Shown here: in pieces, positions 1 to 42,128 of the stretch
Numbering within the stretch: position 1 is the first letter of the stretch
Layout of the letters: each line of letters starts with the position of its first letter
Virus record (IMG/VR): IMGVR_UViG_2744054914_000003
Reading direction: 5' to 3' (one strand)
Length of the DNA: 42,128 nt
Source of the DNA: a virus
Lineage: Duplodnaviria > Heunggongvirae > Uroviricota > Caudoviricetes
The notes under the pieces: generated by a model
Databases searched by the model: none
Seen by the model: only the letters and a program-made list of their open reading frames with translations
What the model was told of the DNA's origin: nothing
Program-made: the position numbers and the translations under genes

Positions 1-270
<270 letters not shown>

Positions 271-475
271 TTACCGTTAAATCATTTTAAAATCAGTAAG
301 TTGTATCGAGTTTGTATGCTTTACTGTCATTAACTTACTGTATGTTGATCCAGTGTATTTAACCTTGATAAACTCAGTCCAGCAACACAAAACCGCAACA
401 CATTGCATTTTGTCCCGTAGAAAAGACTTGTATGTGTGAGCTTGTTTTCTGCGCCTACGCAGATAAGGATTGAGA

Positions 476-1873
476 ATGCCGCGCACTGTAACACATAATC
501 CGGATAGCCCCAATAATGACGATGTTTTAGCCGCATCTGAAAAATGGGACGCCTGTAAACCCCCCTATACCAGCGCACACATGAAAATCTGTGTTGCTGC
601 CGCCAAAATCATCCTCGCTGCTTCCGGCGTGGCTCGCCGTTCCAAATACGAAAAAGAGAACTATCTCCGTATCGATTTCAGCAAAGCCGGTAAGGTTACA
701 TTTTACGCCGAGTTTCCAAAAAAGATGGGCCTCAAGGGTAAAAAGCTCGGCGAGTGGCCGGAGCTCGCTATCCAGCTGGCGCGCGAAAAAGCGCTAGGTA
801 TGGCTGACGGTGGCTTGCGGGCAGAGTCCGTACATACAGCGCTGGAAATGTACCGGGATGACCTCAAAGCCAAAGTCGCCCGGCAGAAGCTGAGCCCGGA
901 CAGTTTCACAACCTACGGGGTGCGTATCGACCGGATTAAAGCAACGTTCGGCGAGCGTGAGGTGTTCAGCGACGTAACATACAATCGGCTGGTGGAAGTG
1001 CTGGACGAGTGGATCGCCACTCGCTCGAACAATAACGCCCTGGAGTTGTTTGCCGAGCTCCGTCGGTTCTGGAAGTTCTGCGCACCTACTCTTTGTAACG
1101 GTCGCAATGTTGCTGCCAGTCTGCCAGATGATTATGTTTCCTCCCGCGTACAGAAACCCACCCCCACACGGCTTTTTACCGATATTGAGTCAATCGCCCG
1201 GCTCTGGCTCAATGTTGCCGCCTGCACCTCTGTACACCAGAAGAATGCTGTTCGCTTCATGATCATCACCGGCGTTCGTCCGATTAATGTCCATAACCTG
1301 CGCTGGGACTACGTTCACGAGGAGACTGGCGAAATTGTTTATCCTGAAGGGGTTATCGGCATGCGAGGGGCTATGAAAACACAAAAGGCTTTCCGCCTGC
1401 CAATAACGCCGGAGATCCGGCGGATTATCGACGAGCAGAAAGCATGGCGTGATTCAGTTCCTGAGTGCAACAGGGATTATGTATTTTTGCAGCCGCGTGA
1501 TCCAATGCAGCCATTTTCAAAACGATCACTGGATAAGCTAGTGAAAACATACAGCCCGGATGGGGCTGTAAAAGGAATAAAACATGATGGGACTGTTAAA
1601 GGGAAAGACGGTGCATTTAATACGATGTGCCGTAAATTCCTTAAGAGCAATGTTATTGCCTTGATGAAGGAAAGAGGCTATTCCCGATCAGACCGAAGGG
1701 AAATCAGCCTCCTTTGCCTTCACCACTCCAGCAAGTCAGATGACCCGATGGCAGAACATTACGACTTTTCTGATGAGATTTTGCAGGAAGAGATTGCGTT
1801 AAAGCGCGAAGCTTTCGAGGCTCACGAGCGGAGCATACTTGCGCAGGTGGCATTGCTACGGCGGCGAGGTTAA
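476..1873 (+). CDS. Phage integrase (tyrosine recombinase), atypically long
   Basis: Longest ORF starts at TTG 470; ATG at 476 follows AAGGA. Box-I-like region (GVRPINVHNLRWDYV ... KTQKAFRLPITPEI) and C-terminal His/Tyr-containing region; sits at the prophage edge next to a host gene. Confidence 0.7.
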   Translation: MPRTVTHNPDSPNNDDVLAASEKWDACKPPYTSAHMKICVAAAKIILAASGVARRSKYEKENYLRIDFSKAGKVTFYAEFPKKMGLKGKKLGEWPELAIQLAREKALGMADGGLRAESVHTALEMYRDDLKAKVARQKLSPDSFTTYGVRIDRIKATFGEREVFSDVTYNRLVEVLDEWIATRSNNNALELFAELRRFWKFCAPTLCNGRNVAASLPDDYVSSRVQKPTPTRLFTDIESIARLWLNVAACTSVHQKNAVRFMIITGVRPINVHNLRWDYVHEETGEIVYPEGVIGMRGAMKTQKAFRLPITPEIRRIIDEQKAWRDSVPECNRDYVFLQPRDPMQPFSKRSLDKLVKTYSPDGAVKGIKHDGTVKGKDGAFNTMCRKFLKSNVIALMKERGYSRSDRREISLLCLHHSSKSDDPMAEHYDFSDEILQEEIALKREAFEAHERSILAQVALLRRRG

Positions 1874-2070
1874 TACCGGCTGCGACACTTTTGAATAAAA
1901 GCGTCGACATTGCGGCGCTCATAACGAACTACTTTTGCACTGAAACGAATTGGTGCCAGGATAGCCCGATGACGATGCTTAATATTCCACTCACATAGCG
2001 TTTTCTGTGTAATACCTAACTTTTGGCATACTTCATCCGGGGTGAGTAAATCGTCGGGTTTCTCGCTCAT
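1870..2070 (-). CDS. AlpA/excisionase-like small DNA-binding protein
   Basis: 66-aa ORF with helix-turn-helix-like segment (LLTPDEVCQKLGITQKTLCEW), typical of AlpA/Xis-family proteins beside integrases. Confidence 0.6.
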   Translation of the reverse strand: MSEKPDDLLTPDEVCQKLGITQKTLCEWNIKHRHRAILAPIRFSAKVVRYERRNVDAFIQKCRSRY

Positions 2071-3464
2071 GCTATACCTCTCTTTTTCATGGCATCGAGC
2101 AGGATGTCCTGCACTGTTCGTTTTGAGTTGCGCCGCTCCATCACCATTTCGTCCATAGTGTCGGCAGCAATAATGTGGTGAATAAATACCGGACGATTGT
2201 GTCCGGCCTGTATCTGCCTGGTGGGGCCGATACGTTCAATAATTTGCTGATATTGCTCCAGGTCCCACCAGTGTGAGAAAAATACCAGTATATTTCCGCC
2301 GTCCTGCATGTTCAGGCCGTGGCCCGCGCTGGCTGGGTGTGCAAAGAGAACAGGAATCTTTCCGGAATTCCAGTCGCGCAGTGTCTGTGGATCCTGGTCG
2401 AGGTGACGACCGCGAGGGAATGCTTTAAGCAAGCGTTCAAGATCGTGTTTCCAGTGATAAGCAACCAGCACAGGTGCGCCAGCTGCTTCGGTCAGTATGC
2501 TGTCCAGCGCCTGTAGTTTGGTGTCATGCAGTTCTGACCAACTTCCGGTGTCGTCTGTGTATACTGCGCCACTGGCGATTTGAAGACACTTCAGTGTCTT
2601 TGCCGCGGCGTTCGGTGCTTCGATGCCTTCGCCATTCAGCTCGAGGAACATTTCCTTTTCCATTTCACGATACTGCTGACGGGCCTTCGGCGGCATATCC
2701 ACGCGGATTACGTTATGGATGGGGTCTTTGATATCGAACCAGTCGGCCGCATCTAGCGAGAGGGTCACATCGGCTAATGCTCGCTGTATTTCACCCTGTG
2801 AGTGAGCAAAAGGCTCCAGTTTAGTCCAGCTCTGTCCCGGAAACTGTATCGAGTTGAACCAGCGTGAGGTAAACGCACCGTAAGTGCGCCCGAGACGTTG
2901 CCCTTGGTCCACAAACCACGATTGTCCCCACAAATCTACCAGGCCGTTCGGTGCTGGCGTACCGGTGAGATTTATCCAGCGCCGGACATACTTATGCGCC
3001 ACTTTGCCCAGTGCCGCCGCGCGCTTACCACCACCTCGCAGCCGGAAGGATTTTAGCCGGGTGCTTTCATCTGGAATGACAATACCGAACGGCCATCGTT
3101 CTCCCAATTCTTCAACCAGCCAGACAAGGTTATCGTAGTTGATGGTGAACACGCTTGCGTTGCTGTTCGCCAGCGCCGTAGAGCGCGCTTTGGCATTACC
3201 AACAATCGGCTGCACCTCGATATTGCGCAAATGCCCCCACTTCACTGCTTCATCCGGCCAGGTGTTTGCTGCAACACGTAGCGGCGCGAGGACCAGTGCG
3301 GGGCGTGTTTCTGCCCCTGCCATAAAAAGATCTTCCAGCGCAGTGAGCGTTGCCACGGTTTTACCCATTCCCATACCTGCCCAGATGTTGCAGCGCATAA
3401 TGTCGATTTGATGATTGATGATGAGATCTTGGTAGGGGTGAGGTGAAAATATAGCATAGTCCAT
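2067..3464 (-). CDS. SNF2-family (DEAD/DEAH-box) helicase
   Basis: Walker A GMGMGKT and DExx box (VIPDESTRLKS); ATG at 3464 preceded by GGAGAT; belongs to the recalled phage module DUF2800/DUF2815/PolA/VRR-NUC/SNF2. Confidence 0.8.
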   Translation of the reverse strand: MDYAIFSPHPYQDLIINHQIDIMRCNIWAGMGMGKTVATLTALEDLFMAGAETRPALVLAPLRVAANTWPDEAVKWGHLRNIEVQPIVGNAKARSTALANSNASVFTINYDNLVWLVEELGERWPFGIVIPDESTRLKSFRLRGGGKRAAALGKVAHKYVRRWINLTGTPAPNGLVDLWGQSWFVDQGQRLGRTYGAFTSRWFNSIQFPGQSWTKLEPFAHSQGEIQRALADVTLSLDAADWFDIKDPIHNVIRVDMPPKARQQYREMEKEMFLELNGEGIEAPNAAAKTLKCLQIASGAVYTDDTGSWSELHDTKLQALDSILTEAAGAPVLVAYHWKHDLERLLKAFPRGRHLDQDPQTLRDWNSGKIPVLFAHPASAGHGLNMQDGGNILVFFSHWWDLEQYQQIIERIGPTRQIQAGHNRPVFIHHIIAADTMDEMVMERRNSKRTVQDILLDAMKKRGIA

Positions 3465-3531
3465 GGTATTGTATCTCCATGAATGAACTTATGTAGTAAT
3501 AGCTTAATTATTTATTTCGAAAGGAACAGTT

Positions 3532-4410
3532 ATGACCTCAGCTTATACAGATGTCCAGCAAGAAGAAAATATTACTGATAAATTAGTTGTTAAATATGAT
3601 GGTCCCGCACTAGCAGATCATAAAATAGATTTGGATGTTTTAACTGAGTCATTGAATGGACTAAACAACTTGCTTAAAGAAGTTAATTTGGTTGTCAATG
3701 GCACTAGTGAGTGTATTAATGTTGAGGTTGAGCCTTTTAAGGAAGGCTCATTTGAGTATTTGATTGATGTTATTCAAAATCCACTTGACCATTTGAATAT
3801 ATTAAGCATTATTGGGCTTGGAGGTACAACTGCACTCGCAGCAGGAAATACTCTCATTGACTTAATTCGTCAGATCAATGGTAGGCAAATAAAACGGTTG
3901 ACTTTAACAGCGGAAGGAGACTGTAAAATAGTTATGGATGATGGTGAGGAAATTATAGCCCCGTCATATTTCCGGCCTTTACTTGCCTCACCAAGCATAC
4001 GCAAATCCTTATCGAAGTTAATTCATAATCCTTTGCAAAAGGAAGGATACGAATCGCTTAAAATTTCAACTCAACAGGGGGTTGAGCTGATTAAGGTGCA
4101 CGAAGATAATATTGAACCGTTCAGATATAGGCGCGTTCCTGTAGTGCAGTCCTTGTCTGAAAGGGTGATTGAAGAGGCTCTAATCACATTTTTGACTATT
4201 CATAAGGATAAAAACACAGGCTGGCGAGTCAACTATGGCGATGACACAATCAGCGTGTCTATAGAAGATACTGAGTTCTTACAACGTGTTAGTACGGGAA
4301 GAGAACCTGGTGTTTTTAGTGATGCTTACTGCGTTGATTTGCTCGTCCGTGAGAACTTGAATTCGCTGGACAAAACGTACATAGTTGTTAAAGTACACGG
4401 TATCTTATAG
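3532..4410 (+). CDS. Hypothetical soluble protein, gene 1 of AT-rich three-gene moron
   Basis: 292-aa ORF, ATG preceded by AAGGAACA; about 30-35% GC against >50% in flanking phage genes; no hydrophobic helix or catalytic motif recognised by eye. Confidence 0.6.
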   Translation: MTSAYTDVQQEENITDKLVVKYDGPALADHKIDLDVLTESLNGLNNLLKEVNLVVNGTSECINVEVEPFKEGSFEYLIDVIQNPLDHLNILSIIGLGGTTALAAGNTLIDLIRQINGRQIKRLTLTAEGDCKIVMDDGEEIIAPSYFRPLLASPSIRKSLSKLIHNPLQKEGYESLKISTQQGVELIKVHEDNIEPFRYRRVPVVQSLSERVIEEALITFLTIHKDKNTGWRVNYGDDTISVSIEDTEFLQRVSTGREPGVFSDAYCVDLLVRENLNSLDKTYIVVKVHGIL

Positions 4411-4433
4411 TAGATTCACATGGGGAGGGGGCT

Positions 4434-4682
4434 ATGATTGCTTTTGCTTTTTGGCTGGCTTTTTTTAGCCTGCTTCCCGTACTATATTGGGTTCTTAAGA
4501 TGGGGTTTGACCGGTTACGCTTTGCGCTTATGCCTAAACATCATCTTGTTCTTGAATGTGTTGACTCAGAAGGAGTTGTCCGTCGCGATGTCGTTGATGT
4601 CTCTTCTGATGATGAATTTTACAAAATTGCAATGAATGCCATTCGTGCTGGAAGATCAGTCAAAGGAGGGACGTTTGAGTAG
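4434..4682 (+). CDS. Small membrane protein, gene 2 of AT-rich moron
   Basis: 82-aa ORF, ATG preceded by GGGGAGGGGG; N-terminal hydrophobic helix (IAFAFWLAFFSLLPVLYWVL) then charged soluble tail; stop TAG at 4680-4682 overlaps next gene's start. Confidence 0.5.
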   Translation: MIAFAFWLAFFSLLPVLYWVLKMGFDRLRFALMPKHHLVLECVDSEGVVRRDVVDVSSDDEFYKIAMNAIRAGRSVKGGTFE

Positions 4683-5205
4683 CGCTTCTAAACCTGATAG
4701 CTACGAAAAAGTCCCTCTGATTTCTAATGTTGCTGCTGGTGGCATCACTGGTTTTTTAACATTACTGGTGTCCTCGTGGGACGGTCGTTTTCCGTATATT
4801 GGTTCTGATTTAAATACAATAAAGCCATTTCTTTTATTAATGCTTCCCAGTTGCGCTATGTTTCTGGCGCATTGGATAAAGTCGATTGGGTTTAAATGGT
4901 CCTTAGGTAGCGTTAATCGACAGTTATTAAGCATTAATAAGAAGAAAGAAAAAGAACTTCGCCGTGATATTGAAAAGTACAAAAATGTTATTTCTAATGA
5001 AAAGATAGAGGACTTTAAAAGTCAACTTGAACAAGTATTACAAGATCGTCATGATATTATTTCTAATAATTACGCACAGAAACTAAGAGAAAGAAATTAT
5101 ACGCAAGAAAAATATCATGAGCATAAACAAACCGCTGCAAATGATAATATTGAGCTGCAAAGCATACTGGAGAATCAGAAGTTCAATCAAAAAGGCATTG
5201 ACTAA
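4675..5205 (+). CDS. Membrane protein with two hydrophobic helices and K/E-rich coiled-coil C-terminus, gene 3 of AT-rich moron
   Basis: In-frame TTG at 4675 lies 5 nt after strong AAGGAGGG and overlaps gene 2 stop by 8 nt; alternative ATG at 4636 lacks a ribosome-binding site. Hydrophobic segments (VAAGGITGFLTLLVSSW; FLLLMLPSCAMFLAHWI). Confidence 0.5.
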   Translation: MSSASKPDSYEKVPLISNVAAGGITGFLTLLVSSWDGRFPYIGSDLNTIKPFLLLMLPSCAMFLAHWIKSIGFKWSLGSVNRQLLSINKKKEKELRRDIEKYKNVISNEKIEDFKSQLEQVLQDRHDIISNNYAQKLRERNYTQEKYHEHKQTAANDNIELQSILENQKFNQKGID

Positions 5206-5209
5206 ATTT

Positions 5210-5479
5210 TTATAATATCCTCTCTAGGTTCTTGCTATCCAGCACCACTACGGTAAAGCCCAGTTTTCGCAGACGTTCATGTTCGCGCAATTGGTCAGGC
5301 CGTGGTGGCTTGCCGGGAGATTTACATTCAACGAAAACGATACGACCACCTGGTAGCAGGACAATGCGATCCGGTACCGAGCGGTGACCGGGAGATACAA
5401 ACTTAAAGGCCACTCCGCCAGCTTTTTTCACTTCAGCGACGAGGTGCTTTTCGATAAGGCTTTCACGTTCATAGGCCAT
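5210..5479 (-). CDS. VRR-NUC domain nuclease
   Basis: PD-(D/E)xK-like motif (DRIVLL ... VFVECKSPG); longest ORF extends to 5506 but start at MAYERESL is more plausible. Confidence 0.7.
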   Translation of the reverse strand: MAYERESLIEKHLVAEVKKAGGVAFKFVSPGHRSVPDRIVLLPGGRIVFVECKSPGKPPRPDQLREHERLRKLGFTVVVLDSKNLERIL

Positions 5480-5768
5480 CTGAATCCCACTCTTCAAAAA
5501 GCACATTCAATTCCAGTTTCTCTGCCAACGCGTTTTCTGCACGTGCGCCAGCAGAGTACTCCCACTCTTTGAGCATATAAATCGTATCGGCACAGCGAAG
5601 CATTGCGAGGCAGATGTCCATATACTGAGCCTGTGTCAAACCATTGGGTAAAGTTGCGGGGTTAAGCACAACATATCCCTTGTCCGTTAGCCTCTTTGCT
5701 GCGGAATGAAAAGCCGGGCGGTTAAATTGCTCGTAACCGCTCATCGGCCCGGCAACGTAAACGATCAT
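5469..5768 (-). CDS. DUF4406-like (nucleoside 2-deoxyribosyltransferase-like) phage protein
   Basis: 99-aa ORF with N-terminal VYVAGPMSG motif recalled for this family; ATG at 5768. Confidence 0.55.
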   Translation of the reverse strand: MIVYVAGPMSGYEQFNRPAFHSAAKRLTDKGYVVLNPATLPNGLTQAQYMDICLAMLRCADTIYMLKEWEYSAGARAENALAEKLELNVLFEEWDSDGL

Positions 5769-5980
5769 TCTTCGACCGCCTTACGCTTTTCACGCATATT
5801 CTGCATCAGGCAAAAATCAGATCTGCGTTCACTCCATTCCTGATTCAGTTCGTGATGTGATTCGCGGTTGGCTTTTGCCCAGACCTTCGCTGCCCGGTCA
5901 TATTCGCCGGATTGTTCAAGTCGCAAAGCCTCCCTTGCAGCCCTGTAATAAAGTGGATTGTCCCGGTATTTAAATGACAT
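5765..5980 (-). CDS. Small hypothetical phage protein
   Basis: 71-aa ORF tightly packed between the polymerase and DUF4406-like genes, with overlapping stop/start. Confidence 0.4.
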   Translation of the reverse strand: MSFKYRDNPLYYRAAREALRLEQSGEYDRAAKVWAKANRESHHELNQEWSERRSDFCLMQNMREKRKAVEE

Positions 5981-5985
5981 AGGAG

Positions 5986-8049
5986 TTAATCCTTACGGTA
6001 GTGGTACGCCTCAAAACCGCCAGCGTTCAGTGGGATATCTGGCGCCCATTCGGGGTTAGTGGAGAGAAGCGCGGAAAGCGCTTTATCGTTGAAATCTTCT
6101 GTGTCAGGTGATTCGGTGATCACCTCGTCGTGTACCGTCAGCACAATGCTGTAACCGGCATCTTCGATAAGCGGCATGTTTCCGGCCAGAACGTCGCGGG
6201 CGGCCGCCTGGGTGACGTTCTCCACCAGCTTTCCGCCGTAGGTTTTGAGTCGTTGCCATTTACGCGAATAAGAGTTAACACCCATGTAGGTGATATTCCC
6301 TTGTTCGATAACCGGAGACGGGTAGCATACAGCGCGTCCGGATGGTAGCTGTATGCGCAGCCACGCGCCATCGCGGCGGATTTTAAGATAACCGCAATAC
6401 AATGTTTTTTGCGGTGTGGCGATTGCTGTGCGGACGGTGCACTCCAGTTCGTACCAGAAATCACAGGTCGCGGGATGCGCCCGGCGCCAGAGACGTTTAA
6501 GTGAGTCGCAGGCGATAAATACCCGTTCAGAAAGCCCGTAGGTCGATTTACGTTTAACCGATTCGTCGTACCAGCTTTTCGCCTCGCGGATAACATCGCG
6601 GGGAATGTTTGGCAGTGCGGCGTTCGCCAGCCCGTCGAGATCGAGACCGTAAACCAGAGCAAAAGTGATGAAAGCCGATACACCTCCTCCATAACCCAGA
6701 CCGAGTTCCATGACTTTACCGATCTGACGCATGTGTTTATCAACATCATCTGGTGCAATATCGAAAGCTTTTGCATACGCCAGTTTATATAAGTCCGGAC
6801 CCGTTCCGGCGTCGTACTCTCTGAATGCATTCAGTTTCCATTCTTCTCCCGCCAGCCATGCCAGCATACGGCCTTCAATGTTCGACAAGTCACTTACCAC
6901 CAGCTTTTTGCCTGTTGGCGCGATAATGCAGCCACGTAACGCTGAACTGGTTAGTTCCATGATATTGTCAAACAGCAGGTCTGCACATCCGGCTTTCAGT
7001 GCTTCGATGCCTTCGTCTATTTGTTCCTGTTTTAGTGAAGGGCGGGGAAGGTTCTGGGGCTGGAATAGCCGTCCGGCCCAACGACCGGTACGTGACGCCC
7101 CGCAGAACTGTAGCGTACCGCGTAAGCGCCCGTCGTGGCTTACGCCTTTCATCAGTGCCTTGTATTTACTGGTGCTGGTAGTACTGGCCTGCAGGCGGAT
7201 AGCCAGCAGTTCTTTCACGGCAGATGGTAAATCGGGGTCGGCAATACGACGTTCCAGAGTACTGCGTTGCATGTCTGGTAGCTCCACACCGTAGGATTCA
7301 ACAATGTGCTTAATCAACGCGTCTCGTTGTGTGGCTGCCTGCACTTCGCCATCAGTCATTTCCTGTGTACGCTTTGCCAGGCGCTTTTGTTCCTGGTCTA
7401 CCGCGTCGATCGCAGCGCGTGCGAGTTCCACGTCCATGCAGACGCCCCGGTCATTGATCTGCTGATCACGATGCCAGAGCGCCAGTTCTGTCCCCTGATA
7501 ATTCCACTTCGGCAGACGTTTATAGACTTCGCGCATTGCCTCGATATCCAGTCCGGCGTAAGCAACAAAGCGCCGCCATTCTTCCGGGTGGGTTTTGCTG
7601 GTGGCCCGGCGCAGTTTGCTGTTTTTCGGGCGTGGCTTACAGAACAGCTGGATCAGCGCTTTACCTTCTTTGTCCTTCGCTTTGTCTTGCGGGACGCCTA
7701 GTACTTCGCAGAGTTCCCCCAGAGACCCCGGGAGACCGTGCGCCAGCGCCTGCACCATCGTGTCGCGCCAACGTTCGACTGGCGGTGCCAGTCGCGGCAT
7801 TGCATAACGCAGGACGGTGCGGTCGAAGTGAGAGTTATGAAAATAAAGCAGGGTTTCAGGGGCTGCGATTGCTTCGTATAAGCCGTGTGGAATACCACCA
7901 CCGGCAGTGATATCCCATACGTTTACTGGCCCGTCGTTGATAGCCCATGCGAACAGCATCACTTCAACGCCTTCGGCATACGCATGGGTACCGTTCGTAA
8001 TAGGGATTTCGCAATAGGTTTCCAGGTCGCCCCATAGTATATTGGACAT
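5986..8049 (-). CDS. Family-A DNA polymerase (3'-5' exonuclease plus polymerase domains)
   Basis: 687-aa ORF; exonuclease motif DLETY near N-terminus, polymerase motif A-like ([13 protein letters not shown]) and motif C (VHDEV). Confidence 0.85.
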
Positions 8050-8095
8050 GTGTTTACCTTGGTTTTTATTCTATTAACTGATTAAAAGATTAATT

Positions 8096-8725
8096 ATGCA
8101 TATGATCCAATACTTGATTGACCATACAGAGCATCTGGAGAAAATAGCTGGATATATTTTTTCATGTTTGATTGTTATGGGAGTCTGGATAAGAAAGATC
8201 ATTTTTAATTATAAGTATAAAGAGCCTAAATATGTCAAGAAGTTAATTTTATATTTAGTTAAGTATGAACGTTATCTGGATAAGGAGGATAAGAGTGCCA
8301 TAGAAAAAAGAATAAATGATAAAATTATTCGTGATGCGCTGAAATTGCAATCTTCTTATAACCGAAGTGATGTTATTTACATTTGCAATAGATTAGAAAA
8401 AAGACAGTATATAAATCAGGTGATTAAGCTTCAGAATTATATAGAGAAAGATAACGGAGTGTTTTTCATCAATGTTAATTTTTCAGGTTTTTTATTTATT
8501 ATTAGTCGTCTGTTTTCCTTTCTGTGTTTTGTGCTGTTTATCCTTTTTTCTATTATCTGCATTATTTCCATAGGGCAAAATGAAGGCCTTTTAAATTATC
8601 TTGTGTATATGGTTATGACAATAGTTTTAGAGACTGTTGGTTTTTGGATGTATGATACTTTCCCGTCTAAGAAGAAGATCTGTGAACTAAATAAAGAATT
8701 GAGGAAGATTAAGATTCCTGAGTGA
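8096..8725 (+). CDS. Hypothetical membrane protein (AT-rich moron, opposite strand to the replication operon)
   Basis: 209-aa ORF in strongly AT-rich DNA between two minus-strand replication genes; hydrophobic segments at N-terminus and C-terminal third (FLFIISRLFSFLCFVLFILFSIICIISIG; LVYMVMTIVLETVGFWMY). Confidence 0.5.
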   Translation: MHMIQYLIDHTEHLEKIAGYIFSCLIVMGVWIRKIIFNYKYKEPKYVKKLILYLVKYERYLDKEDKSAIEKRINDKIIRDALKLQSSYNRSDVIYICNRLEKRQYINQVIKLQNYIEKDNGVFFINVNFSGFLFIISRLFSFLCFVLFILFSIICIISIGQNEGLLNYLVYMVMTIVLETVGFWMYDTFPSKKKICELNKELRKIKIPE

Positions 8726-8743
8726 TTATACGCCTAATCAGCA

Positions 8744-8762
8744 GCCCGGTATTTAACCGGGC
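8744..8762. terminator. Hairpin between convergent genes (possible bidirectional terminator, no clear U-tract)
   Basis: GCCCGGT-ATTTA-ACCGGGC, 7-bp stem, between the 8725 stop (+) and the 8778 stop (-). Confidence 0.3.
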
Positions 8763-8777
8763 GTCTATGAAGTAGGG

Positions 8778-9326
8778 TTAAATCAGTGCTTCAGCATCAG
8801 CACCTTCGCTGATATCGTCGAAATCGTCAGCGCTTGCCACTCCGCCGCCAGCGAATGCATCGCCGTCTCGCAGGAACTGGACTCCGCCGAGTGAGGCATT
8901 AATGCGTTTACCGAAATTATTGTCCTGTGCCCAGATATCGATAACGGCGTTTACATAGCACCCTGCATAGGGACGTCCATCAGCCTGAATAAGTGGCGAA
9001 CGATCGCGATCAAGAACAGCTGGGCGCGCTTTGTTAGCAGCATTCAGGAAGAAATTGCCGGGGAAGCCTTCATACTCTGCTTTTTCATCACCATCATGCA
9101 GGCACAGATTGAGTTTTTTCTCCAGTTGGTTATAAATGGGCTCCCACTTCTCTCCCCATTTTTCCTTCGCTACCTGCTTCATAGCTTTACGGATTTCTTC
9201 CAGTTGTGGGTGTTTGGGTGACATTAAAAATACTGCGGAGAAACGTGGATCGCCTTCGCCGTTTACAGTTTTAGCTTCAAACAGAGACGGGAAGGCCAGA
9301 CGAACATTGTTCAGCTTCAGTTTCAT
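8778..9326 (-). CDS. DUF2815-like phage protein (SSB-like, as recalled)
   Basis: 182-aa ORF with acidic C-terminal tail (DDFDDISEGADAEALI); sits between DUF2800-like and polymerase genes as in the recalled module. Confidence 0.6.
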   Translation of the reverse strand: MKLKLNNVRLAFPSLFEAKTVNGEGDPRFSAVFLMSPKHPQLEEIRKAMKQVAKEKWGEKWEPIYNQLEKKLNLCLHDGDEKAEYEGFPGNFFLNAANKARPAVLDRDRSPLIQADGRPYAGCYVNAVIDIWAQDNNFGKRINASLGGVQFLRDGDAFAGGGVASADDFDDISEGADAEALI

Positions 9327-9341
9327 GGGTATTTCCTTAAA

Positions 9342-10643
9342 TCAGATGAGGTCTGCGGTTAGCGTATCGTCGGATACGTCGTCGAAATCATTTACAGGGT
9401 TGATATTGAGTGCGGGGCGTGGGTCTGACTCGGGAACGATGGTGGGTTTACCATCAGCTCGTGTTATCAGTGCCTCGACTTTTGACCAACGGCGCGGACT
9501 GGCCTTTTTGATAAGTTTTTCGGCTTTTGTGGGGCTAATAAGTTTAAAGTCGAATACTTCTTCAGTTTTGTACCTGAACTGGTCCTTCAGAAGTGCGCGA
9601 GCTGCCTCTTCATCACTCCAGGCCCGGTTACCTTGTTTTCCTGTTACCAGTTTAAACCCCGGTACCGGATGTCCGGCATTGAGTTCATTGTGAACCCGGT
9701 CTCGTACTGCCTTTAGCCAGGATTCAATAAAGTCGGCCTGGCTATAGATCTCCGCAAGCTGCTCAATGGTTAACAGAGGTACACGTGCGCTGGCATTGGA
9801 GATTATTTCGCTGACAGGCTTTGTCAGATCTTCAAAATCGCTGGCCGCTGTTTGTAAATGCTGCATTTTCTGGGCAGTGCAAATAGCTTTTGCTTTACAG
9901 AAGCGGCACTGTTTTTCTCCAGGTATGAAGTTTTCCAGCGGTAGTGTCTCAATGCCTTCGCATTCAGCAATATTGAGAACAAGGATCGCACTGGTTGCGG
10001 CCTCCAGTGCCCGTTCACCGAAAGACTGAAGTTCCTGTACGGTTAACGACCATTCTGAAACGTGGTTGAGCCTTGGCTGGTGAATAAATAATCTTACAGT
10101 CTCAAAGTCATACAGCATGCTGAATTGTTCGAGCGCACCCAGAGCATACAGTTGTAGTTGCTCATTTTGTTCTGCATCAATGCGGACGCCTTTGCCATAT
10201 TTCAGGTCGTGGATTTGTAATTCGCTACCAGCAATGATTATGCCGTCGGCAGTTCCGAAAGATTCTTCCACACCCGTTATATGTGAGAAATCAACACGTT
10301 GTTCAACCAATAGTTCATTATTCTGTGCAAGAGTCCAGACCGTATCAACATACCGGCCAACGGCTTCGACCATTTCATCATCCACCTGTGGGCCAGATGT
10401 ATCATCAGGATTTTCGCGAAGGGGGTATGAGCCGAGAAACATAGAAACATTGCATCCGGCGTAGTGTTCCGGGTAGCTTTGCCTGTTTCGTAGAACTTTT
10501 TCAGCAAGCGCGTGCGCTGCAGTGCCCTCGATTGCAAAAGTTGTTTCTTTATCCGGTTGTGTGGCCTCCAGCGCCAGACTTCCTGGGCAGCGCATCCATC
10601 GATGCGCTGATGATGGAGAAAGTTGTGCATGAACGTCTGGCAT
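9342..10643 (-). CDS. DUF2800-like PD-(D/E)xK nuclease (Cas4-like)
   Basis: 433-aa ORF with N-terminal [15 protein letters not shown] motif and C-terminal cysteine cluster ([10 protein letters not shown]). Confidence 0.65.
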
Positions 10644-10645
10644 GA

Positions 10646-11548
10646 TTAACCCTCCAGTGCTTTTTCAGCCAGGGTGATTACTTCAGCGAGATTTTCATCC
10701 GTTACTTCACCAAGTTTCCTGGCTCCCTGTTTTTCCAGAATTGCAATAGCTTCTGCCCGGTAACCCCCTTTTGCTAACTGGAGGATCAACCCTTCAGCTT
10801 GTTTGCGTAGTGCCGCGAAATCAATTGTATGGTCATCTTTGGCGTCATGATTCTGGCTGGAATTTGCTGCGTCTCTGCGTGCAAATTCTTCTTGCAGCTG
10901 AAGGTACTCAACACGGTTGATCTCGATATGGCCTTTTTTCAGCATCTCGTTCAACTTGCGTAAGGTGTGGAGTTCACTGGCTGCTGTGCCGGATACATTT
11001 TTGACGTAAAACGGCCCCGTGCGTTCTCCATCTTTGTTACTGGCCTTTTTCGGCTTAACTTCATCACGCCCATCCGCAGGTGCATCAAGTAGCTGCTCGG
11101 CAAAAACACGTCGCTCGCCGATGGTTGGCAGGTCGTCCCAGAACTTAAGGATGTTACGGGACAGGTCCAGGAGAGCAGGTTTAAGCAGCGCCCTGGCTCG
11201 TTTGACGCCCTGCAATGCGCTGTCGAGAGCATCAATCTGAACTACTCGTTTATCGCCTTCAGCATCACGGTAGGCAACAGCACGTTGCAGCATGTCTTCT
11301 GTGATAGGGGTGGCTACCGGGTAGAAACCAGCCAGTGCGATAACGTCGCTGAACTCCAGATCATCCAGTGTCATTGCCGCTGACATATTTTCAGTTTCAG
11401 TTGCTGTATCCCGACATTCCTGCACTCGTGAAATCGTGTCAGGATGCATAACAATGCCTGATGCCATTGTGCGGATAAGACGTTCAAGCAGCGCATTATG
11501 TTGTGCCAGAAGTTGATTATTAAGTTCGAGACTGGTTTCTAAACTCAT
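10646..11548 (-). CDS. Hypothetical early phage protein
   Basis: 300-aa ORF, same strand and contiguous with the replication module; no motif recognised. Confidence 0.45.
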
Positions 11549-11727
11549 ACTGTGGTCCTCGCTACAAGGAGAATGAAAGTGATGATCAGACCGAGCGCAG
11601 TGGCAACGGCCAGACCGGTCATCAAATCGAAGTTTTTACGGCGATAACGGAGAACATCGCGCCCCGTCAGTCGATGGGGGTATTCAGGTTTCATCGGTTG
11701 TATTCCTTTTTTCATATCGGGGAGCAC
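11545..11727 (-). CDS. Small membrane protein (first gene of leftward early operon)
   Basis: 60-aa ORF with C-terminal hydrophobic helix (LAVATALGLIITFILLVA). Confidence 0.35.
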   Translation of the reverse strand: MLPDMKKGIQPMKPEYPHRLTGRDVLRYRRKNFDLMTGLAVATALGLIITFILLVARTTV

Positions 11728-11756
11728 GCTGTTGCGAGTGCGCTTTCAGACATAAA

Positions 11757-11790
11757 AAAGCCCGTCACTTGAGGCGGGCAAAGGCTACAC
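11757..11790 (-). terminator. Putative rho-independent terminator (minus strand)
   Basis: On the minus strand: GCCCG...CGGGC stem followed by TTTTTTAT. Confidence 0.4.
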
Positions 11791-11850
11791 ACAGCAATTA
11801 CTTGGATGTCAGCGAATGCCTGCTTTTAACCACGTCAGACGAGATGGCTC

Positions 11851-11901
11851 TCTCTGTACCCCTACAGCGAGAATTCGGCTAATATCTCTTTACCCCTATA
11901 G
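11851..11901. promoter_or_regulatory. Two 17-bp direct repeats (TCTCTKTACCCCTAYAG), putative operator or promoter element
   Basis: Copies at 11851-11867 and 11885-11901, two mismatches, immediately upstream of the 11919 start codon. Confidence 0.45.
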
Positions 11902-11918
11902 TTTTAGAGAGAATTAAG

Positions 11919-12443
11919 ATGTCTGAAGAAAAAGGACTTGTACGGCGTATAACTGAGGCGGCCACTAGTGCTGGTGGTGCTTTGAAAGGTGCTGTTGATT
12001 TAGCAAAAGAAGTTAATGCGTTGCAGGTGGATTACAATGTTAAAAGTAAAACTATCGATCTACTTGATAAACTAATTGATGCGCGTACTGGACAATTCGC
12101 ACTAACGGAGCTTTTGAACGAAGCTAAACAGCGCATTGTTGAACTCGAATCCCTTCTGGAAAAGAAACAGGATTGGGATAGTGAGAAAATGAACTATGAA
12201 ATGTACCACCCGATTACCAATACGGTGGTCTATGTACTGAAGCCTACTGACGATCCTGAGTTCAAGCCTCATTATCTTTGTACTACATGCTATGAGTCGG
12301 GTATGAAGTCTATACTTCAATACCATACTTCTAATGCCGCTTATAAAATTCTCAAGTGTCATAAATGCTCCGCTGAATATAAATTTCCCCGAAATATAGA
12401 AGTCAGTGGCAAAACTCCTGCACCGTTACAACCTGCCAGATGA
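11919..12443 (+). CDS. Hypothetical coiled-coil protein with C-terminal CxxC...CxxC zinc ribbon (immunity-region moron)
   Basis: 174-aa ORF, ATG at 11919; motif CTTCYESG...CHKCSAEY; about 40% GC; opposite strand to flanking early genes and cI. Confidence 0.55.
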   Translation: MSEEKGLVRRITEAATSAGGALKGAVDLAKEVNALQVDYNVKSKTIDLLDKLIDARTGQFALTELLNEAKQRIVELESLLEKKQDWDSEKMNYEMYHPITNTVVYVLKPTDDPEFKPHYLCTTCYESGMKSILQYHTSNAAYKILKCHKCSAEYKFPRNIEVSGKTPAPLQPAR

Positions 12444-12537
12444 TTAGCAGTTCTCTTTGGTGGTGGTGTAGTGGTAGATGCTGAACTTCGGATTGACTCA
12501 ATGGACTGATCTTCACCCCACCCCAAAAGGAACTAAG

Positions 12538-12558
12538 CGCCCCATCGTCGGGGCGTTT
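12538..12558 (+). terminator. Weak putative terminator downstream of the 11919-12443 gene
   Basis: CGCCCC-ATCGTC-GGGGCG hairpin followed by a short TTT run. Confidence 0.35.
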
Positions 12559-12809
12559 CAACTTGCGTGACTTATCAGTTTGTCGCGGTGTTGTCCTCTA
12601 CGCTTACCGTACGCATACGGACTCGGCGCTTACCTCGATCCCATCGGGTGCTATTTCGTTTTGCCAGGAGTACTGCGGCTTACCTGTCACGCGGTTCAGT
12701 TTGTTAAAGAGCCAGTATTAAAAAACGCATTAATTATGCGATATCGTATTTATATGCGTTATGGGATTTTGTGTCAATACGAAAATGAATTATTTTGCAA
12801 ATAAGAAAA

Positions 12810-12836
12810 CCGCCCTTGTGGAGAGCGGTTTGATCA
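12810..12836 (-). terminator. Putative rho-independent terminator of the repressor gene
   Basis: On the minus strand: AACCGC...GCGGTT stem followed by a U-rich run, directly after the cI stop at 12862. Confidence 0.45.
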
Positions 12837-12861
12837 GAAGTAAGTTATCAGACTGTAAAGG

Positions 12862-13536
12862 TTAGTACATACGTAGCGCGGATTTGGCGATCCCCGCCAC
12901 GTAATGGATTTTTTCAATGTTTTCGCGTGGTACTCTGACTGGTGGATGATCTTCATTTACAGACATTAGATGGAACAGGCCATCGCGTTCGAACAAGAAG
13001 GTTTTAACCATGACCTCACCTTCCCGGGTAACCACAAGTACTTCATCACCAGGAGTGTAGTCGTGGTTGGGTTCGACGATTACGAACTCCCCCTCTTTGA
13101 TTCTAGGCATCATTGAATCACCAACACATTTCAGGGCGTATGCATCTTCATCCTTTGTCGGCCAGTATATGAAACCATCACTGCTACCTACTGAATATTG
13201 GGTGTCGCTCCAAAGTCCTCCAACGCCTAGCTGAGTGTTTCCCAAAACAGGTACTTTATTAAACCTAAGAGAAATATACGTTTTTATACCTGTCGCGTCC
13301 TCTTTCTCCAGTTCTTGAAGGCTCCTTTCTGCCAAGTCTATTGGTGACACGTGGAAGTAGTCGGCGATCTGCTTTAACGTTGCGTATTTCGGATCTTTCA
13401 CCTCTCCTGATACCAGCCTGTGTAGCGTTGGTTGGTTCAGCTGTAACCGACGTGCCAGCTCAGTTATCGAGCTTATCTTGGCTTTGTCCATCAGGTACTT
13501 GATGTTTTGAGAAAGGATATCGGTAGTATCAATCAT
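12862..13536 (-). CDS. cI: CI-like phage repressor (HTH N-terminus, S24 LexA-like peptidase C-terminus)
   Basis: 224-aa ORF; HTH region (SITELARRLQLNQPTLHRLVSG); S24-type domain with Ser (GDSM) and Lys (VMVKTF) regions; divergent from a cro-like gene. Confidence 0.85.
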   Translation of the reverse strand: MIDTTDILSQNIKYLMDKAKISSITELARRLQLNQPTLHRLVSGEVKDPKYATLKQIADYFHVSPIDLAERSLQELEKEDATGIKTYISLRFNKVPVLGNTQLGVGGLWSDTQYSVGSSDGFIYWPTKDEDAYALKCVGDSMMPRIKEGEFVIVEPNHDYTPGDEVLVVTREGEVMVKTFLFERDGLFHLMSVNEDHPPVRVPRENIEKIHYVAGIAKSALRMY

Positions 13537-13677
13537 TTGGATTCATCCATGTTGTATACAGGGACGGTGATTATGCGTTATCGGATATTTTAATCTAGGA
13601 TGACATAGAATTGCTGTATTGCTGAGTAATCCGTTTTCGTATAAATTTGCGCTATAGACGAAAGTGGAGACTTAAAT
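13537..13677. promoter_or_regulatory. Divergent promoter/operator region between repressor and cro (PRM/PR-like)
   Basis: 141-bp AT-rich intergenic region between divergent HTH regulator genes, with short palindromes (TGTATACA; TTTCGT...ACGAAA). Confidence 0.5.
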
Positions 13678-13878
13678 ATGTCCGGACTAACACCACAAGA
13701 GATGGTCAAAAGCTTGATTGATTCAGGGTATACCCAAAACCAAATTGCCGAAATTGCAGGCGTGAAGCAGTCTTCTATTAGTCGGCTTCTTACCGGGGTT
13801 CATTCTGACCCTCGCTTTTCTACAGTACGTGCGATAGAAAAACTTTTTCAGGAAGTGACAGCTAGACAAAAGGTGTAA
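13678..13878 (+). CDS. cro: Cro-like HTH regulator
   Basis: 66-aa ORF with HTH (YTQNQIAEIAGVKQSSISRLL), first gene of rightward early operon. Confidence 0.7.
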   Translation: MSGLTPQEMVKSLIDSGYTQNQIAEIAGVKQSSISRLLTGVHSDPRFSTVRAIEKLFQEVTARQKV

Positions 13879-13881
13879 CCC

Positions 13882-16068
13882 ATGTCCGATAGCAAACCAT
13901 GGGGAGCTACGCCTGATGAGTGGTTTCATTTCGACCTGGTATTGGGGCGGACTGCTCATCTTCTCCCAGTTGTATGTAACCCCAGTGCGACCATATCCCC
14001 TGATAGTAAATTGAAAGCGTTGGGTAAGACGCCGAGTCGCTATAACCGGGACCGCCAGGTCACAGGTATTGCTCAATGGACCGGGCATGTTGTTACTGAG
14101 CATGATTTTGCCCGCTGGTCGAATGAACCGGATTATGGCATCTGCGTGCGTACAGGCCATGGCTGGCTGGCGCTGGACTGCGATAGCGAAGATGAAGACA
14201 TTCAGGCAGATATTCGCAAAACACTTGTGCAACTTCTGGGTGAGTCGCCGCCGCGACGCTGGCGAGCAAACAGTAATAAGTGTCTGTATCTGCTGGCCGT
14301 TGATGGTGATTTCCGTAAGCGTATCCATCGCCTGGCGGGGGATATGGGCATTATCGAGTTGCTGGCGAACGGGCAGCAGTTCGTTGCCTGTGGTACGCAC
14401 AGCAGCGGCGCGCGTATTGAATGGGACGGTGGTTTGCCGGATGAACCTCCGGCTATTACAGGTGAGCAGCTTGAAACGCTGTGGCAGCGCCTGGCTGAAC
14501 AACTCCCTGTGTCGGTAACCACCGAAGCGGGCAACACGAAGATGCGCGACCGTTCAGCATTCACGCCCGGCGCGACGGATGATACAGCTGAATATCTTGA
14601 TGCCAATGGCTGGACGCTGCTGGATGGCGCAAACGGTGAACGATATATCCGCTGTCCGTTTGAAGACGGCCACAGTAGCGGAGGCGATCCAACAAGCACA
14701 GTTTATTTTCCTGCGGGAACCGCAGGCTTTGAGCAGGGGCATTTTAAATGCCTGCATGCCAGTTGCGCGCATCGTGATGACGGAGATTTCCTGAATGCCA
14801 TCGGGATCCGCAACGACGATTTCGAAGATCTGACCAGCATCGAAGTGGCGGAACCTTTACCGCTGCCTGCTTTCGAGCGTGATAAATGGGGGCGTATCGA
14901 GGCAACCATCAGCAATGCAGCCAAAGCAGTAGTACGCTCTGATTTTGTGGACATCGATATTCGCTTTGACCAGTTCCGCGACGAAATCATGTTTGCCCCG
15001 GCAGGATCCGGACAATGGCGGGCATTCACCGATGCGGATTATGCGCGCCTGCGCATCACGATGGAAAAGCGGGGATTTAAACCTGTTGGCCGTGAACTTA
15101 TTCGCGATGTGGTGTTACTTGCAGCCGATGAACAACCATTCGATTCAGCGATCACCTGGCTGAACGGACTGGAGTGGGATGGCGTGCCGCGCATCGAATG
15201 TTTCTACCATACGCACTTCGGTACCGCCGACACGCCTTATACCCGTGCGGTGTCTATGTACATGTGGACCGCGTTGGCGGGGCGAGTACTGGAGCCAGGC
15301 ATCAAAGCGGATATGGTGCCGATCCTCGTTGGTCCGCAGGGCTGCGGTAAGTCTTCCGGAGTGGAGGCACTGAGCCCTGATCCTGCGTTTTTTACTGAAA
15401 TCTCTTTTGCCGAAAAAGACGATGATCTCGCTCGAAAAATGCGTGGTCGGCTGGTGGCAGAGATTGGTGAACTGCGCGGACTTAATACCAAAGAGCTGGA
15501 GTCAATCAAAGCGTTTGTGACGCGTACTCACGAAAACTGGATCCCGAAATACCGGGAGTTCGCCACCCAGTTTCCTCGTCGCCTGGTGTTCGTTGGTACC
15601 ACTAATGAGGACGAATTCCTTGCGGACAAGACTGGTAACCGTCGCTGGCTCCCCGTGGAAGTGTCGAAAGTCGACGTGAAAGCGATAAAAAGAGATCTCC
15701 TTTTACTTTGGGCTGAGGCTCGTGAGGTGTTTCAGCGTCTGGGGGGTATCCAGTTCCGTGAGGCTGAACAACTGGCAGCGAGTGTCCATGAACAGTACAC
15801 CATCAAGGATGCTTGGCTTGAAACGGTAGAGAAATGGCTCGACACGCCCGACCTGATGACTAATGAACTTCCGCGAAATTGCGAATTTTTACGCGCAAGT
15901 GATGTTTTGCGTGATGCGATTGGGCTAAATCCTGACCGCATCGGAAAACGCGAAGAAATGCGAATTAGTAATGTTTTGCAAAATTGCGGGTATAAGCGTG
16001 CCCAAAGGCGAATTGGGGGGAAAAAATGCAAGGTTTGGGAACCGCTGGAACCACGCGGAACCACCTAG
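13882..16068 (+). CDS. Replication initiator: Prim-Pol-type primase fused to P-loop NTPase (VirE/D5-like helicase)
   Basis: 728-aa ORF; Walker A (LVGPQGCGKSS) in C-terminal half; N-terminal half with acidic Prim-Pol-like motifs; iterons overlap its 3' end. Confidence 0.75.
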   Translation: MSDSKPWGATPDEWFHFDLVLGRTAHLLPVVCNPSATISPDSKLKALGKTPSRYNRDRQVTGIAQWTGHVVTEHDFARWSNEPDYGICVRTGHGWLALDCDSEDEDIQADIRKTLVQLLGESPPRRWRANSNKCLYLLAVDGDFRKRIHRLAGDMGIIELLANGQQFVACGTHSSGARIEWDGGLPDEPPAITGEQLETLWQRLAEQLPVSVTTEAGNTKMRDRSAFTPGATDDTAEYLDANGWTLLDGANGERYIRCPFEDGHSSGGDPTSTVYFPAGTAGFEQGHFKCLHASCAHRDDGDFLNAIGIRNDDFEDLTSIEVAEPLPLPAFERDKWGRIEATISNAAKAVVRSDFVDIDIRFDQFRDEIMFAPAGSGQWRAFTDADYARLRITMEKRGFKPVGRELIRDVVLLAADEQPFDSAITWLNGLEWDGVPRIECFYHTHFGTADTPYTRAVSMYMWTALAGRVLEPGIKADMVPILVGPQGCGKSSGVEALSPDPAFFTEISFAEKDDDLARKMRGRLVAEIGELRGLNTKELESIKAFVTRTHENWIPKYREFATQFPRRLVFVGTTNEDEFLADKTGNRRWLPVEVSKVDVKAIKRDLLLLWAEAREVFQRLGGIQFREAEQLAASVHEQYTIKDAWLETVEKWLDTPDLMTNELPRNCEFLRASDVLRDAIGLNPDRIGKREEMRISNVLQNCGYKRAQRRIGGKKCKVWEPLEPRGTT

Positions 16069-16227
16069 AAGAGAAGGTGGTTCCACCTTGCAGACCTTGT
16101 GGCAAGCGGGGCGGAACTACTGGAACCACTGGAACCGCCTTTCTACTAGAAACCCCATATATATATATAAGTCGATTGAGGGAAAGGTTAGGAAAAGGTG
16201 GTTCCAGGTGGGGGCAGGTGGTTCCAC
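16038..16227. repeat. Iteron-type replication origin: about 9 copies of GGAACC(A/G)C in both orientations around an (AT)n tract
   Basis: GGAACCAC/GTGGTTCC copies starting at 16047, 16057, 16077, 16123, 16198 and 16218, with variants at 16038, 16114 and 16132; ATATATATATATA at 16157-16170; overlaps and follows the 3' end of the initiator gene. Confidence 0.6.
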
Positions 16228-16356
16228 TCCGAATTAGCAACTTTTTGCATGTTGATACATGCAATATGCGGATCGGAACTGCGTTATCCACACCCACGGA
16301 TAAACAGACGTAGTTCTCAGAAAAATTTTTCGTAGCAAAACGTAGAGGTCAGAGCT

Positions 16357-16791
16357 ATGCGTAATATTCAACAGGTTTTAGAGCGCTGGGGTGGATGGGC
16401 TGCCGATAGCAACACCACAGTGAGCTGGGCTCCAATAGCGGCGGGATTTAAAGGGCTGGTAGTCAGCAGCTCGCCTGGCAGGCTGAGTTGCTGTGACGAC
16501 GATGGCCTGATTATCGATGCTTGCGTCTGTCGGCTGCAGCAGGTCCGTAAGCCTGAGGAACTGGACGTCATTATGCTGTACTACGTCTACGGGTTAAGCA
16601 AACGTGAGATAGGGCGGCGGCGTCGCTGTTCTGAAGGATTTATCCGCCAGCAGTTGCAGGTAGCAGAGGGATTCATTGAGGGGTGTCTCTGCATGCTGGG
16701 TGTGAGCCTTCAGATGGATCCTGAGGTCGAAATTCAAAGGGATGAAAAAAGTATTAGTGCGCTACGCAAAAACTGCGCTACGCTGGTATGA
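16357..16791 (+). CDS. Q-like late antiterminator
   Basis: 144-aa ORF; N-terminus (MRNIQQVLERWGGWAA...AGFKGL...CCDDD) resembles Q proteins of lambdoid E. coli prophages as I recall them; immediately upstream of the lysis cassette. Confidence 0.65.
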   Translation: MRNIQQVLERWGGWAADSNTTVSWAPIAAGFKGLVVSSSPGRLSCCDDDGLIIDACVCRLQQVRKPEELDVIMLYYVYGLSKREIGRRRRCSEGFIRQQLQVAEGFIEGCLCMLGVSLQMDPEVEIQRDEKSISALRKNCATLV

Positions 16792-17070
16792 GTTGAATTT
16801 CTGACCTCAACGAAGAGCTCCAAATCATTGGGGCTTTTTTAATGCTCTATTCTCAGTAAAAGTTAATAAAACAGGGTTTTCGTCGCGAAAAAACGCTATG
16901 CAGTTTTTGCCCTTTTTTATGCACCTCTTATTCACTCGAATTTCGTCATTCTGGACCACTTAAGTTGATTAAATAGGCCTTTCATCGCAAATCTATTGCG
17001 AGCGGTGATCGTGTGGTTCCTATAACATACATTATGTTAAATAACTTCCTTTTTTAACAAATTTAACAAG

Positions 17071-17093
17071 GTTCGCTATGGCGAACTTTTTTT
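17071..17093 (+). terminator. Rho-independent terminator, candidate tR' (late-operon terminator subject to Q antitermination)
   Basis: GTTCGC-TATG-GCGAAC perfect 6-bp stem followed by TTTTTTT, about 280 bp after Q and about 100 bp before the holin. Confidence 0.55.
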
Positions 17094-17194
17094 GTATTCA
17101 GGGCCCACCGAAGGACGGCTCATAACCCAATCCTACGGGCGTATACGCAGGGCCCGCCTTTCAACAACACCCCGTAATGGCGGAGGTGGGAAGT

Positions 17195-17536
17195 ATGAAA
17201 ATGCACAATGCTCCTCATTCCTGGCCTGACTTACTGGAACTCTTACAAAGTTGGTGGCGTGGAGATACGCCGTTGGGCGCAGTGGTTATGTCAATTGTTA
17301 TGGCTGGCTTGCGCATTGCCTATTTTGGCGGTGGCGGCGGCTGGAAACGAAAAACGCTTGAGATTTTGCTCTGTGGTGCTCTGACGCTGACCTTTGCATC
17401 CGCTCTTGAGTATGTTGGATGGCCTAAATCGCTTTCTGTTGCCATTGGTGGTGGTGTTGGGCTGATCGGTGTGGATGCTATTCGTGGGGCTGCAATGCGA
17501 GTAATCGGTAACAAGTTTGGTGGCTCTAAGGAGTAA
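17195..17536 (+). CDS. Holin (lambda S-like, dual-start MKM motif)
   Basis: GGAGGTGGG precedes ATG-AAA-ATG (MKM) like lambda S107/S105; hydrophobic helices; longest ORF begins at 17177. Confidence 0.7.
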   Translation: MKMHNAPHSWPDLLELLQSWWRGDTPLGAVVMSIVMAGLRIAYFGGGGGWKRKTLEILLCGALTLTFASALEYVGWPKSLSVAIGGGVGLIGVDAIRGAAMRVIGNKFGGSKE

Positions 17537-17539
17537 TTC

Positions 17540-18016
17540 ATGCAGACACTAAATTCCCAACGTAAAGCTTTCCTGGATATGGTGGCATGGTCAGAAGGAA
17601 CGGATAACGGGCGACAACCGACACGTAATCACGGTTATGACGTTATCGTCGGAGGTGAGTTGTTCACTGATTACTCCGATCACCCTCGCAAACTTGTCAC
17701 GCTAAACCCGAAGCTTAAATCAACAGCCGCAGGACGGTATCAGCTTCTTTCACGCTGGTGGGATGCCTACCGTAAGCAGCTTGGCCTGAAAGATTTTTCG
17801 CCAGAAAGTCAGGACGCTGTGGCGCTGCAGCAGATTAAAGAGCGTGGCGCTTTACCGATGATTGACCGTGGCGATATTCGTCAGGCAATCGACCGTTGCA
17901 GCAATATCTGGGCGTCGTTACCTGGTGCAGGTTACGGTCAGTATGAACATAAAATCGGTGACCTGATTTCCAGGTTTAAAGATGCTGGTGGGGTGGTAAA
18001 TGAAGCTGACTTATAA
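17540..18016 (+). CDS. R: Endolysin, lambda R-like lytic transglycosylase
   Basis: 158-aa protein near-identical over long stretches to lambda R as recalled (NSQRKAFLDMVAWSEGTDNGRQPTRNHGYDVIVGGELFTDYSDHPRKLVTLNPKLKST); AAGGAG ribosome-binding site. Confidence 0.9.
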   Translation: MQTLNSQRKAFLDMVAWSEGTDNGRQPTRNHGYDVIVGGELFTDYSDHPRKLVTLNPKLKSTAAGRYQLLSRWWDAYRKQLGLKDFSPESQDAVALQQIKERGALPMIDRGDIRQAIDRCSNIWASLPGAGYGQYEHKIGDLISRFKDAGGVVNEADL

Positions 18017-18524
18017 GATTGTCATCGCGGCATTTTTCTTCTCTGCCTTTGGGGCGCTCGTCTGGTCTGCAAACCATTACCACAGCAAGTATCAGGCAGA
18101 AAAGTTGCGGGCTGATAAAGCGGAAGGTGAAGCTGAATATCAAGGGAAAGTGATAGCTAATCAGGCATTAAACTTCAATCGTTTTAACCAGATAGCAGAA
18201 AACGCAAGCCGATTAAATTCTCTGGTCGACATCGGTCACGAGAAGACAGTCATCAAATACCGTGAGGTTCTGCTCCGTGAAAAGAACTGTGATTTCCCTG
18301 TTCCTGTTGATATTGCTGTCGGGTTGCTCAACTACGCGAACCGTTTACGCGCCAGCGCATTGCACGCCGATTCCGGGGACATTGACTCAGCCGGTGATCG
18401 TGCCACTACCACCAGAACGTTGACATATTGCCAGGCTGTTCTGTGGATTAACCCACTGTTGGCGGCCATCGAGAAGGCGAATAACCAGTTGGCTGGTGTC
18501 CGACAAATAGAACAGTCCCGGTAA
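18000..18524 (+). CDS. Rz-like inner-membrane spanin
   Basis: 174-aa ORF overlapping the endolysin stop; N-terminal hydrophobic helix then coiled-coil periplasmic domain; contains embedded Rz1. Confidence 0.7.
   Translation: MKLTYKIVIAAFFFSAFGALVWSANHYHSKYQAEKLRADKAEGEAEYQGKVIANQALNFNRFNQIAENASRLNSLVDIGHEKTVIKYREVLLREKNCDFPVPVDIAVGLLNYANRLRASALHADSGDIDSAGDRATTTRTLTYCQAVLWINPLLAAIEKANNQLAGVRQIEQSR
18277..18423 (+). CDS. Rz1-like outer-membrane lipoprotein spanin, embedded in +1 frame of Rz
   Basis: 48-codon ORF found by hand translation, GTG start; signal peptide with lipobox LLSGC; Pro-rich mature part (PIPGTLTQPVIVPLPPER); below the 60-aa cutoff of the supplied track. Confidence 0.65.
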   Translation: MKRTVISLFLLILLSGCSTTRTVYAPAHCTPIPGTLTQPVIVPLPPER

Positions 18525-18585
18525 TAGCATTACAGAAGCTCTTCCAGGAGGGGCTTCGATAATGACCTGATAACTGGAAAATAAA

Positions 18586-19158
18586 ATGACTAAGAAGCTG
18601 AAAGCAAAACACGAGGTGTTTTGTCGCGAGTTTCTTGTCGATCTGAATGCTACACAAGCAGCTATTCGCGCAGGCTACGTCTCCAGGCGAGCACATGTTA
18701 CGGGGGCTGAACTATACGGTAAACCTGAGATACGCGCCCGTATTAACGAGCTAAAGCAGGAGCGTATTGATCAACTGGGCATTGATGCGAATTATGTGCT
18801 GATGCGACTGGTTGAGATCGACAGGCTCGATGTGGCTGACATCCTGGAGGACGATTTAAGTATTAAGCCTCTGTCTGCGTGGCCGGAATCGTGGCGTCGG
18901 TACCTGAGTGGATTTAACCTCGCTGAAATGTTTGAGGGGCGAGGAGATGACAGAGAAATGGTCGGGATCCTTAAAAAGATTAAGTGGCCTGATAAGGTTA
19001 AAAACCTTGAGTTGCTTGGGCGTCATGTTTCTGTTCAGGCGTTTAAAGACAACGTCAAAAATGAAGTGACTGGCGCTGATGGAGGACCCGTCAGAACAGA
19101 AATTACCAACTTAACGCCGGAGCAGGCTGCAGAGGCGTATAGAAAAATGATGGGCTAA
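18586..19158 (+). CDS. Terminase small subunit
   Basis: 190-aa ORF; N-terminal motif ([24 protein letters not shown]) typical of small terminase subunits; directly upstream of the large subunit. Confidence 0.7.
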
Positions 19159-19160
19159 GT

Positions 19161-20783
19161 ATGCCGTTACCATTCCCCTTCGATTTTAAACATCCTGATT
19201 ACCAGATGGTTTTTGAATGGCGGATGGAACGCCTACAGCGCATTCGCCAGAATCCTGAAATATTGCCCGTATTGAAGCAGTTTTACCGAACCAATCCGGC
19301 TCAGTTCATCATCGACTGGGGCATGACAACGGACCCGCGTAATATTGATTATGGCCTGCCGGTGACCATTCCGTTTTTACTCTTCCCTAAGCAGGAGGAG
19401 TGGATCCACTGGATTATGGAACGCTGGGGCAATCGGGAGAATGGTATTACCGAAAAATCCCGTGAAATGGGGCTCAGTTGGACCGCGATCGGACTGGCCT
19501 GCTCGCTTTGTCTCTTCAACAAAGAAATGGTTATCGGTTTCGGCTCCCGTAAAGAGGAATACGTCGACAGCACTGGTGACCCGAAAGCATTGTTCTGGAA
19601 GGCACGCAAGTTCGTGGAAACGCTACCTGTAGAGTTTCGCGGTTCGTGGAGCGAGAAGAAGCACGCGCCATATATGCGTGTTGAGTTTCCTGAAACTGGT
19701 GCCGTTATCAAAGGCGAGGCTGGCGATAATATTGGTCGTGGTGACCGTACCACGCTTTATCTGGTTGATGAGGCTGCATTCCTTCAGCGTCCTCTGCTGA
19801 TTGATGCGGCGTTGTCACAAACGACGCGTTGCCGTATCGACCTGAGTTCAGTTAACGGCATGGCGAACCCGTTCGCTCAGAAGCGTCATGGCGGGAAGAT
19901 ACCGGTATTCACATTCCACTGGCGGGATGATCCTCGCAAGGATGAAGAGTGGTATCGCAGGGAATGCGAGAAAATCGATAATCCGGTGGTGGTGGCACAG
20001 GAACTTGATCTGAACTACAGCGCATCAGCGGAAGGCGTCCTGATTCCATCCGAATGGGTACAGGCTGCCGTTGATGCGCATATCAAACTGGGTATCCAGC
20101 CAACAGGCAAACGACTTGGCGCGATGGATGTCGCCGACGAAGGCAGGGACAAAAATGCCTTTTCCACCCGTCATGGCTTCCTCCTGGAAAATGTGCGGGA
20201 ATGGTCCGGTGTGGGCAGCGACATTTATCAGTCCGTCGAGAAGGTTTTCGGCTTTTGCGAACAGGATAACCTCGAAGAGTTTCGCTTTGACGAGGACGGG
20301 CTGGGCGCTGGCGTTCGCGGCGATGCACGCGCTATCAACGAACTGCGTAACGCTGTGCGTCGACCGTCAATACTCGCCACACCGTTTCGAGGTAGTGGCG
20401 CGGTATTTGATCCGGATGATGAAGCTGTTCGCGGGGACAACGGGCAAGCCGCACGTCTGAACAAGGACTTCTTCGCTAACGCCAAAGCCCAGAGCTGGTG
20501 GCGGTTACGTAAACTTTTTCAGAATACCTGGCGCGCCGTGGTTGAAGGTATGGCTTACAACCCGGACGAAATCATCTCAATCAGCAGTAGCATGGCACTC
20601 AAAGATAAACTCATCATCGAGCTTTCGCAGCCGACCTATTCCATTAATGGTGTGGGAAAAATCGTTATTGATAAACAGCCTGATGGAACCCGATCGCCAA
20701 ACCTTGCCGACTCGGTGATGATCAACTATGCCCCAATGAATTCAGCCCTGAACATCTGGGAGCTGCTAGGGAGACAGGCCTGA
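19161..20783 (+). CDS. Terminase large subunit
   Basis: 540-aa ORF following TerS; Walker-B-like LYLVDEAAF; TGATG overlap with the portal gene. Confidence 0.65.
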
Positions 20784-22249
20784 TGGCACGAAACAAACAA
20801 GCCCTGCGGCGAACTGCGCAGGCCACAGCTGATGGTTATGAGAATTTTATTGCCCGCGTAGGGATGCAGACACCTAACCAGCACTCAGCATCCACCTACC
20901 GGGCTAATTTCACCAGTCGTAACCGCATGCTGGTGGAATGGTCCTATCGTTCATCCTGGATCATCGGCGAAGCAGTCGATGCTATCCCGGATGATATGAC
21001 CCGCAAAGGCATTCGCATCACTTCGGAAATTGATGCAAAAGATCGTGGCATTCTCGAATCACAACTGGATGAGTTGCAAATCTGGGATGCGCTGAATGAC
21101 GTGCTGAAATGGTCGCGCCTCTACGGCGGCGCGGTGGGTTTCATCATGATTGAGGGGCAGGCACCAATGACCCCGCTGCGACCCGAAACCATCGGTAAGG
21201 GCAAGTTTAAGGGGATTCTCCCGCTCGACCGCTGGATGATTGCCCCGGTACTGACCCGCCGCATTAAAGATATGGGGCCGGACCTGGGTAAACCTGAGTT
21301 TTATGATGTGGTGACCACAGCAACGGGAATTCCTGCCTGGCGCATTCATCACAGTCGCCTGATTCGCTTTGATGGCGTCACGCTGCCATTTCAGCAGAAG
21401 ATGACCGAGAACGAATGGGGAATGTCGGTTGTAGAGCGTATCTGGGATCGTCTTACCGCGTTCGACAGCGCTACTGTCGGTGCGGCGCAGCTGGTCTACA
21501 AGGCGCATTTGCGTACCTACAGCGTGGAGAAGCTACGCGAGCTTATCGCACTTGGTGGTCCTGCGTATGAAGCGTTGCTGAAGAATATTGACCTGATTCG
21601 ACAGTTCCAGAGCAATGAAGGTATGACGCTCATGGACTCGCGGGATAAGTTTGAAACCCATCAGTACAGCTTCAGTGGTCTGGATGACATCCTTTCACAG
21701 TTTGCAGAACAGATTAGTGGCGCTGTTGGTATCCCACTGGTGCGGTTGTTCGGACAGTCCCCGAAGGGATTTTCTACTGGCGATGCAGACCTTGCCAACT
21801 ATTACGACCGGGTAAGTTCGTTGCAGGAGAGGCGTTTACGTCTTCCGGTGCGGCGGATACTGGACATCATGCATCGTTCGGAACTTGGCAAGCCGCTCCC
21901 GGATGATTTCACATTTGAGTTTAACCCGCTCTGGCAAATGTCTGATGTCGATCGTTCAACGGTGGCATTAAATACCACCAACGCAATCAGTACAGCGCTG
22001 GGTGATGGTCTGATGACACTGAAAGCTGCTATGACTGATTTGCGCGAAAATTCTGACGTAACCGGCATAGGGGCATCCATTACCGACGAGGACATCGAGA
22101 ATGCCGAAGATGAAGCGCCGCCCGGCATCGGCGAACCTGATGACGAACCGCAGGAACCGTCAGGCGGAAATCCGCTATCGAACCAGCCTACGCAGGATAG
22201 CGCGGGCGGTCGGGGACATCGTAAATGGTCGCTACGATGGTTCAAATGA
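20783..22249 (+). CDS. Portal protein
   Basis: 488-aa ORF at the canonical position after terminase; acidic C-terminal tail. Confidence 0.65.
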   Translation: MARNKQALRRTAQATADGYENFIARVGMQTPNQHSASTYRANFTSRNRMLVEWSYRSSWIIGEAVDAIPDDMTRKGIRITSEIDAKDRGILESQLDELQIWDALNDVLKWSRLYGGAVGFIMIEGQAPMTPLRPETIGKGKFKGILPLDRWMIAPVLTRRIKDMGPDLGKPEFYDVVTTATGIPAWRIHHSRLIRFDGVTLPFQQKMTENEWGMSVVERIWDRLTAFDSATVGAAQLVYKAHLRTYSVEKLRELIALGGPAYEALLKNIDLIRQFQSNEGMTLMDSRDKFETHQYSFSGLDDILSQFAEQISGAVGIPLVRLFGQSPKGFSTGDADLANYYDRVSSLQERRLRLPVRRILDIMHRSELGKPLPDDFTFEFNPLWQMSDVDRSTVALNTTNAISTALGDGLMTLKAAMTDLRENSDVTGIGASITDEDIENAEDEAPPGIGEPDDEPQEPSGGNPLSNQPTQDSAGGRGHRKWSLRWFK

Positions 22250-22874
22250 CAGTATCACGGAAATTATTGAGGCGCTGGAACGCTACAGTGAAATCATAAC
22301 CCCCTGGGCGACAAAGGTCGCGGAAAACTTTACCGCCGACATTGTGCGCAAGAATGATGAGCAGTGGCGTAAACACAGCAAAACCATCAGCCGTGAGCTA
22401 CGCAATCTGGTAAACAGTGCCCCTCCAGGGCAGGTGATGAAATCCATCGTTGCTGAACAGGTTAAGTACATCAAATCGCTACCCCTCGAGGCGGCTGACA
22501 GGGTGTACGACATCCAGAATCGGGCGATTGATGCTGTTGTGACCGGTGGGAGAGCGGAACATTTTGCTAAAGAAATAGCCGCATCGGGTGATATAGCAAA
22601 GTCCAGAGCTGACCTGATTGCCCGTACTGAACTTGGACGTGCAACCGGCGCGCTGGATCAGGCGCGTGCGCTGTCAATTGGTTCGAATGGTTATATCTGG
22701 CGTACAGCCGAAGATGGTGACGTCAGGCATTCTCATCGGGAAATGGAAGGTAAATTTGTCGAATGGGGCAAACCTCCAACGCTTGATGGCATGACCGGTC
22801 ACGCTGGCGAGCTCCCGAATTGTCGCTGTTATAAAGAAATCGTTTTTCCCACCTCCCATTCTTATCCCGCCTGA
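22101..22874 (+). CDS. Head morphogenesis protein (MuF / SPP1 gp7-like); start uncertain
   Basis: C-terminal region (RTELGRATGALDQ...WRTAEDGDVRHSHREMEGKF...PNCRCY) typical of MuF-like proteins; longest ORF overlaps the portal 3' end by about 150 nt. Confidence 0.6.
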   Translation: MPKMKRRPASANLMTNRRNRQAEIRYRTSLRRIARAVGDIVNGRYDGSNDSITEIIEALERYSEIITPWATKVAENFTADIVRKNDEQWRKHSKTISRELRNLVNSAPPGQVMKSIVAEQVKYIKSLPLEAADRVYDIQNRAIDAVVTGGRAEHFAKEIAASGDIAKSRADLIARTELGRATGALDQARALSIGSNGYIWRTAEDGDVRHSHREMEGKFVEWGKPPTLDGMTGHAGELPNCRCYKEIVFPTSHSYPA

Positions 22875-22888
22875 ATCGCAGGTAACAC

Positions 22889-24109
22889 ATGAAATATTTT
22901 TTCAATACCCGGCTGGGGGAAACCCGCTATCAGCTGGCTGACGGCTCGTTGCTGTGCAAAGACGTGCCGATAGGACGAACAGGTAAGCAGCTCTATGGTG
23001 CTGATGACCTGCCAAAACTGAAACCCGATAAGTTCGGTGAAATAGTCGTCACGCGTTCTCCTGAGCAGGTATTCCATCCCGCCACGCTTGCCTCATTCGA
23101 AGGAATGAGTATCACGGTGTTGCATCCCGAGGATGAAAACGGGGATGTGCGGCTGGTGAATCCAGAGAACTGGAAAGAGCTCGCGGTCGGGCATCTTCAG
23201 AATGTCCGGCGCGGGGCGGGTGTGCAGTCTGATTTGATGCTGGCTGACCTTATCGTCAAAGACGAAAACGCCATTCAGCTGATCGAAGATGGCCTGCGCG
23301 AAGTGTCGTGTGGCTATGACGCGGAATATAAACAGGCTGAGCCGGGTAAGGCTCAGCAGGTCGATATTACCGGAAACCATGTGGCTCTTGTCTCTAAAGG
23401 CAGAGCCGGAAATCGTTGTGCAATTGGAGACAGAGACACAATGGCAAATCAAAAGAAAAGCTGGTGGACCCGCATGCGCACGGCCATCAAAACGGGTGAC
23501 GCTGACACCATGAACGAACTGGTGGAGTCGGCTCCCGCATCGGTTACAGGAGATGAGGGGGATTTGCCGCAGGGCGTTAATCTCAACATCAACCTGTCCC
23601 CGCAGCAACCGCTACCGGACAAAGCACCAGAGATGGGCGGAGGTCCAACCGGCGACAGTGATGATGACCTCAAAACATTACTGAAAGCCCTGCTGGCTAA
23701 GCTGGAAGGAAATGCGACGGGCGATAACGACAATAAGCCTGACGATAATCCGACCGGTGACGGCGAGGACGATGAAGAGGAAACCACGATTACTGGTGAC
23801 TCAGCCTGGCGTGCCGAAGTTATCGTTCCGGGTATCGATCTGAGCCGTAAGATGAAACCGACCGCGTTCAAACGCGAGGTTCTGGCTTCTGCTGACAAAA
23901 CGCTGGTTCGCCAGATAGTCGGTGATGCGGATATCCGCAAATTACCGAAACAATCGGTCGACATGGCGTTTAATGCCGTGTCTGAGATTGCCAAAGGGCG
24001 AAACACCCGCGCCACCACCGGCGATGCACAGCGCCCAAACATGGGCATGACCAGTATCGCTTCCCTGAACAAACAAAACGCTGAATTCTGGGCAAACCGT
24101 AAAGGGTAA
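22889..24109 (+). CDS. Putative scaffolding/prohead protein (DUF2213-like)
   Basis: 406-aa ORF between MuF-like and capsid genes; acidic low-complexity central region. Confidence 0.45.
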   Translation: MKYFFNTRLGETRYQLADGSLLCKDVPIGRTGKQLYGADDLPKLKPDKFGEIVVTRSPEQVFHPATLASFEGMSITVLHPEDENGDVRLVNPENWKELAVGHLQNVRRGAGVQSDLMLADLIVKDENAIQLIEDGLREVSCGYDAEYKQAEPGKAQQVDITGNHVALVSKGRAGNRCAIGDRDTMANQKKSWWTRMRTAIKTGDADTMNELVESAPASVTGDEGDLPQGVNLNINLSPQQPLPDKAPEMGGGPTGDSDDDLKTLLKALLAKLEGNATGDNDNKPDDNPTGDGEDDEEETTITGDSAWRAEVIVPGIDLSRKMKPTAFKREVLASADKTLVRQIVGDADIRKLPKQSVDMAFNAVSEIAKGRNTRATTGDAQRPNMGMTSIASLNKQNAEFWANRKG

Positions 24110-24112
24110 AAA

Positions 24113-24619
24113 ATGAATAATGTATTTCTGTACCGGATGCCTGTTGGCATTGCCGGGGCCGTCTCTCGCCCGCAGGACTTAACCGTCGAACCGGTGGTCC
24201 TTAAATCCGATAACGCCTTCGCTGCCTATGGGCTGGCTGGTAAATACGATGATGACGGTTTTTTCGTACCGCTGGCAGATGGTGATACCGCAGACAAGGT
24301 GAAGGGGATCTACGTGCGCCCTTATCCGACCACTTCGCAGCCGGACATGGTTCGCCAGGTGGGGAGTGGCAAGAACTTCCCGGGCGACGCCATGAAGCGT
24401 GGCTACGTGACCGTTAATCTCGGTTCTGATTTTGATGCCAGCACCATCAAAAAAGGCGACCCGGTATACGTTGTCGTCTCCACTGATGAATCCATCAAAG
24501 TGCCGCTGGGTGGATTCATGTCCACGTCAGTCAGTGGCAAAAATGTGGTGCTGACCAACGCTGAATTCACAGGTGCCGGTGATGCTGACGGCAATGCAGA
24601 AATTTCCTGGAAGATTTAA
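24113..24619 (+). CDS. Putative capsid-associated or decoration protein
   Basis: 168-aa ORF immediately upstream of the major capsid gene. Confidence 0.4.
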   Translation: MNNVFLYRMPVGIAGAVSRPQDLTVEPVVLKSDNAFAAYGLAGKYDDDGFFVPLADGDTADKVKGIYVRPYPTTSQPDMVRQVGSGKNFPGDAMKRGYVTVNLGSDFDASTIKKGDPVYVVVSTDESIKVPLGGFMSTSVSGKNVVLTNAEFTGAGDADGNAEISWKI

Positions 24620-24630
24620 GGAACAGACGA

Positions 24631-25572
24631 ATGATTACTTTTGATCAGGCAACCGTTGACAGCTCTGGTGCCTTTCTCATCGGGGAGCTGGAGCGACTCG
24701 ACCAGACGCTGAACCTGCCACTGGTGGGGTACACCTGGACCCGCGATATTCAGTTGCGTGAAGATGTCTCCATCGCAGATGACATTTCCAGCTGGACGAA
24801 TACCAGCTTCGCCGCTGCGGGTACTGGCGCAAATCCGAATGGGAAAAACTGGGTAGGCAAAGACTCAACCGCTATTGCTGGCGTGAACGTGGATATCGGC
24901 AAATCCGGTAACCCGCTGAACCTGTGGGGGATGGAACTTGGCTGGACGGTCATAGAATTGCAGGCTGCTCAGCAGGTCGGCCGCCCGATTGATACGCAGA
25001 AGTATGACGGTATGCAACTGAAATGGCAGATGGATAACGATGAACAGGTATATGTTGGCGATTCAGCATTAAACCTGAAAGGCCTTGTTACCCTGGACGG
25101 CGTGCCTGTCAACAACGCTGCCAAAACGTGGGCAACCTCAACACCGGACGAAATCCGCGCGAGCATTAACCAGGTACTGTCTGATGCGTGGGCCGCTTCC
25201 GGTTACTCTGTGGTTCCGCGTGATTTGCTGATCCCGCCTGAGCAGTTTGCTCTGTTGTCCAGCATCATCGTTTCATCTGCGGGTAACCAGTCCCTGTTGA
25301 CGTACCTTCAGACCAACACCATCAGCTATCACCAGAACGGTGTTCCGCTGAATATCCGCGCGGTTAAATGGCTGAAAGGCCGTGGTGTGGGGAATAAGGA
25401 TCGCATGGTTGCGTACACCAACGATAAAAAATACGTCCGCTACCCGCTGGTTCCGCTTCAGAGCGTGCCGGTGCAGTATCGCGGTCTGTATCAGATCGTC
25501 ACTTACTACGGCAAGCTGGGTGCAGTCGAGCCAGTGTACAAAGAAACCCTTTCGTACGTTGATGGCATTTAA
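24631..25572 (+). CDS. Major capsid protein (DUF2184-like, as recalled)
   Basis: 313-aa ORF at the capsid position; N-terminal FLIGELERLD motif recalled for this family. Confidence 0.65.
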   Translation: MITFDQATVDSSGAFLIGELERLDQTLNLPLVGYTWTRDIQLREDVSIADDISSWTNTSFAAAGTGANPNGKNWVGKDSTAIAGVNVDIGKSGNPLNLWGMELGWTVIELQAAQQVGRPIDTQKYDGMQLKWQMDNDEQVYVGDSALNLKGLVTLDGVPVNNAAKTWATSTPDEIRASINQVLSDAWAASGYSVVPRDLLIPPEQFALLSSIIVSSAGNQSLLTYLQTNTISYHQNGVPLNIRAVKWLKGRGVGNKDRMVAYTNDKKYVRYPLVPLQSVPVQYRGLYQIVTYYGKLGAVEPVYKETLSYVDGI

Positions 25573-25613
25573 CAGCCATATGGCCCCCTGGCGGGGCCAT
25601 TAAGGATGACCCG

Positions 25614-25835
25614 ATGGCAAAAAATAATGCAGTAATACACGTACATACCCCGTTTGTGCTCACGCTTCCCGACGGTTCGCGGCGCGAGTTTGTTAAAGGC
25701 CGTCATGCTGTGGAGGAAGACGTTGCCACGCACTGGTTCACTCGTGCGCACGCGGAAGTATCCGTTGGCAAAGCCACAGACGCGCGTAACGAGGTAAAAA
25801 ATGCCAAAGAATCAAAGTCTGCCAGCGGTAAGTGA
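25614..25835 (+). CDS. Small hypothetical head-module protein
   Basis: 73-aa ORF after the capsid gene; overlaps the next gene start. Confidence 0.3.
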
Positions 25836-26208
25836 TTTTCGCCGCGACTTCCCGCAGTTTGCTGACCCTGCCAAATATCCCGAAGCGCAAATCCAGTTTC
25901 GTCTGAATCTGGCCGATGAACTGCTGAGTGAAAACGTCACCGGCAAAAAGTTGTTTCCGTACTTTGCCGGATTGTTCGTTGCGCACTACATGACGCTCTG
26001 GGCGGCAGACAGCAGAGCGATGCTGGCTGGTGGTCCGGGCGGTTCAACCAATGGTGTTCAGTCCTCAAAGTCCGTTGACAAGGTAAGCGTCAGCTATGAC
26101 ACCAGCGCGACGCTGAATCCTGATGCAGGTTTCTGGAATAACACCCGATATGGCGCTGAATTTTATCAGTTGATCACGATGTTCGGTGCAGGCGGTCGCC
26201 AGCTATGA
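25801..26208 (+). CDS. Putative head-tail connector/adaptor protein
   Basis: 135-aa ORF, GAGGT ribosome-binding site, first of four small tightly coupled genes between capsid and sheath. Confidence 0.45.
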
Positions 26209-26759
26209 GTTTCAAAAGCGGTGTAACAACGAGGGTGGATAACGCTAAGGCCATTCTGGATGCGCTCAGGTCGTTAACCAAAAAAGATGTGCTGGTCGGC
26301 ATCCCTTCGGAAGACAGCGAGCGGGATGATGTTCCGTTTGGTAATGCGGGCATCGGTTACCTCAACGAATACGGCTCACCAGAGCAGAACATCCCGCCAC
26401 GACCTCATCTGGTCCCCGGCGTTAAATCGGCAGAAGAGCAGACGGTGCCGCAGCTCAAAACCGCGGCGCAGGCTGCTCTTGATGGTAATGCTGCGGGAGC
26501 AGAACGCGCACTCAACCGTGCCGGAACGCTGGCCGCTAATGGCGTCAGGCGTTACATGACTATTACCGGCTTTACGCCGCTTGCTGACAGCACTGTTGAA
26601 GCCCGGGCTCGTCGGGGGCGCAAGGGGGCAACACTGGAACTTGCCCGGCGTGTTGCTGGCGAATCTCCCGGAACCGATCTGGCGAAACCATTAATTGACA
26701 CCGGGCAATATCGCAGAGCTATTACCCATGTAGTGAGGGATAAAGATGCCGACTCTTGA
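26205..26759 (+). CDS. Virion protein (head-tail joining)
   Basis: 184-aa ORF, overlapping stop/start with neighbours. Confidence 0.45.
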
Positions 26760-27135
26760 TGTAACAGATGTGCTTTTTGACCCCGATTTTTGCGACTTCA
26801 ATTTGTGGGTAACACGCCGAGTGCAAACGGTGGATGAGGACGGGATCGGCAGCGACAGTGAAGTTGAAAAGCAGTTTGCCGGAGTCGTAACTGTTGATCG
26901 CTCTCTGGAAAACCGCCGTATGCAGGCAGGGCAGGTAATCAGTGGTGCAATTCTGATTGTGACGACTGAGCGACTGACGCAGGGACAGACTGGCCGTGAT
27001 GCCGATATCGTGACGTATCAGGGCCGTGATTATCGTGTGACCTTCGTCGACCCGTATACAGCTTATGGGGCCGGATTCGTTCAGGCGCATTGTGAGTTGA
27101 TGCCGTTTGATGGGGGAACTCCGGTTGAGCAATAA
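26746..27135 (+). CDS. Virion protein (head-tail joining)
   Basis: 129-aa ORF in structural operon. Confidence 0.45.
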   Translation: MPTLDVTDVLFDPDFCDFNLWVTRRVQTVDEDGIGSDSEVEKQFAGVVTVDRSLENRRMQAGQVISGAILIVTTERLTQGQTGRDADIVTYQGRDYRVTFVDPYTAYGAGFVQAHCELMPFDGGTPVEQ

Positions 27136-27673
27136 CACCAGTACAGAGCGCGGATGGTTAATACCAACCAGTGGCGATCCGGATTATGACGAAGCGCTCG
27201 ACAGGCTTTTAAGCCAGTGGATGCGTAACGTTTCCGGTCTGTCTGCCGGGATGGTTCGTCCGCGCTGGCAGAAAGAGCAACCGCCACTGCTACCGGCTGA
27301 AACGAACTGGTGTGCGTTTGGGGTTATCGGATGGTCAGGTGATGACAGTCCGGCATTCACCAGACAGACCGATGATGGCTCTCAGCTCTGGTGGCATGAA
27401 ACGATTGAGTGTATGGCTTCGTTTTATGGTCCGGCGGGGATGGTGTATGCGTCCCGGTTTCGTGACGGTATATCTGTACCGCAGAACAACGCAGCACTGA
27501 ATGCGCTGGGGCTGTCTCTTGGCGATTACACAGGTCTGACTCCCTTCCCTGAACTTATTAATCAGCAATGGGTCCGCCGCTACGATATGACGGTGCGTCT
27601 GCGCCGGAAGGTTGTGCGCGAGTACGGTATTAAATCGCTGGTGGAAGCACCAGTCATCTTTTTCGGAGATTAA
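27107..27673 (+). CDS. Virion protein (tail completion-like); start may be TTG at 27125
   Basis: 188-aa ORF directly upstream of sheath-like gene. Confidence 0.45.
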   Translation: MMGELRLSNNTSTERGWLIPTSGDPDYDEALDRLLSQWMRNVSGLSAGMVRPRWQKEQPPLLPAETNWCAFGVIGWSGDDSPAFTRQTDDGSQLWWHETIECMASFYGPAGMVYASRFRDGISVPQNNAALNALGLSLGDYTGLTPFPELINQQWVRRYDMTVRLRRKVVREYGIKSLVEAPVIFFGD

Positions 27674-27676
27674 GCT

Positions 27677-28822
27677 ATGGCACAGGGCTTGCCTGTATCA
27701 AACGTTGTTAATGTTGATGTGATCATGTCGCCGCGTGCAGCATCAGGGCGAAATTTTGGTGCATTACTCATTCTCGGCCCGTCCACAATCATTCCGGTAA
27801 GTGAGCGCATTCGCCGTTATTCTGCCGCGGAAGATATTGGAAAAGATTTTGGCGTGGAATCACCAGAATATAAGGCTGCGCAGGTGTTTTTCTCACAATC
27901 ACCGAAGCCTCAGGAGGTTTTTGTTGGTCGTTGGGTGAAAACGAAGGGAGACAGCGAACAGGCCACGCCTGAGACGCTGGAGCAGGCTGTGAATGCCATG
28001 CTTGATTATACTTCATGGTATGGGCTGGGGATTGCAGACGATGCAGATATTCCGGATGCAGACTGGCTGAAAGTGGCTGCGGCGATCGAATCCTCTTCTG
28101 TAAGCCGTATTCTGGCGATTACGACAAGCGATGAGAAATGCCTGCAGACTGCATCCAGCGATGATTTGGCATCAAAACTGAAAACCGCCGGATATTCACG
28201 CAGTTTTATTCAGTATTCATCGGGTAATAAATACGCTGCGTTATCTGCATTTGGCCGGGCATTCACGGTTAATTTTAATGGCAGTAATACCGCGATTACG
28301 CTCAAGTTTAAGCAGGAGCCGGGTGTCGGGTATGAAACACTGACAGTCAGCCAGGCATCGGCACTTGATGCAAAAAACTGCAATGTATTCGTGTACTACC
28401 AGAATGATACAGCTATCCTCCAGCAGGGAGTGATGACCAACGGTGATTTCTTTGATGAACGCCACGGCCTGGACTGGTTACAGAATTATGTGCAGACCAA
28501 CCTCTATAACCTGCTTTATACCAGCACCACGAAAGTTCCCCAGACTGAAGCCGGTATTACCCGACTGTTATCAAGTGTTGAAAAATCACTGGATCAGGCC
28601 GTTCAGAATGGACTGATTGCTCCGGGCGTATGGAACGGGGGCGACCTTGGCCAGTTGTCATCAGGTGACACGCTGCCCAAAGGTTATTACGTATACGCCC
28701 AGCCGCTGGATGAACAGGCACAATCAGAACGTGAAGCCCGTAAGGCTCCGGTGATTCAGGCTGCAATAAAACTTGCAGGCGCGGTTCATTACGCTGACGT
28801 ACAGATTAACGTTGTTCGCTAA
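27677..28822 (+). CDS. Tail sheath-like protein (DUF3383-like, as recalled)
   Basis: 381-aa ORF followed by a small tube-like protein, chaperone and tape measure, consistent with a contractile tail. Confidence 0.5.
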
Positions 28823-28832
28823 GGGGAAGTGA

Positions 28833-29273
28833 ATGTCTACCTATTCTTTTATGGATGTCACTGCGACGCTGACCGGGCCGACCGGTTCGATTGACCTCGG
28901 GTACGGTTCGGCAAGTTCTGAAGAGGGGATTGTGGTTGCGATGGGCGGTCCTAAAAACACCATGACCATCGGTGCTGATGGCGAAGTGATGCACAGTCTC
29001 CATGCAGATAAAAGCGGGACGATTACCGTTAACCTTCTGAAGACATCACCGACAAATAAAAAATTGTCGCTGGCGTATAACGCACAGAGCCAGTCTTCTG
29101 CCACATGGGGGAATAACGTTATCGTGATCCGCAACAAGGTCAGCGGCGACATCATCACGGCACGCAGTGTTGCGTTCCAGAAACAACCGGATAACGCCAA
29201 CGCTAAAACCGGTAATACGATGCCGTGGGTGTTTGACTGCGGCAAGATTGACCAGGTTCTCGGGGAGTTTTAA
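28833..29273 (+). CDS. Tail tube-like protein
   Basis: 146-aa ORF directly after sheath-like gene. Confidence 0.5.
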   Translation: MSTYSFMDVTATLTGPTGSIDLGYGSASSEEGIVVAMGGPKNTMTIGADGEVMHSLHADKSGTITVNLLKTSPTNKKLSLAYNAQSQSSATWGNNVIVIRNKVSGDIITARSVAFQKQPDNANAKTGNTMPWVFDCGKIDQVLGEF

Positions 29274-29276
29274 TAC

Positions 29277-29729
29277 ATGGAATTCGAAATCAAAGGCGTG
29301 AAATATCGCGTGGCAAAACTCAGCGTTTTTGACCAGCTGAAAGTGACCCGCAAACTTCTGCCGGTGCTGGCAGGAATGATGTCAGATTTCGGGAGCATTC
29401 GCTCCCGTTTGCCTGCTGATGGCAAAATCGACACCGTGAAATTCGAGCAGTTAAAACCGGTGTTTGAAACCATGCTCCCGCGTATCGCTGAGGAACTGTC
29501 TTCCCTGACCGAAGATGACACCGATGCGATTATTCATCCCTGTCTTGCGGTGGTATCGCGGCGTCATATGGACGGATGGGTTCCGGTATTTACCCGGGGC
29601 GAACTGATGTTTGATGATATTGACTTGCTGGTCATGCTGCAGCTGGTGGCGCGGGTGGTCGCCGATTCGCTGGGAAATTTTTTGCCTACACCCCTTACCA
29701 GCACGACGCAGAGCCTGCAACAGGGCTGA
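29277..29729 (+). CDS. Tail assembly chaperone
   Basis: 150-aa acidic protein immediately upstream of the tape-measure gene. Confidence 0.45.
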   Translation: MEFEIKGVKYRVAKLSVFDQLKVTRKLLPVLAGMMSDFGSIRSRLPADGKIDTVKFEQLKPVFETMLPRIAEELSSLTEDDTDAIIHPCLAVVSRRHMDGWVPVFTRGELMFDDIDLLVMLQLVARVVADSLGNFLPTPLTSTTQSLQQG

Positions 29730-29906
29730 CGTTTAACAGCCTGCCGGACGGGCTGTCCTACCTTCTCAATCCGGTTGACGCCGGGTTAATTCCTTATACA
29801 GCACTTAAAGATGGCTCTGTCGATTTGTACGATATTGCTCTTTTGAATGACCATCTGGCGGTAAAAGCGGATAACCAGCGGCGCATTGAGAAATGGAGAG
29901 AGGATA

Positions 29907-31895
29907 ATGAACGCTGAAACTATTAAAGATTTCCTCGTCTCGCTTGGCTTCAGTGTGGATGATGCAGGAGCGAAAAAGTTCGGTTCTGTCCTCGCCGGTA
30001 CAACTGCAAATGTCATCAAAATGGGGCTGGCCGTTGAAGGAGCCGCGCTGTCCGTGGTGGCCTTCACGGCTAAGATCGCCTCCGGTCTGGATAATCTTTA
30101 CTGGGCGTCACAGCGCACTGGAGCGACAGTCCAGGGAATTCAGTCTATTGGCTATGCGGTTTCGCAGGTTGGCGGCAGCGTGGACGCTGCGCGATCTTCT
30201 CTGGAAAGCCTCTCCCGGTTTATTCGCAACAATCCCGGTGCAGAAGGCTTTCTGAATCGCCTGGGCGTACAGACCCGTGATGCCAGCGGTAACATGCGTG
30301 ACATGGCCGCTATCTTTACGGGCGTTGGACAGAAACTCAGTAGCATGCCGTATTACCGGGCTAACCAGTATGCGCAGATGCTGGGTATTGACGAAAATAC
30401 CCTTATGGCGATGCGTCGGGGTGTGGGTGGTTTCTCCGGGCAGTACAGCGCAATGGCGAAAGCTATCGGCTTCAATGCTGACGAGGCGGCCAGAAGCTCC
30501 AACAAATTTATGACCTCCCTGCGTGAGTTTAGCGCGATGGCAGGCATGGCCCGTGACAAAATCGGCTCTAATCTTGCGGGTGGACTTGCGGGTTCGCTGG
30601 ACACCCTGCGCCGCCATATCCTGGACAACTTCCCTCGTATCGAGCAGACCCTGACGAAAGCCATAAAAGGCATTCTGGCGCTCGGGGATATTATCGGGCG
30701 GCTGTTCTTCAGACTGATTGAGGGGACATCAGGCCTTATCACCTGGTGGCAATCGCTGGATAAGCAAACGCGGGAGTTGATCTCGCTGTTTGGCGCACTG
30801 ACGATTGCGCTGCGCATTCTGAACAGTACGTTCTGGATGTCGCCGGTTGGCCTCATTACCGCGCTGGCGGCGGGGATTGCCCTCCTGTGGGAGGACTATC
30901 AGACCTGGAAGGAAGGCGGCGACAGCCTGATTGACTGGGGCAAGTGGAAACCGGAGGTCGATGCCGCGCTGAAGATGGTTCGTGACCTTAAAACGACCGT
31001 TAACGATCTGGCGAAAGCGCTGGCGAAACTACTCAATATTGACCCCAAATCATGGTCCCTGAAGTGGGATTTCAGCAACTTCATCGACCAGATGGGCGAA
31101 TTCAGCAAAATGCTGAACATGATCGCCGACCTGCTCAACGCTATCAAAGATGGACGCTGGGCTGATGCCGTCAGCATCGGCAAACAGATACTTAATCAGG
31201 GCAGCGAAAATCCGTCAGCGATGCCGATGGTTACAGACAGCGCTAACAGTACTGCCGACTGGATTAAAGAGCACTGGGGATTCGATCCCCGCAGCGTGGG
31301 CCGGACGGTACGCGGCTGGTTTGGTGATGATGAGCCGGAACAACATGCACAGGCTACGAAACGAGGAGAACGGAATAACAATCCGGGAAACCTTAATTTT
31401 GCTGGTCAGGCAGGGGCTTCTCTTGAACGCCCGGGCGGGCGATTTGCCAGATTTGAAACTGCCTTTGATGGATTACGGGCTCTTGCTCGTCAGTTAATGC
31501 TGTACGCCGGACGGGGAATAAACAGTGTGGAGAAAATTATCTCTACCTGGGCACCTGCGTCTGATAATAACAACACAACTGCGTATATCAGGGCTGTATC
31601 GCAACGACTGGGAGTGGATCCCCGGGCTGCCCTGAATATGAGCGATCCGCAAACCATGTCAGCATTGATGAGCAGCATTATCCAGCATGAAAATGGAAGA
31701 AATATCTATTCTCGAGAGCTGATTAATAAGGCTGCCGTGGCGGGAATTAGTGGCAAAATGACAGAGGTTAACCAGCAAAATACTTACCACATTTACGGTG
31801 GCGGAGATCCGCACGCTGTCGGTAATGAGGTTGCACGTCGGCAACAGTCTGCAAATGCTCAGGTCATGCGAAGTAATCAGGTGAGGGTGGGTTAG
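29907..31895 (+). CDS. Tail tape-measure protein with extra C-terminal domain
   Basis: Long Ala/Gly-rich, helix-prone ORF; ATG at 29907 preceded by GGAGAGAGGA; C-terminal about 190 aa with NNNPGNL...HENG motifs. Confidence 0.7.
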   Translation: MNAETIKDFLVSLGFSVDDAGAKKFGSVLAGTTANVIKMGLAVEGAALSVVAFTAKIASGLDNLYWASQRTGATVQGIQSIGYAVSQVGGSVDAARSSLESLSRFIRNNPGAEGFLNRLGVQTRDASGNMRDMAAIFTGVGQKLSSMPYYRANQYAQMLGIDENTLMAMRRGVGGFSGQYSAMAKAIGFNADEAARSSNKFMTSLREFSAMAGMARDKIGSNLAGGLAGSLDTLRRHILDNFPRIEQTLTKAIKGILALGDIIGRLFFRLIEGTSGLITWWQSLDKQTRELISLFGALTIALRILNSTFWMSPVGLITALAAGIALLWEDYQTWKEGGDSLIDWGKWKPEVDAALKMVRDLKTTVNDLAKALAKLLNIDPKSWSLKWDFSNFIDQMGEFSKMLNMIADLLNAIKDGRWADAVSIGKQILNQGSENPSAMPMVTDSANSTADWIKEHWGFDPRSVGRTVRGWFGDDEPEQHAQATKRGERNNNPGNLNFAGQAGASLERPGGRFARFETAFDGLRALARQLMLYAGRGINSVEKIISTWAPASDNNNTTAYIRAVSQRLGVDPRAALNMSDPQTMSALMSSIIQHENGRNIYSRELINKAAVAGISGKMTEVNQQNTYHIYGGGDPHAVGNEVARRQQSANAQVMRSNQVRVG

Positions 31896-32482
31896 TGGAT
31901 ATTCTCTCTACACTTTTTCATCAGCAGAGCAGAAAAATAGGAATGATTGTTCCCAGTGTTGTTATTTCAGAGAAGCATACAGATATGCTTGAAATAACAG
32001 AGCATCCGGTAGAGGTTGGGGCCGCTGTCGCTGATCATGCCTATAAAAAACCGTCAGAAGTGGTGATGGAGGTTGGTTTCGCCGGTGGCGGCGCATTGCT
32101 GGATTTTGCCAGTAATCTGACGGCTACCAGCCTGCTCGGCCTGAGTCCTCAGCAGACGTATCAGGAGCTACTGGATCTGCAGGAAAGCCGTATCCCCTTC
32201 GATGTGGTAACCGGTAAACGACTGTACAGCAACATGTTGATCCGGGCGTTGGAAGTGACGACGGACAAGACAACCGAAAACGTCCTGTCCGCCGTCCTCA
32301 CCCTGAGGGAGGTCATTATCTCCCGGACACAGCAGATTACCGTCGCGGATAAAACCAACATGAAGGAAGGGGCCAGCACGTCGGCGGTACAGAACAGCGG
32401 CAACAAAACCACAAAGCCTCCAGATACTTCACTGCTGAAAAGCATCACGGGTAACGTGGCGTCATTACTGGGGGGCGGCTAA
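31895..32482 (+). CDS. Tail protein
   Basis: 195-aa ORF, overlapping stop/start with the tape-measure gene. Confidence 0.45.
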   Translation: MDILSTLFHQQSRKIGMIVPSVVISEKHTDMLEITEHPVEVGAAVADHAYKKPSEVVMEVGFAGGGALLDFASNLTATSLLGLSPQQTYQELLDLQESRIPFDVVTGKRLYSNMLIRALEVTTDKTTENVLSAVLTLREVIISRTQQITVADKTNMKEGASTSAVQNSGNKTTKPPDTSLLKSITGNVASLLGGG

Positions 32483-32784
32483 TGACAATTCAGGAAATTC
32501 CGCTGACAGCGGACAACCAGCAGTTCAGCATCGTCCTGGGGGGGGGCACCTGGCGGATTAGCATCATATGGCGCGATCTGTACTGGATTATGGACCTGCA
32601 GAACGACAGAGGGGAGCCGGTAATCTCCGGTATTCCTCTTGTCACTGGTGCTGACCTGCTGGCGCAGTACGCCTGTATGGAGCTTGGTTTTAAGCTGGTG
32701 GTGGTCTGTGATGACAACACACAGGATTACCCCACAAAAACTGACCTGGGCGGTCGCAGCCATTTACTGGTATCAACGGAGTAA
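32482..32784 (+). CDS. Tail protein
   Basis: 100-aa ORF in tail operon. Confidence 0.4.
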   Translation: MTIQEIPLTADNQQFSIVLGGGTWRISIIWRDLYWIMDLQNDRGEPVISGIPLVTGADLLAQYACMELGFKLVVVCDDNTQDYPTKTDLGGRSHLLVSTE

Positions 32785-32786
32785 GC

Positions 32787-33848
32787 ATGTCACAGAACTG
32801 GATGAGACATTTCGAGCTGCAGCTTGTGGACGGGAACGGTCAGGGAATTGAGCTAAGTGATTTCAAAGTCACCTTTACGATCGACTGGTTCAACATCAGC
32901 AGCGCGTCCCGGGTAGGGACTATCAAAATTTATAACCTCTCGGCAGATACTGTGAACCGAATTACCGGGCAGGAGTTTTCGAAAGTGCGTCTGATTGCGG
33001 GTTACGACGGTATCGCGCCGGAGGTGTCAGCAAGCGACGTAGGGACCGTGCGGGAAGTTGACGCGGCGGACGTGGGCCAGAGAGATGGCCGCAACTACGG
33101 ACTGATTTTCAGCGGTGAAATTCGCTACTCGGTCACAGGAAAAGACAGTCCGGTTGATACCTACGTCCTGATTCAGGCAGCAGATACTGATCTGGCTTTT
33201 GCCACCAGTATAACCTCACAGACGCTGGCTGCCGGTTACACGGTCGCTGATGTGAACCGTGCGCTGATGAAAGACTTCGAAGCCAAAGGCGCGACCGAAG
33301 GCCTGACGCCTGAAATGCCTGCTACTGTATTCCCCCGGGGGCGGGTACTCTTTGGCATGACGCGGCATCTAATGGATAACGTAGCCGGACAATGTGGCGC
33401 AACATGGCAATTCGTGGACGGTCAGCGCCAGATGGTGGCGAATAACGAATATGTTCACGAAGCGATTGTGCTCAACAGCGCTACCGGGCTTATTGGCATG
33501 CCGCAGCAGACTATCGGTAACGGCGTAAACATCCGCGCGCTTATTAATCCGAACATCCGGGTTAACGGGCTCATTCAGCTGGATCAGGCTTCCGTCTATC
33601 GTACCGCGTTGTCGAACAACGATATTGCGATGGTTGGTGGTCAGATCACCGACCAGAACACGGACGGAAATATCACGCTCAGCGGCACCACATCGCAGCC
33701 TGCCAGCATCGCAACGGATGGCGTTTATATTGTGCGCGGGATTATGTACACTGGCGACACAAGGGGCCAGGCGTGGTACATGGATATGATGTGCGAAGCG
33801 CGTGGCGCGGCGGATCTGTATACGCAATCGGCTTTGCAAAGGGGATGA
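32787..33848 (+). CDS. Tail/baseplate hub-like protein
   Basis: 353-aa ORF between tape-measure-distal genes and baseplate genes. Confidence 0.45.
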   Translation: MSQNWMRHFELQLVDGNGQGIELSDFKVTFTIDWFNISSASRVGTIKIYNLSADTVNRITGQEFSKVRLIAGYDGIAPEVSASDVGTVREVDAADVGQRDGRNYGLIFSGEIRYSVTGKDSPVDTYVLIQAADTDLAFATSITSQTLAAGYTVADVNRALMKDFEAKGATEGLTPEMPATVFPRGRVLFGMTRHLMDNVAGQCGATWQFVDGQRQMVANNEYVHEAIVLNSATGLIGMPQQTIGNGVNIRALINPNIRVNGLIQLDQASVYRTALSNNDIAMVGGQITDQNTDGNITLSGTTSQPASIATDGVYIVRGIMYTGDTRGQAWYMDMMCEARGAADLYTQSALQRG

Positions 33849-33851
33849 GCA

Positions 33852-34196
33852 ATGAGGGGTATTATTTTTCTGTTAGCTGCCTTTTCTGCGTGCAGCGCGT
33901 GGGCGGATGGCTTCACGGTTAAATGCGGTGGCTACACTATGGTTGCAAACCAGGGCGAGTTATCGACTATCAACGGTGAAAGAGTTACCTCTCAAAAAAT
34001 CACCGAACTGGGTACCAATGGTTTGAAAGTAGACATGGGGCTTATGCCTGCCAAAGACGGTAACAACTACGGCTTTGAATACATTCGTCGCCCTGGTACT
34101 GAAACGCGATTCCTGAATGTCCAGCTTCTGCAGAACAGCATGGATGCGCCGAAAATCATCGGATCTTTCCCTTGTAAAAAAGTGGCTGGGCGATGA
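33852..34196 (+). CDS. Secreted protein or lipoprotein with N-terminal signal peptide
   Basis: 114-aa ORF; signal-like N-terminus MRGIIFLLAAFSACSAWADG. Confidence 0.5.
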   Translation: MRGIIFLLAAFSACSAWADGFTVKCGGYTMVANQGELSTINGERVTSQKITELGTNGLKVDMGLMPAKDGNNYGFEYIRRPGTETRFLNVQLLQNSMDAPKIIGSFPCKKVAGR

Positions 34197-34361
34197 TTTT
34201 TGACGTCCATAATATTATGGATGAACTGTTGCCAATTGCGCTAAATTTAACAAAATAATACTGGTTAACGCATTTTTTGAACCATCTGTACACAGTAGTT
34301 GTCTATACTTTACCTTAAAGGTAAACTCTGCGCTCCACTGATGTTCACTATGGGAGGGGAT

Positions 34362-34601
34362 ATGAGGAAAATCGTTAATCGTTACTTAGCCGCTGCCGGT
34401 AGTGTTATGGACATTATGCCGACTACAGATTACTGGCAATATGCTGCTTCTGGATCTGATTGTCGGGCAATAAGAAGTGATGTTAAAGTCATTGCAAGTG
34501 ACATGAACAGAGTTATCAGGTATGAGTTCAAAACCCCGCAAGCAGGCGGCCGTTCTCAAAAAGCATCAGGAAAACAAAGCGTCGCAAAAAGCCGTTCCTG
34601 A
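34362..34601 (+). CDS. Small hypothetical protein (uncertain; overlaps the next ORF in another frame)
   Basis: ATG at 34362 preceded by GGGAGGGG; longest ORF from 34299; AT-rich promoter-like region upstream at 34200-34300. Confidence 0.3.
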   Translation: MRKIVNRYLAAAGSVMDIMPTTDYWQYAASGSDCRAIRSDVKVIASDMNRVIRYEFKTPQAGGRSQKASGKQSVAKSRS

Positions 34602-35094
34602 TTCGGATGGTATCGACGAAGATATTGATTCCTCGGAATATGATGAGTCTCAGGAAGTAGTGGAAAAGCTGTCTGCAGTTGCCAACCTTGATCCTGAGCT
34701 AAAATCGAAGTTAACACCTGAACTTCTTGAGAGAGTTTCTAAGAACCCGAAGGTTATTGCCATGTTTCAGCAGGAGTCTTTTCAGGGACCACTCCCACCT
34801 CCTGCTATGCTCTTACAATATAATCAAATATTACCCGGCGGCGCTGAGAGAATTTTCAGGCTAACCGAAAAAGAGCAAGAGCATAGGCATAAGACGCAAA
34901 GTGATGCATTACTTGGTGCGGTTTCACGCGACAAACGTGGGCAATGGATGGGATTTTGCATTGCAATGGTAGTGCTTATAATGGCTGCGTTTTTTGCTAA
35001 TCGCGGTAACACTTGGTTCGCAGGTACTCTTGCTACTTTAGATCTCGTAGGATTAACTACAGTGTTTGTTTATGGTAGGAAGAAACCTAAATAA
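34522..35094 (+). CDS. Membrane protein with K-rich N-terminus and two C-terminal hydrophobic helices (tail-module moron)
   Basis: 190-aa ORF; hydrophobic segments (WMGFCIAMVVLIMAAFF; AGTLATLDLVGLTTVFVY); lower GC than flanking tail genes. Confidence 0.5.
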   Translation: MSSKPRKQAAVLKKHQENKASQKAVPDSDGIDEDIDSSEYDESQEVVEKLSAVANLDPELKSKLTPELLERVSKNPKVIAMFQQESFQGPLPPPAMLLQYNQILPGGAERIFRLTEKEQEHRHKTQSDALLGAVSRDKRGQWMGFCIAMVVLIMAAFFANRGNTWFAGTLATLDLVGLTTVFVYGRKKPK

Positions 35095-35151
35095 TCCATA
35101 CATCCTTTCAAACCCGCTTCGGCGGGTTTTTTGCTTTCTGGAGCCTACTAA

Positions 35152-35904
35152 ATGGCCGTATCTGACCAGACCCGCAGCGGCGACCTTGCCGAAACATTCA
35201 AATCTGAACGGGAAACAACAAAGAACCAGATCCGTGTCGCCTTGCCTGGCATTATTCAGTCATTCGCTCCTGATGCGGTGACGGCGGTTGTACAGCCTGC
35301 TATCCGTTACGTTGAAATTGATAACGACGGCAACCGCATTACCAAAAATTACCCATTGCTGGTGGATGTGCCAGTGGTATTCCCGCGTGGCGGAGGCTGT
35401 ACGCTAACGTTTCCAGTTAAAGCCGGTGATGAATGTTTGGTGATTTTTGCCGATCGTTGTATTGATTTCTGGTGGCAGAGTGGCGGGATACAGGAGCCGG
35501 TCGATGACAGAATGCATGATTTATCGGATGCGTTTTGTATTGTCGGTCCCCAGTCGCAGGCAAGGAAGATTAGCGGTATTAATACCAGTGCCACACAGTT
35601 GCGTAGTGATGACGGCAGCACCTATTTTGAGCTTAATCCTGATACCAGGAAAATTAAAATTGTCGCTCCGGGGGGCCTTGATGTGGTTGCCCCTCTGGCT
35701 GATTTTTCTGAGAAAGTAACCATTCATGGCCTGTTAACCTGGATGGGAGGCATGGTGGGGTCTGTTGTTTCTGGTGTGGCTTCAAAAATCACTGGTGCTG
35801 TTGAGTTTTTGGGTAGCGTGAAGGCTAACGGCAAGCCAATCGATGATACGCACACTCATGGTGGTGTTCAGCGCGGTGGAAGCAATACCGACGGAGTAAA
35901 CTGA
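35152..35904 (+). CDS. Baseplate central spike protein (gpV / Mu gp45-like)
   Basis: 250-aa ORF at the start of the baseplate cluster; Gly-rich C-terminal region. Confidence 0.6.
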   Translation: MAVSDQTRSGDLAETFKSERETTKNQIRVALPGIIQSFAPDAVTAVVQPAIRYVEIDNDGNRITKNYPLLVDVPVVFPRGGGCTLTFPVKAGDECLVIFADRCIDFWWQSGGIQEPVDDRMHDLSDAFCIVGPQSQARKISGINTSATQLRSDDGSTYFELNPDTRKIKIVAPGGLDVVAPLADFSEKVTIHGLLTWMGGMVGSVVSGVASKITGAVEFLGSVKANGKPIDDTHTHGGVQRGGSNTDGVN

Positions 35905-36257
35905 TGCGATACAGACGTGAAGACGCCGATGGCGATTACACCTTTGGCAGCGGTGATGACACCTGGCTGATTAACTCACCGGAGGCCGTGGCGCAGGCGG
36001 TAAAAACGCGATTCGAATTGTGGTATGGGCAATGGTTTCTCGACACCACTGAGGGGACTCCGTGGATCCAGTCCGTACTCGGTAAGCAGAAGCCGGAAAC
36101 CTACAACCTGGCGATCCGTAAGCGCATTCTGGAAACGCAGGGCGTTAAATCAATCCTCTCTTTCAATACGACGGTGGATACCACGACCCGACGTGTCATG
36201 TTTTCCGCTGAAATCGACACTCTCTATGGAATAACGACTGTTACATCGGAGGCGTAA
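35904..36257 (+). CDS. Baseplate protein (Mu gp46-like)
   Basis: 117-aa ORF with ATGA-type overlap, upstream of the baseplate J-like gene. Confidence 0.5.
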   Translation: MRYRREDADGDYTFGSGDDTWLINSPEAVAQAVKTRFELWYGQWFLDTTEGTPWIQSVLGKQKPETYNLAIRKRILETQGVKSILSFNTTVDTTTRRVMFSAEIDTLYGITTVTSEA

Positions 36258-37456
36258 TGGCTCTGAACCTTGATTCTCTCGGTTTATCTGCAAAGGTAAC
36301 CGCGGAGGGGATCAGTGCGCCTGATTATCAGACGATACTCAGCACCCTGATTAGCTATTTTCAGCAGATTTATGGCAGTGATGCCTACCTCGAACCGGAC
36401 AGCAAAGACGGCCAGATGGTGGCTCTGATGGCGCTGGCGATTCATGATGCCAATAATATGGCGATAACTGTCTACAACTGTTTTTCACCGGCAACCGGCT
36501 ATGGGGCTGCACTGACCAGTAACGTGAAAATAAATGGTATTTCACGTAAAGGCGCGACGAACTCTACGGTTGATTTGCTTCTTACAGGAACTGCCGGAAC
36601 AACCATCATTAATGGCAGCGTGAAAGACAGTAATAATGTGATATGGCGTTTGCCTGCTTCAGTGGTGGTCGGCGTGGATGGTACAGTGATGGTGACCGCA
36701 ACATGTTCCGTCAGTGGTGCAGTGGCGGCGCTGGCTGGAACTATCACTGAAATTAATACGCCAACCCGTGGCTGGGTTTCGGTAACTAATCCTGCTGCGG
36801 CTACTGTGGGCACTCCGGCAGAAACTGACGCTGAGTTACGTATCCGCCAGTCGCAAAGTGTTGCGTTGCCATCATTAACCCCATTTGAAGCACTGGATGG
36901 TGCTGTTTCTAATGTTATCGGTGTAACCCGCCACAAACTCTATGAAAACGATACTGGTTCGGAGGACGGTAACGGATTACCGCCACACTCTGTTGCTGTA
37001 ATTGTGGATGGCGGTGATGTGACGGATATTGCTCAGGCTATCAGAGGGAATAAAGGCCAGGGGACAGCCACTCACGGTACAACATCCGTTACGGTTCCGG
37101 ATAAATACGGCAATCCCCATGTAATCAAATTCTCGCGTTCCAGTGATGTGCCTGTTTATGCCCGGATTAAATTAAAAGTTTTTACGGGTTATACCTCACA
37201 GATAGGACAGCAGATCCAGCAGGCTATTTCCGACTATATCAATAGTCTGACGATTGGTGATTCGGTCCTTTTGAGTCGCATTTACTCACCGGCGAATCTT
37301 GGCGTGGTGAGTGGCGGGAATGCACGCTATTACGATATTCAGGAACTGACGATTGGGAAATCCCCGGGGGCTTTGTCGTCATCAAACATTGATATCAGAT
37401 ACAACGAATCTGCGTCCTGTACCCCGGAAAATATCGTTATAACGGTGGAGTCATGA
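36257..37456 (+). CDS. Baseplate J-like protein (Mu gp47 / e14 JayE-like)
   Basis: 399-aa ORF, size and position typical of baseplate J. Confidence 0.65.
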   Translation: MALNLDSLGLSAKVTAEGISAPDYQTILSTLISYFQQIYGSDAYLEPDSKDGQMVALMALAIHDANNMAITVYNCFSPATGYGAALTSNVKINGISRKGATNSTVDLLLTGTAGTTIINGSVKDSNNVIWRLPASVVVGVDGTVMVTATCSVSGAVAALAGTITEINTPTRGWVSVTNPAAATVGTPAETDAELRIRQSQSVALPSLTPFEALDGAVSNVIGVTRHKLYENDTGSEDGNGLPPHSVAVIVDGGDVTDIAQAIRGNKGQGTATHGTTSVTVPDKYGNPHVIKFSRSSDVPVYARIKLKVFTGYTSQIGQQIQQAISDYINSLTIGDSVLLSRIYSPANLGVVSGGNARYYDIQELTIGKSPGALSSSNIDIRYNESASCTPENIVITVES

Positions 37457-38133
37457 GCAAATACACCGAACTAATCACGAACTACCACGCCACCAAACCT
37501 AAATTTCTTGCACATGTTGATCTGATGACCCGGCCGCTTATTGATGTTGCGGCTGCCACCAGAGGGCTGATTACTGTATTTGATATTGACTCTGCGGTTG
37601 GTGTGCAACTTGACATTCTTGGATTGTGGATCGGACGTAGCCGTGTTGTCAGCCAGCCTATCTCAGGTGTCTATTTCCGCTGGGATACCGACGGGCTTGG
37701 ATATGATCAGGGGGTATGGCAGGGGCCATATGATCCTGATTCAGGATACATGTATCTCAGCGATGAAACTTATCGTGTCATTCTTAAAGCGAAGATTGCG
37801 ATTAATAACTGGGACGGACGGAATGATTCGCTTCCGGCAATCCTTGACGCTGCAACAGCAGGATCCGGACTGCGAATGCAGATTGTCGATAACCAGGACA
37901 TGACGATATCGGTCTGGGTCTTTCCTGATACTGATATTTCAGATGTATCGCATGAGTTAATTGCTGCAATTAAACAGGGATATCTCACAGTAAAAGCCGC
38001 CGGGGTGTGGGCGGGTGGCATTGAAACACCTTCGGTGGAAACCCCATCGGAAGGTTCAAAATTTTTTGGTTTTGATATGGATAACGAATTTATCAGTGGT
38101 TTTGATCTAGGGGCATGGGGAGTATTACTCTGA
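37453..38133 (+). CDS. Baseplate/tail-fibre attachment protein (Mu gp48-like)
   Basis: 226-aa ORF between baseplate J and the tail-fibre gene; TGATG overlap with fibre start. Confidence 0.5.
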
Positions 38134-38804
38134 TGGCAAAAAATGACTTTAAAGCATTCGCAACGGGTAAAAATGCCAATGTTATGTCGCAGGAGGAATG
38201 GGAAGCGTTGCCTGCGCTTTTATCTGGATTTACAGCAGGGAAAGCCTCCAGTGCGCAAGTCAATAAGGTTATTCGGCAGGCCAGCTTTATTGCTGCAGCT
38301 CTGGCCCAGTTTGTAAGTGATAAAACGCAACGGGATGTGCTTGATAATGGTGATCTGCCCGGTTTTGTTGAATTGCTGGGATCGGGGTTTGCTGTTGAAT
38401 ACCTGAGCCGCAAGAATCCGTTTGGTGATATCAAATCGGATGGCACGGTGAAAACGGCTCTCGAAAACCTTGGTTTGGGAGAAGCGGCAAAACGAAATGT
38501 GGGAACAGGGGAAAATCAGATACCTGATATGTCATCATATGCATCAGGTTCAGGCTGGCGAAAAATGCCAGATGGTTCAATTGAACAGTGGGGACGAATT
38601 AGTTTTCCTGGTGAACACGGGCCTGTATCCGCCAATGTTTCATTCCCAATTCCATTTACACAGACACCGGGCATTGTAATTGTGTGCGATGGTGGTTTCG
38701 GGAGCGGGAATATGTGGGGGGCGACCAACTGGAGCACTACCGGCTTCATAGCTCACTGCAATTATGGTCTTGAAGGTGGTGCGTTTTTCGCTAAGGGCTG
38801 GTAA
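38133..38804 (+). CDS. Tail fibre (constant N-terminal part plus currently expressed variable C-terminal part)
   Basis: ATG at 38133 overlaps upstream stop; crossover site lies inside this ORF at 38458-38483; followed directly by a tail-fibre assembly gene. Confidence 0.7.
38458..38483. repeat. hix/gix-like inversion crossover site (left), inside tail-fibre gene
   Basis: CTCTCGAAAACCTTGGTTTGGGAGAA resembles hixL (TTCTTGAAAACCAAGGTTTTTGATAA) as recalled; core AAACC-TT-GGTTT. Confidence 0.7.
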
Positions 38805-39247
38805 TGATGAAATATCTGTACGTAAACAACCTGGCATATCCTTACGAACTTCAGTCTCTTTATGTTGAAAAAGGTGAATGGCCTGAAGAAAAAGGTGTTG
38901 ATATAGACGAAGTAATTTTCAGGGAATATTTCTATGATACACCACCAGAAGGAAAATACAGATGTGTCGGAGAGGATGGACTGCCTGCATGGGCAGATAT
39001 TCCTCCACCAACACGTGAAGAACAAATTGCATCAGCCGAAACTAAAAAGCAGCAATTGATTAACCAGGCCAACGAATACATCAACAGTAAACAATGGCCA
39101 GGTAAAGCATCAATTGGTCGTCTGAAAGGTGAGGAACTGGCGCAATATAATTTGTGGCTGGATTATCTGGACGCACTGGAACTGGTCGATACTTCCGGTG
39201 CGCCAGATATTGAATGGCCTACGCCTCCGGCAGTTCAGGCCAGATGA
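38804..39247 (+). CDS. Tail-fibre assembly protein (Tfa/U-like)
   Basis: 147-aa ORF with conserved Tfa C-terminal motif (YLDALELVDTSGAPDIEWPTPP). Confidence 0.75.
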   Translation: MMKYLYVNNLAYPYELQSLYVEKGEWPEEKGVDIDEVIFREYFYDTPPEGKYRCVGEDGLPAWADIPPPTREEQIASAETKKQQLINQANEYINSKQWPGKASIGRLKGEELAQYNLWLDYLDALELVDTSGAPDIEWPTPPAVQAR

Positions 39248-39821
39248 CGTCCGGCGCTGTGCTGGTATCTGTTGCCGTCACCGCGTCAATGTAATCCAGC
39301 ACAGCGTTAAGTCGGGTGTTTTCTGGCTGCGTCAGCTTCCGCCCAGCCTGTAATTTCAGTTGAATCAGACTGATGGAAGCCATTGCAGCATCAATCAGCG
39401 ACTGGCGCTGTGCTTCTGCCGCTTCTACTGCGGCGCTATGCTGTGCCTCGGTATCGGTCACCCATTTCTCACCATCCCATTTATCGTATGGCGTTAATGG
39501 GGCGATAGTGGTTGTATTTTCGGGGTAATCACCCGGAGTTGTGATTTCTTTGGCGTCTCCCGTTTCGGTGTTATAGACGATTTCTCCGCGATGGTCTGGC
39601 ACATATTCCCATGAGTTTAAATCCGCAGAGCGGCAGATGGCATAACCAGCTTTATATGTTCCTGGTGCATCTAAACAGGAACATGCCGGAATACCGACAC
39701 CAACAGCAAGATATTCAGTTGATGTGGAAATATATTCTCGTGTTTCACCATTATAATTATAGACAGTAATATCCCCCGCCTTCGTGGCAATAAACTCGCT
39801 ATTTAATACGGCATTATCCAT
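39219..39821 (-). CDS. Alternative tail-fibre assembly protein (Tfa'/U'-like), inverted orientation
   Basis: 200-aa ORF with matching Tfa C-terminal motif (LDYIDAVTATDTSTAPDVIWPELP); convergent with and overlapping the plus-strand Tfa. Confidence 0.7.
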   Translation of the reverse strand: MDNAVLNSEFIATKAGDITVYNYNGETREYISTSTEYLAVGVGIPACSCLDAPGTYKAGYAICRSADLNSWEYVPDHRGEIVYNTETGDAKEITTPGDYPENTTTIAPLTPYDKWDGEKWVTDTEAQHSAAVEAAEAQRQSLIDAAMASISLIQLKLQAGRKLTQPENTRLNAVLDYIDAVTATDTSTAPDVIWPELPEA

Positions 39822-40328
39822 TATGCAGCCCTCACGATGTAATTAAATGAAAGGTTACGAGGGCGCATTGATATCCATGCCCCGGTAAAATTATCCTCCG
39901 CTGTCCTTTGAGTACCCGTTATGGAGTTATCTGCTGATGCAGGAACATAATCGCTATTATTTCCTGCTTTAGGATTAGCTGGGTTTCCAACAGTTATAAC
40001 AGAATCAGCAGTAGCAAAAGCGATACCTACTTTGACATTAGTATTCAGATCGTAACCGTAATAATCCTGCAAAGCTGTACGAATAAATGTTGCAGCCTGA
40101 CCACTTAGCAATGAACGCCCCGTATCAATCCCTCTAGAATCATCCCAGCCACGAATAAACTCACCACGTAAATCAGGCAATTTATTTGTCGGGTAAGCCT
40201 TTGCCAGTTCCGGGTATTCTTCAGCAGAAAAAGCTGCTCCGTTGCATTTCAGCCAGCCTGTTGGAGGTGTCTCTGAAGGCCACGGAACAGGTGCACCAAC
40301 AGGTAATGCTGAACCTTCTCCCAAACCA
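39821..40328 (-). CDS. Alternative tail-fibre variable C-terminal segment (Sv'), promoterless until inversion
   Basis: Minus-strand ORF (39821-40369) with tail-collar-like motifs (PVGAPVPWPSETPPTGWLKCNGAAFS...LPDLRGEFIRGWDD); joins the constant part in frame at the crossover site. Confidence 0.65.
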
Positions 40329-40341
40329 ACGTTTAAGAAAA
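40315..40341. repeat. hix/gix-like inversion crossover site (right)
   Basis: Reverse complement reads TTTCTTAAACGTTGGTTTGGGAGAAG; core AAACC-AA-CGTTT, inverted relative to the left site. Confidence 0.7.
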
Positions 40342-40396
40342 TGCAGAGATTACGGCTAACTGGCATCATCCCCGGTTTTTATTCAGGGGATCCATC

Positions 40397-40657
40397 ATGC
40401 TTATTGGCTATGTCCGCGTATCAACAAATGACCAGAATACAGAATTGCAGCGTAACGCGCTGGAGTGCGCAGGATGTGAACTGATTTTTGAAGATAAAAT
40501 CAGCGGAACAAAATCAGCCAGACCGGGATTGAAAAAACTGCTCAGAACGCTATCAGAAGGAGATACGCTGGTTGTCTGGAAGCTGGACAGACTGGGGCGC
40601 AGTGTGCGGCATCTTGTCGTGCTGGTGGAGGAGTTGCGCGAACAAGGTGTTAATTTT
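40397..40657 (+). pseudogene. DNA invertase (Gin/Pin/Hin-family serine recombinase), truncated after about residue 87
   Basis: N-terminal 87 aa (MLIGYVRVSTNDQNT...LDRLGRS...REQGVNF) closely resemble Pin/Gin as recalled; similarity ends at about 40658 where AT-rich DNA begins; ORF runs on unrelated to 40792; C-terminal HTH domain absent. Confidence 0.7.
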
Positions 40658-40678
40658 AGTAGTTATGTTATTACAGGT

Positions 40679-40694
40679 GGGGGATTTCTCCCCC
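40679..40694. other. GC hairpin at the junction between invertase remnant and AT-rich cargo
   Basis: GGGGGA-TTTC-TCCCCC, 6-bp perfect stem, about 20 bp beyond the breakpoint. Confidence 0.35.
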
Positions 40695-40715
40695 TTATGC
40701 AGATTTTCTCGTTAA

Positions 40716-41561
40716 CTATTGGCGAAGTGGCCATATTTTTCTGTTTTTTAAAAAACTATCTTCAACTATATAACTGCAACAATGTTCACTAAGGCCATAA
40801 AAACTAATTATTCCATATTTATGAGAAGCTATATCAGACAGTTCTGCTAATACTGTGGCAAGCCAACGAGCGATGCTAAGAGAATAGAATCTTCCCCACT
40901 TTTGAACAATGGTATTTTGTCCAGTACGGATGGAGGCTGATATAAGGTCTTGCATAATGTTGGTACTTTCATTCATATACATGACCGTTGTATACGGTGA
41001 AAGAGTGGCATTGATAAACCTAGCATTTTCTTCAACACGTCTTTGTTCAACTGTATAATAATAATGTTTTTCAAGGATACTCTCGGCTACTTCTCCCCAC
41101 CATTTATTAATAGGTTCATTATTGGTTAAATTGGGGCTGCTTAATGAGGAGAAATTTGCGTAACGTCCCCGTCGGGCATCAGCAAAGGAATCTAAACATT
41201 CAAGTATTTTGTAGGTAATTTTATGTGTAGGACGTGAATATCTCAGAGATAGTTGCATTTTTTTAGAAATACTATCAACCTCGTTGGTTAATTCAATGAG
41301 CTTGTGTCCAAATTTTCTTACAATATTCTCGTCAGGCATTTTTCCTTTGTGTTCAATGGCATAGTGTGCAACAAGTATTAGTTTAGCAAGTCTCTCAAAA
41401 CCTACAGAAAGCCCAAAAAATGCTGTGTAATATTCACCTATTTTGTCTGCATAATTGGCTTTACCTATGGCTGTTGCCCCAGAACCAATGAGCTGTGTTA
41501 CTAAAGATGCTTCTCGGCCCAGAGCGTGCCATGCTGGAATATCCCAGGGATTTTTATTCAC
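40716..41561 (-). CDS. Hypothetical protein encoded in AT-rich cargo beyond the invertase
   Basis: 281-aa ORF with GTG start (forward CAC at 41559-41561); AT-rich; no motif recognised; does not match my recollection of McrA. Confidence 0.5.
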   Translation of the reverse strand: MNKNPWDIPAWHALGREASLVTQLIGSGATAIGKANYADKIGEYYTAFFGLSVGFERLAKLILVAHYAIEHKGKMPDENIVRKFGHKLIELTNEVDSISKKMQLSLRYSRPTHKITYKILECLDSFADARRGRYANFSSLSSPNLTNNEPINKWWGEVAESILEKHYYYTVEQRRVEENARFINATLSPYTTVMYMNESTNIMQDLISASIRTGQNTIVQKWGRFYSLSIARWLATVLAELSDIASHKYGIISFYGLSEHCCSYIVEDSFLKNRKIWPLRQ

Positions 41562-41689
41562 TTTATTATTTTCCTTTGCTCATAAATTTAAATTGTTTGA
41601 GTATCTCATAAAATATAAGGAGGTGGTTAAGGTTGTTGATCGCATATAATAGCTATTGAAAGTCAAGAACTCGGTTTTATGTTCTACCA

Positions 41690-41728
41690 CTAATTAATAT
41701 ATTGTGAGTCTGACAATATATTAATTAG
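41690..41728. promoter_or_regulatory. Perfect 16-bp inverted repeat with 7-bp spacer (putative operator)
   Basis: CTAATTAATATATTGT-GAGTCTG-ACAATATATTAATTAG, about 130 bp upstream of the 281-aa gene start. Confidence 0.55.
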
Positions 41729-41861
41729 TATGATCAAACCAGCCATCAACTGATTCCTTGTATCTTTCAGAGTCTCCAGAACAAAAGCCTTAACGAATTC
41801 CTTATTTGTGAGTGCATTACAAAAAGCCATTGTTGCAGGGAACGAGTATAAAACTCGCCAG

Positions 41862-42128
41862 CTACTGGAGCAGGCTACCTGATTGTCGATCGATTCCTGC
41901 GTCCATATAGTCGATGGTCTTCTGGAGCTCTTCGATTAGGGCAACAGCTTTTGCTCGAGAAATACATATTAGTTGATCCGGAAATTCTTGTAAGGGCCAG
42001 TTTGGTATACAGGCCATGTTATCAGTGAAGGATGCAGACAAGTAAACTTCATTGGTAACCAGAGAATAGCTTACCTCAAAATTGGTGAGTTCCGGCAAAC
42101 TGCTAACGTTTGACTCTTTTCTGCGCAT
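41862..42128 (-). CDS. Hypothetical small protein
   Basis: 88-aa ORF, ATG at window end (forward CAT at 42126-42128), AT-rich; upstream region lies outside the window. Confidence 0.4.
   Translation of the reverse strand: MRRKESNVSSLPELTNFEVSYSLVTNEVYLSASFTDNMACIPNWPLQEFPDQLICISRAKAVALIEELQKTIDYMDAGIDRQSGSLLQ

Follow-up and report, generated by a model that had tools for sequence, protein, structure and literature searches.

The tail-fibre locus of an Escherichia coli prophage described here is probably a two-state inversion switch of the Din family whose own invertase is dead, and which is most likely flipped in trans by the invertase of other genetic elements. It lies in a 42,128-nt stretch of DNA (hereafter the window, i.e. 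the whole stretch analysed), and, judged by its sequence, it is a member of the known Gin/Cin/Pin/Hin (Din) switch family, closely related to the P segment of the E. coli K-12 element e14, because its left and right crossover sites match the e14 pix sites at 26/26 and 25/26 positions, respectively. Inversion of a 1.86-kb segment would join a constant N-terminus of 112 codons to either a gp53-like tip, as in the present orientation, or a tail-collar tip, as in the inverted one. The flipping would most likely be carried out by a serine invertase (PinE-like or PinQ/PinR-like) of another prophage or plasmid in the cell, together with the host Fis protein, while in helper-free cells the segment would stay in the orientation in which it arrived. 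Inversion in trans is the most likely mode since the resident invertase gene is truncated and both the sites and an enhancer-like stretch are intact. The features of the locus are as follows (coordinates refer to the window).

38133-38469, plus strand: constant N-terminus of the tail fibre (Sc), 112 codons, ending at the crossover; open reading frame (ORF) and translation, with PHROG tail-fibre families matching residues 1-120
38458-38483: left crossover site, pixL-type, 26 bp, CTCTCGAAAACC TT GGTTTGGGAGAA, central dinucleotide at 38470-38471
38472-38804, plus strand: expressed fibre C-terminus (Sv) with a gp53-like C-terminal domain (Pfam PF21882, E=6.7e-07), giving a full fibre of 223 aa; RefSeq WP_046960514.1 in genomes A4 and M-17
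38804-39247, plus strand: chaperone (tail-fibre assembly protein) of the expressed tip, its start overlapping the fibre stop (TAATG); Pfam Caudo_TAP, E=4e-33, and PHROG 188
39219-39821, minus strand: chaperone of the silent cassette, TfaE-like (Pfam Caudo_TAP, E=5e-32), 89.5% identical to TfaE of K-12
39821-40327, minus strand: alternative fibre C-terminus, silent in this orientation (Sv'), carrying a phage tail-collar domain (Pfam PF07484, E=6e-16), 57% identical to StfE of K-12
40316-40341: right crossover site, pixR-type, 26 bp, TTCTCCCAAACC AA CGTTTAAGAAAA, central dinucleotide at 40328-40329
40397-40663, plus strand: truncated serine invertase (pin remnant), codons 1-88 of about 184, whose ORF runs on into unrelated sequence to 40792
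40415-40486: stretch homologous to the recombinational (Fis) enhancer of P1 cin, inside the remnant and 86 bp from the right crossover, of putative enhancer function
40664-41846, minus strand: low-GC (36%) block of 1.2 kb that replaces the 3' half of pin, with a 281-aa ORF (40716-41561, minus strand) of no known family

An earlier note, made from the sequence alone, had placed an invertible host-range switch at 38458-40341, coordinates which coincide with the outer edges of the two crossover sites. The two inverted 26-bp sites with a common 15-bp core that it described are borne out by inverted-repeat arms at 38465-38484 and 40315-40334 (20 nt, 95% complementary) and by the 15-mer TTGGTTTGGGAGAAG, of which the 42-kb window contains just two copies, one per strand (38470-38484 on the plus strand and 40315-40329 on the minus strand); shuffled sequences give a chance expectation of 0.05-0.06 for the site matches (0.06 for the 15-mer with up to two mismatches). 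The non-palindromic centres TT and AA were likewise found on the plus strand, and the sites are, as is typical of the Din family, imperfect dyads with a common 2-bp core (TT and its complement AA). They had been called hix/gix-like, which is right as to the family, but their closer match is pix of e14. The left site was correctly placed inside the fibre gene, which as it stands spans 38133-38804, and the right site does precede the recombinase gene, with 55 bp between the site and the start codon at 40397; that gene, however, is not an intact invertase gene. The window has no third crossover site that could turn the switch into a multi-state one, since the Din-type half-site pattern matches only these two loci.

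Between the sites, the two cassettes are convergent: a fibre C-terminus followed by its chaperone on the plus strand, and a chaperone with a collar-domain fibre C-terminus on the minus strand, pairs that the note had proposed and that the Pfam and PHROG matches support. Inversion in silico yields an uninterrupted fibre of 281 aa, and both reading frames cross the site as ...ENLGLGE..., so that the in-frame junction (LGLGE) claimed previously is indeed present; the fibres of 223 and 281 aa have residues 1-117 in common, through ...ENLGLGE. Both forms are annotated in natural genomes, with a RefSeq fibre CDS of 846 nt (281 codons, WP_021580412.1) in strain MS20658 and a 223-aa fibre CDS in strain A4. 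The locus thus has the design of a fibre switch, with the crossover inside the fibre gene and one N-terminus serving two in-frame C-termini, each with a chaperone of its own. The ORF of the silent cassette begins with a 14-codon leader from an ATG at 40369, outside the segment, as comparison with K-12 reveals also for stfE of e14.

The switch closes the late operon of what looks like an intact, complete SEN34-like myovirus prophage, inserted in yfhL of E. coli. The remaining phage genes of the window are all full-length matches to annotated intact CDSs and include a full set of virion genes. The virion and lysis module exhibits 81.7% identity over 68% of 24 kb to that of SEN34, a Salmonella phage (Brunovirus), and 97.8% identity to those of the E. 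coli prophage records vB_EcoM-611R5, -606R2 and -683R1; conservation extends to an 88-aa ORF at the prophage end. The truncated invertase and the 281-aa gene of the replacement block recur in the vB_EcoM-611R5 record, whereas SEN34 has a single fibre gene and chaperone followed by an acyltransferase gene, with neither an invertible segment nor an invertase. The window as a whole is a mosaic, identical to no genome of the collection and matched in full by no record; A4 and M-17 are 100% identical to it over the switch region and diverge elsewhere.

Among the known switches, the closest relative is the P segment of e14 (pixL/pixR, stfP-tfaP / tfaE-stfE, pinE), with which the locus shares, besides the sites, the TfaE-like chaperone, the collar-domain tip and the leader of the silent cassette, the gene order, i.e. 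constant fibre, tip, chaperone, inverted chaperone and tip, and pin. The sizes are also similar, 1,797 bp having been reported for e14 (PMC12529663) against 1,860 bp in the window. However, e14 is a defective element at icd, its pin gene is intact, and the expressed tip of the window is only 39% identical to StfP, with a constant N-terminus that is unrelated before residue ~90. The G segment of Mu (gix; S/U and S'/U'; Gin) and the C segment of P1 (cix; Cin) have inverted 26-bp sites with AAACC-NN-GGTTT cores, a constant fibre N-terminus with alternative C-termini each accompanied by a chaperone, and an adjacent invertase gene that holds the Fis enhancer. The earlier comparison with Mu G, P1 C and e14 P is therefore justified by the sequences of Mu, P1 and K-12, in which we found the same site architecture, gix and cix being taken from the Mu and P1 records themselves. 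On the other hand, the core dinucleotide of Mu is TC/GA instead of TT/AA, the fibres and segments of Mu and P1 are much larger (3.0 and 4.2 kb), and Gin and Cin are intact, the 267 nt retained in the window having ~72% nucleotide identity to gin/cin. In its organization the switch is textbook biology, a near copy of the e14 P segment, and involves no new mechanism.

What sets the locus apart is its invertase. If the adjacent gene encoded a working invertase in cis, as the earlier note had assumed, the switch would be autonomous in the manner of Mu G and every lysogen would make both fibres. The position of the right site, just before a gene that over its first 88 residues is ~92% identical to PinE (as computed) and has the catalytic serine motif YVRVSTNDQ there, fits such a reading, as does the intact 184-aa PinE that related prophages keep in the corresponding position. 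Invertases of the Din family, however, are proteins of about 185-195 aa that comprise a catalytic domain, an oligomerisation helix and a helix-turn-helix (HTH) domain, and the adjacent gene does not encode such a protein: the Pfam Resolvase profile is matched at positions 2-98 of 145 only, the DNA-binding domain is absent (no Pfam hit to an HTH domain in the remnant gene), and RefSeq labels the gene as a pseudogene, "missing C-terminus". The sequence stops resembling pinE, gin, cin and every other intact invertase at ~40657-40663, and in an alignment to the Gin structure 4m6f identity is lost past residue 88. Searches with PinE (tblastn) revealed neither residues 89-184 nor a second serine recombinase in the window or the adjoining A4 flank, the best match being no better than E=0.2, and therefore the locus is not a self-contained switch. 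The missing part would also have contained the counterparts of residues 151, 154 and 155, through which Hin contacts Fis (PMC3798978). The truncation refutes the autonomous reading at the sequence level, the product of the ORF being a 131-aa fusion protein, and we give that reading almost no credence.

The invertase gene has lost its 3' half, and with it the remainder of the catalytic domain, the helix for oligomerisation and the DNA-binding domain; the foreign 1.2-kb block stands in its place, so that the locus cannot flip itself. In MS20659, a relative inserted at the same att site, pinE is intact and the window becomes homologous again only from 41847. The 281-aa ORF of the block has no match in Pfam, NCBIfam, PHROGs or PADLOC. 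This truncation junction recurs in 43 of 5,426 complete E. coli genomes, among which the pin remnant is mosaic between lineages, so recombination is frequent at this locus; it could in principle shift segments between prophages. We considered, and rejected, an old age of the truncation on the basis of the 93% identity between lineages, since the differences are concentrated within the first ~200 nt of the remnant, whereas its final 65 nt and the cargo block hardly differ, a pattern that indicates recombination and not age.

The retained part of the gene contains the enhancer-homologous stretch, which corresponds to the enhancer annotated at nt 19-90 of cin in the P1 record and is identical at 57/72 positions to P1, 58/72 to gin of Mu and 61/72 to pinE of e14. 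In the Hin system the distance from the site to the enhancer is ~100 bp (PMC3798978), and the enhancer-homologous DNA is retained here, its spacing from the right site being similar to the native one. A scan of 38000-41700 for promoters and terminators gave no more sites than in shuffled sequence.

To judge by genome comparison, the segment has nevertheless flipped in nature despite the truncated invertase. Three pairs of genomes carry it in opposite orientations: A4 and MS20658, WP3-W18 and 22AR0747, and 97-3250 and 8D. In each pair the flanks are 100% identical (370 bp on the left, including Sc, and 1,300 bp on the right, including the remnant and the junction), and the segment itself, from one central dinucleotide to the other, is 100% identical once reverse-complemented; the sequence of the window flipped in silico matches MS20658 at 100% over 3,601 bp. 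Within one lineage, in which all genomes are alike at 100% identity and coverage, the orientations are split 3 to 18, and in another lineage 5 to 4. Both orientations therefore exist across the natural genomes compared, with the exchange exactly at the sites, as expected of the Din family and of the two-state switch proposed earlier.

An alternative that we consider unlikely is that no inversion takes place in present-day hosts, and that the differences in orientation either predate the truncation or came by recombination with relatives. It agrees with the pseudogene status of the invertase, with the predominance of one orientation in 18 of the 21 genomes of the lineage mentioned above, with the lack of a detected helper in 13 of the 43 carrier chromosomes (see below), and with the strong mosaicism of the locus, which makes homologous exchange with relatives that have an intact pin possible. 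It is, however, difficult to reconcile with three independent pairs in which the remnant, the junction, the flanks and the segment are 100% identical and the exact site-to-site inversion is the sole difference. Exchange by recombination would need an identical donor in the opposite orientation, and therefore itself implies that inversion occurred after the truncation. Moreover, every carrier examined has both sites and the enhancer-like stretch intact, and in experiments a distant invertase has been reported to invert the homologous e14 segment in trans (PMC12529663).

That report makes flipping of the window's segment by a helper plausible: PinQ expressed from a plasmid raised the inversion of the e14 P segment to 88%, even though PinQ is only 38% identical to PinE and the P segment resides in a different prophage (PMC12529663). 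The inner repeat of the window's sites is the same as that of the e14 P segment, whose inversion is detectable in clonal cultures (PMC4272514). In Salmonella, Fin acts on the H segment, as the title of a paper by Kutsukake et al. states. The action of PinQ and PinR (of Qin and Rac) on e14 and of Fin on the H segment resembles the situation proposed here in that the invertase is encoded in a different prophage; however, in those cases the target keeps an intact invertase of its own (PinE or Hin, respectively), whereas the resident invertase of the window is dead and a helper would therefore be obligatory. A literature search for earlier cases of fibre switches with a truncated invertase that are flipped in trans found nothing specific.

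Candidate helpers were counted in the carrier chromosomes (chromosomes only) by blastn with chimeric queries composed of the carrier-specific block and either the pin 3' half or pinR, which gives counts without coordinates. At least one extra locus resembling the Pin 3' half or pinR is present in 30 of the 43 chromosomes, and in the remaining 13 blastn found no Pin-3'-like or PinR-like locus; M-17 is among the carriers with several candidates. In the 100%-identical lineage, a candidate helper occurs in all three genomes of the minority orientation against nine of the 18 genomes of the majority orientation, a trend that is not significant (hypergeometric p ~0.17). No helper locus was found in A4, MS20658 or 8D by any of three chromosome searches, and since A4 and MS20658 are in opposite orientations, the helper model needs for them the additional assumption of a helper that is plasmid-borne, lost or more divergent, or else of inversion before the phage entered these strains.

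As to function, the e14 segment has been recently assigned a role in defence of the host against phage T2 (PMC12529663), and it may be asked whether the segment of the window serves the lysogen in a similar way. Inversion would then change the tip behind the leader ORF that starts at 40369, and the free fibre-tip protein would block the adsorption of other phages. The leader starts between the right site and the pin gene, at a position and in a start context that agree with stfE of K-12, after inversion it would be fused to the gp53-like tip, and the analogous chimeric e14 protein StfE2 is reported to block T2 adsorption (PMC12529663). Nevertheless, no promoter-like site for the leader ORF was found in the 55 bp that separate the right site from pin, the tips are only 39-57% identical to those of e14, and e14 is defective whereas the prophage of the window has full intact virion genes, so that a role of the fibre in the virion is the simpler reading. 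We therefore regard the defensive role as quite improbable here; defence and virion roles are not mutually exclusive. For the fibre as a virion component, the two alternative host ranges that the earlier note ascribed to the prophage are plausible in view of seemingly intact virion genes and of tips from two separate domain families. Like the identity of the helper and the dependence on Fis, a change of host range is an inference, drawn from homology.

We lean slightly towards a further reading, namely that the locus is an orphan switch that lost its invertase and kept its sites and enhancer-like DNA, and whose tip flips only when an invertase of the Pin, PinQ or PinR type is supplied by other prophages or plasmids, and is otherwise inherited unchanged. 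If so, the mobile elements that reside in a host would govern how one and the same phage varies in host range, and the family of 43 genomes, in which three sequence-identical lineages contain both orientations, would have recorded this dependence in nature. For annotators and for those who predict the host range of prophages, inverted sites and a "recombinase" beside a fibre gene need not mean self-switching, which is not to be assumed because the recombinase here is dead. The 43 carrier genomes constitute a natural experiment on the cross-talk between prophages, in which the segment appears to have flipped since the loss of the invertase, in agreement with recent reports that the invertases of one cryptic prophage invert the DNA of another. 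If the dependence on a helper is confirmed, the orientation of the segment could be used to read out the activity of trans-acting invertases in wild E. coli.

The switch is built around two inverted crossover sites, between which two cassettes, each with a fibre C-terminus and a chaperone gene, converge:

38133-38804, fibre gene of 223 codons, containing the left site (ORF and Pfam)
38458-38483, left crossover site, 26-mer, CTCTCGAAAACC-TT-GGTTTGGGAGAA
38804-39247, Caudo_TAP chaperone gene of the expressed cassette, its start codon overlapping the fibre stop
39219-39821, strand opposite to the fibre gene, second Caudo_TAP gene
39821-40327, strand opposite to the fibre gene, fibre C-terminus with a tail-collar domain
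40316-40341, right crossover site, 26-mer, TTCTCCCAAACC-AA-CGTTTAAGAAAA
40716-41561, minus strand, 281-aa ORF inside a low-GC block

A repeat finder returned 38465-38484 versus 40315-40334 (20 nt, 95% complementary) as the sole outstanding inverted pair of the region. The 15-mer TTGGTTTGGGAGAAG is made up of the central dinucleotide, inner half-site and a further base; each strand of the 42,128-bp window has one copy and no more, against a chance expectation of 0.06 matches even with two mismatches (dinucleotide-preserving shuffles). No third crossover site was found in the window, where the degenerate Din-type pattern TTCTCNNAAACCWWSGTTT matches these two loci only. The repeat search and pattern counts thus bear out the earlier note's inverted 26-bp sites with an identical 15-bp core and the centres TT and AA, and its 38458-40341 corresponds to the outer edges of the two 26-mers. 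It had also proposed alignment with known family sites: the left site agrees with the left site of the e14 P segment, read from the K-12 record, at 26 of 26 positions and the right with the right at 25 of 26, while the layout AAACC-NN-GGTTT is common to the window sites, Mu gix and P1 cix (read from the respective records), so that the closest kin is, more precisely, pix/e14.

The fibre gene closes the late operon, after the baseplate-J and DUF2612 genes; its product resembles phage tail-fibre families over residues 1 to ~120 and has a match to the gp53-like C domain at the C-terminus. In-silico inversion of 38470-40329 yields an unbroken 281-aa fibre, which has residues 1-117 (...ENLGLGE) in common with the present one. 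This flipped sequence is found at 100% over 3,601 bp in E. coli MS20658, where the RefSeq fibre CDS (846 nt, WP_021580412.1) has the same length. The domains and the flip confirm the anatomy proposed earlier, i.e. a left site inside the fibre gene, convergent cassettes and an in-frame LGLGE junction.

The "invertase gene" reported beside the right site is indeed Pin-like, but it is a pseudogene. The ORF from 40397 resembles Pin in its first 88 residues only, Pfam Resolvase covers profile positions 2-98 of 145, and the helix-turn-helix domain was not detected in it by the Pfam search. Nucleotide homology to K-12 PinE, Mu Gin, P1 Cin and one intact relative stops at ~40657-40663 in the alignment, identity to the Gin crystal-structure sequence (4m6f) is gone beyond residue 88, and PinE residues 89-184 have no tblastn match in the window or the adjoining flank. 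RefSeq, too, treats this DNA as a pseudogene, labelled "missing C-terminus", in genomes that include A4, M-17 and MS20658. The lost part includes the DNA-binding domain and, by position, the residues that in Hin contact Fis (PMC3798978). With the invertase a pseudogene the switch is not autonomous, and the locus is incapable of flipping itself.

MS20659, a relative at the same attachment site, encodes an intact 184-aa PinE but shares no homology with the window between a point inside pin and 41847, hence 40664-41846 replaced the pin 3' half and whatever came after. The block has 36% GC versus 46-51% in its neighbours, and its 281-aa ORF has no match in Pfam, NCBIfam, PHROGs or PADLOC. Sequence identity of the block across all 43 E. 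coli genomes with the same junction (carriers) is 98.5-100%, while in the pin remnant next to it up to 37 of 267 nt vary from lineage to lineage; the block has the look of a cargo gene, sited at the prophage end, that has spread recently. A near-perfect palindrome (41689-41729; ACTAATTAATATATTGTGAG / CTGACAATATATTAATTAGT, 20-nt arms, 95% complementary, 1 nt apart) lies between this ORF and a conserved 88-aa ORF; it may serve as an operator or be the scar of a recombination event. The pin remnant itself (40397-40663) is mosaic in comparison with loci L002, L006, L013, L014 and L018. One lineage shares the intact-pin allele over its initial ~195 nt, but is identical to the window over the final ~65 nt and at the junction; in another genome, PEC411, a patch at nt ~200-260 is divergent. 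Such a pattern points to recombinational exchange of pin alleles among different prophages.

Of 5,426 complete E. coli genomes, 43 have exactly this truncation junction, and the carriers examined have it at one and the same chromosomal site, beside yfhH. Three sequence lineages provided pairs of opposite orientation (A4 versus MS20658, WP3-W18-ESBL-08 versus 22AR0747, 97-3250 versus 8D), whose flanks and segments were compared separately. Within each pair the left 370 bp and the right 1,300 bp, including the pin remnant and junction, are 100% identical, and the segments (1,860, 1,824 and 1,613 bp, respectively) are 100% identical on opposite strands, end to end between the central dinucleotides. 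Among full-length 100% matches, orientations split 3 versus 18 genomes in one lineage and 5 versus 4 in another. Both orientations thus exist in nature, as had been predicted, joined exactly at the sites, and at least three precise site-to-site inversions occurred in DNA already carrying the dead invertase gene. RecA-type recombination between the 20-bp repeats is an unlikely source of such repeated, exact events at canonical crossover sites, and assembly artefacts would not yield complete, annotated, in-frame alternative genes. Both orientations are also seen, within close strains or substrains, among related prophages whose pinE is intact (E. coli BH100, where MG2014 and MG2017 are opposite to BH100N; RIVM isolates; O157:H7), and by this evidence the intact switch is active in the wild.

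On the simplest model, inversion depends on a helper: the segment would flip where the host supplies a compatible invertase and would be frozen elsewhere. Candidate helpers were counted with chimeric queries that keep the 43 carriers atop the match list, as extra loci per chromosome resembling the intact pin 3' half or K-12 pinR. At least one was found in 30 of the 43 chromosomes (several in M-17); for the other 13 the "none" is soft, the search covering chromosome records at nucleotide identities above ~65-70%. Plasmid-expressed PinQ, just 38% identical to PinE, is reported to raise inversion of the e14 P segment to 88% (PMC12529663), and the inner repeat of that segment is the same as in the window sites. 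Inversion of e14 has been seen in clonal cultures by whole-genome sequencing (PMC4272514). A4, MS20658 and 8D gave no helper-like locus in any of three such chromosome searches. A4 and MS20658, sequence-identical copies in opposite orientations with no detectable helper, are the weakest point of the helper-dependent model; the contrast fits arrival of the phage in already differing orientations, or later loss of a helper.

The prophage extends from a 38-bp att core (TTCACACATATCACAATTGATGCATTTTTTAGTGATTA, 214-251, at the 5' end of yfhL and inside it) to ~210 bp past the window end, the window stopping just short of attR, and occupies the yfhL-yfhH interval that is empty in K-12. It encodes an integrase, replication, lysis, terminase, head, sheath, tube, tape-measure and baseplate proteins. 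Almost all annotated CDSs of the M-17 copy align with the window over their full length and nearly without gaps; the exceptions are the antiterminator Q gene, whose allele is divergent (44% identity, 3 gaps), and five short CDSs for which no match was obtained. A4 (L004) and M-17 (L020) are 100% identical to the window over the inversion region, yet the early/regulatory half (1-16800) is mosaic, with blocks of 95-98% identity alternating with unrelated stretches. In the baseplate operon, 33852-35094 is a variable slot: here it contains a gene for a DUF2335 membrane protein and a 114-aa ORF whose N-terminus is signal-peptide-like, in relatives another gene, e.g. a DUF4282 gene in FDAARGOS_1059. 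The record vB_EcoM-611R5 (L016, GenBank ON470588) has the same truncated invertase; it is titled a complete phage genome, yet it holds host yfhH, pgpC and tadA past the prophage end and is therefore a predicted prophage region, not packaged DNA. Over the greater part of the virion module the prophage is 81.7% identical to Salmonella phage SEN34, which has one fibre only and lacks an inversion system.

By analogy, a role as a host-range switch is plausible: the two tips belong to different domain families and each is paired with a chaperone, as in the classic alternative-receptor design. Alternatively, a leader-fused fibre tip, as in the e14 chimera, may have a non-virion role. The 14-codon leader of the silent cassette begins outside the segment, as does that of e14 stfE, and the e14 chimera formed via its leader is reported to block T2 adsorption (PMC12529663), while a promoter scan found no promoter-like site for the leader ORF in the 55-bp gap between the right site and pin.

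The Mu G, P1 C and e14 P design invoked in the earlier note is recognizable in the sites and cassette layout, the e14 P segment being nearest: gene order, segment size and overlapping chaperone 3' ends are all as in the window, with TfaE 89.5% and the collar tip 57% identical, whereas the currently expressed tip is just 39% identical to StfP. The Cin enhancer is annotated at cin nt 19-90 in the P1 record, and its 72-nt homologue is kept in the remnant (40415-40486; 57-61 of 72 positions identical to the P1, Mu and e14 counterparts), separated from the crossover by 86 bp, similar to the native site-to-enhancer spacing of ~100 bp in Hin (PMC3798978). Judged by its sequence, the locus is of the Din type in sites, cassettes and orientation, with putative enhancer DNA retained and the resident invertase lost. 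It is a further example of a known switch type, with one modestly interesting feature, namely what comparative genomics suggests to be an obligatory dependence on invertase supplied in trans.

Follow-up and report, generated by a model that had tools for sequence, protein, structure and literature searches.

Small serine invertases of the Din family carry a resolvase-type N-terminal catalytic domain with a Ser9/Ser10 nucleophile, and their oligomerisation and rotation helix, helix E, spans approximately residues 100-135. Dimer/tetramer formation and the binding of sites depend on helix E and the HTH domain, while a Fis-bound enhancer lies in the 5' part of the invertase gene. In the G segment of Mu and the C segment of P1, host range is switched by inverting alternative fibre C-termini, and the invertases responsible, Gin and Cin, are both intact and encoded in cis. 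The P segment of the e14 remnant in E. coli K-12, which measures 1,797 bp, is arranged in the order fibre constant part, Sv and tfa, inverted tfa' and Sv', and the invertase gene pinE; its published repeats are TTGGTTTGGGAGAAGG and the complement CCTTCTCCCAAACCAA (PMC12529663). Invertases of one prophage can also act on the segment of another. PinQ and PinR, with only 38% identity to PinE, act in trans on e14 and invert its P segment (PMC12529663), and earlier work cited in the same study found that PinE acts on Mu G and on Salmonella H, and that Fin, from Fels-2, acts on H. These cases provide a precedent for flipping by the invertase of a different prophage, although in all of them the target element keeps an invertase of its own.

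Here we describe a fibre switch of the same type at the right end of an E. coli prophage, for which trans action appears to be the only route. The locus shares with e14 P the gene order, the crossover core (TTGGTTTGGGAGAAG), a similar segment size (about 1.86 kb) and a combination of tfaE-like and collar-type cassettes. It differs from e14 P in that its invertase gene breaks off after codon 89, with foreign cargo behind it, and from Mu and P1 in that the element seems to depend on an outside enzyme. Whereas the e14 remnant sits at icd, the element described here is a different, complete-looking myovirus-type prophage at yfhL/yfhH.

The window, by which we mean the whole stretch of 42,128 nucleotides that was analysed, corresponds to a prophage of approximately 42 kb integrated between yfhL (window positions ~1-261) and yfhH, which starts just beyond the window end. 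In the annotation of near-identical RefSeq copies, the prophage encodes an integrase, a helicase, a DNA polymerase, a repressor region and lysis genes, together with terminase, head and contractile-tail/baseplate genes. Its ends are formed by an exact direct repeat of 38 nt, located at window ~214-251 and at window-equivalent 42338-42375, which overlaps the 3' end of yfhL and marks the attachment-site core; attR lies ~210 nt past the window end. The last part of the window (41847-42128) is a conserved right arm containing a minus-strand ORF (41862-42128, phrog_17793), and this arm is common to family members with an intact pin and to those in which pin is differently truncated. Several GenBank records present relatives of this prophage as phages ('Escherichia phage vB_EcoM-611R5', 606R2 and others), and we considered but rejected these as proof of an active virion. 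The 611R5 record (ON470588.1, 'complete phage genome'), which has the same pin stub and cargo as the window, ends over its positions 40486-42739 in the host genes yfhH, pgpC and tadA, and because it contains these genes it reads as an excerpted prophage region and not as a packaged genome. The records for 606R2, 683R1 and 689R2 are sister records that were matched in the same search.

The fibre cassette has the classical layout of the Mu G or e14 P type. The expressed tail-fibre gene (38133-38804, plus strand; PGAP CDS WP_046960514.1) consists of a constant part, Sc, which extends to ~38470, and a variable part, Sv, and matches Gp53-like_C (PF21882, 7e-07). It is followed by the Sv-cognate tail-fibre assembly gene of 147 aa (38804-39247, plus strand; Pfam Caudo_TAP, 4.3e-33). 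On the opposite strand lie an alternative, tfaE-like assembly gene of 200 aa (39219-39821, minus strand; Caudo_TAP, 5.4e-32), which is silent here and occupies the expressed strand in strain MS20658, and the alternative fibre C-terminal cassette Sv' (39821-40329, minus strand; Pfam Collar, 6.1e-16), a promoterless phage tail collar cassette that is likewise silent here.

Two 26-bp crossover sites of the hix/pix type flank the invertible material and form its inversion endpoints. The left site (CTCTCGAAAACC-TT-GGTTTGGGAGAA, 38458-38483; inverted repeat I1) lies inside the fibre CDS, and the centre of the right site (TTCTCCCAAACC-AA-CGTTTAAGAAAA, 40316-40341) lies ~68 bp upstream of the pin ATG; a 20-nt inverted repeat found at 38465-38484 and 40315-40334 belongs to these two sites. 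Both sites are intact and inverted relative to each other, both fibre C-terminal reading frames are intact, and the core is identical to the e14 P-segment repeat as published (PMC12529663). What is missing from the cassette is a functional cis invertase, of which only the 89-codon stub is left. The Hin enhancer lies ~100 bp from hix (PMC3798978), and the equivalent DNA here (~40420-40500) falls inside the retained stub. A Fis-like 15-mer (GTATCAACAAATGAC) is found at 40418-40432, ~97 bp from the crossover centre. Because a scan of the stub for strictly paired Fis sites (G-N13-C around an A/T-rich centre, 46-50 bp apart) returned single sites only, the argument that the stub may have kept a Fis enhancer is a positional one.

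What remains of pin (40397-40663, plus strand) is a Gin/Pin-type serine invertase gene up to codon 89, as defined by Pfam, Gin structures and DNA alignment, and forms the beginning of an ORF of 131 aa (40397-40792, plus strand). Residues 3-89 match the resolvase N-terminal domain (PF00239, E = 2.9e-30), but the match reaches profile positions 2-98 of 145 only. Residues 1 to ~88 align with the Gin invertase structures 4m6f and 3uj3 (E = 1e-42 to 3e-42), with most positions identical. The stub keeps the LDRLGRS motif as well as Ser9, which is the serine in MLIGYVRVSTNDQ and takes the position of an Ala in Gin chain 3uj3 as deposited. In DNA alignments with intact alleles from two P2-like prophages (EA2, 199 aa; EFF60, 197 aa) and from the same prophage family (MS20659 pinE, 184 aa), homology stops at 40657-40663, so that 267 nt (89 codons) are retained. 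Past this breakpoint, ungapped DNA identity is 33%, compared to a background of 24% at other offsets, and since 29 of 511 offsets score as well or better, the remaining similarity is at chance level. A diverged continuation, suggested by phmmer and tblastn alignments extending to residues 110-112, was rejected because DNA identity in that region is that of chance.

Across the breakpoint, GC content drops from ~0.48-0.50 to 0.33-0.40, and the ORF reads through into foreign DNA for 42 unrelated codons and a stop (40664-40792, plus strand, defined by the ORF and the alignment). This tail overlaps the 3' end of a convergent cargo gene, to which it is antisense. With homology over at codon 89 and only unrelated read-through residues following, helix E is absent from the stub, and Pfam gave no match to an HTH domain in the stub ORF. 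Furthermore, tblastn searches with the C-terminal halves of two intact alleles, in all frames of the window and of the M-17 sequence extended through yfhH, did not recover the 3' half of pin (best E = 0.27). As it is without both the oligomerisation helix and the DNA-binding HTH domain, we infer from the domain architecture of the invertase family that the stub is an inactive pseudogene. It is already annotated as such in RefSeq, where PGAP labels every copy examined 'recombinase family protein; incomplete; missing C-terminus', and it is an ordinary member of a well-known family. A preliminary description of this DNA had reported a truncated Gin/Pin-type invertase at 40397-40792 that at about 40658 enters AT-rich, unrelated sequence and lacks the C-terminal HTH domain, and had attributed the loss to an insertion or a replacement. 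All of this is borne out, with the breakpoint accurate to within 6 nt, and the event can now be specified as a replacement. A GC hairpin (GGGGGATTTCTCCCCC) is present at 40679-40694, directly past the breakpoint and between the convergent stub ORF and cargo gene; a terminator scan called no canonical terminator there.

The nature of the event is evident from a prophage in strain MS20659, whose left 9 kb agree with the window at 100% identity. Past the intact pinE of this prophage come a 648-nt gene on the opposite strand and then DNA that aligns at 99% with the window from position 41847 on. The window therefore carries a replacement, in which a cargo block of 1.18 kb (40664-41846) stands in place of the 3' half of pin and a different gene. 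This block has a GC content of ~0.33-0.40, carries a single minus-strand gene of 281 aa and is absent from relatives with an intact pin. A simple insertion that displaced the 3' half of pin downstream was rejected, as homology resumes at 41847 in DNA that is not pin; because tblastn found no 3' half up to yfhH, neither a frameshift nor a 3' half pushed downstream accounts for the truncation.

A second member of the family, in strain P4, has an independent and shorter pin stub (105 nt annotated) in which homology ends at window-equivalent 40503. There the stub is followed by a fibre-assembly fragment and three other hypothetical genes before the sequence rejoins the window at 41847, such that positions 42765-45421 of the P4 locus correspond to 40397-41846 of the window. 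Since the window, P4 and MS20659 all differ in this interval, the region between pin and the right arm represents a cargo-exchange spot at which pin has been eroded at least two times. The spot resembles the cargo or defence hotspots of the P2-like type, found at the ends of prophages and next to tail-fibre/invertase modules, in that the genes between pin and attR vary from one family member to another, but differs from them in that cargo exchange took away part of a functional phage gene. DNA invertases have been reported as frequent residents of such hotspots (bioRxiv 10.1101/2024.10.15.618418). Gene content also varies at a second slot, in the baseplate module (window 33852-35094): according to annotation tables, the space between the same flanking baseplate/spike genes is filled by a 114-aa ORF and a DUF2335 gene in the window and M-17, and by other genes in P4 and NMBU_W05E18.

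The truncation junction was present in 43 of 5,426 complete E. coli genomes (region 40540-40780 covered to at least 80%) and on four IMG/VR contigs, and an exact search of one genome per species in GTDB gave no matches; the cargo block was found in 44 E. coli chromosomes. That the junction is common to 43 genomes indicates that the truncation was one old event. The same prophage family occurs with an apparently full-length, non-pseudogene pinE in at least 60 genomes, a count obtained with a padded composite query (the family-specific DUF2612/fibre N-terminus joined to pin 3' halves) and resting on annotation as pinE or recombinase family protein, with no pseudogene flag, plus a matched 3' half. 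Given this number, an intact pin appears to be the norm and the stub a derived minority state. Within the stub, sequence differences are distributed as a mosaic. Window positions 40297-40596 equal the pin allele of the EA2 P2-like prophage except for one mismatch, and diverge after that, while the stubs of a group of carriers resembling ST38 differ from the window at 36 positions in 40414-40591 and at one position in 40592-40663. The junction-proximal 70 nt, which all carriers share with nearly no differences, are thus an old common remnant, while homologous recombination with other prophages bearing pin has replaced the 5' part of the stub. The stub thereby provides the homology through which unrelated prophages exchange cassettes.

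If the switch had been locked since the truncation, as the preliminary description had thought likely, carriers of the same truncated allele should not differ by an exact inversion, and two independent pairs do. In the first, the window, M-17 and A4 have the same stub and cargo as MS20658 but the opposite segment orientation. MS20658 is 100% identical to the window over 40315-42128 and 99.95% identical over the left flank, while the segment 38465-40334 is reversed, with an identity of 99.84%. The same protein accessions are found on opposite strands, and Sc is fused in MS20658 to the collar cassette, giving an intact fibre of 281 aa (WP_021580412.1). In the second pair, NMBU_W05E18 and 15.TR.026_OXA are compared to 1296KP, which has identical flanking host proteins (yfhH, tadA, mltF and purL accessions); here, flanks of 4,206 and 1,993 nt show zero mismatches, and a segment of 1,834 nt is exactly reversed. 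Each orientation gives an intact, in-frame fibre ORF.

In both pairs, the outer half-sites are unmoved and the inner sequence is swapped, which places the exchange inside the 15-nt identical core. A length of 15 nt is far below that needed for efficient RecA-dependent recombination, and the core is the place where Din invertases cut. As the junction is common to sub-lineages whose stubs have since diverged, it is older than the flips, and the segment has therefore been inverted at least two times after the invertase was lost. Judged from these genome comparisons, the switch is orphaned and not locked: the segment has flipped since the truncation.

The flips are likely due to invertases supplied in trans, as the pattern of sequences suggests and as the preliminary description had proposed for any inversion that might still take place; this is the reading favoured by the evidence, even though about one-third of the carriers have no detected helper. 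Candidate helpers were sought with composite queries combining unique cargo and invertase sequence, and the extra matching places on each carrier chromosome were counted at blastn sensitivity. With a PinE-type 3' half as query, an extra place was observed in up to 17 of the 44 carriers. This first screen missed PinQ-type genes, for which a second query was added, and the PinE- and PinQ-type screens together gave an extra place in at least one screen for ~29 of the 44 carrier chromosomes, a number that counts matching places as opposed to verified intact genes, so that an extra place could be a second copy of the cargo and diverged recombinases are missed. In the ST38-like group, all three chromosomes in the 'flipped' state (22AR0747, MSB1_6C and 1296KP) have an extra place, compared to 10 of 21 in the other state, which is suggestive, in these small numbers, of an association between helpers and the flipped state.

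In ~15 of the 44 carriers, including A4, MS20658 and NMBU_W05E18, blastn against the chromosomes detected no second place of the PinE or PinQ type. The sole plasmid of MS20658, which was covered in full, has no annotated serine recombinase; the plasmid check also took in the first 50 kb of one NMBU plasmid. In these ~15 helper-free hosts the switch is, on this evidence, probably frozen for now. Because A4 and MS20658 have opposite orientations yet no detected PinE- or PinQ-type gene, their flips must date from an earlier host or from a transient or undetected enzyme.

We consider it quite probable that the switch is an orphan whose own pin has been cut, whose cis-acting parts have been kept and which flips when a compatible invertase is supplied in trans. 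In this scenario, the cargo block replaced the 3' half of pin and whatever lay downstream, cutting the gene after codon 89, while everything needed in cis was kept: the two 26-bp sites, the alternative fibre C-termini, each in frame and with an assembly gene, and the 5' segment of pin, the usual place of the Fis enhancer. A compatible small serine invertase arriving from another prophage, a plasmid or a superinfecting phage would then flip the segment, and in a host without such an enzyme the segment would stay frozen.

An alternative is that the switch is truly locked and that the differences in orientation arose by homologous recombination, either through import of a cassette from related prophages or through movement of the stub and cargo onto prophages of either orientation. 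The mosaic stubs, with their EA2 tract and the 36 versus 1 differences of the ST38-like group, fit such exchange, since they imply that recombination tracts end inside the stub, and so do the ~15 of 44 carriers without a detectable helper. However, in both pairs the flanks are 99.95-100% identical and the segment is 99.8-99.9% identical but reversed, with ends exactly in the 15-nt core. A recombination donor would have to be identical save for its orientation, and such a donor would itself imply an inversion, which makes this explanation unlikely. Far less likely again is that the 131-aa product has a function of its own, for instance as one part of a split recombinase that acts together with a second protein, or by regulating co-resident Pin proteins in a dominant-negative way. 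Its ORF is open, Ser9 and LDRLGRS are kept, the upstream region is retained, and flips have occurred in lineages without a helper detectable today. Against this, the stub is without helix E and HTH, the 42 residues of its tail come from read-through on the strand opposite the cargo gene, the window contains no partner ORF with the missing domains, and PGAP calls the stub a pseudogene.

The idea that a full invertase is really encoded, and that the truncation reflects an artefact of assembly or sequencing, or a frameshift, has only its a priori possibility in its favour and is hardly credible. The same junction is found in 43 independent complete genomes and four IMG/VR contigs, and beyond it there is no C-terminal coding in any frame (the best tblastn E value being the 0.27 given above), with downstream identity at chance. 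These results refute a sequencing error or frameshift and exclude the possibility, raised in the preliminary description, that the missing domain is encoded in frame after a sequencing error.

A truncated pin is ordinary biology and of low novelty, and its significance is mainly a point of annotation, in that an invertible fibre cassette with a truncated invertase next to it should not be taken for a frozen switch. Din-type sites are interchangeable among the enzymes of co-resident prophages, and in the present case flips have followed the truncation. The locus also illustrates how a phage function can be eroded when cargo turns over at the end of a prophage, such that the choice of host range then hangs on other mobile elements in the cell. 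Beyond this, it is of modest interest that cargo turnover has eroded pin more than once, and that the cargo carries a HEPN-like gene.

This gene (40716-41561, minus strand; WP_001039127.1) encodes an orphan protein of 281 aa that has no family in Pfam, PADLOC, PHROG or NCBIfam. Of its 486 homologues, the best 120 are 56-74% identical and belong to Enterobacterales, Vibrio, halomonads and Alphaproteobacteria. AlphaFold2 predicts an all-helical protein with good confidence (pLDDT 85, pTM 0.86); a Foldseek search with this model gave no match in the PDB, and HEPN domains are the best distant fold match. HEPN domains have a four-helix fold and the conserved catalytic motif Rx4-6H, and the invariant residues of the 281-aa protein include H86 in RKFGH (Rx3H spacing) and several arginines. 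The protein looks HEPN-like. The settings of its homologues include an Enterobacter island with an adjacent type I RM system, the gpA-portal slot of P2-like prophages in Serratia, where one has a PvuII RM system as its neighbour, and the end of a Klebsiella prophage, while one alphaproteobacterial homologue is solitary among housekeeping genes. A role in defence or as a moron is a reasonable guess, and the gene that displaced the end of pin is a reasonable, though putative, defence candidate. A broader proposal is that an orphan host-range device has been kept and is still flipped without its own enzyme, in some lineages (A4 versus MS20658) by way of superinfecting phages or plasmids that reset the host range of a resident prophage, or of an unrecognised recombinase acting on the pix sites, and that the HEPN-like gene could by itself be a new anti-phage system which prophages trade through the hotspot between pin and attR; taken as a whole, we hold this to be doubtful. 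In the AT-rich region upstream of the 281-aa gene, a near-perfect 20-nt palindrome with a 1-nt spacer (ACTAATTAATATATTGTGAG / CTGACAATATATTAATTAGT) occupies 41689-41729 and could, from its sequence, be an operator.

Follow-up and report, generated by a model that had tools for sequence, protein, structure and literature searches.

The right-hand end of the prophage analysed here raised the question of what the AT-rich DNA is in which its tail-fibre invertase gene breaks off, and whether the gene carried by that DNA might be an anti-phage defence gene. The window, by which we mean the whole stretch of 42,128 nucleotides that was analysed, holds one complete E. coli prophage of ~42 kb, inserted in yfhL. 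The prophage is that of a temperate phage of the myovirus type.

Limits of the prophage

The left end of the prophage is marked by yfhL and the integrase gene, with the attL core (214..251) being a 38-bp direct repeat, TTCACACATATCACAATTGATGCATTTTTTAGTGATTA, located inside the 5' end of yfhL. Extension of the sequence to the right, as proposed in the initial annotation of this DNA, revealed attR as an exact second copy of the 38-bp repeat, 210 bp beyond the end of the window; chromosomal yfhH, which marks the right end, begins ~310 bp beyond the window. The same annotation had the cargo running on past the window. Because the right attachment site lies only 210 bp out, there is no further cargo on that side.

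The gene for the 281-aa protein described below is also present in three GenBank phage records named 'vB_EcoM', which were considered as proof of virion production. These records contain chromosomal yfhH and tadA, and so are prophage regions and do not provide such proof. PADLOC matches of other genes in the prophage (an SNF2 helicase and an ATPase) were likewise rejected as defence systems, as they reflected generic helicase-domain similarity only.

A single-gene cassette in place of the invertase 3' end

Towards its right end the prophage carries an invertible tail-fibre segment (38465..40334), flanked by inverted repeats of 20 nt (38465-38484 and 40315-40334), which encodes alternative tail-fibre tip and assembly genes and is found in opposite orientations in the same prophage of strain MS20658 and strain A4. 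It is followed by the remnant of a pin-type serine invertase gene (40397..40659, + strand), which consists of the first ~88 codons and includes a Resolvase match. On alignment, the similarity to the pinE gene of a sister prophage (full-length, frameshifted) was lost at ~40657-40661. The + strand open reading frame containing the remnant (40397-40792) enters foreign DNA beyond 40659 and reaches a stop at 40792, and its Pfam Resolvase match is confined to residues 3-89 (profile positions 2-98 of 145), that is, to the N-terminal part of the catalytic domain. Neither a complete catalytic domain nor a C-terminal HTH was present, the latter judged from the absence of HTH_7 in the Pfam search, and RefSeq labels the gene as a pseudogene ('recombinase, missing C-terminus'). 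An intact invertase, with both Resolvase and HTH_7, is found in Citrobacter, and the copy in O103 is full-length but frameshifted.

The foreign segment that begins at this point (40660..41846) is 1,187 bp long and has a GC content of 36.2%, which is below that of every 1,187-bp window elsewhere in the prophage (minimum 37.9%, median 50.4%). Its breakpoints were set by alignment with the prophages of O103:H2 12009 and IAI1, and the right-hand one, at ~41846, falls 15 bp below the stop of an 88-aa gene (41862..42128, - strand). The segment has replaced both the 3' part of the invertase gene and an unrelated 215-aa gene found in the sister prophages. These alignments show that a 1.19-kb AT-rich single-gene cassette recombined into the prophage, deleting the previous cargo, and that its arrival removed the 3' part of the invertase gene from about codon 89 of the ~184-codon pinE, just as the initial annotation had supposed. 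The price of the acquisition for the phage was the loss of its own tail-fibre invertase.

Both reading frames that had been reported in this region are present, namely the 88-aa gene and, within the foreign segment, a gene encoding a 281-aa protein (40716..41561, - strand), which has a GTG start and the ribosome-binding site AAAGGAAAA and for which RefSeq calls an identical CDS (WP_001039127.1). They had been taken together as a two-gene cargo lying in DNA that was AT-rich from the invertase breakpoint to the end of the window. The low GC content applies to 40660-41846, but not to the 88-aa gene (44% GC), and since the latter is a conserved gene of the prophage backbone the cargo is one gene, not two.

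The 88-aa gene is the terminal gene of this backbone and reads inward from the attR end, in the direction of the cargo. The 61 clusters of its family are confined to Escherichia, Salmonella and Citrobacter, and the gene always adjoins the prophage end, with variable cargo on its far side. The frame is still open at the edge of the window, an in-frame ATG being found a further four codons upstream, and the protein is given as 113-145 aa by some gene callers; the sole match of the product was to PHROG 17793, a family of unknown function. The stretch between the 88-aa gene and the tail-fibre invertase gene is a slot for variable ('moron') cargo, in that related prophages have conserved flanks here with unrelated alternative contents between them, the pattern by which a hotspot is recognised. 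The slot is empty in Citrobacter, holds a 215-aa orphan in ~81 E. coli genomes (to which IAI1 adds an acyltransferase) and in Salmonella contains a GT4-conflict glycosyltransferase with two small ORFs. The possibility that the 281-aa protein is related to the product of the 215-aa orphan was considered and rejected (hhalign probability 0.5%). No prior description of this position was found in the literature; it defines a new cargo slot for this prophage lineage, with at least four alternative contents, each of them a candidate for testing.

The arrangement is the same as that of the cryptic prophage e14, for which the gene order in MG1655 is stfE-pinE-mcrA-prophage end. The initial annotation had named mcrA as the gene beyond pinE, which is correct, and the cargo here occupies the equivalent position: in both elements invertible tail-fibre genes are followed by a pin invertase gene, one cargo gene and the prophage end. 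There are also differences. The mcrA gene lies on the same strand as pinE, whereas the 281-aa gene is on the opposite strand, and it was only in the present prophage that the arrival of the cargo destroyed the invertase. In addition McrA is an HNH-type type IV restriction enzyme, to which the 281-aa protein, a helical protein with no family match, is unrelated, as had been surmised.

A large and highly conserved protein family

Neither the 281-aa nor the 88-aa protein had been credited with recognisable motifs, and this was borne out by searches of Pfam, NCBIfam and PADLOC, which returned no match for either (for PADLOC-DB v2.0.0, including the PDC candidates, none at E<=1). The 281-aa protein was also without a match in PHROGs, and its only NCBIfam line was a chance match to HdrC (13 bits). 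Because it matched no PADLOC model, PDC candidates included, its family is not among the candidates catalogued in PADLOC v2.0.0. Foldseek, which like PADLOC had been suggested in the initial annotation, gave no significant match in the PDB, and sequence searches of the PDB with a single sequence or a profile gave chance matches only for the family. When 50 diverse members were compared with Pfam, no Pfam family matched more than one of them at E<=1, and the single matches were non-HEPN and at chance level. No additional Pfam domain that could represent a fusion partner was detected in the longer members (314-357 aa), and the idea of an internal duplication (a tandem HEPN) was discarded when hhalign comparison of the N-terminal with the C-terminal half proved negative. 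No paper was found in the literature for the RefSeq accessions of the protein, nor any description of the family in work on hsd-embedded genes.

The family comprises 944 clusters at 50% identity and consists of single-domain proteins with a constant length of ~280 aa, in a patchy distribution across phyla that resembles horizontal gene transfer. Copies from E. coli, alphaproteobacteria and Mycobacterium share 52-74% identity, nine residues do not vary even where identity falls to 26% (50 members), and the conserved residues span all 281 aa, including E198, R232, D268 and K275 in the C-terminal half. Judged by such comparisons, the gene is real and under strong purifying selection. The protein is predicted to be all-helical, with an extra conserved C-terminal helical half, and model confidence is low for loop 131-148, the most conserved one. 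Conservation as high as this is unusual for defence proteins and counts against a role in defence.

Genomic contexts of the family

Neighbouring genes were surveyed at 55 species-level loci of the 281-aa family. The commonest immediate neighbours were HsdR (7) and HsdS (6-7), followed by TIR (2) and Abi_C (2). Genes for type I restriction-modification (R-M) were present within 8 kb at 11 of the 55 loci, in each case on the same strand and in the order hsdM-hsdS-X-hsdR, X being the family member, and often with 4-bp overlaps; the embedded copies belong to at least six sub-clades, interleaved with solitary copies. The same layout was seen at a metagenomic locus, where it is followed by the PADLOC candidate PDC-S18. 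Elsewhere, an Enterobacter copy lies directly after hsdR and next to an integrase gene, and a Pectobacterium copy directly after the Gabija genes gajA/gajB. Serratia copies occupy the P2 gpA-portal hotspot, at one of two loci beside a PvuII R-M system, and in Morganella a copy in a P2-like prophage is flanked by the tail-fibre assembly gene and the sheath gene. In all, members of the family are placed in three different prophage cargo hotspots. The slot in the present prophage resembles the P2 old/tin and Z/fun cargo hotspots (Rousset et al., 2022; PMC9122126) in that variable cargo of a single gene or a few genes sits between conserved phage genes. Both of these P2 slots are occupied by members of the family, although the prophage in the window is not P2-like.

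About 80% of the loci are solitary, with no type I R-M genes within 8 kb, and no hsd genes lie near the 281-aa gene in this prophage. Some copies are alone among housekeeping genes, one is located among oxidoreductase genes on an Enterobacter plasmid, and many IncX plasmids have a distant homologue as part of their backbone, where it is not in an obvious defence island. The IncX homologue, the predominance of solitary loci and the copies among housekeeping genes would all argue against a defence function. Such a function is nevertheless plausible, given that homologues occur repeatedly inside or next to known defence systems, and we regard the 281-aa gene as a good candidate for a new anti-phage defence gene. 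The initial proposal of defence cargo can therefore be retained for a single gene, but not for a module. The reasoning from embedding is of the same kind as that behind the phage defence candidates of PADLOC, and uncharacterised genes nested in type I R-M, BREX and DISARM operons have been predicted to be defences (Payne et al., 2024; bioRxiv 10.1101/2024.01.29.577857).

Comparison with HEPN ribonucleases

The HEPN superfamily is characterised by a four-helix up-down bundle, the defining motif Rx4-6H, an acidic residue that is conserved in helix 2 close to this motif and metal-independent RNase activity (Anantharaman et al., 2013). The predicted N-terminal four-helix bundle of the 281-aa protein appears to resemble these ribonucleases. 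Its His86 is invariant and is predicted to lie in the loop between a short helix (78-83) and helix 88-101, the short helix ending in a basic residue, Arg or Lys 82. However, the spacing is x3 (R-K-F-G-H) rather than the x4-6 of the HEPN motif, and only those members that have an insertion reach x4. Of 50 members, 24 have Lys as the basic residue. On its sequence, [R/K]x3H is thus a near miss and not a canonical HEPN motif. An acidic helix-2 residue was found, as Glu56 together with Arg57 is invariant in the 50 members (down to 26% identity) within predicted helix 41-70, and the loop Arg133-Tyr134-x-Asn136 is also invariant. Neither the window protein nor the 50 members matched a curated HEPN sequence family in Pfam, and the profile search of PDB sequences gave no HEPN relation either.

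Two HEPN proteins offer a comparison. HEC-08 loses its defence activity when the motif histidine is mutated (bioRxiv 10.1101/2024.01.29.577857), and HepS, from the Gifsy-1 prophage, is a single-protein HEPN abortive-infection anticodon nuclease (PMC13043305). HepS has no detectable sequence relation to the 281-aa protein, is shorter (218 vs 281 aa) and has the canonical Rx4-6H, in contrast to the [R/K]x3H and the additional C-terminal half of the latter. A further parallel is provided by the R-M-linked anticodon nucleases of the PrrC/RloC type, above all by PrrC of EcoprrI, whose gene lies within a type IC R-M operon and which is the textbook latent RNase of an hsd operon, which is released when a phage counteracts restriction (PMC3874165). 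Like PrrC, members of the 281-aa family lie on the same strand between hsdS and hsdR at the 11 R-M-associated loci. PrrC, however, begins with an ABC-type NTPase domain and is embedded in nearly all cases, whereas members of the 281-aa family have no nucleotide-binding (P-loop) domain or Pfam match and are mostly solitary.

Possible functions of the 281-aa protein

The explanation that we tentatively favour, with a confidence that falls a little short of even, combines the exchange of slot contents with a 281-aa protein that is a stand-alone defence effector, using a HEPN-like RNA-cleaving site to bring about abortive infection. The lysogen would express the protein as an anti-phage effector whose cleaving site, formed by His86, Glu56-Arg57 and perhaps the Arg133-Tyr134-x-Asn136 loop, would stay silent until infection. 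Once active it would cut host or phage RNA (tRNA, rRNA or mRNA) and so abort the infection, in the manner of HepS, AbiV or the HEPN domain of PrrC. Copies between hsdS and hsdR may provide a further layer of protection to back up the type I enzyme, whereas in this prophage the protein would work without a type I R-M partner. If the family is antiviral, it would constitute a widespread single-gene immune system (~940 clusters, from enterobacteria to Mycobacterium) that current detection tools have missed, and, were the proposed site correct, HEPN-like chemistry would be possible on a motif outside the accepted Rx4-6H definition.

The evidence from defence contexts would fit equally well with a defence protein that is not a HEPN-type nuclease, in which the bundle would be a scaffold and the protein a sensor, an adaptor or some other enzyme. 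The RYxN loop and Trp154 might then form the working site, possibly acting through a conserved host target. The absence of the canonical motif and of any HEPN relation by Foldseek or sequence profiles, and the extension of the conserved residues over the whole protein, C-terminal half included, are in keeping with such a role, as is the low model confidence of loop 131-148, which is to be expected for a binding segment. We consider this possibility unlikely, but one that deserves to be taken seriously.

Rather improbable, in our view, is a bolder form of the nuclease explanation, in which the 281-aa protein would be the first recognised member of a large, phylum-spanning and uncatalogued family of latent RNases with a HEPN-like site, a compact, ATPase-less counterpart of PrrC. 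The non-canonical site would consist of [R/K]x3H, the helix-2 Glu-Arg and the RYxN loop, and the protein would guard type I restriction enzymes, firing when phage anti-restriction proteins disable them, and would also work alone when carried on prophages and plasmids. The hsdS-X-hsdR placement would then offer a second, simpler system besides PrrC for studying the suicide-nuclease backup of restriction enzymes.

The fact that type I R-M operons are the most specific association of the family could instead mean that the protein is an accessory or modulator of these enzymes, or a counter-defence factor of mobile elements, and not an effector; it might, for example, alleviate restriction, control the assembly of HsdR or protect incoming DNA. 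Its unusually high conservation would fit contact with the conserved Hsd machinery, and the gene travels on phages and plasmids, including the conjugative IncX plasmids that carry the backbone homologue. Anti-restriction genes are, however, usually found near the relaxase and oriT region, and the IncX copy is not beside that region. The ~80% of loci lacking nearby type I R-M genes also speak against this role, as do the unrelated neighbours (Gabija, PvuII, TIR and Abi_C), the P2 slots that typically hold defence genes and the finding that the embedded genes of Hsd operons that have been studied, PrrC and DarTG2, are defence effectors. We therefore give it a low probability.

We give a similarly low probability to the gene being a passenger, whether selfish or neutral, or one of lysogenic conversion, with a role outside phage conflict, for example in stress physiology or regulation. 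The lone copies among housekeeping genes or plasmid oxidoreductase genes, and the absence of functional annotation in every source searched, would suit a gene of this kind. Against it, R-M and other defence genes are enriched among the neighbours, and the gene occupies three different cargo hotspots of prophages. A patchy spread resembling horizontal transfer, together with strong purifying selection, is also typical of genes involved in conflict, not of housekeeping genes.

We attach almost no credence to the initial suggestion that the two genes form a toxin-antitoxin or addiction module, for although they are adjacent and on the same strand with the small one upstream, this is contradicted by the occurrence of the 88-aa gene without the 281-aa gene in the ~81 E. 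coli genomes and in Salmonella and Citrobacter prophages, by the lack of an 88-aa-like neighbour or any conserved partner beside the family at the loci examined in other taxa, and by the recombination breakpoint and the 300 bp with promoter-like sites that separate the two genes.

Sequences flanking the cargo gene

The upstream non-coding part of the cargo (41562..41846, - strand) has a GC content of 32%. A promoter scan identified sigma-70-like sites on the minus strand at 41612-41639 and 41696-41724, in a number not above that expected from shuffled sequence. The region also contains a non-conserved 46-aa ORF (41690-41830) with no family match in Pfam, NCBIfam, PADLOC or PHROGs. No conserved antitoxin or leader was found upstream of the 281-aa gene, as only ~45 bp, comprising the ribosome-binding site and the GTG start, are kept between hosts.

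Downstream, a GC-rich stem-loop, GGGGGA-GAAA-TCCCCC (40679..40694, - strand), lies 21 nt from the stop of the 281-aa gene. The 56-nt 3' flank in which it is located (40660-40715, minus strand) gave a value of -14.6 kcal/mol in RNAfold, with the stem-loop enclosed by a 4-bp outer stem. A terminator scan found no canonical intrinsic terminator, and the stem-loop is possibly a terminator lacking a T-run. Homologues elsewhere have a different hairpin in the equivalent position.

Extent of the prophage

The window is matched by Escherichia coli chromosomes, with identities reaching 100% in strains M-17 and A4 and 99.9% in FDAARGOS_144. Its left edge falls exactly at chromosomal yfhL (1-261, minus strand), next to which lies a tyrosine integrase gene (470-1873). 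Its right edge coincides with the start codon of the 88-aa ORF, and complete genomes have yfhH as the following gene, about 310 bp past that edge. The initial annotation had supposed that the cargo ran on past the window, and had proposed extending the sequence rightward to find the end of the insert and attR. This extension revealed that a 38-bp exact direct repeat in the 5' end of yfhL (214-251) recurs just 210 bp past the window end (17039-17076 of L001, a record covering the right end and its flank); the two copies are attL and attR, and the supposed continuation was not borne out. As both attachment sites were found, with yfhL and yfhH at the ends, the window shows the entire prophage of about 42 kb, in the order integrase, replication module, lysis genes, head genes, contractile-tail baseplate, invertible tail-fibre segment and cargo region.

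The prophage is inserted within the first codons of yfhL (214-261; L001 17039-17090), which remains intact because the prophage provides a substitute N-terminus and start codon; the native 5' end (MALLITKKC...) is now stranded beside attR. The three GenBank phage records with the 281-aa gene (e.g. ON470588.1, Escherichia phage vB_EcoM-611R5, L021) contain chromosomal yfhH, pgpC and tadA, and so represent excised prophage regions, not virions that were sequenced.

A one-gene cargo swap truncated the invertase

The minus-strand ORFs of 281 aa (GTG start; 40716-41561) and 88 aa (41862-42128) were found as initially described, and the invertase ORF (40397-40792, plus strand) is indeed truncated: its Pfam match to the serine-recombinase catalytic (Resolvase) domain covers residues 3-89 only, the C-terminal HTH is lacking, and RefSeq labels the remnant a pseudogene with its C-terminus missing. 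Breakpoints were determined by alignment to a sister prophage at the same chromosomal site in E. coli O103:H2 12009, in which pinE is full-length but frameshifted. Similarity, including that to pinE, is lost at about 40657-40661 and regained at about 41847, 15 bp below the stop codon of the 88-aa gene. The swapped stretch (40660-41846; 1,187 bp) has a GC content of 36.2%, lower than every same-size window elsewhere in the prophage (minimum 37.9%, median 50.4%). Within it lie the 281-aa gene (RefSeq WP_001039127.1), followed closely by a GC-rich hairpin (40679-94), and, upstream of the gene, 285 bp of AT-rich DNA with a non-conserved 46-aa ORF and promoter-like sites; in a promoter scan such sites were no more frequent than expected by chance. 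The 88-aa gene (44% GC) lies outside. The earlier picture of foreign cargo reaching the window end was therefore right as to a true swap, but the foreign part stops at about 41846, and the cargo is one gene, complete in the window. Recombination of this cassette into the prophage-end slot destroyed the invertase.

The tail-fibre invertible segment (38465-40334; inverted repeats 38465-38484 and 40315-40334) is oriented one way in strain A4 and the other way in MS20658 (1319-3555 of comparison record L086); the two strains are 100% identical across 40315-42128 and have the same truncated invertase. Because both orientations occur beside an identical truncated invertase, either a different host invertase of the Pin/Gin type must still be flipping the segment in trans, or the flip shortly preceded the truncation.

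The 88-aa gene flanks a slot for alternative cargoes

The region of the 88-aa gene was present in 125 of 5,426 complete E. coli genomes, whereas only 44 had the 281-aa gene. The 88-aa family is limited to Escherichia, Salmonella and Citrobacter (61 clusters), and its gene, which reads inward, is invariably the last one at the prophage end. The Citrobacter copy adjoins an intact invertase with no gene between. The Salmonella enterica slot (6396-8096 of record L080) holds 58- and 89-aa ORFs followed by a 380-aa glycosyltransferase (Pfam GT4-conflict), and Salmonella prophages of this lineage have no invertase. In IAI1 and O103:H2 12009 the slot is occupied by an unrelated 215-aa orphan, with an extra acyltransferase in IAI1. 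Thus, the 88-aa gene is conserved flank and the 281-aa gene one of at least four alternative cargoes, so the two do not form a module, contrary to the two-gene cargo of the initial annotation. Its parallel with e14 did hold: MG1655 has the order stfE-pinE-mcrA and then the prophage end, a cargo position equal to that of the 281-aa gene.

The 215-aa orphan, found in about 81 E. coli genomes (7310-7957, minus strand, of both L003 and L004), belongs to a family that comprises 216 clusters and in which every named member is from Enterobacterales. It had no Pfam or PADLOC match, was rejected as a relative of the 281-aa protein, and is another candidate defence gene. The 88-aa frame itself is open at the window edge (42117-42128; L001 16830-16845), with an in-frame ATG four codons upstream; several public gene calls give a longer protein (113-145 aa), and RefSeq annotates it as WP_001253100.1 in some genomes and omits it in others, including A4.

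Conservation of the 281-aa family

A word-indexed search returned 486 homologues that hardly vary in length (279-283 aa) and share 56-74% identity over Gamma- and Alphaproteobacteria; none of them had a Pfam domain. An exhaustive profile search gave representatives of 944 clusters formed at 50% identity, of which 686 had E < 1e-10. Taking one genome per species yielded 57 loci (55 with a callable ORF), among them Mycobacterium (52% identity), Nitrospinota, Fibrobacteraceae, Binatia, Longimicrobiaceae, an actinomycete, Pirellulales and a Bacillota MAG. When 50 members with identities as low as 26% were aligned, E17, E56, R57, K60, H86, F126, R133, Y134 and W154 were invariant, and N136, E198, R232, D268 and K275 nearly so. 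No credible Pfam match was obtained among these 50, no extra domain in longer members and no internal repeat in the 281-aa protein, which also matched none of the models of PADLOC v2.0.0. The GTG start and AAAGGAAAA ribosome-binding site are kept across hosts; nothing else upstream is conserved between hosts and the downstream hairpin differs in each, so the mobile unit is a single gene with its own translation signals.

Genomic neighbourhoods

The strongest functional evidence comes from the genomic neighbours: the family is large, constrained, horizontally mobile and repeatedly nested in defence loci. In Enterobacter the order is hsdM-hsdS-hsdR, family gene, integrase. In a metagenomic alphaproteobacterial locus the family gene lies between hsdS and hsdR, its start overlapping the end of hsdS, and HsdR is followed by a protein matching the PADLOC candidate PDC-S18. 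Pectobacterium has Gabija gajA/gajB and then the family gene directly; in Morganella the gene lies in a P2-like prophage between tail-fibre assembly and sheath genes. Serratia carries it in P2-like prophages, flanked by replication gene A and the portal gene and adjoining a PvuII R-M system in one of two loci; this slot of P2 is a defence hotspot holding old and tin (Rousset et al., PMC9122126).

Among the 105 immediate neighbours at 55 loci, the top Pfam families were HsdR domains (7) and Methylase_S (6), followed by the TIR effector domain (2) and Abi_C (2); PADLOC found 7 specificity and 7 type I restriction subunits at the same loci. BLAST with Hsd proteins placed type I genes within 8 kb at 11 of the 55 loci, in each case with all genes on one strand and arranged M-S-X-R (X being the family member), and with gaps to the flanking genes often of -4 to +12 bp; by a rough, uncomputed estimate, a random gene has an Hsd neighbour in about 0.1% of cases. 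Embedded copies fall into at least six sub-clades (42-81% mutual identity) interleaved with solitary copies, so the embedding is not one inherited island. PrrC of the EcoprrI operon (PMC3874165) and DarTG2 of EPEC (PMC12255303) occupy the same hsd-operon position. Payne et al. (bioRxiv 10.1101/2024.01.29.577857) used guilt by embedding to predict 145 candidates, now in PADLOC, and the same criterion fits this family.

About 80% of copies are solitary, some amid housekeeping genes. A distant homologue of 273 aa (hhalign probability 99.9%, 23% identity; 3603-4424, plus strand, of record L020) belongs to the backbone of conjugative IncX plasmids. It occurs on 136 plasmids, which are mostly conjugative ones of Klebsiella, Escherichia and Salmonella; one of type IncX1/X3 (L087) has it flanked by DinQ-like type I toxin genes and hns-hha-topB, close to a SMEK-domain gene and not near the relaxase. 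These contexts weaken a pure defence reading. The 281-aa gene is probably a defence gene of some kind.

Predicted fold and possible function

The AlphaFold model of the 281-aa protein (31-sequence alignment) is all-helical (pLDDT 82.5, pTM 0.83), with low confidence in the most conserved loop (131-148, RRGRYANF...). For comparison with the HEPN superfamily as described by Anantharaman et al. (2013), the invariant His86 is predicted in a loop following a short helix (78-83) whose end is Arg82, and the invariant Glu56 on helix 2 (41-70). The gene would be expressed from the lysogen and shield it from other phages, the protein most probably acting as a latent nuclease that aborts infection, with a putative active site of His86 and Glu56-Arg57, perhaps with Arg133-Tyr134-Asn136; copies embedded in hsd operons may serve, like PrrC, as a backup to the restriction enzyme. 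A HEPN-like nuclease mechanism is nevertheless only a tentative proposal, at slightly less than even chances. A defence protein that is not a nuclease would share the same neighbourhoods, and the putative HEPN-like core is non-canonical; this reading is unlikely. The M-S-X-R order would suit a restriction modulator or counter-defence factor, which, with most copies solitary, is more doubtful still. Hardly different in standing is a passenger outside any conflict, to which the housekeeping contexts point and the recurrent nesting in defence loci does not. The two-gene addiction module suggested in the initial annotation is highly improbable, as the 88-aa gene is conserved flank, lies outside the swap and occurs with other cargoes. 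The field has many candidates of this sort, and no mechanistic feature here is without precedent; nonetheless, the 281-aa protein is a credible candidate, open to direct testing, for a single-gene defence family that is uncatalogued and whose putative core is HEPN-like though non-canonical.

Other regions of the prophage

Three plus-strand genes (about 3497-4207, 4543-5571 and 7689-8318; 9823-10533, 10869-11897 and 14015-14644 of record L019), two hypothetical and one encoding an ATP-binding protein, are scattered singly among minus-strand replication genes (SNF2 helicase, VRR-NUC, DNA polymerase, DUF2815, DUF2800); PADLOC gave only a generic helicase-like match, for the ATPase. Immediately upstream of the tail spike gene is a second variable slot (about 34522-35094; L001 9223-9795; 6801-7040 and 633-1361 in comparison records L002 and L004). 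A DUF2335 gene occupies it in the window and a DUF4282 gene in O111:H11; O103:H2 has two other hypothetical genes there, both small.

Follow-up and report, generated by a model that had tools for sequence, protein, structure and literature searches.

The analysed window, a stretch of 42,128 nucleotides given on one strand, corresponds over its whole length to a SEN34-like myovirus prophage of Escherichia coli with the integrase at its left end. Its integration site is the 3' end of yfhL, beside yfhH; an intact yfhL is annotated at the left junction, and a truncated start of a ferredoxin gene is left at the right junction (L001:9940-10000, just past the right end of the window). The last 1.7 kb of the window was present in 44 of 5,426 E. 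coli genomes and also in 3 deposited phages, with 100% identity in 4 complete E. coli genomes. On the minus strand, this region consists of the 88-aa gene (42128-41862), 132 nt, a perfect palindrome, a 127-nt leader, and the 281-aa gene (41561-40716).

The 88-aa gene (41862-42128, minus strand, phrog_17793) belongs to the prophage backbone and is the last gene before attR; it also holds the last position before the attachment site in Salmonella phage SEN34. Its homologues were found in prophages of Escherichia, Salmonella, and Citrobacter only. RefSeq and most Salmonella and Citrobacter homologues have a length of 87-88 aa, and several database calls extend the reading frame to 113-145 aa via starts past the window end. 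No family was assigned to the protein by Pfam, NCBIfam, or PADLOC, and PHROGs gave only phrog_17793, of unknown function. The AF2 model (pLDDT 73.6) comprises three strands and a long helix. Its comparison with the PDB yielded nothing significant (best E = 0.047, the rest with E ~1), and weak PUR/Whirly-like matches with E ~1 were not used.

The 281-aa cargo gene (40716-41561, minus strand, WP_001039127) encodes a member of an uncharacterised conserved family whose all-alpha fold appears HEPN-like. In Serratia, homologues occupy the P2 gpA-gpQ hotspot next to a PvuII restriction-modification system, and in Morganella they lie within a P2-like prophage, flanked by its tail-fibre assembly and sheath genes; others adjoin ogr (Citrobacter), hsdR and an integrase (Enterobacter), or umuDC (Klebsiella). 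These are typical defence or moron sites; the P2 defence hotspot has been described previously (PMC9122126). A conserved 3' hairpin, GCTCACAAC..GTTGTGAGC, was identified ~40 nt past the stop codon of the 281-aa homologues (L018:3880-3899, L021:3888-3907, and L014:3885-3908); Serratia and Klebsiella differ in it by a compensatory A:T to G:C change. In the window, this hairpin is missing, and GGGGGAGAAATCCCCC (40679-40694) is found in its place.

Homology of the window to the ETEC H10407-type prophages breaks at 40656/40657 and 41846/41847. The same backbone is integrated at this site in about 80 further E. coli genomes, ETEC H10407 among them; their invertase is of full length and their 88-aa gene is 97% identical, and a different gene of 215 aa replaces the segment in them. 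Since homology stops at 40656 and resumes at 41847, the region 40657-41846 represents a 1.19-kb replacement. This imported segment contains 59 nt of 3' flank, the 281-aa gene, its leader, the palindrome, and a remnant of a dinI-like gene. The first-pass annotation had placed the palindrome between two cargo genes; the 88-aa gene is conserved backbone, present in relatives lacking the imported segment, and so cannot be counted as cargo. Between the invertase and the 88-aa gene lies a variable cargo position, occupied in the H10407-type prophages (L087/L088:3230-4015) by the unrelated 215-aa hypothetical gene at 58 nt from the 88-aa gene.

A Gin/Pin-type DNA invertase gene (40397-40664, plus strand), which converges on the 281-aa gene, is 3'-truncated by the imported segment. 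It adjoins invertible tail-fibre genes. The segment has deprived it of its C-terminal half, and tail-fibre switching has probably ceased in this lineage. In the ETEC H10407-type relatives the invertase is full-length but frameshifted. Some copies of the lineage are decaying: in PEC411 (L089), a 342-nt CDS is annotated in place of the 846-nt 281-aa gene, with a 1-nt gap relative to the window, and strain 357900 (L090) has an IS3 element inside or beside the 88-aa gene.

Anatomy and variation of the palindrome

The palindrome occupies positions 41689-41729 and has no strand of its own: two perfect 17-bp arms enclose a 7-nt spacer, 41 bp in total. The gene-proximal arm, on the 281-aa side, lies at 41689-41705 and reads ACAATATATTAATTAGT on the minus strand. 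The gene-distal arm lies at 41713-41729; its outer 11 nt (41719-41729) read ACTAATTAATA on the minus strand, and its inner 6 nt are part of a TTGNNA (-35-like) region of the cassette described below. The spacer, GAGTCTG, is located at 41706-41712. A perfect 16-bp repeat with a 7-bp gap had been reported here, and it is real: CTAATTAATATATTGT at 41690-41705 is followed by its exact reverse complement at 41713-41728, and one extra A/T pair lengthens the arms to 17 bp. Its position, about 130 bp from each gene, was confirmed as well, the inner edge lying 127 nt upstream of the GTG start of the 281-aa gene (41561, minus strand) and the outer edge 132 nt past the 88-aa stop codon (41862).

Among perfect inverted repeats with a spacer of at most 12 nt, this one is the longest in the 42-kb window; the runner-up has arms of 10 bp. 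The longest arm measured 8-12 bp in Markov-1 simulations of the window (n = 60) and 8-15 bp in simulations of 42 kb at the local GC content of 38% (n = 60). An arm of 17 bp was never reached, which supports the earlier view that the palindrome is unlikely by chance. Folding predictions were evaluated against dinucleotide shuffles (z-scores of -5.3 to -7.8 overall): the predicted RNA hairpin has a dG of -18 to -20 kcal/mol on both strands (z of -5.3 to -6.1), and the predicted DNA hairpin has a dG of -12 kcal/mol (z about -7.7). The palindrome has the features expected of cruciform- or hairpin-forming DNA, namely arms of ~10 bp or more, a short spacer, and AT-rich composition.

The exact core of the palindrome was searched for in 2.9 M viral contigs (IMG/VR) and in one genome per species of 185,579 species; it was confined to this prophage lineage, apart from 2 unrelated AT-rich matches with different spacers. 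A search for further copies, recommended in the first-pass annotation, was thus carried out, and the palindrome proved to be single-copy: in the window, the flanking chromosome, and all fetched loci, other copies or half-sites were represented by chance-level matches only. No attC-, IS-, or REP-like architecture was identified at the palindrome. That it might terminate the imported segment or a mobile element was also considered and rejected, the segment breakpoints being at 40656/7 and 41846/7 instead.

Variation at the site was concentrated in its centre. The imported segment was compared in 13 copies with identities of at least 98%, and 56 variable columns were counted in 1,475 (0.036 per site). 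The 7-nt loop of these copies had 3 events vs. 0.25 expected (P ~0.002, calculated post hoc), and the 34 arm positions had 0 events vs. 1.2 expected (P = 0.29). A fourteenth copy, from strain 357900, carries a C-to-T change at 41714, in the inner arm. Across the 44 E. coli genomes, the only variable sites in the 121 nt from 41650 to 41770 were 41708, 41710, and 41712, all in the spacer, and 41714; all four thus fall within the central 9 nt (41706-41714), two of them sharing a haplotype and three resulting from C-to-T or G-to-A. This pattern therefore reveals arms without detectable constraint and a centre that is a mutational hotspot; given so little divergence (at least 98% identity), constraint on the arms may nevertheless exist. 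A loop exposed as a single strand in a hairpin or cruciform would produce central changes of this kind, which point to such a structure only indirectly.

The best sigma-70-like hexamer pair facing the 281-aa gene, TTAATA-17-TATATT (41696-41724, minus strand, 9/12, a consensus match only), is contained in the palindrome, whose symmetry repeats it on the plus strand at 41694-41722. A second promoter-like site, TCAACA-16-TATATT, was found in the leader of the 281-aa gene (41639-41612, minus strand). Promoter-like matches are common in AT-rich DNA, and 9 were found here vs. 5.1 +/- 2.2 expected. In the window, in the Klebsiella-type cassettes, and in loci L045 and L046, 119-140 nt separate the end of the -10 hexamer of the best sigma-70-like match from the start codon, again by consensus only.

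Other known signals were not found at the palindrome. A scan of 40600-42128 for intrinsic terminators gave 0 sites; the stem has 2 G:C pairs in 17, in place of the G+C-rich stem, some 5-12 bp long, of an intrinsic terminator, and is followed by no T/U run, the minus strand continuing with GGTAGAACATAAAACC and the plus strand with ATGATCAAACC. On these three grounds the palindrome was rejected as an intrinsic terminator. Rfam at permissive E-values returned only miRNA-precursor noise (19-22 bits vs. thresholds of 80-135). No LexA box (CTGT-N8-ACAG) was detected at the palindrome within 1 mismatch, and no CRP site (TGTGA-N6-TCACA) within 2 mismatches.

Ancestry of the two arms

Immediately beyond the distal arm lies the 3' half of a dinI-like gene (41730-41846, minus strand), a 5'-truncated, frameshifted pseudogene ~75% identical to DinI-like genes. 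Positions 41721-41839 have 73-79% identity to DinI-like genes from hundreds of E. coli prophages, and the alignment reveals a remnant with frame-breaking 1-nt deletions, the 5' half of which is gone. A 46-aa ORF extending over the palindrome (41690-41830) was rejected as a gene, since it is the dinI remnant read out of frame; an indel at 41826 within it differs between copies. A protein search with the frame-corrected remnant gave no matches.

Native dinI-like genes end in TGGTTTGTTCAC TAA TTAACACG, with the variants CATTAATTAATACG and CACTAATTAATACG, the latter being the tail of locus L115. In the window, the sequence at the dinI junction is TGGTTTGATCAT ACTAATTAATA TATTGT. The native tails CACTAATTAACAC, CATTAATTAATAC, or CACTAATTAATACG match the outer 9-11 nt of the distal arm, including the region of the stop codon; these 9-11 nt are therefore the stop-codon tail of a dinI-like gene. 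The native genes have a terminator, a GC-rich hairpin with a T-run, ~90 nt further downstream, which is missing in the window. In 120 additional dinI-like loci, only the usual tail and terminator were found. We failed to find a donor, that is, an intact dinI-like gene with the palindrome and the cassette, in E. coli genomes, phages, and plasmids.

On the other side, the leader or promoter region of the 281-aa gene (41562-41688, minus strand, 127 nt) can be aligned in part with the DNA upstream of homologous cassettes. Cassettes in different contexts (Klebsiella, Citrobacter, and metagenomes; 70-74% protein identity) have about 190 nt of this upstream DNA in common. An AT-rich element in these cassettes, e.g., ACATTGATAATACATTGGTGTATTAATTAAT, ends 120-128 nt before the start codon, at the same distance as the inner edge of the palindrome, and the proximal arm aligns with TGTATTAATTAAT upstream of the Klebsiella-type cassettes, also at the same distance (about -128). 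The element reads GCGGACATTGATAATACATTGGTGTATTAATTAATATGG in the Klebsiella type, GCGGAAATTGTTAATATATTGATGTATTAACACATATGG in L045, GGCATTGTCAGCGCACAGAGCTTAACCTAATC in Serratia, and GCGGATATTTTTTATATTTCGATGTGTTAATTTATGG in Citrobacter; the corresponding sequence of the window, TATTGTCAGACTCACAATATATTAATTAGTGG, has TTGNNA in common with all of them, TTGTCAG.C.CACA in common with Serratia, and TATTAATTA in common with Klebsiella. Arm homology based on 10-13 nt of AT-rich DNA is, however, fragile and should be read as a probable assignment.

Inverted repeats at the homologous spot are short or absent. The Klebsiella type (L021) has one of 7 bp (TAATACA/TGTATTA); in L045 it reaches 8-10 bp, and three substitutions relative to the Klebsiella type each add a pair. 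No inverted repeat was found there in Citrobacter L213, L046, or L014; the possibility that an inverted repeat is conserved in all homologous cassettes was therefore rejected. The 17-bp inverted repeat at the cassette 5' edge occurs in this lineage only. Since a short repeat recurs at the same spot in some relatives, its symmetry could be functional.

The same upstream DNA combines the AT-rich promoter-like element with a conserved GC-rich leader of ~120 nt, and a small GC hairpin, GTCCGC..N12..GCGGAC, was observed in several cassettes (L021:2810-3000, L031, L041, L045, and L213), with the pairing shifted in L041. The conserved upstream region of the cassettes could be a regulatory 5' UTR.

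Origin and possible roles of the palindrome

The reading that we tentatively prefer, with a probability of roughly 0.4, is that the palindrome is a quasi-palindrome derived from a recombination joint and since perfected, a hairpin-forming sequence that overlaps the probable cargo gene promoter and would also fold in read-through RNA. An old joint within the imported cargo segment would have brought the tail of a dinI-like gene against the 5' edge of the mobile 281-aa cassette. The palindrome itself is a chimera, with the outer 11 nt of the distal arm coming from the dinI tail, and the inner distal arm, the spacer, and the proximal arm coming from the cassette. A self-complementary decamer, ATTAATTAAT, or a one-off variant of it is present in both parent sequences, so that their juxtaposition could yield a long quasi-palindrome, as is proposed here. 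This quasi-palindrome would have been made perfect by DNA-level correction of the inverted repeat, with template switching between the arms. The perfect match includes a C:G pair, at which C is present in the dinI tail and A, in place of G, in the Klebsiella-type cassette. Such a pair within a 17/17 match is most simply explained by one arm having been corrected against the other; selection for a protein-binding site is a less likely cause of the perfect symmetry.

Template switching is documented to correct quasipalindromes of E. coli, and a preference for turning imperfect inverted repeats into perfect ones in this way has been deduced genome-wide in proteobacteria (PMC7202029, PMC5941160). 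The palindrome resembles these cases in that its relatives have imperfect repeats of 7-10 bp where a perfect 17 bp is found here, and in that the clustered substitutions of L045 each create a pair. It differs from them in being longer than most documented hotspots and in its record: no ancestral, imperfect intermediate was recovered from the E. coli genomes, the viral contigs, or the one-genome-per-species set. As neither an intermediate nor a donor was found, we infer template switching rather than observe it.

In the cell, this DNA would be prone to form a hairpin or cruciform, and the mutational hotspot may be located in the centre of the palindrome because the centre is unpaired in these structures. 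The inverted repeat of ColE1, known from the work of Lilley and of Panayotatos and Wells, is reportedly cruciform-forming and AT-rich, with 13-bp arms. The palindrome is similar to it in arm length, short loop, and AT-rich flanks, all in the range that extrudes under negative supercoiling; in contrast to ColE1, no role in replication or plasmid biology is implied. The location of the best sigma-70-like hexamers inside the palindrome makes a promoter role likely, and the palindrome would serve as the cargo gene promoter or overlap it. Read-through RNA from the 88-aa gene would fold into the hairpin of -18 to -20 kcal/mol.

The last of these properties could by itself be the relevant one. A hairpin acting at the RNA level, at or near the 3' end of read-through transcripts from upstream of the 88-aa gene, could terminate transcription weakly or with the help of a factor, stabilise the 3' end, or be a site for RNase III, and so insulate the 281-aa gene. 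The stable fold predicted on both strands, the co-orientation of the three minus-strand genes, and the presence of other small hairpins (GTCCGC..GCGGAC) at the 5' edge of homologous cassettes are consistent with this explanation, as is the position immediately behind the ancestral dinI-like stop codon, which is also where rho-independent terminators are found. The palindrome differs from such terminators in the absence of a U-tract on either strand, in having only 2 G:C pairs among 17, and in the negative terminator scan; moreover, native dinI-like genes use a different, GC-rich terminator ~90 nt further downstream, and no Rfam family was matched. We therefore regard a function confined to RNA as rather doubtful. 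The palindrome may instead be a neutral scar of recombination or replication without any effect on expression, persisting only through the youth of the lineage. Its chimeric and lineage-specific nature, the identity of at least 98% among all copies of the imported segment, arms that change at the background rate, and the decaying surroundings (the dinI pseudogene, the truncated invertase, and copies that are IS3-disrupted or frameshifted) all agree with such an origin. The site, however, coincides exactly with the promoter-like AT-rich element of homologous cassettes, so that a complete lack of effect on transcription is unlikely, and we consider the purely neutral explanation rather improbable.

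A different explanation had been put forward in the first-pass annotation: an operator at which a dimeric protein, possibly the 88-aa product, controls the 281-aa gene. In a broader form, the 88-aa protein, the 281-aa protein, or a host factor would repress or activate this gene. A perfect dyad over promoter-like hexamers upstream of a possibly toxic gene recalls the operators of lambda, 434, and P22 and the C-boxes of restriction-modification systems; the product encoded downstream has a HEPN-like, potentially toxic fold, the spacer varies and the outer arms do not, and some homologous cassettes also have short inverted repeats at this position. Phage and controller operators are, nevertheless, 14-22 bp long and usually imperfect, and a palindrome of 41 bp with perfect 17-bp half-sites goes far beyond them. 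Unlike these operators, it is present in a single copy, with no second one in the prophage, has no recognisable DNA-binding gene next to it or co-inherited with it, and does not accompany the regulated gene in related elements: it is missing from the other cassettes, which have inverted repeats of 0-10 bp and different sequence at this spot, Citrobacter L213 having none at all. One natural arm variant is known (strain 357900), and neither a LexA nor a CRP box is present.

The 88-aa protein in particular was rejected as the regulator. No comparable inverted repeat was found near the 88-aa gene in its relatives (H10407-type prophages, SEN34, and other homologues); since these keep the gene without the palindrome, the two are not co-inherited, and the protein belongs to no recognisable DNA-binding family and has no recognisable DNA-binding fold, which is also true of the 281-aa protein. 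The part of the earlier proposal that concerned an operator of the 88-aa protein is therefore not supported, and the RNA hairpin that it had mentioned as an alternative stays viable, with a stable fold and no U-tract. An operator bound by any dimeric protein appears unlikely to us.

The joint-derived quasi-palindrome that we favour belongs to an ordinary class, inverted repeats located at the mosaic boundaries of phages, and its history is unusually clear. As at the moron boundaries of temperate phages, autonomous cargo with its own AT-rich upstream region is inserted between backbone genes in a variable slot near the prophage end, and a stem-loop is located at the mosaic boundary. Unlike those boundaries, the stem-loop here is not a GC-rich, U-tailed terminator, and it is chimeric between two unrelated imported pieces, outside any conserved moron unit.

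A more far-reaching possibility, which we judge very improbable, is a structure-dependent switch in which a promoter-overlapping cruciform or hairpin controls a new single-gene HEPN-like defence cassette. If this were true, a shift in supercoiling or the appearance of single-stranded DNA upon infection or prophage induction would drive extrusion and turn on a toxic effector, and the shorter inverted repeats of related cassettes would be weaker versions of the same device.

The locus carries a caution: a striking perfect palindrome near a possibly toxic gene need not be an operator, as its arms may be traced to different ancestors. It also illustrates, in a natural setting, how an inverted repeat can be perfect in one lineage while its relatives have a short one or none, which bears on how palindromes originate and mutate. 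The more promising lead is the 281-aa family itself, which is widespread, unannotated, and HEPN-like and is located in known prophage defence hotspots.
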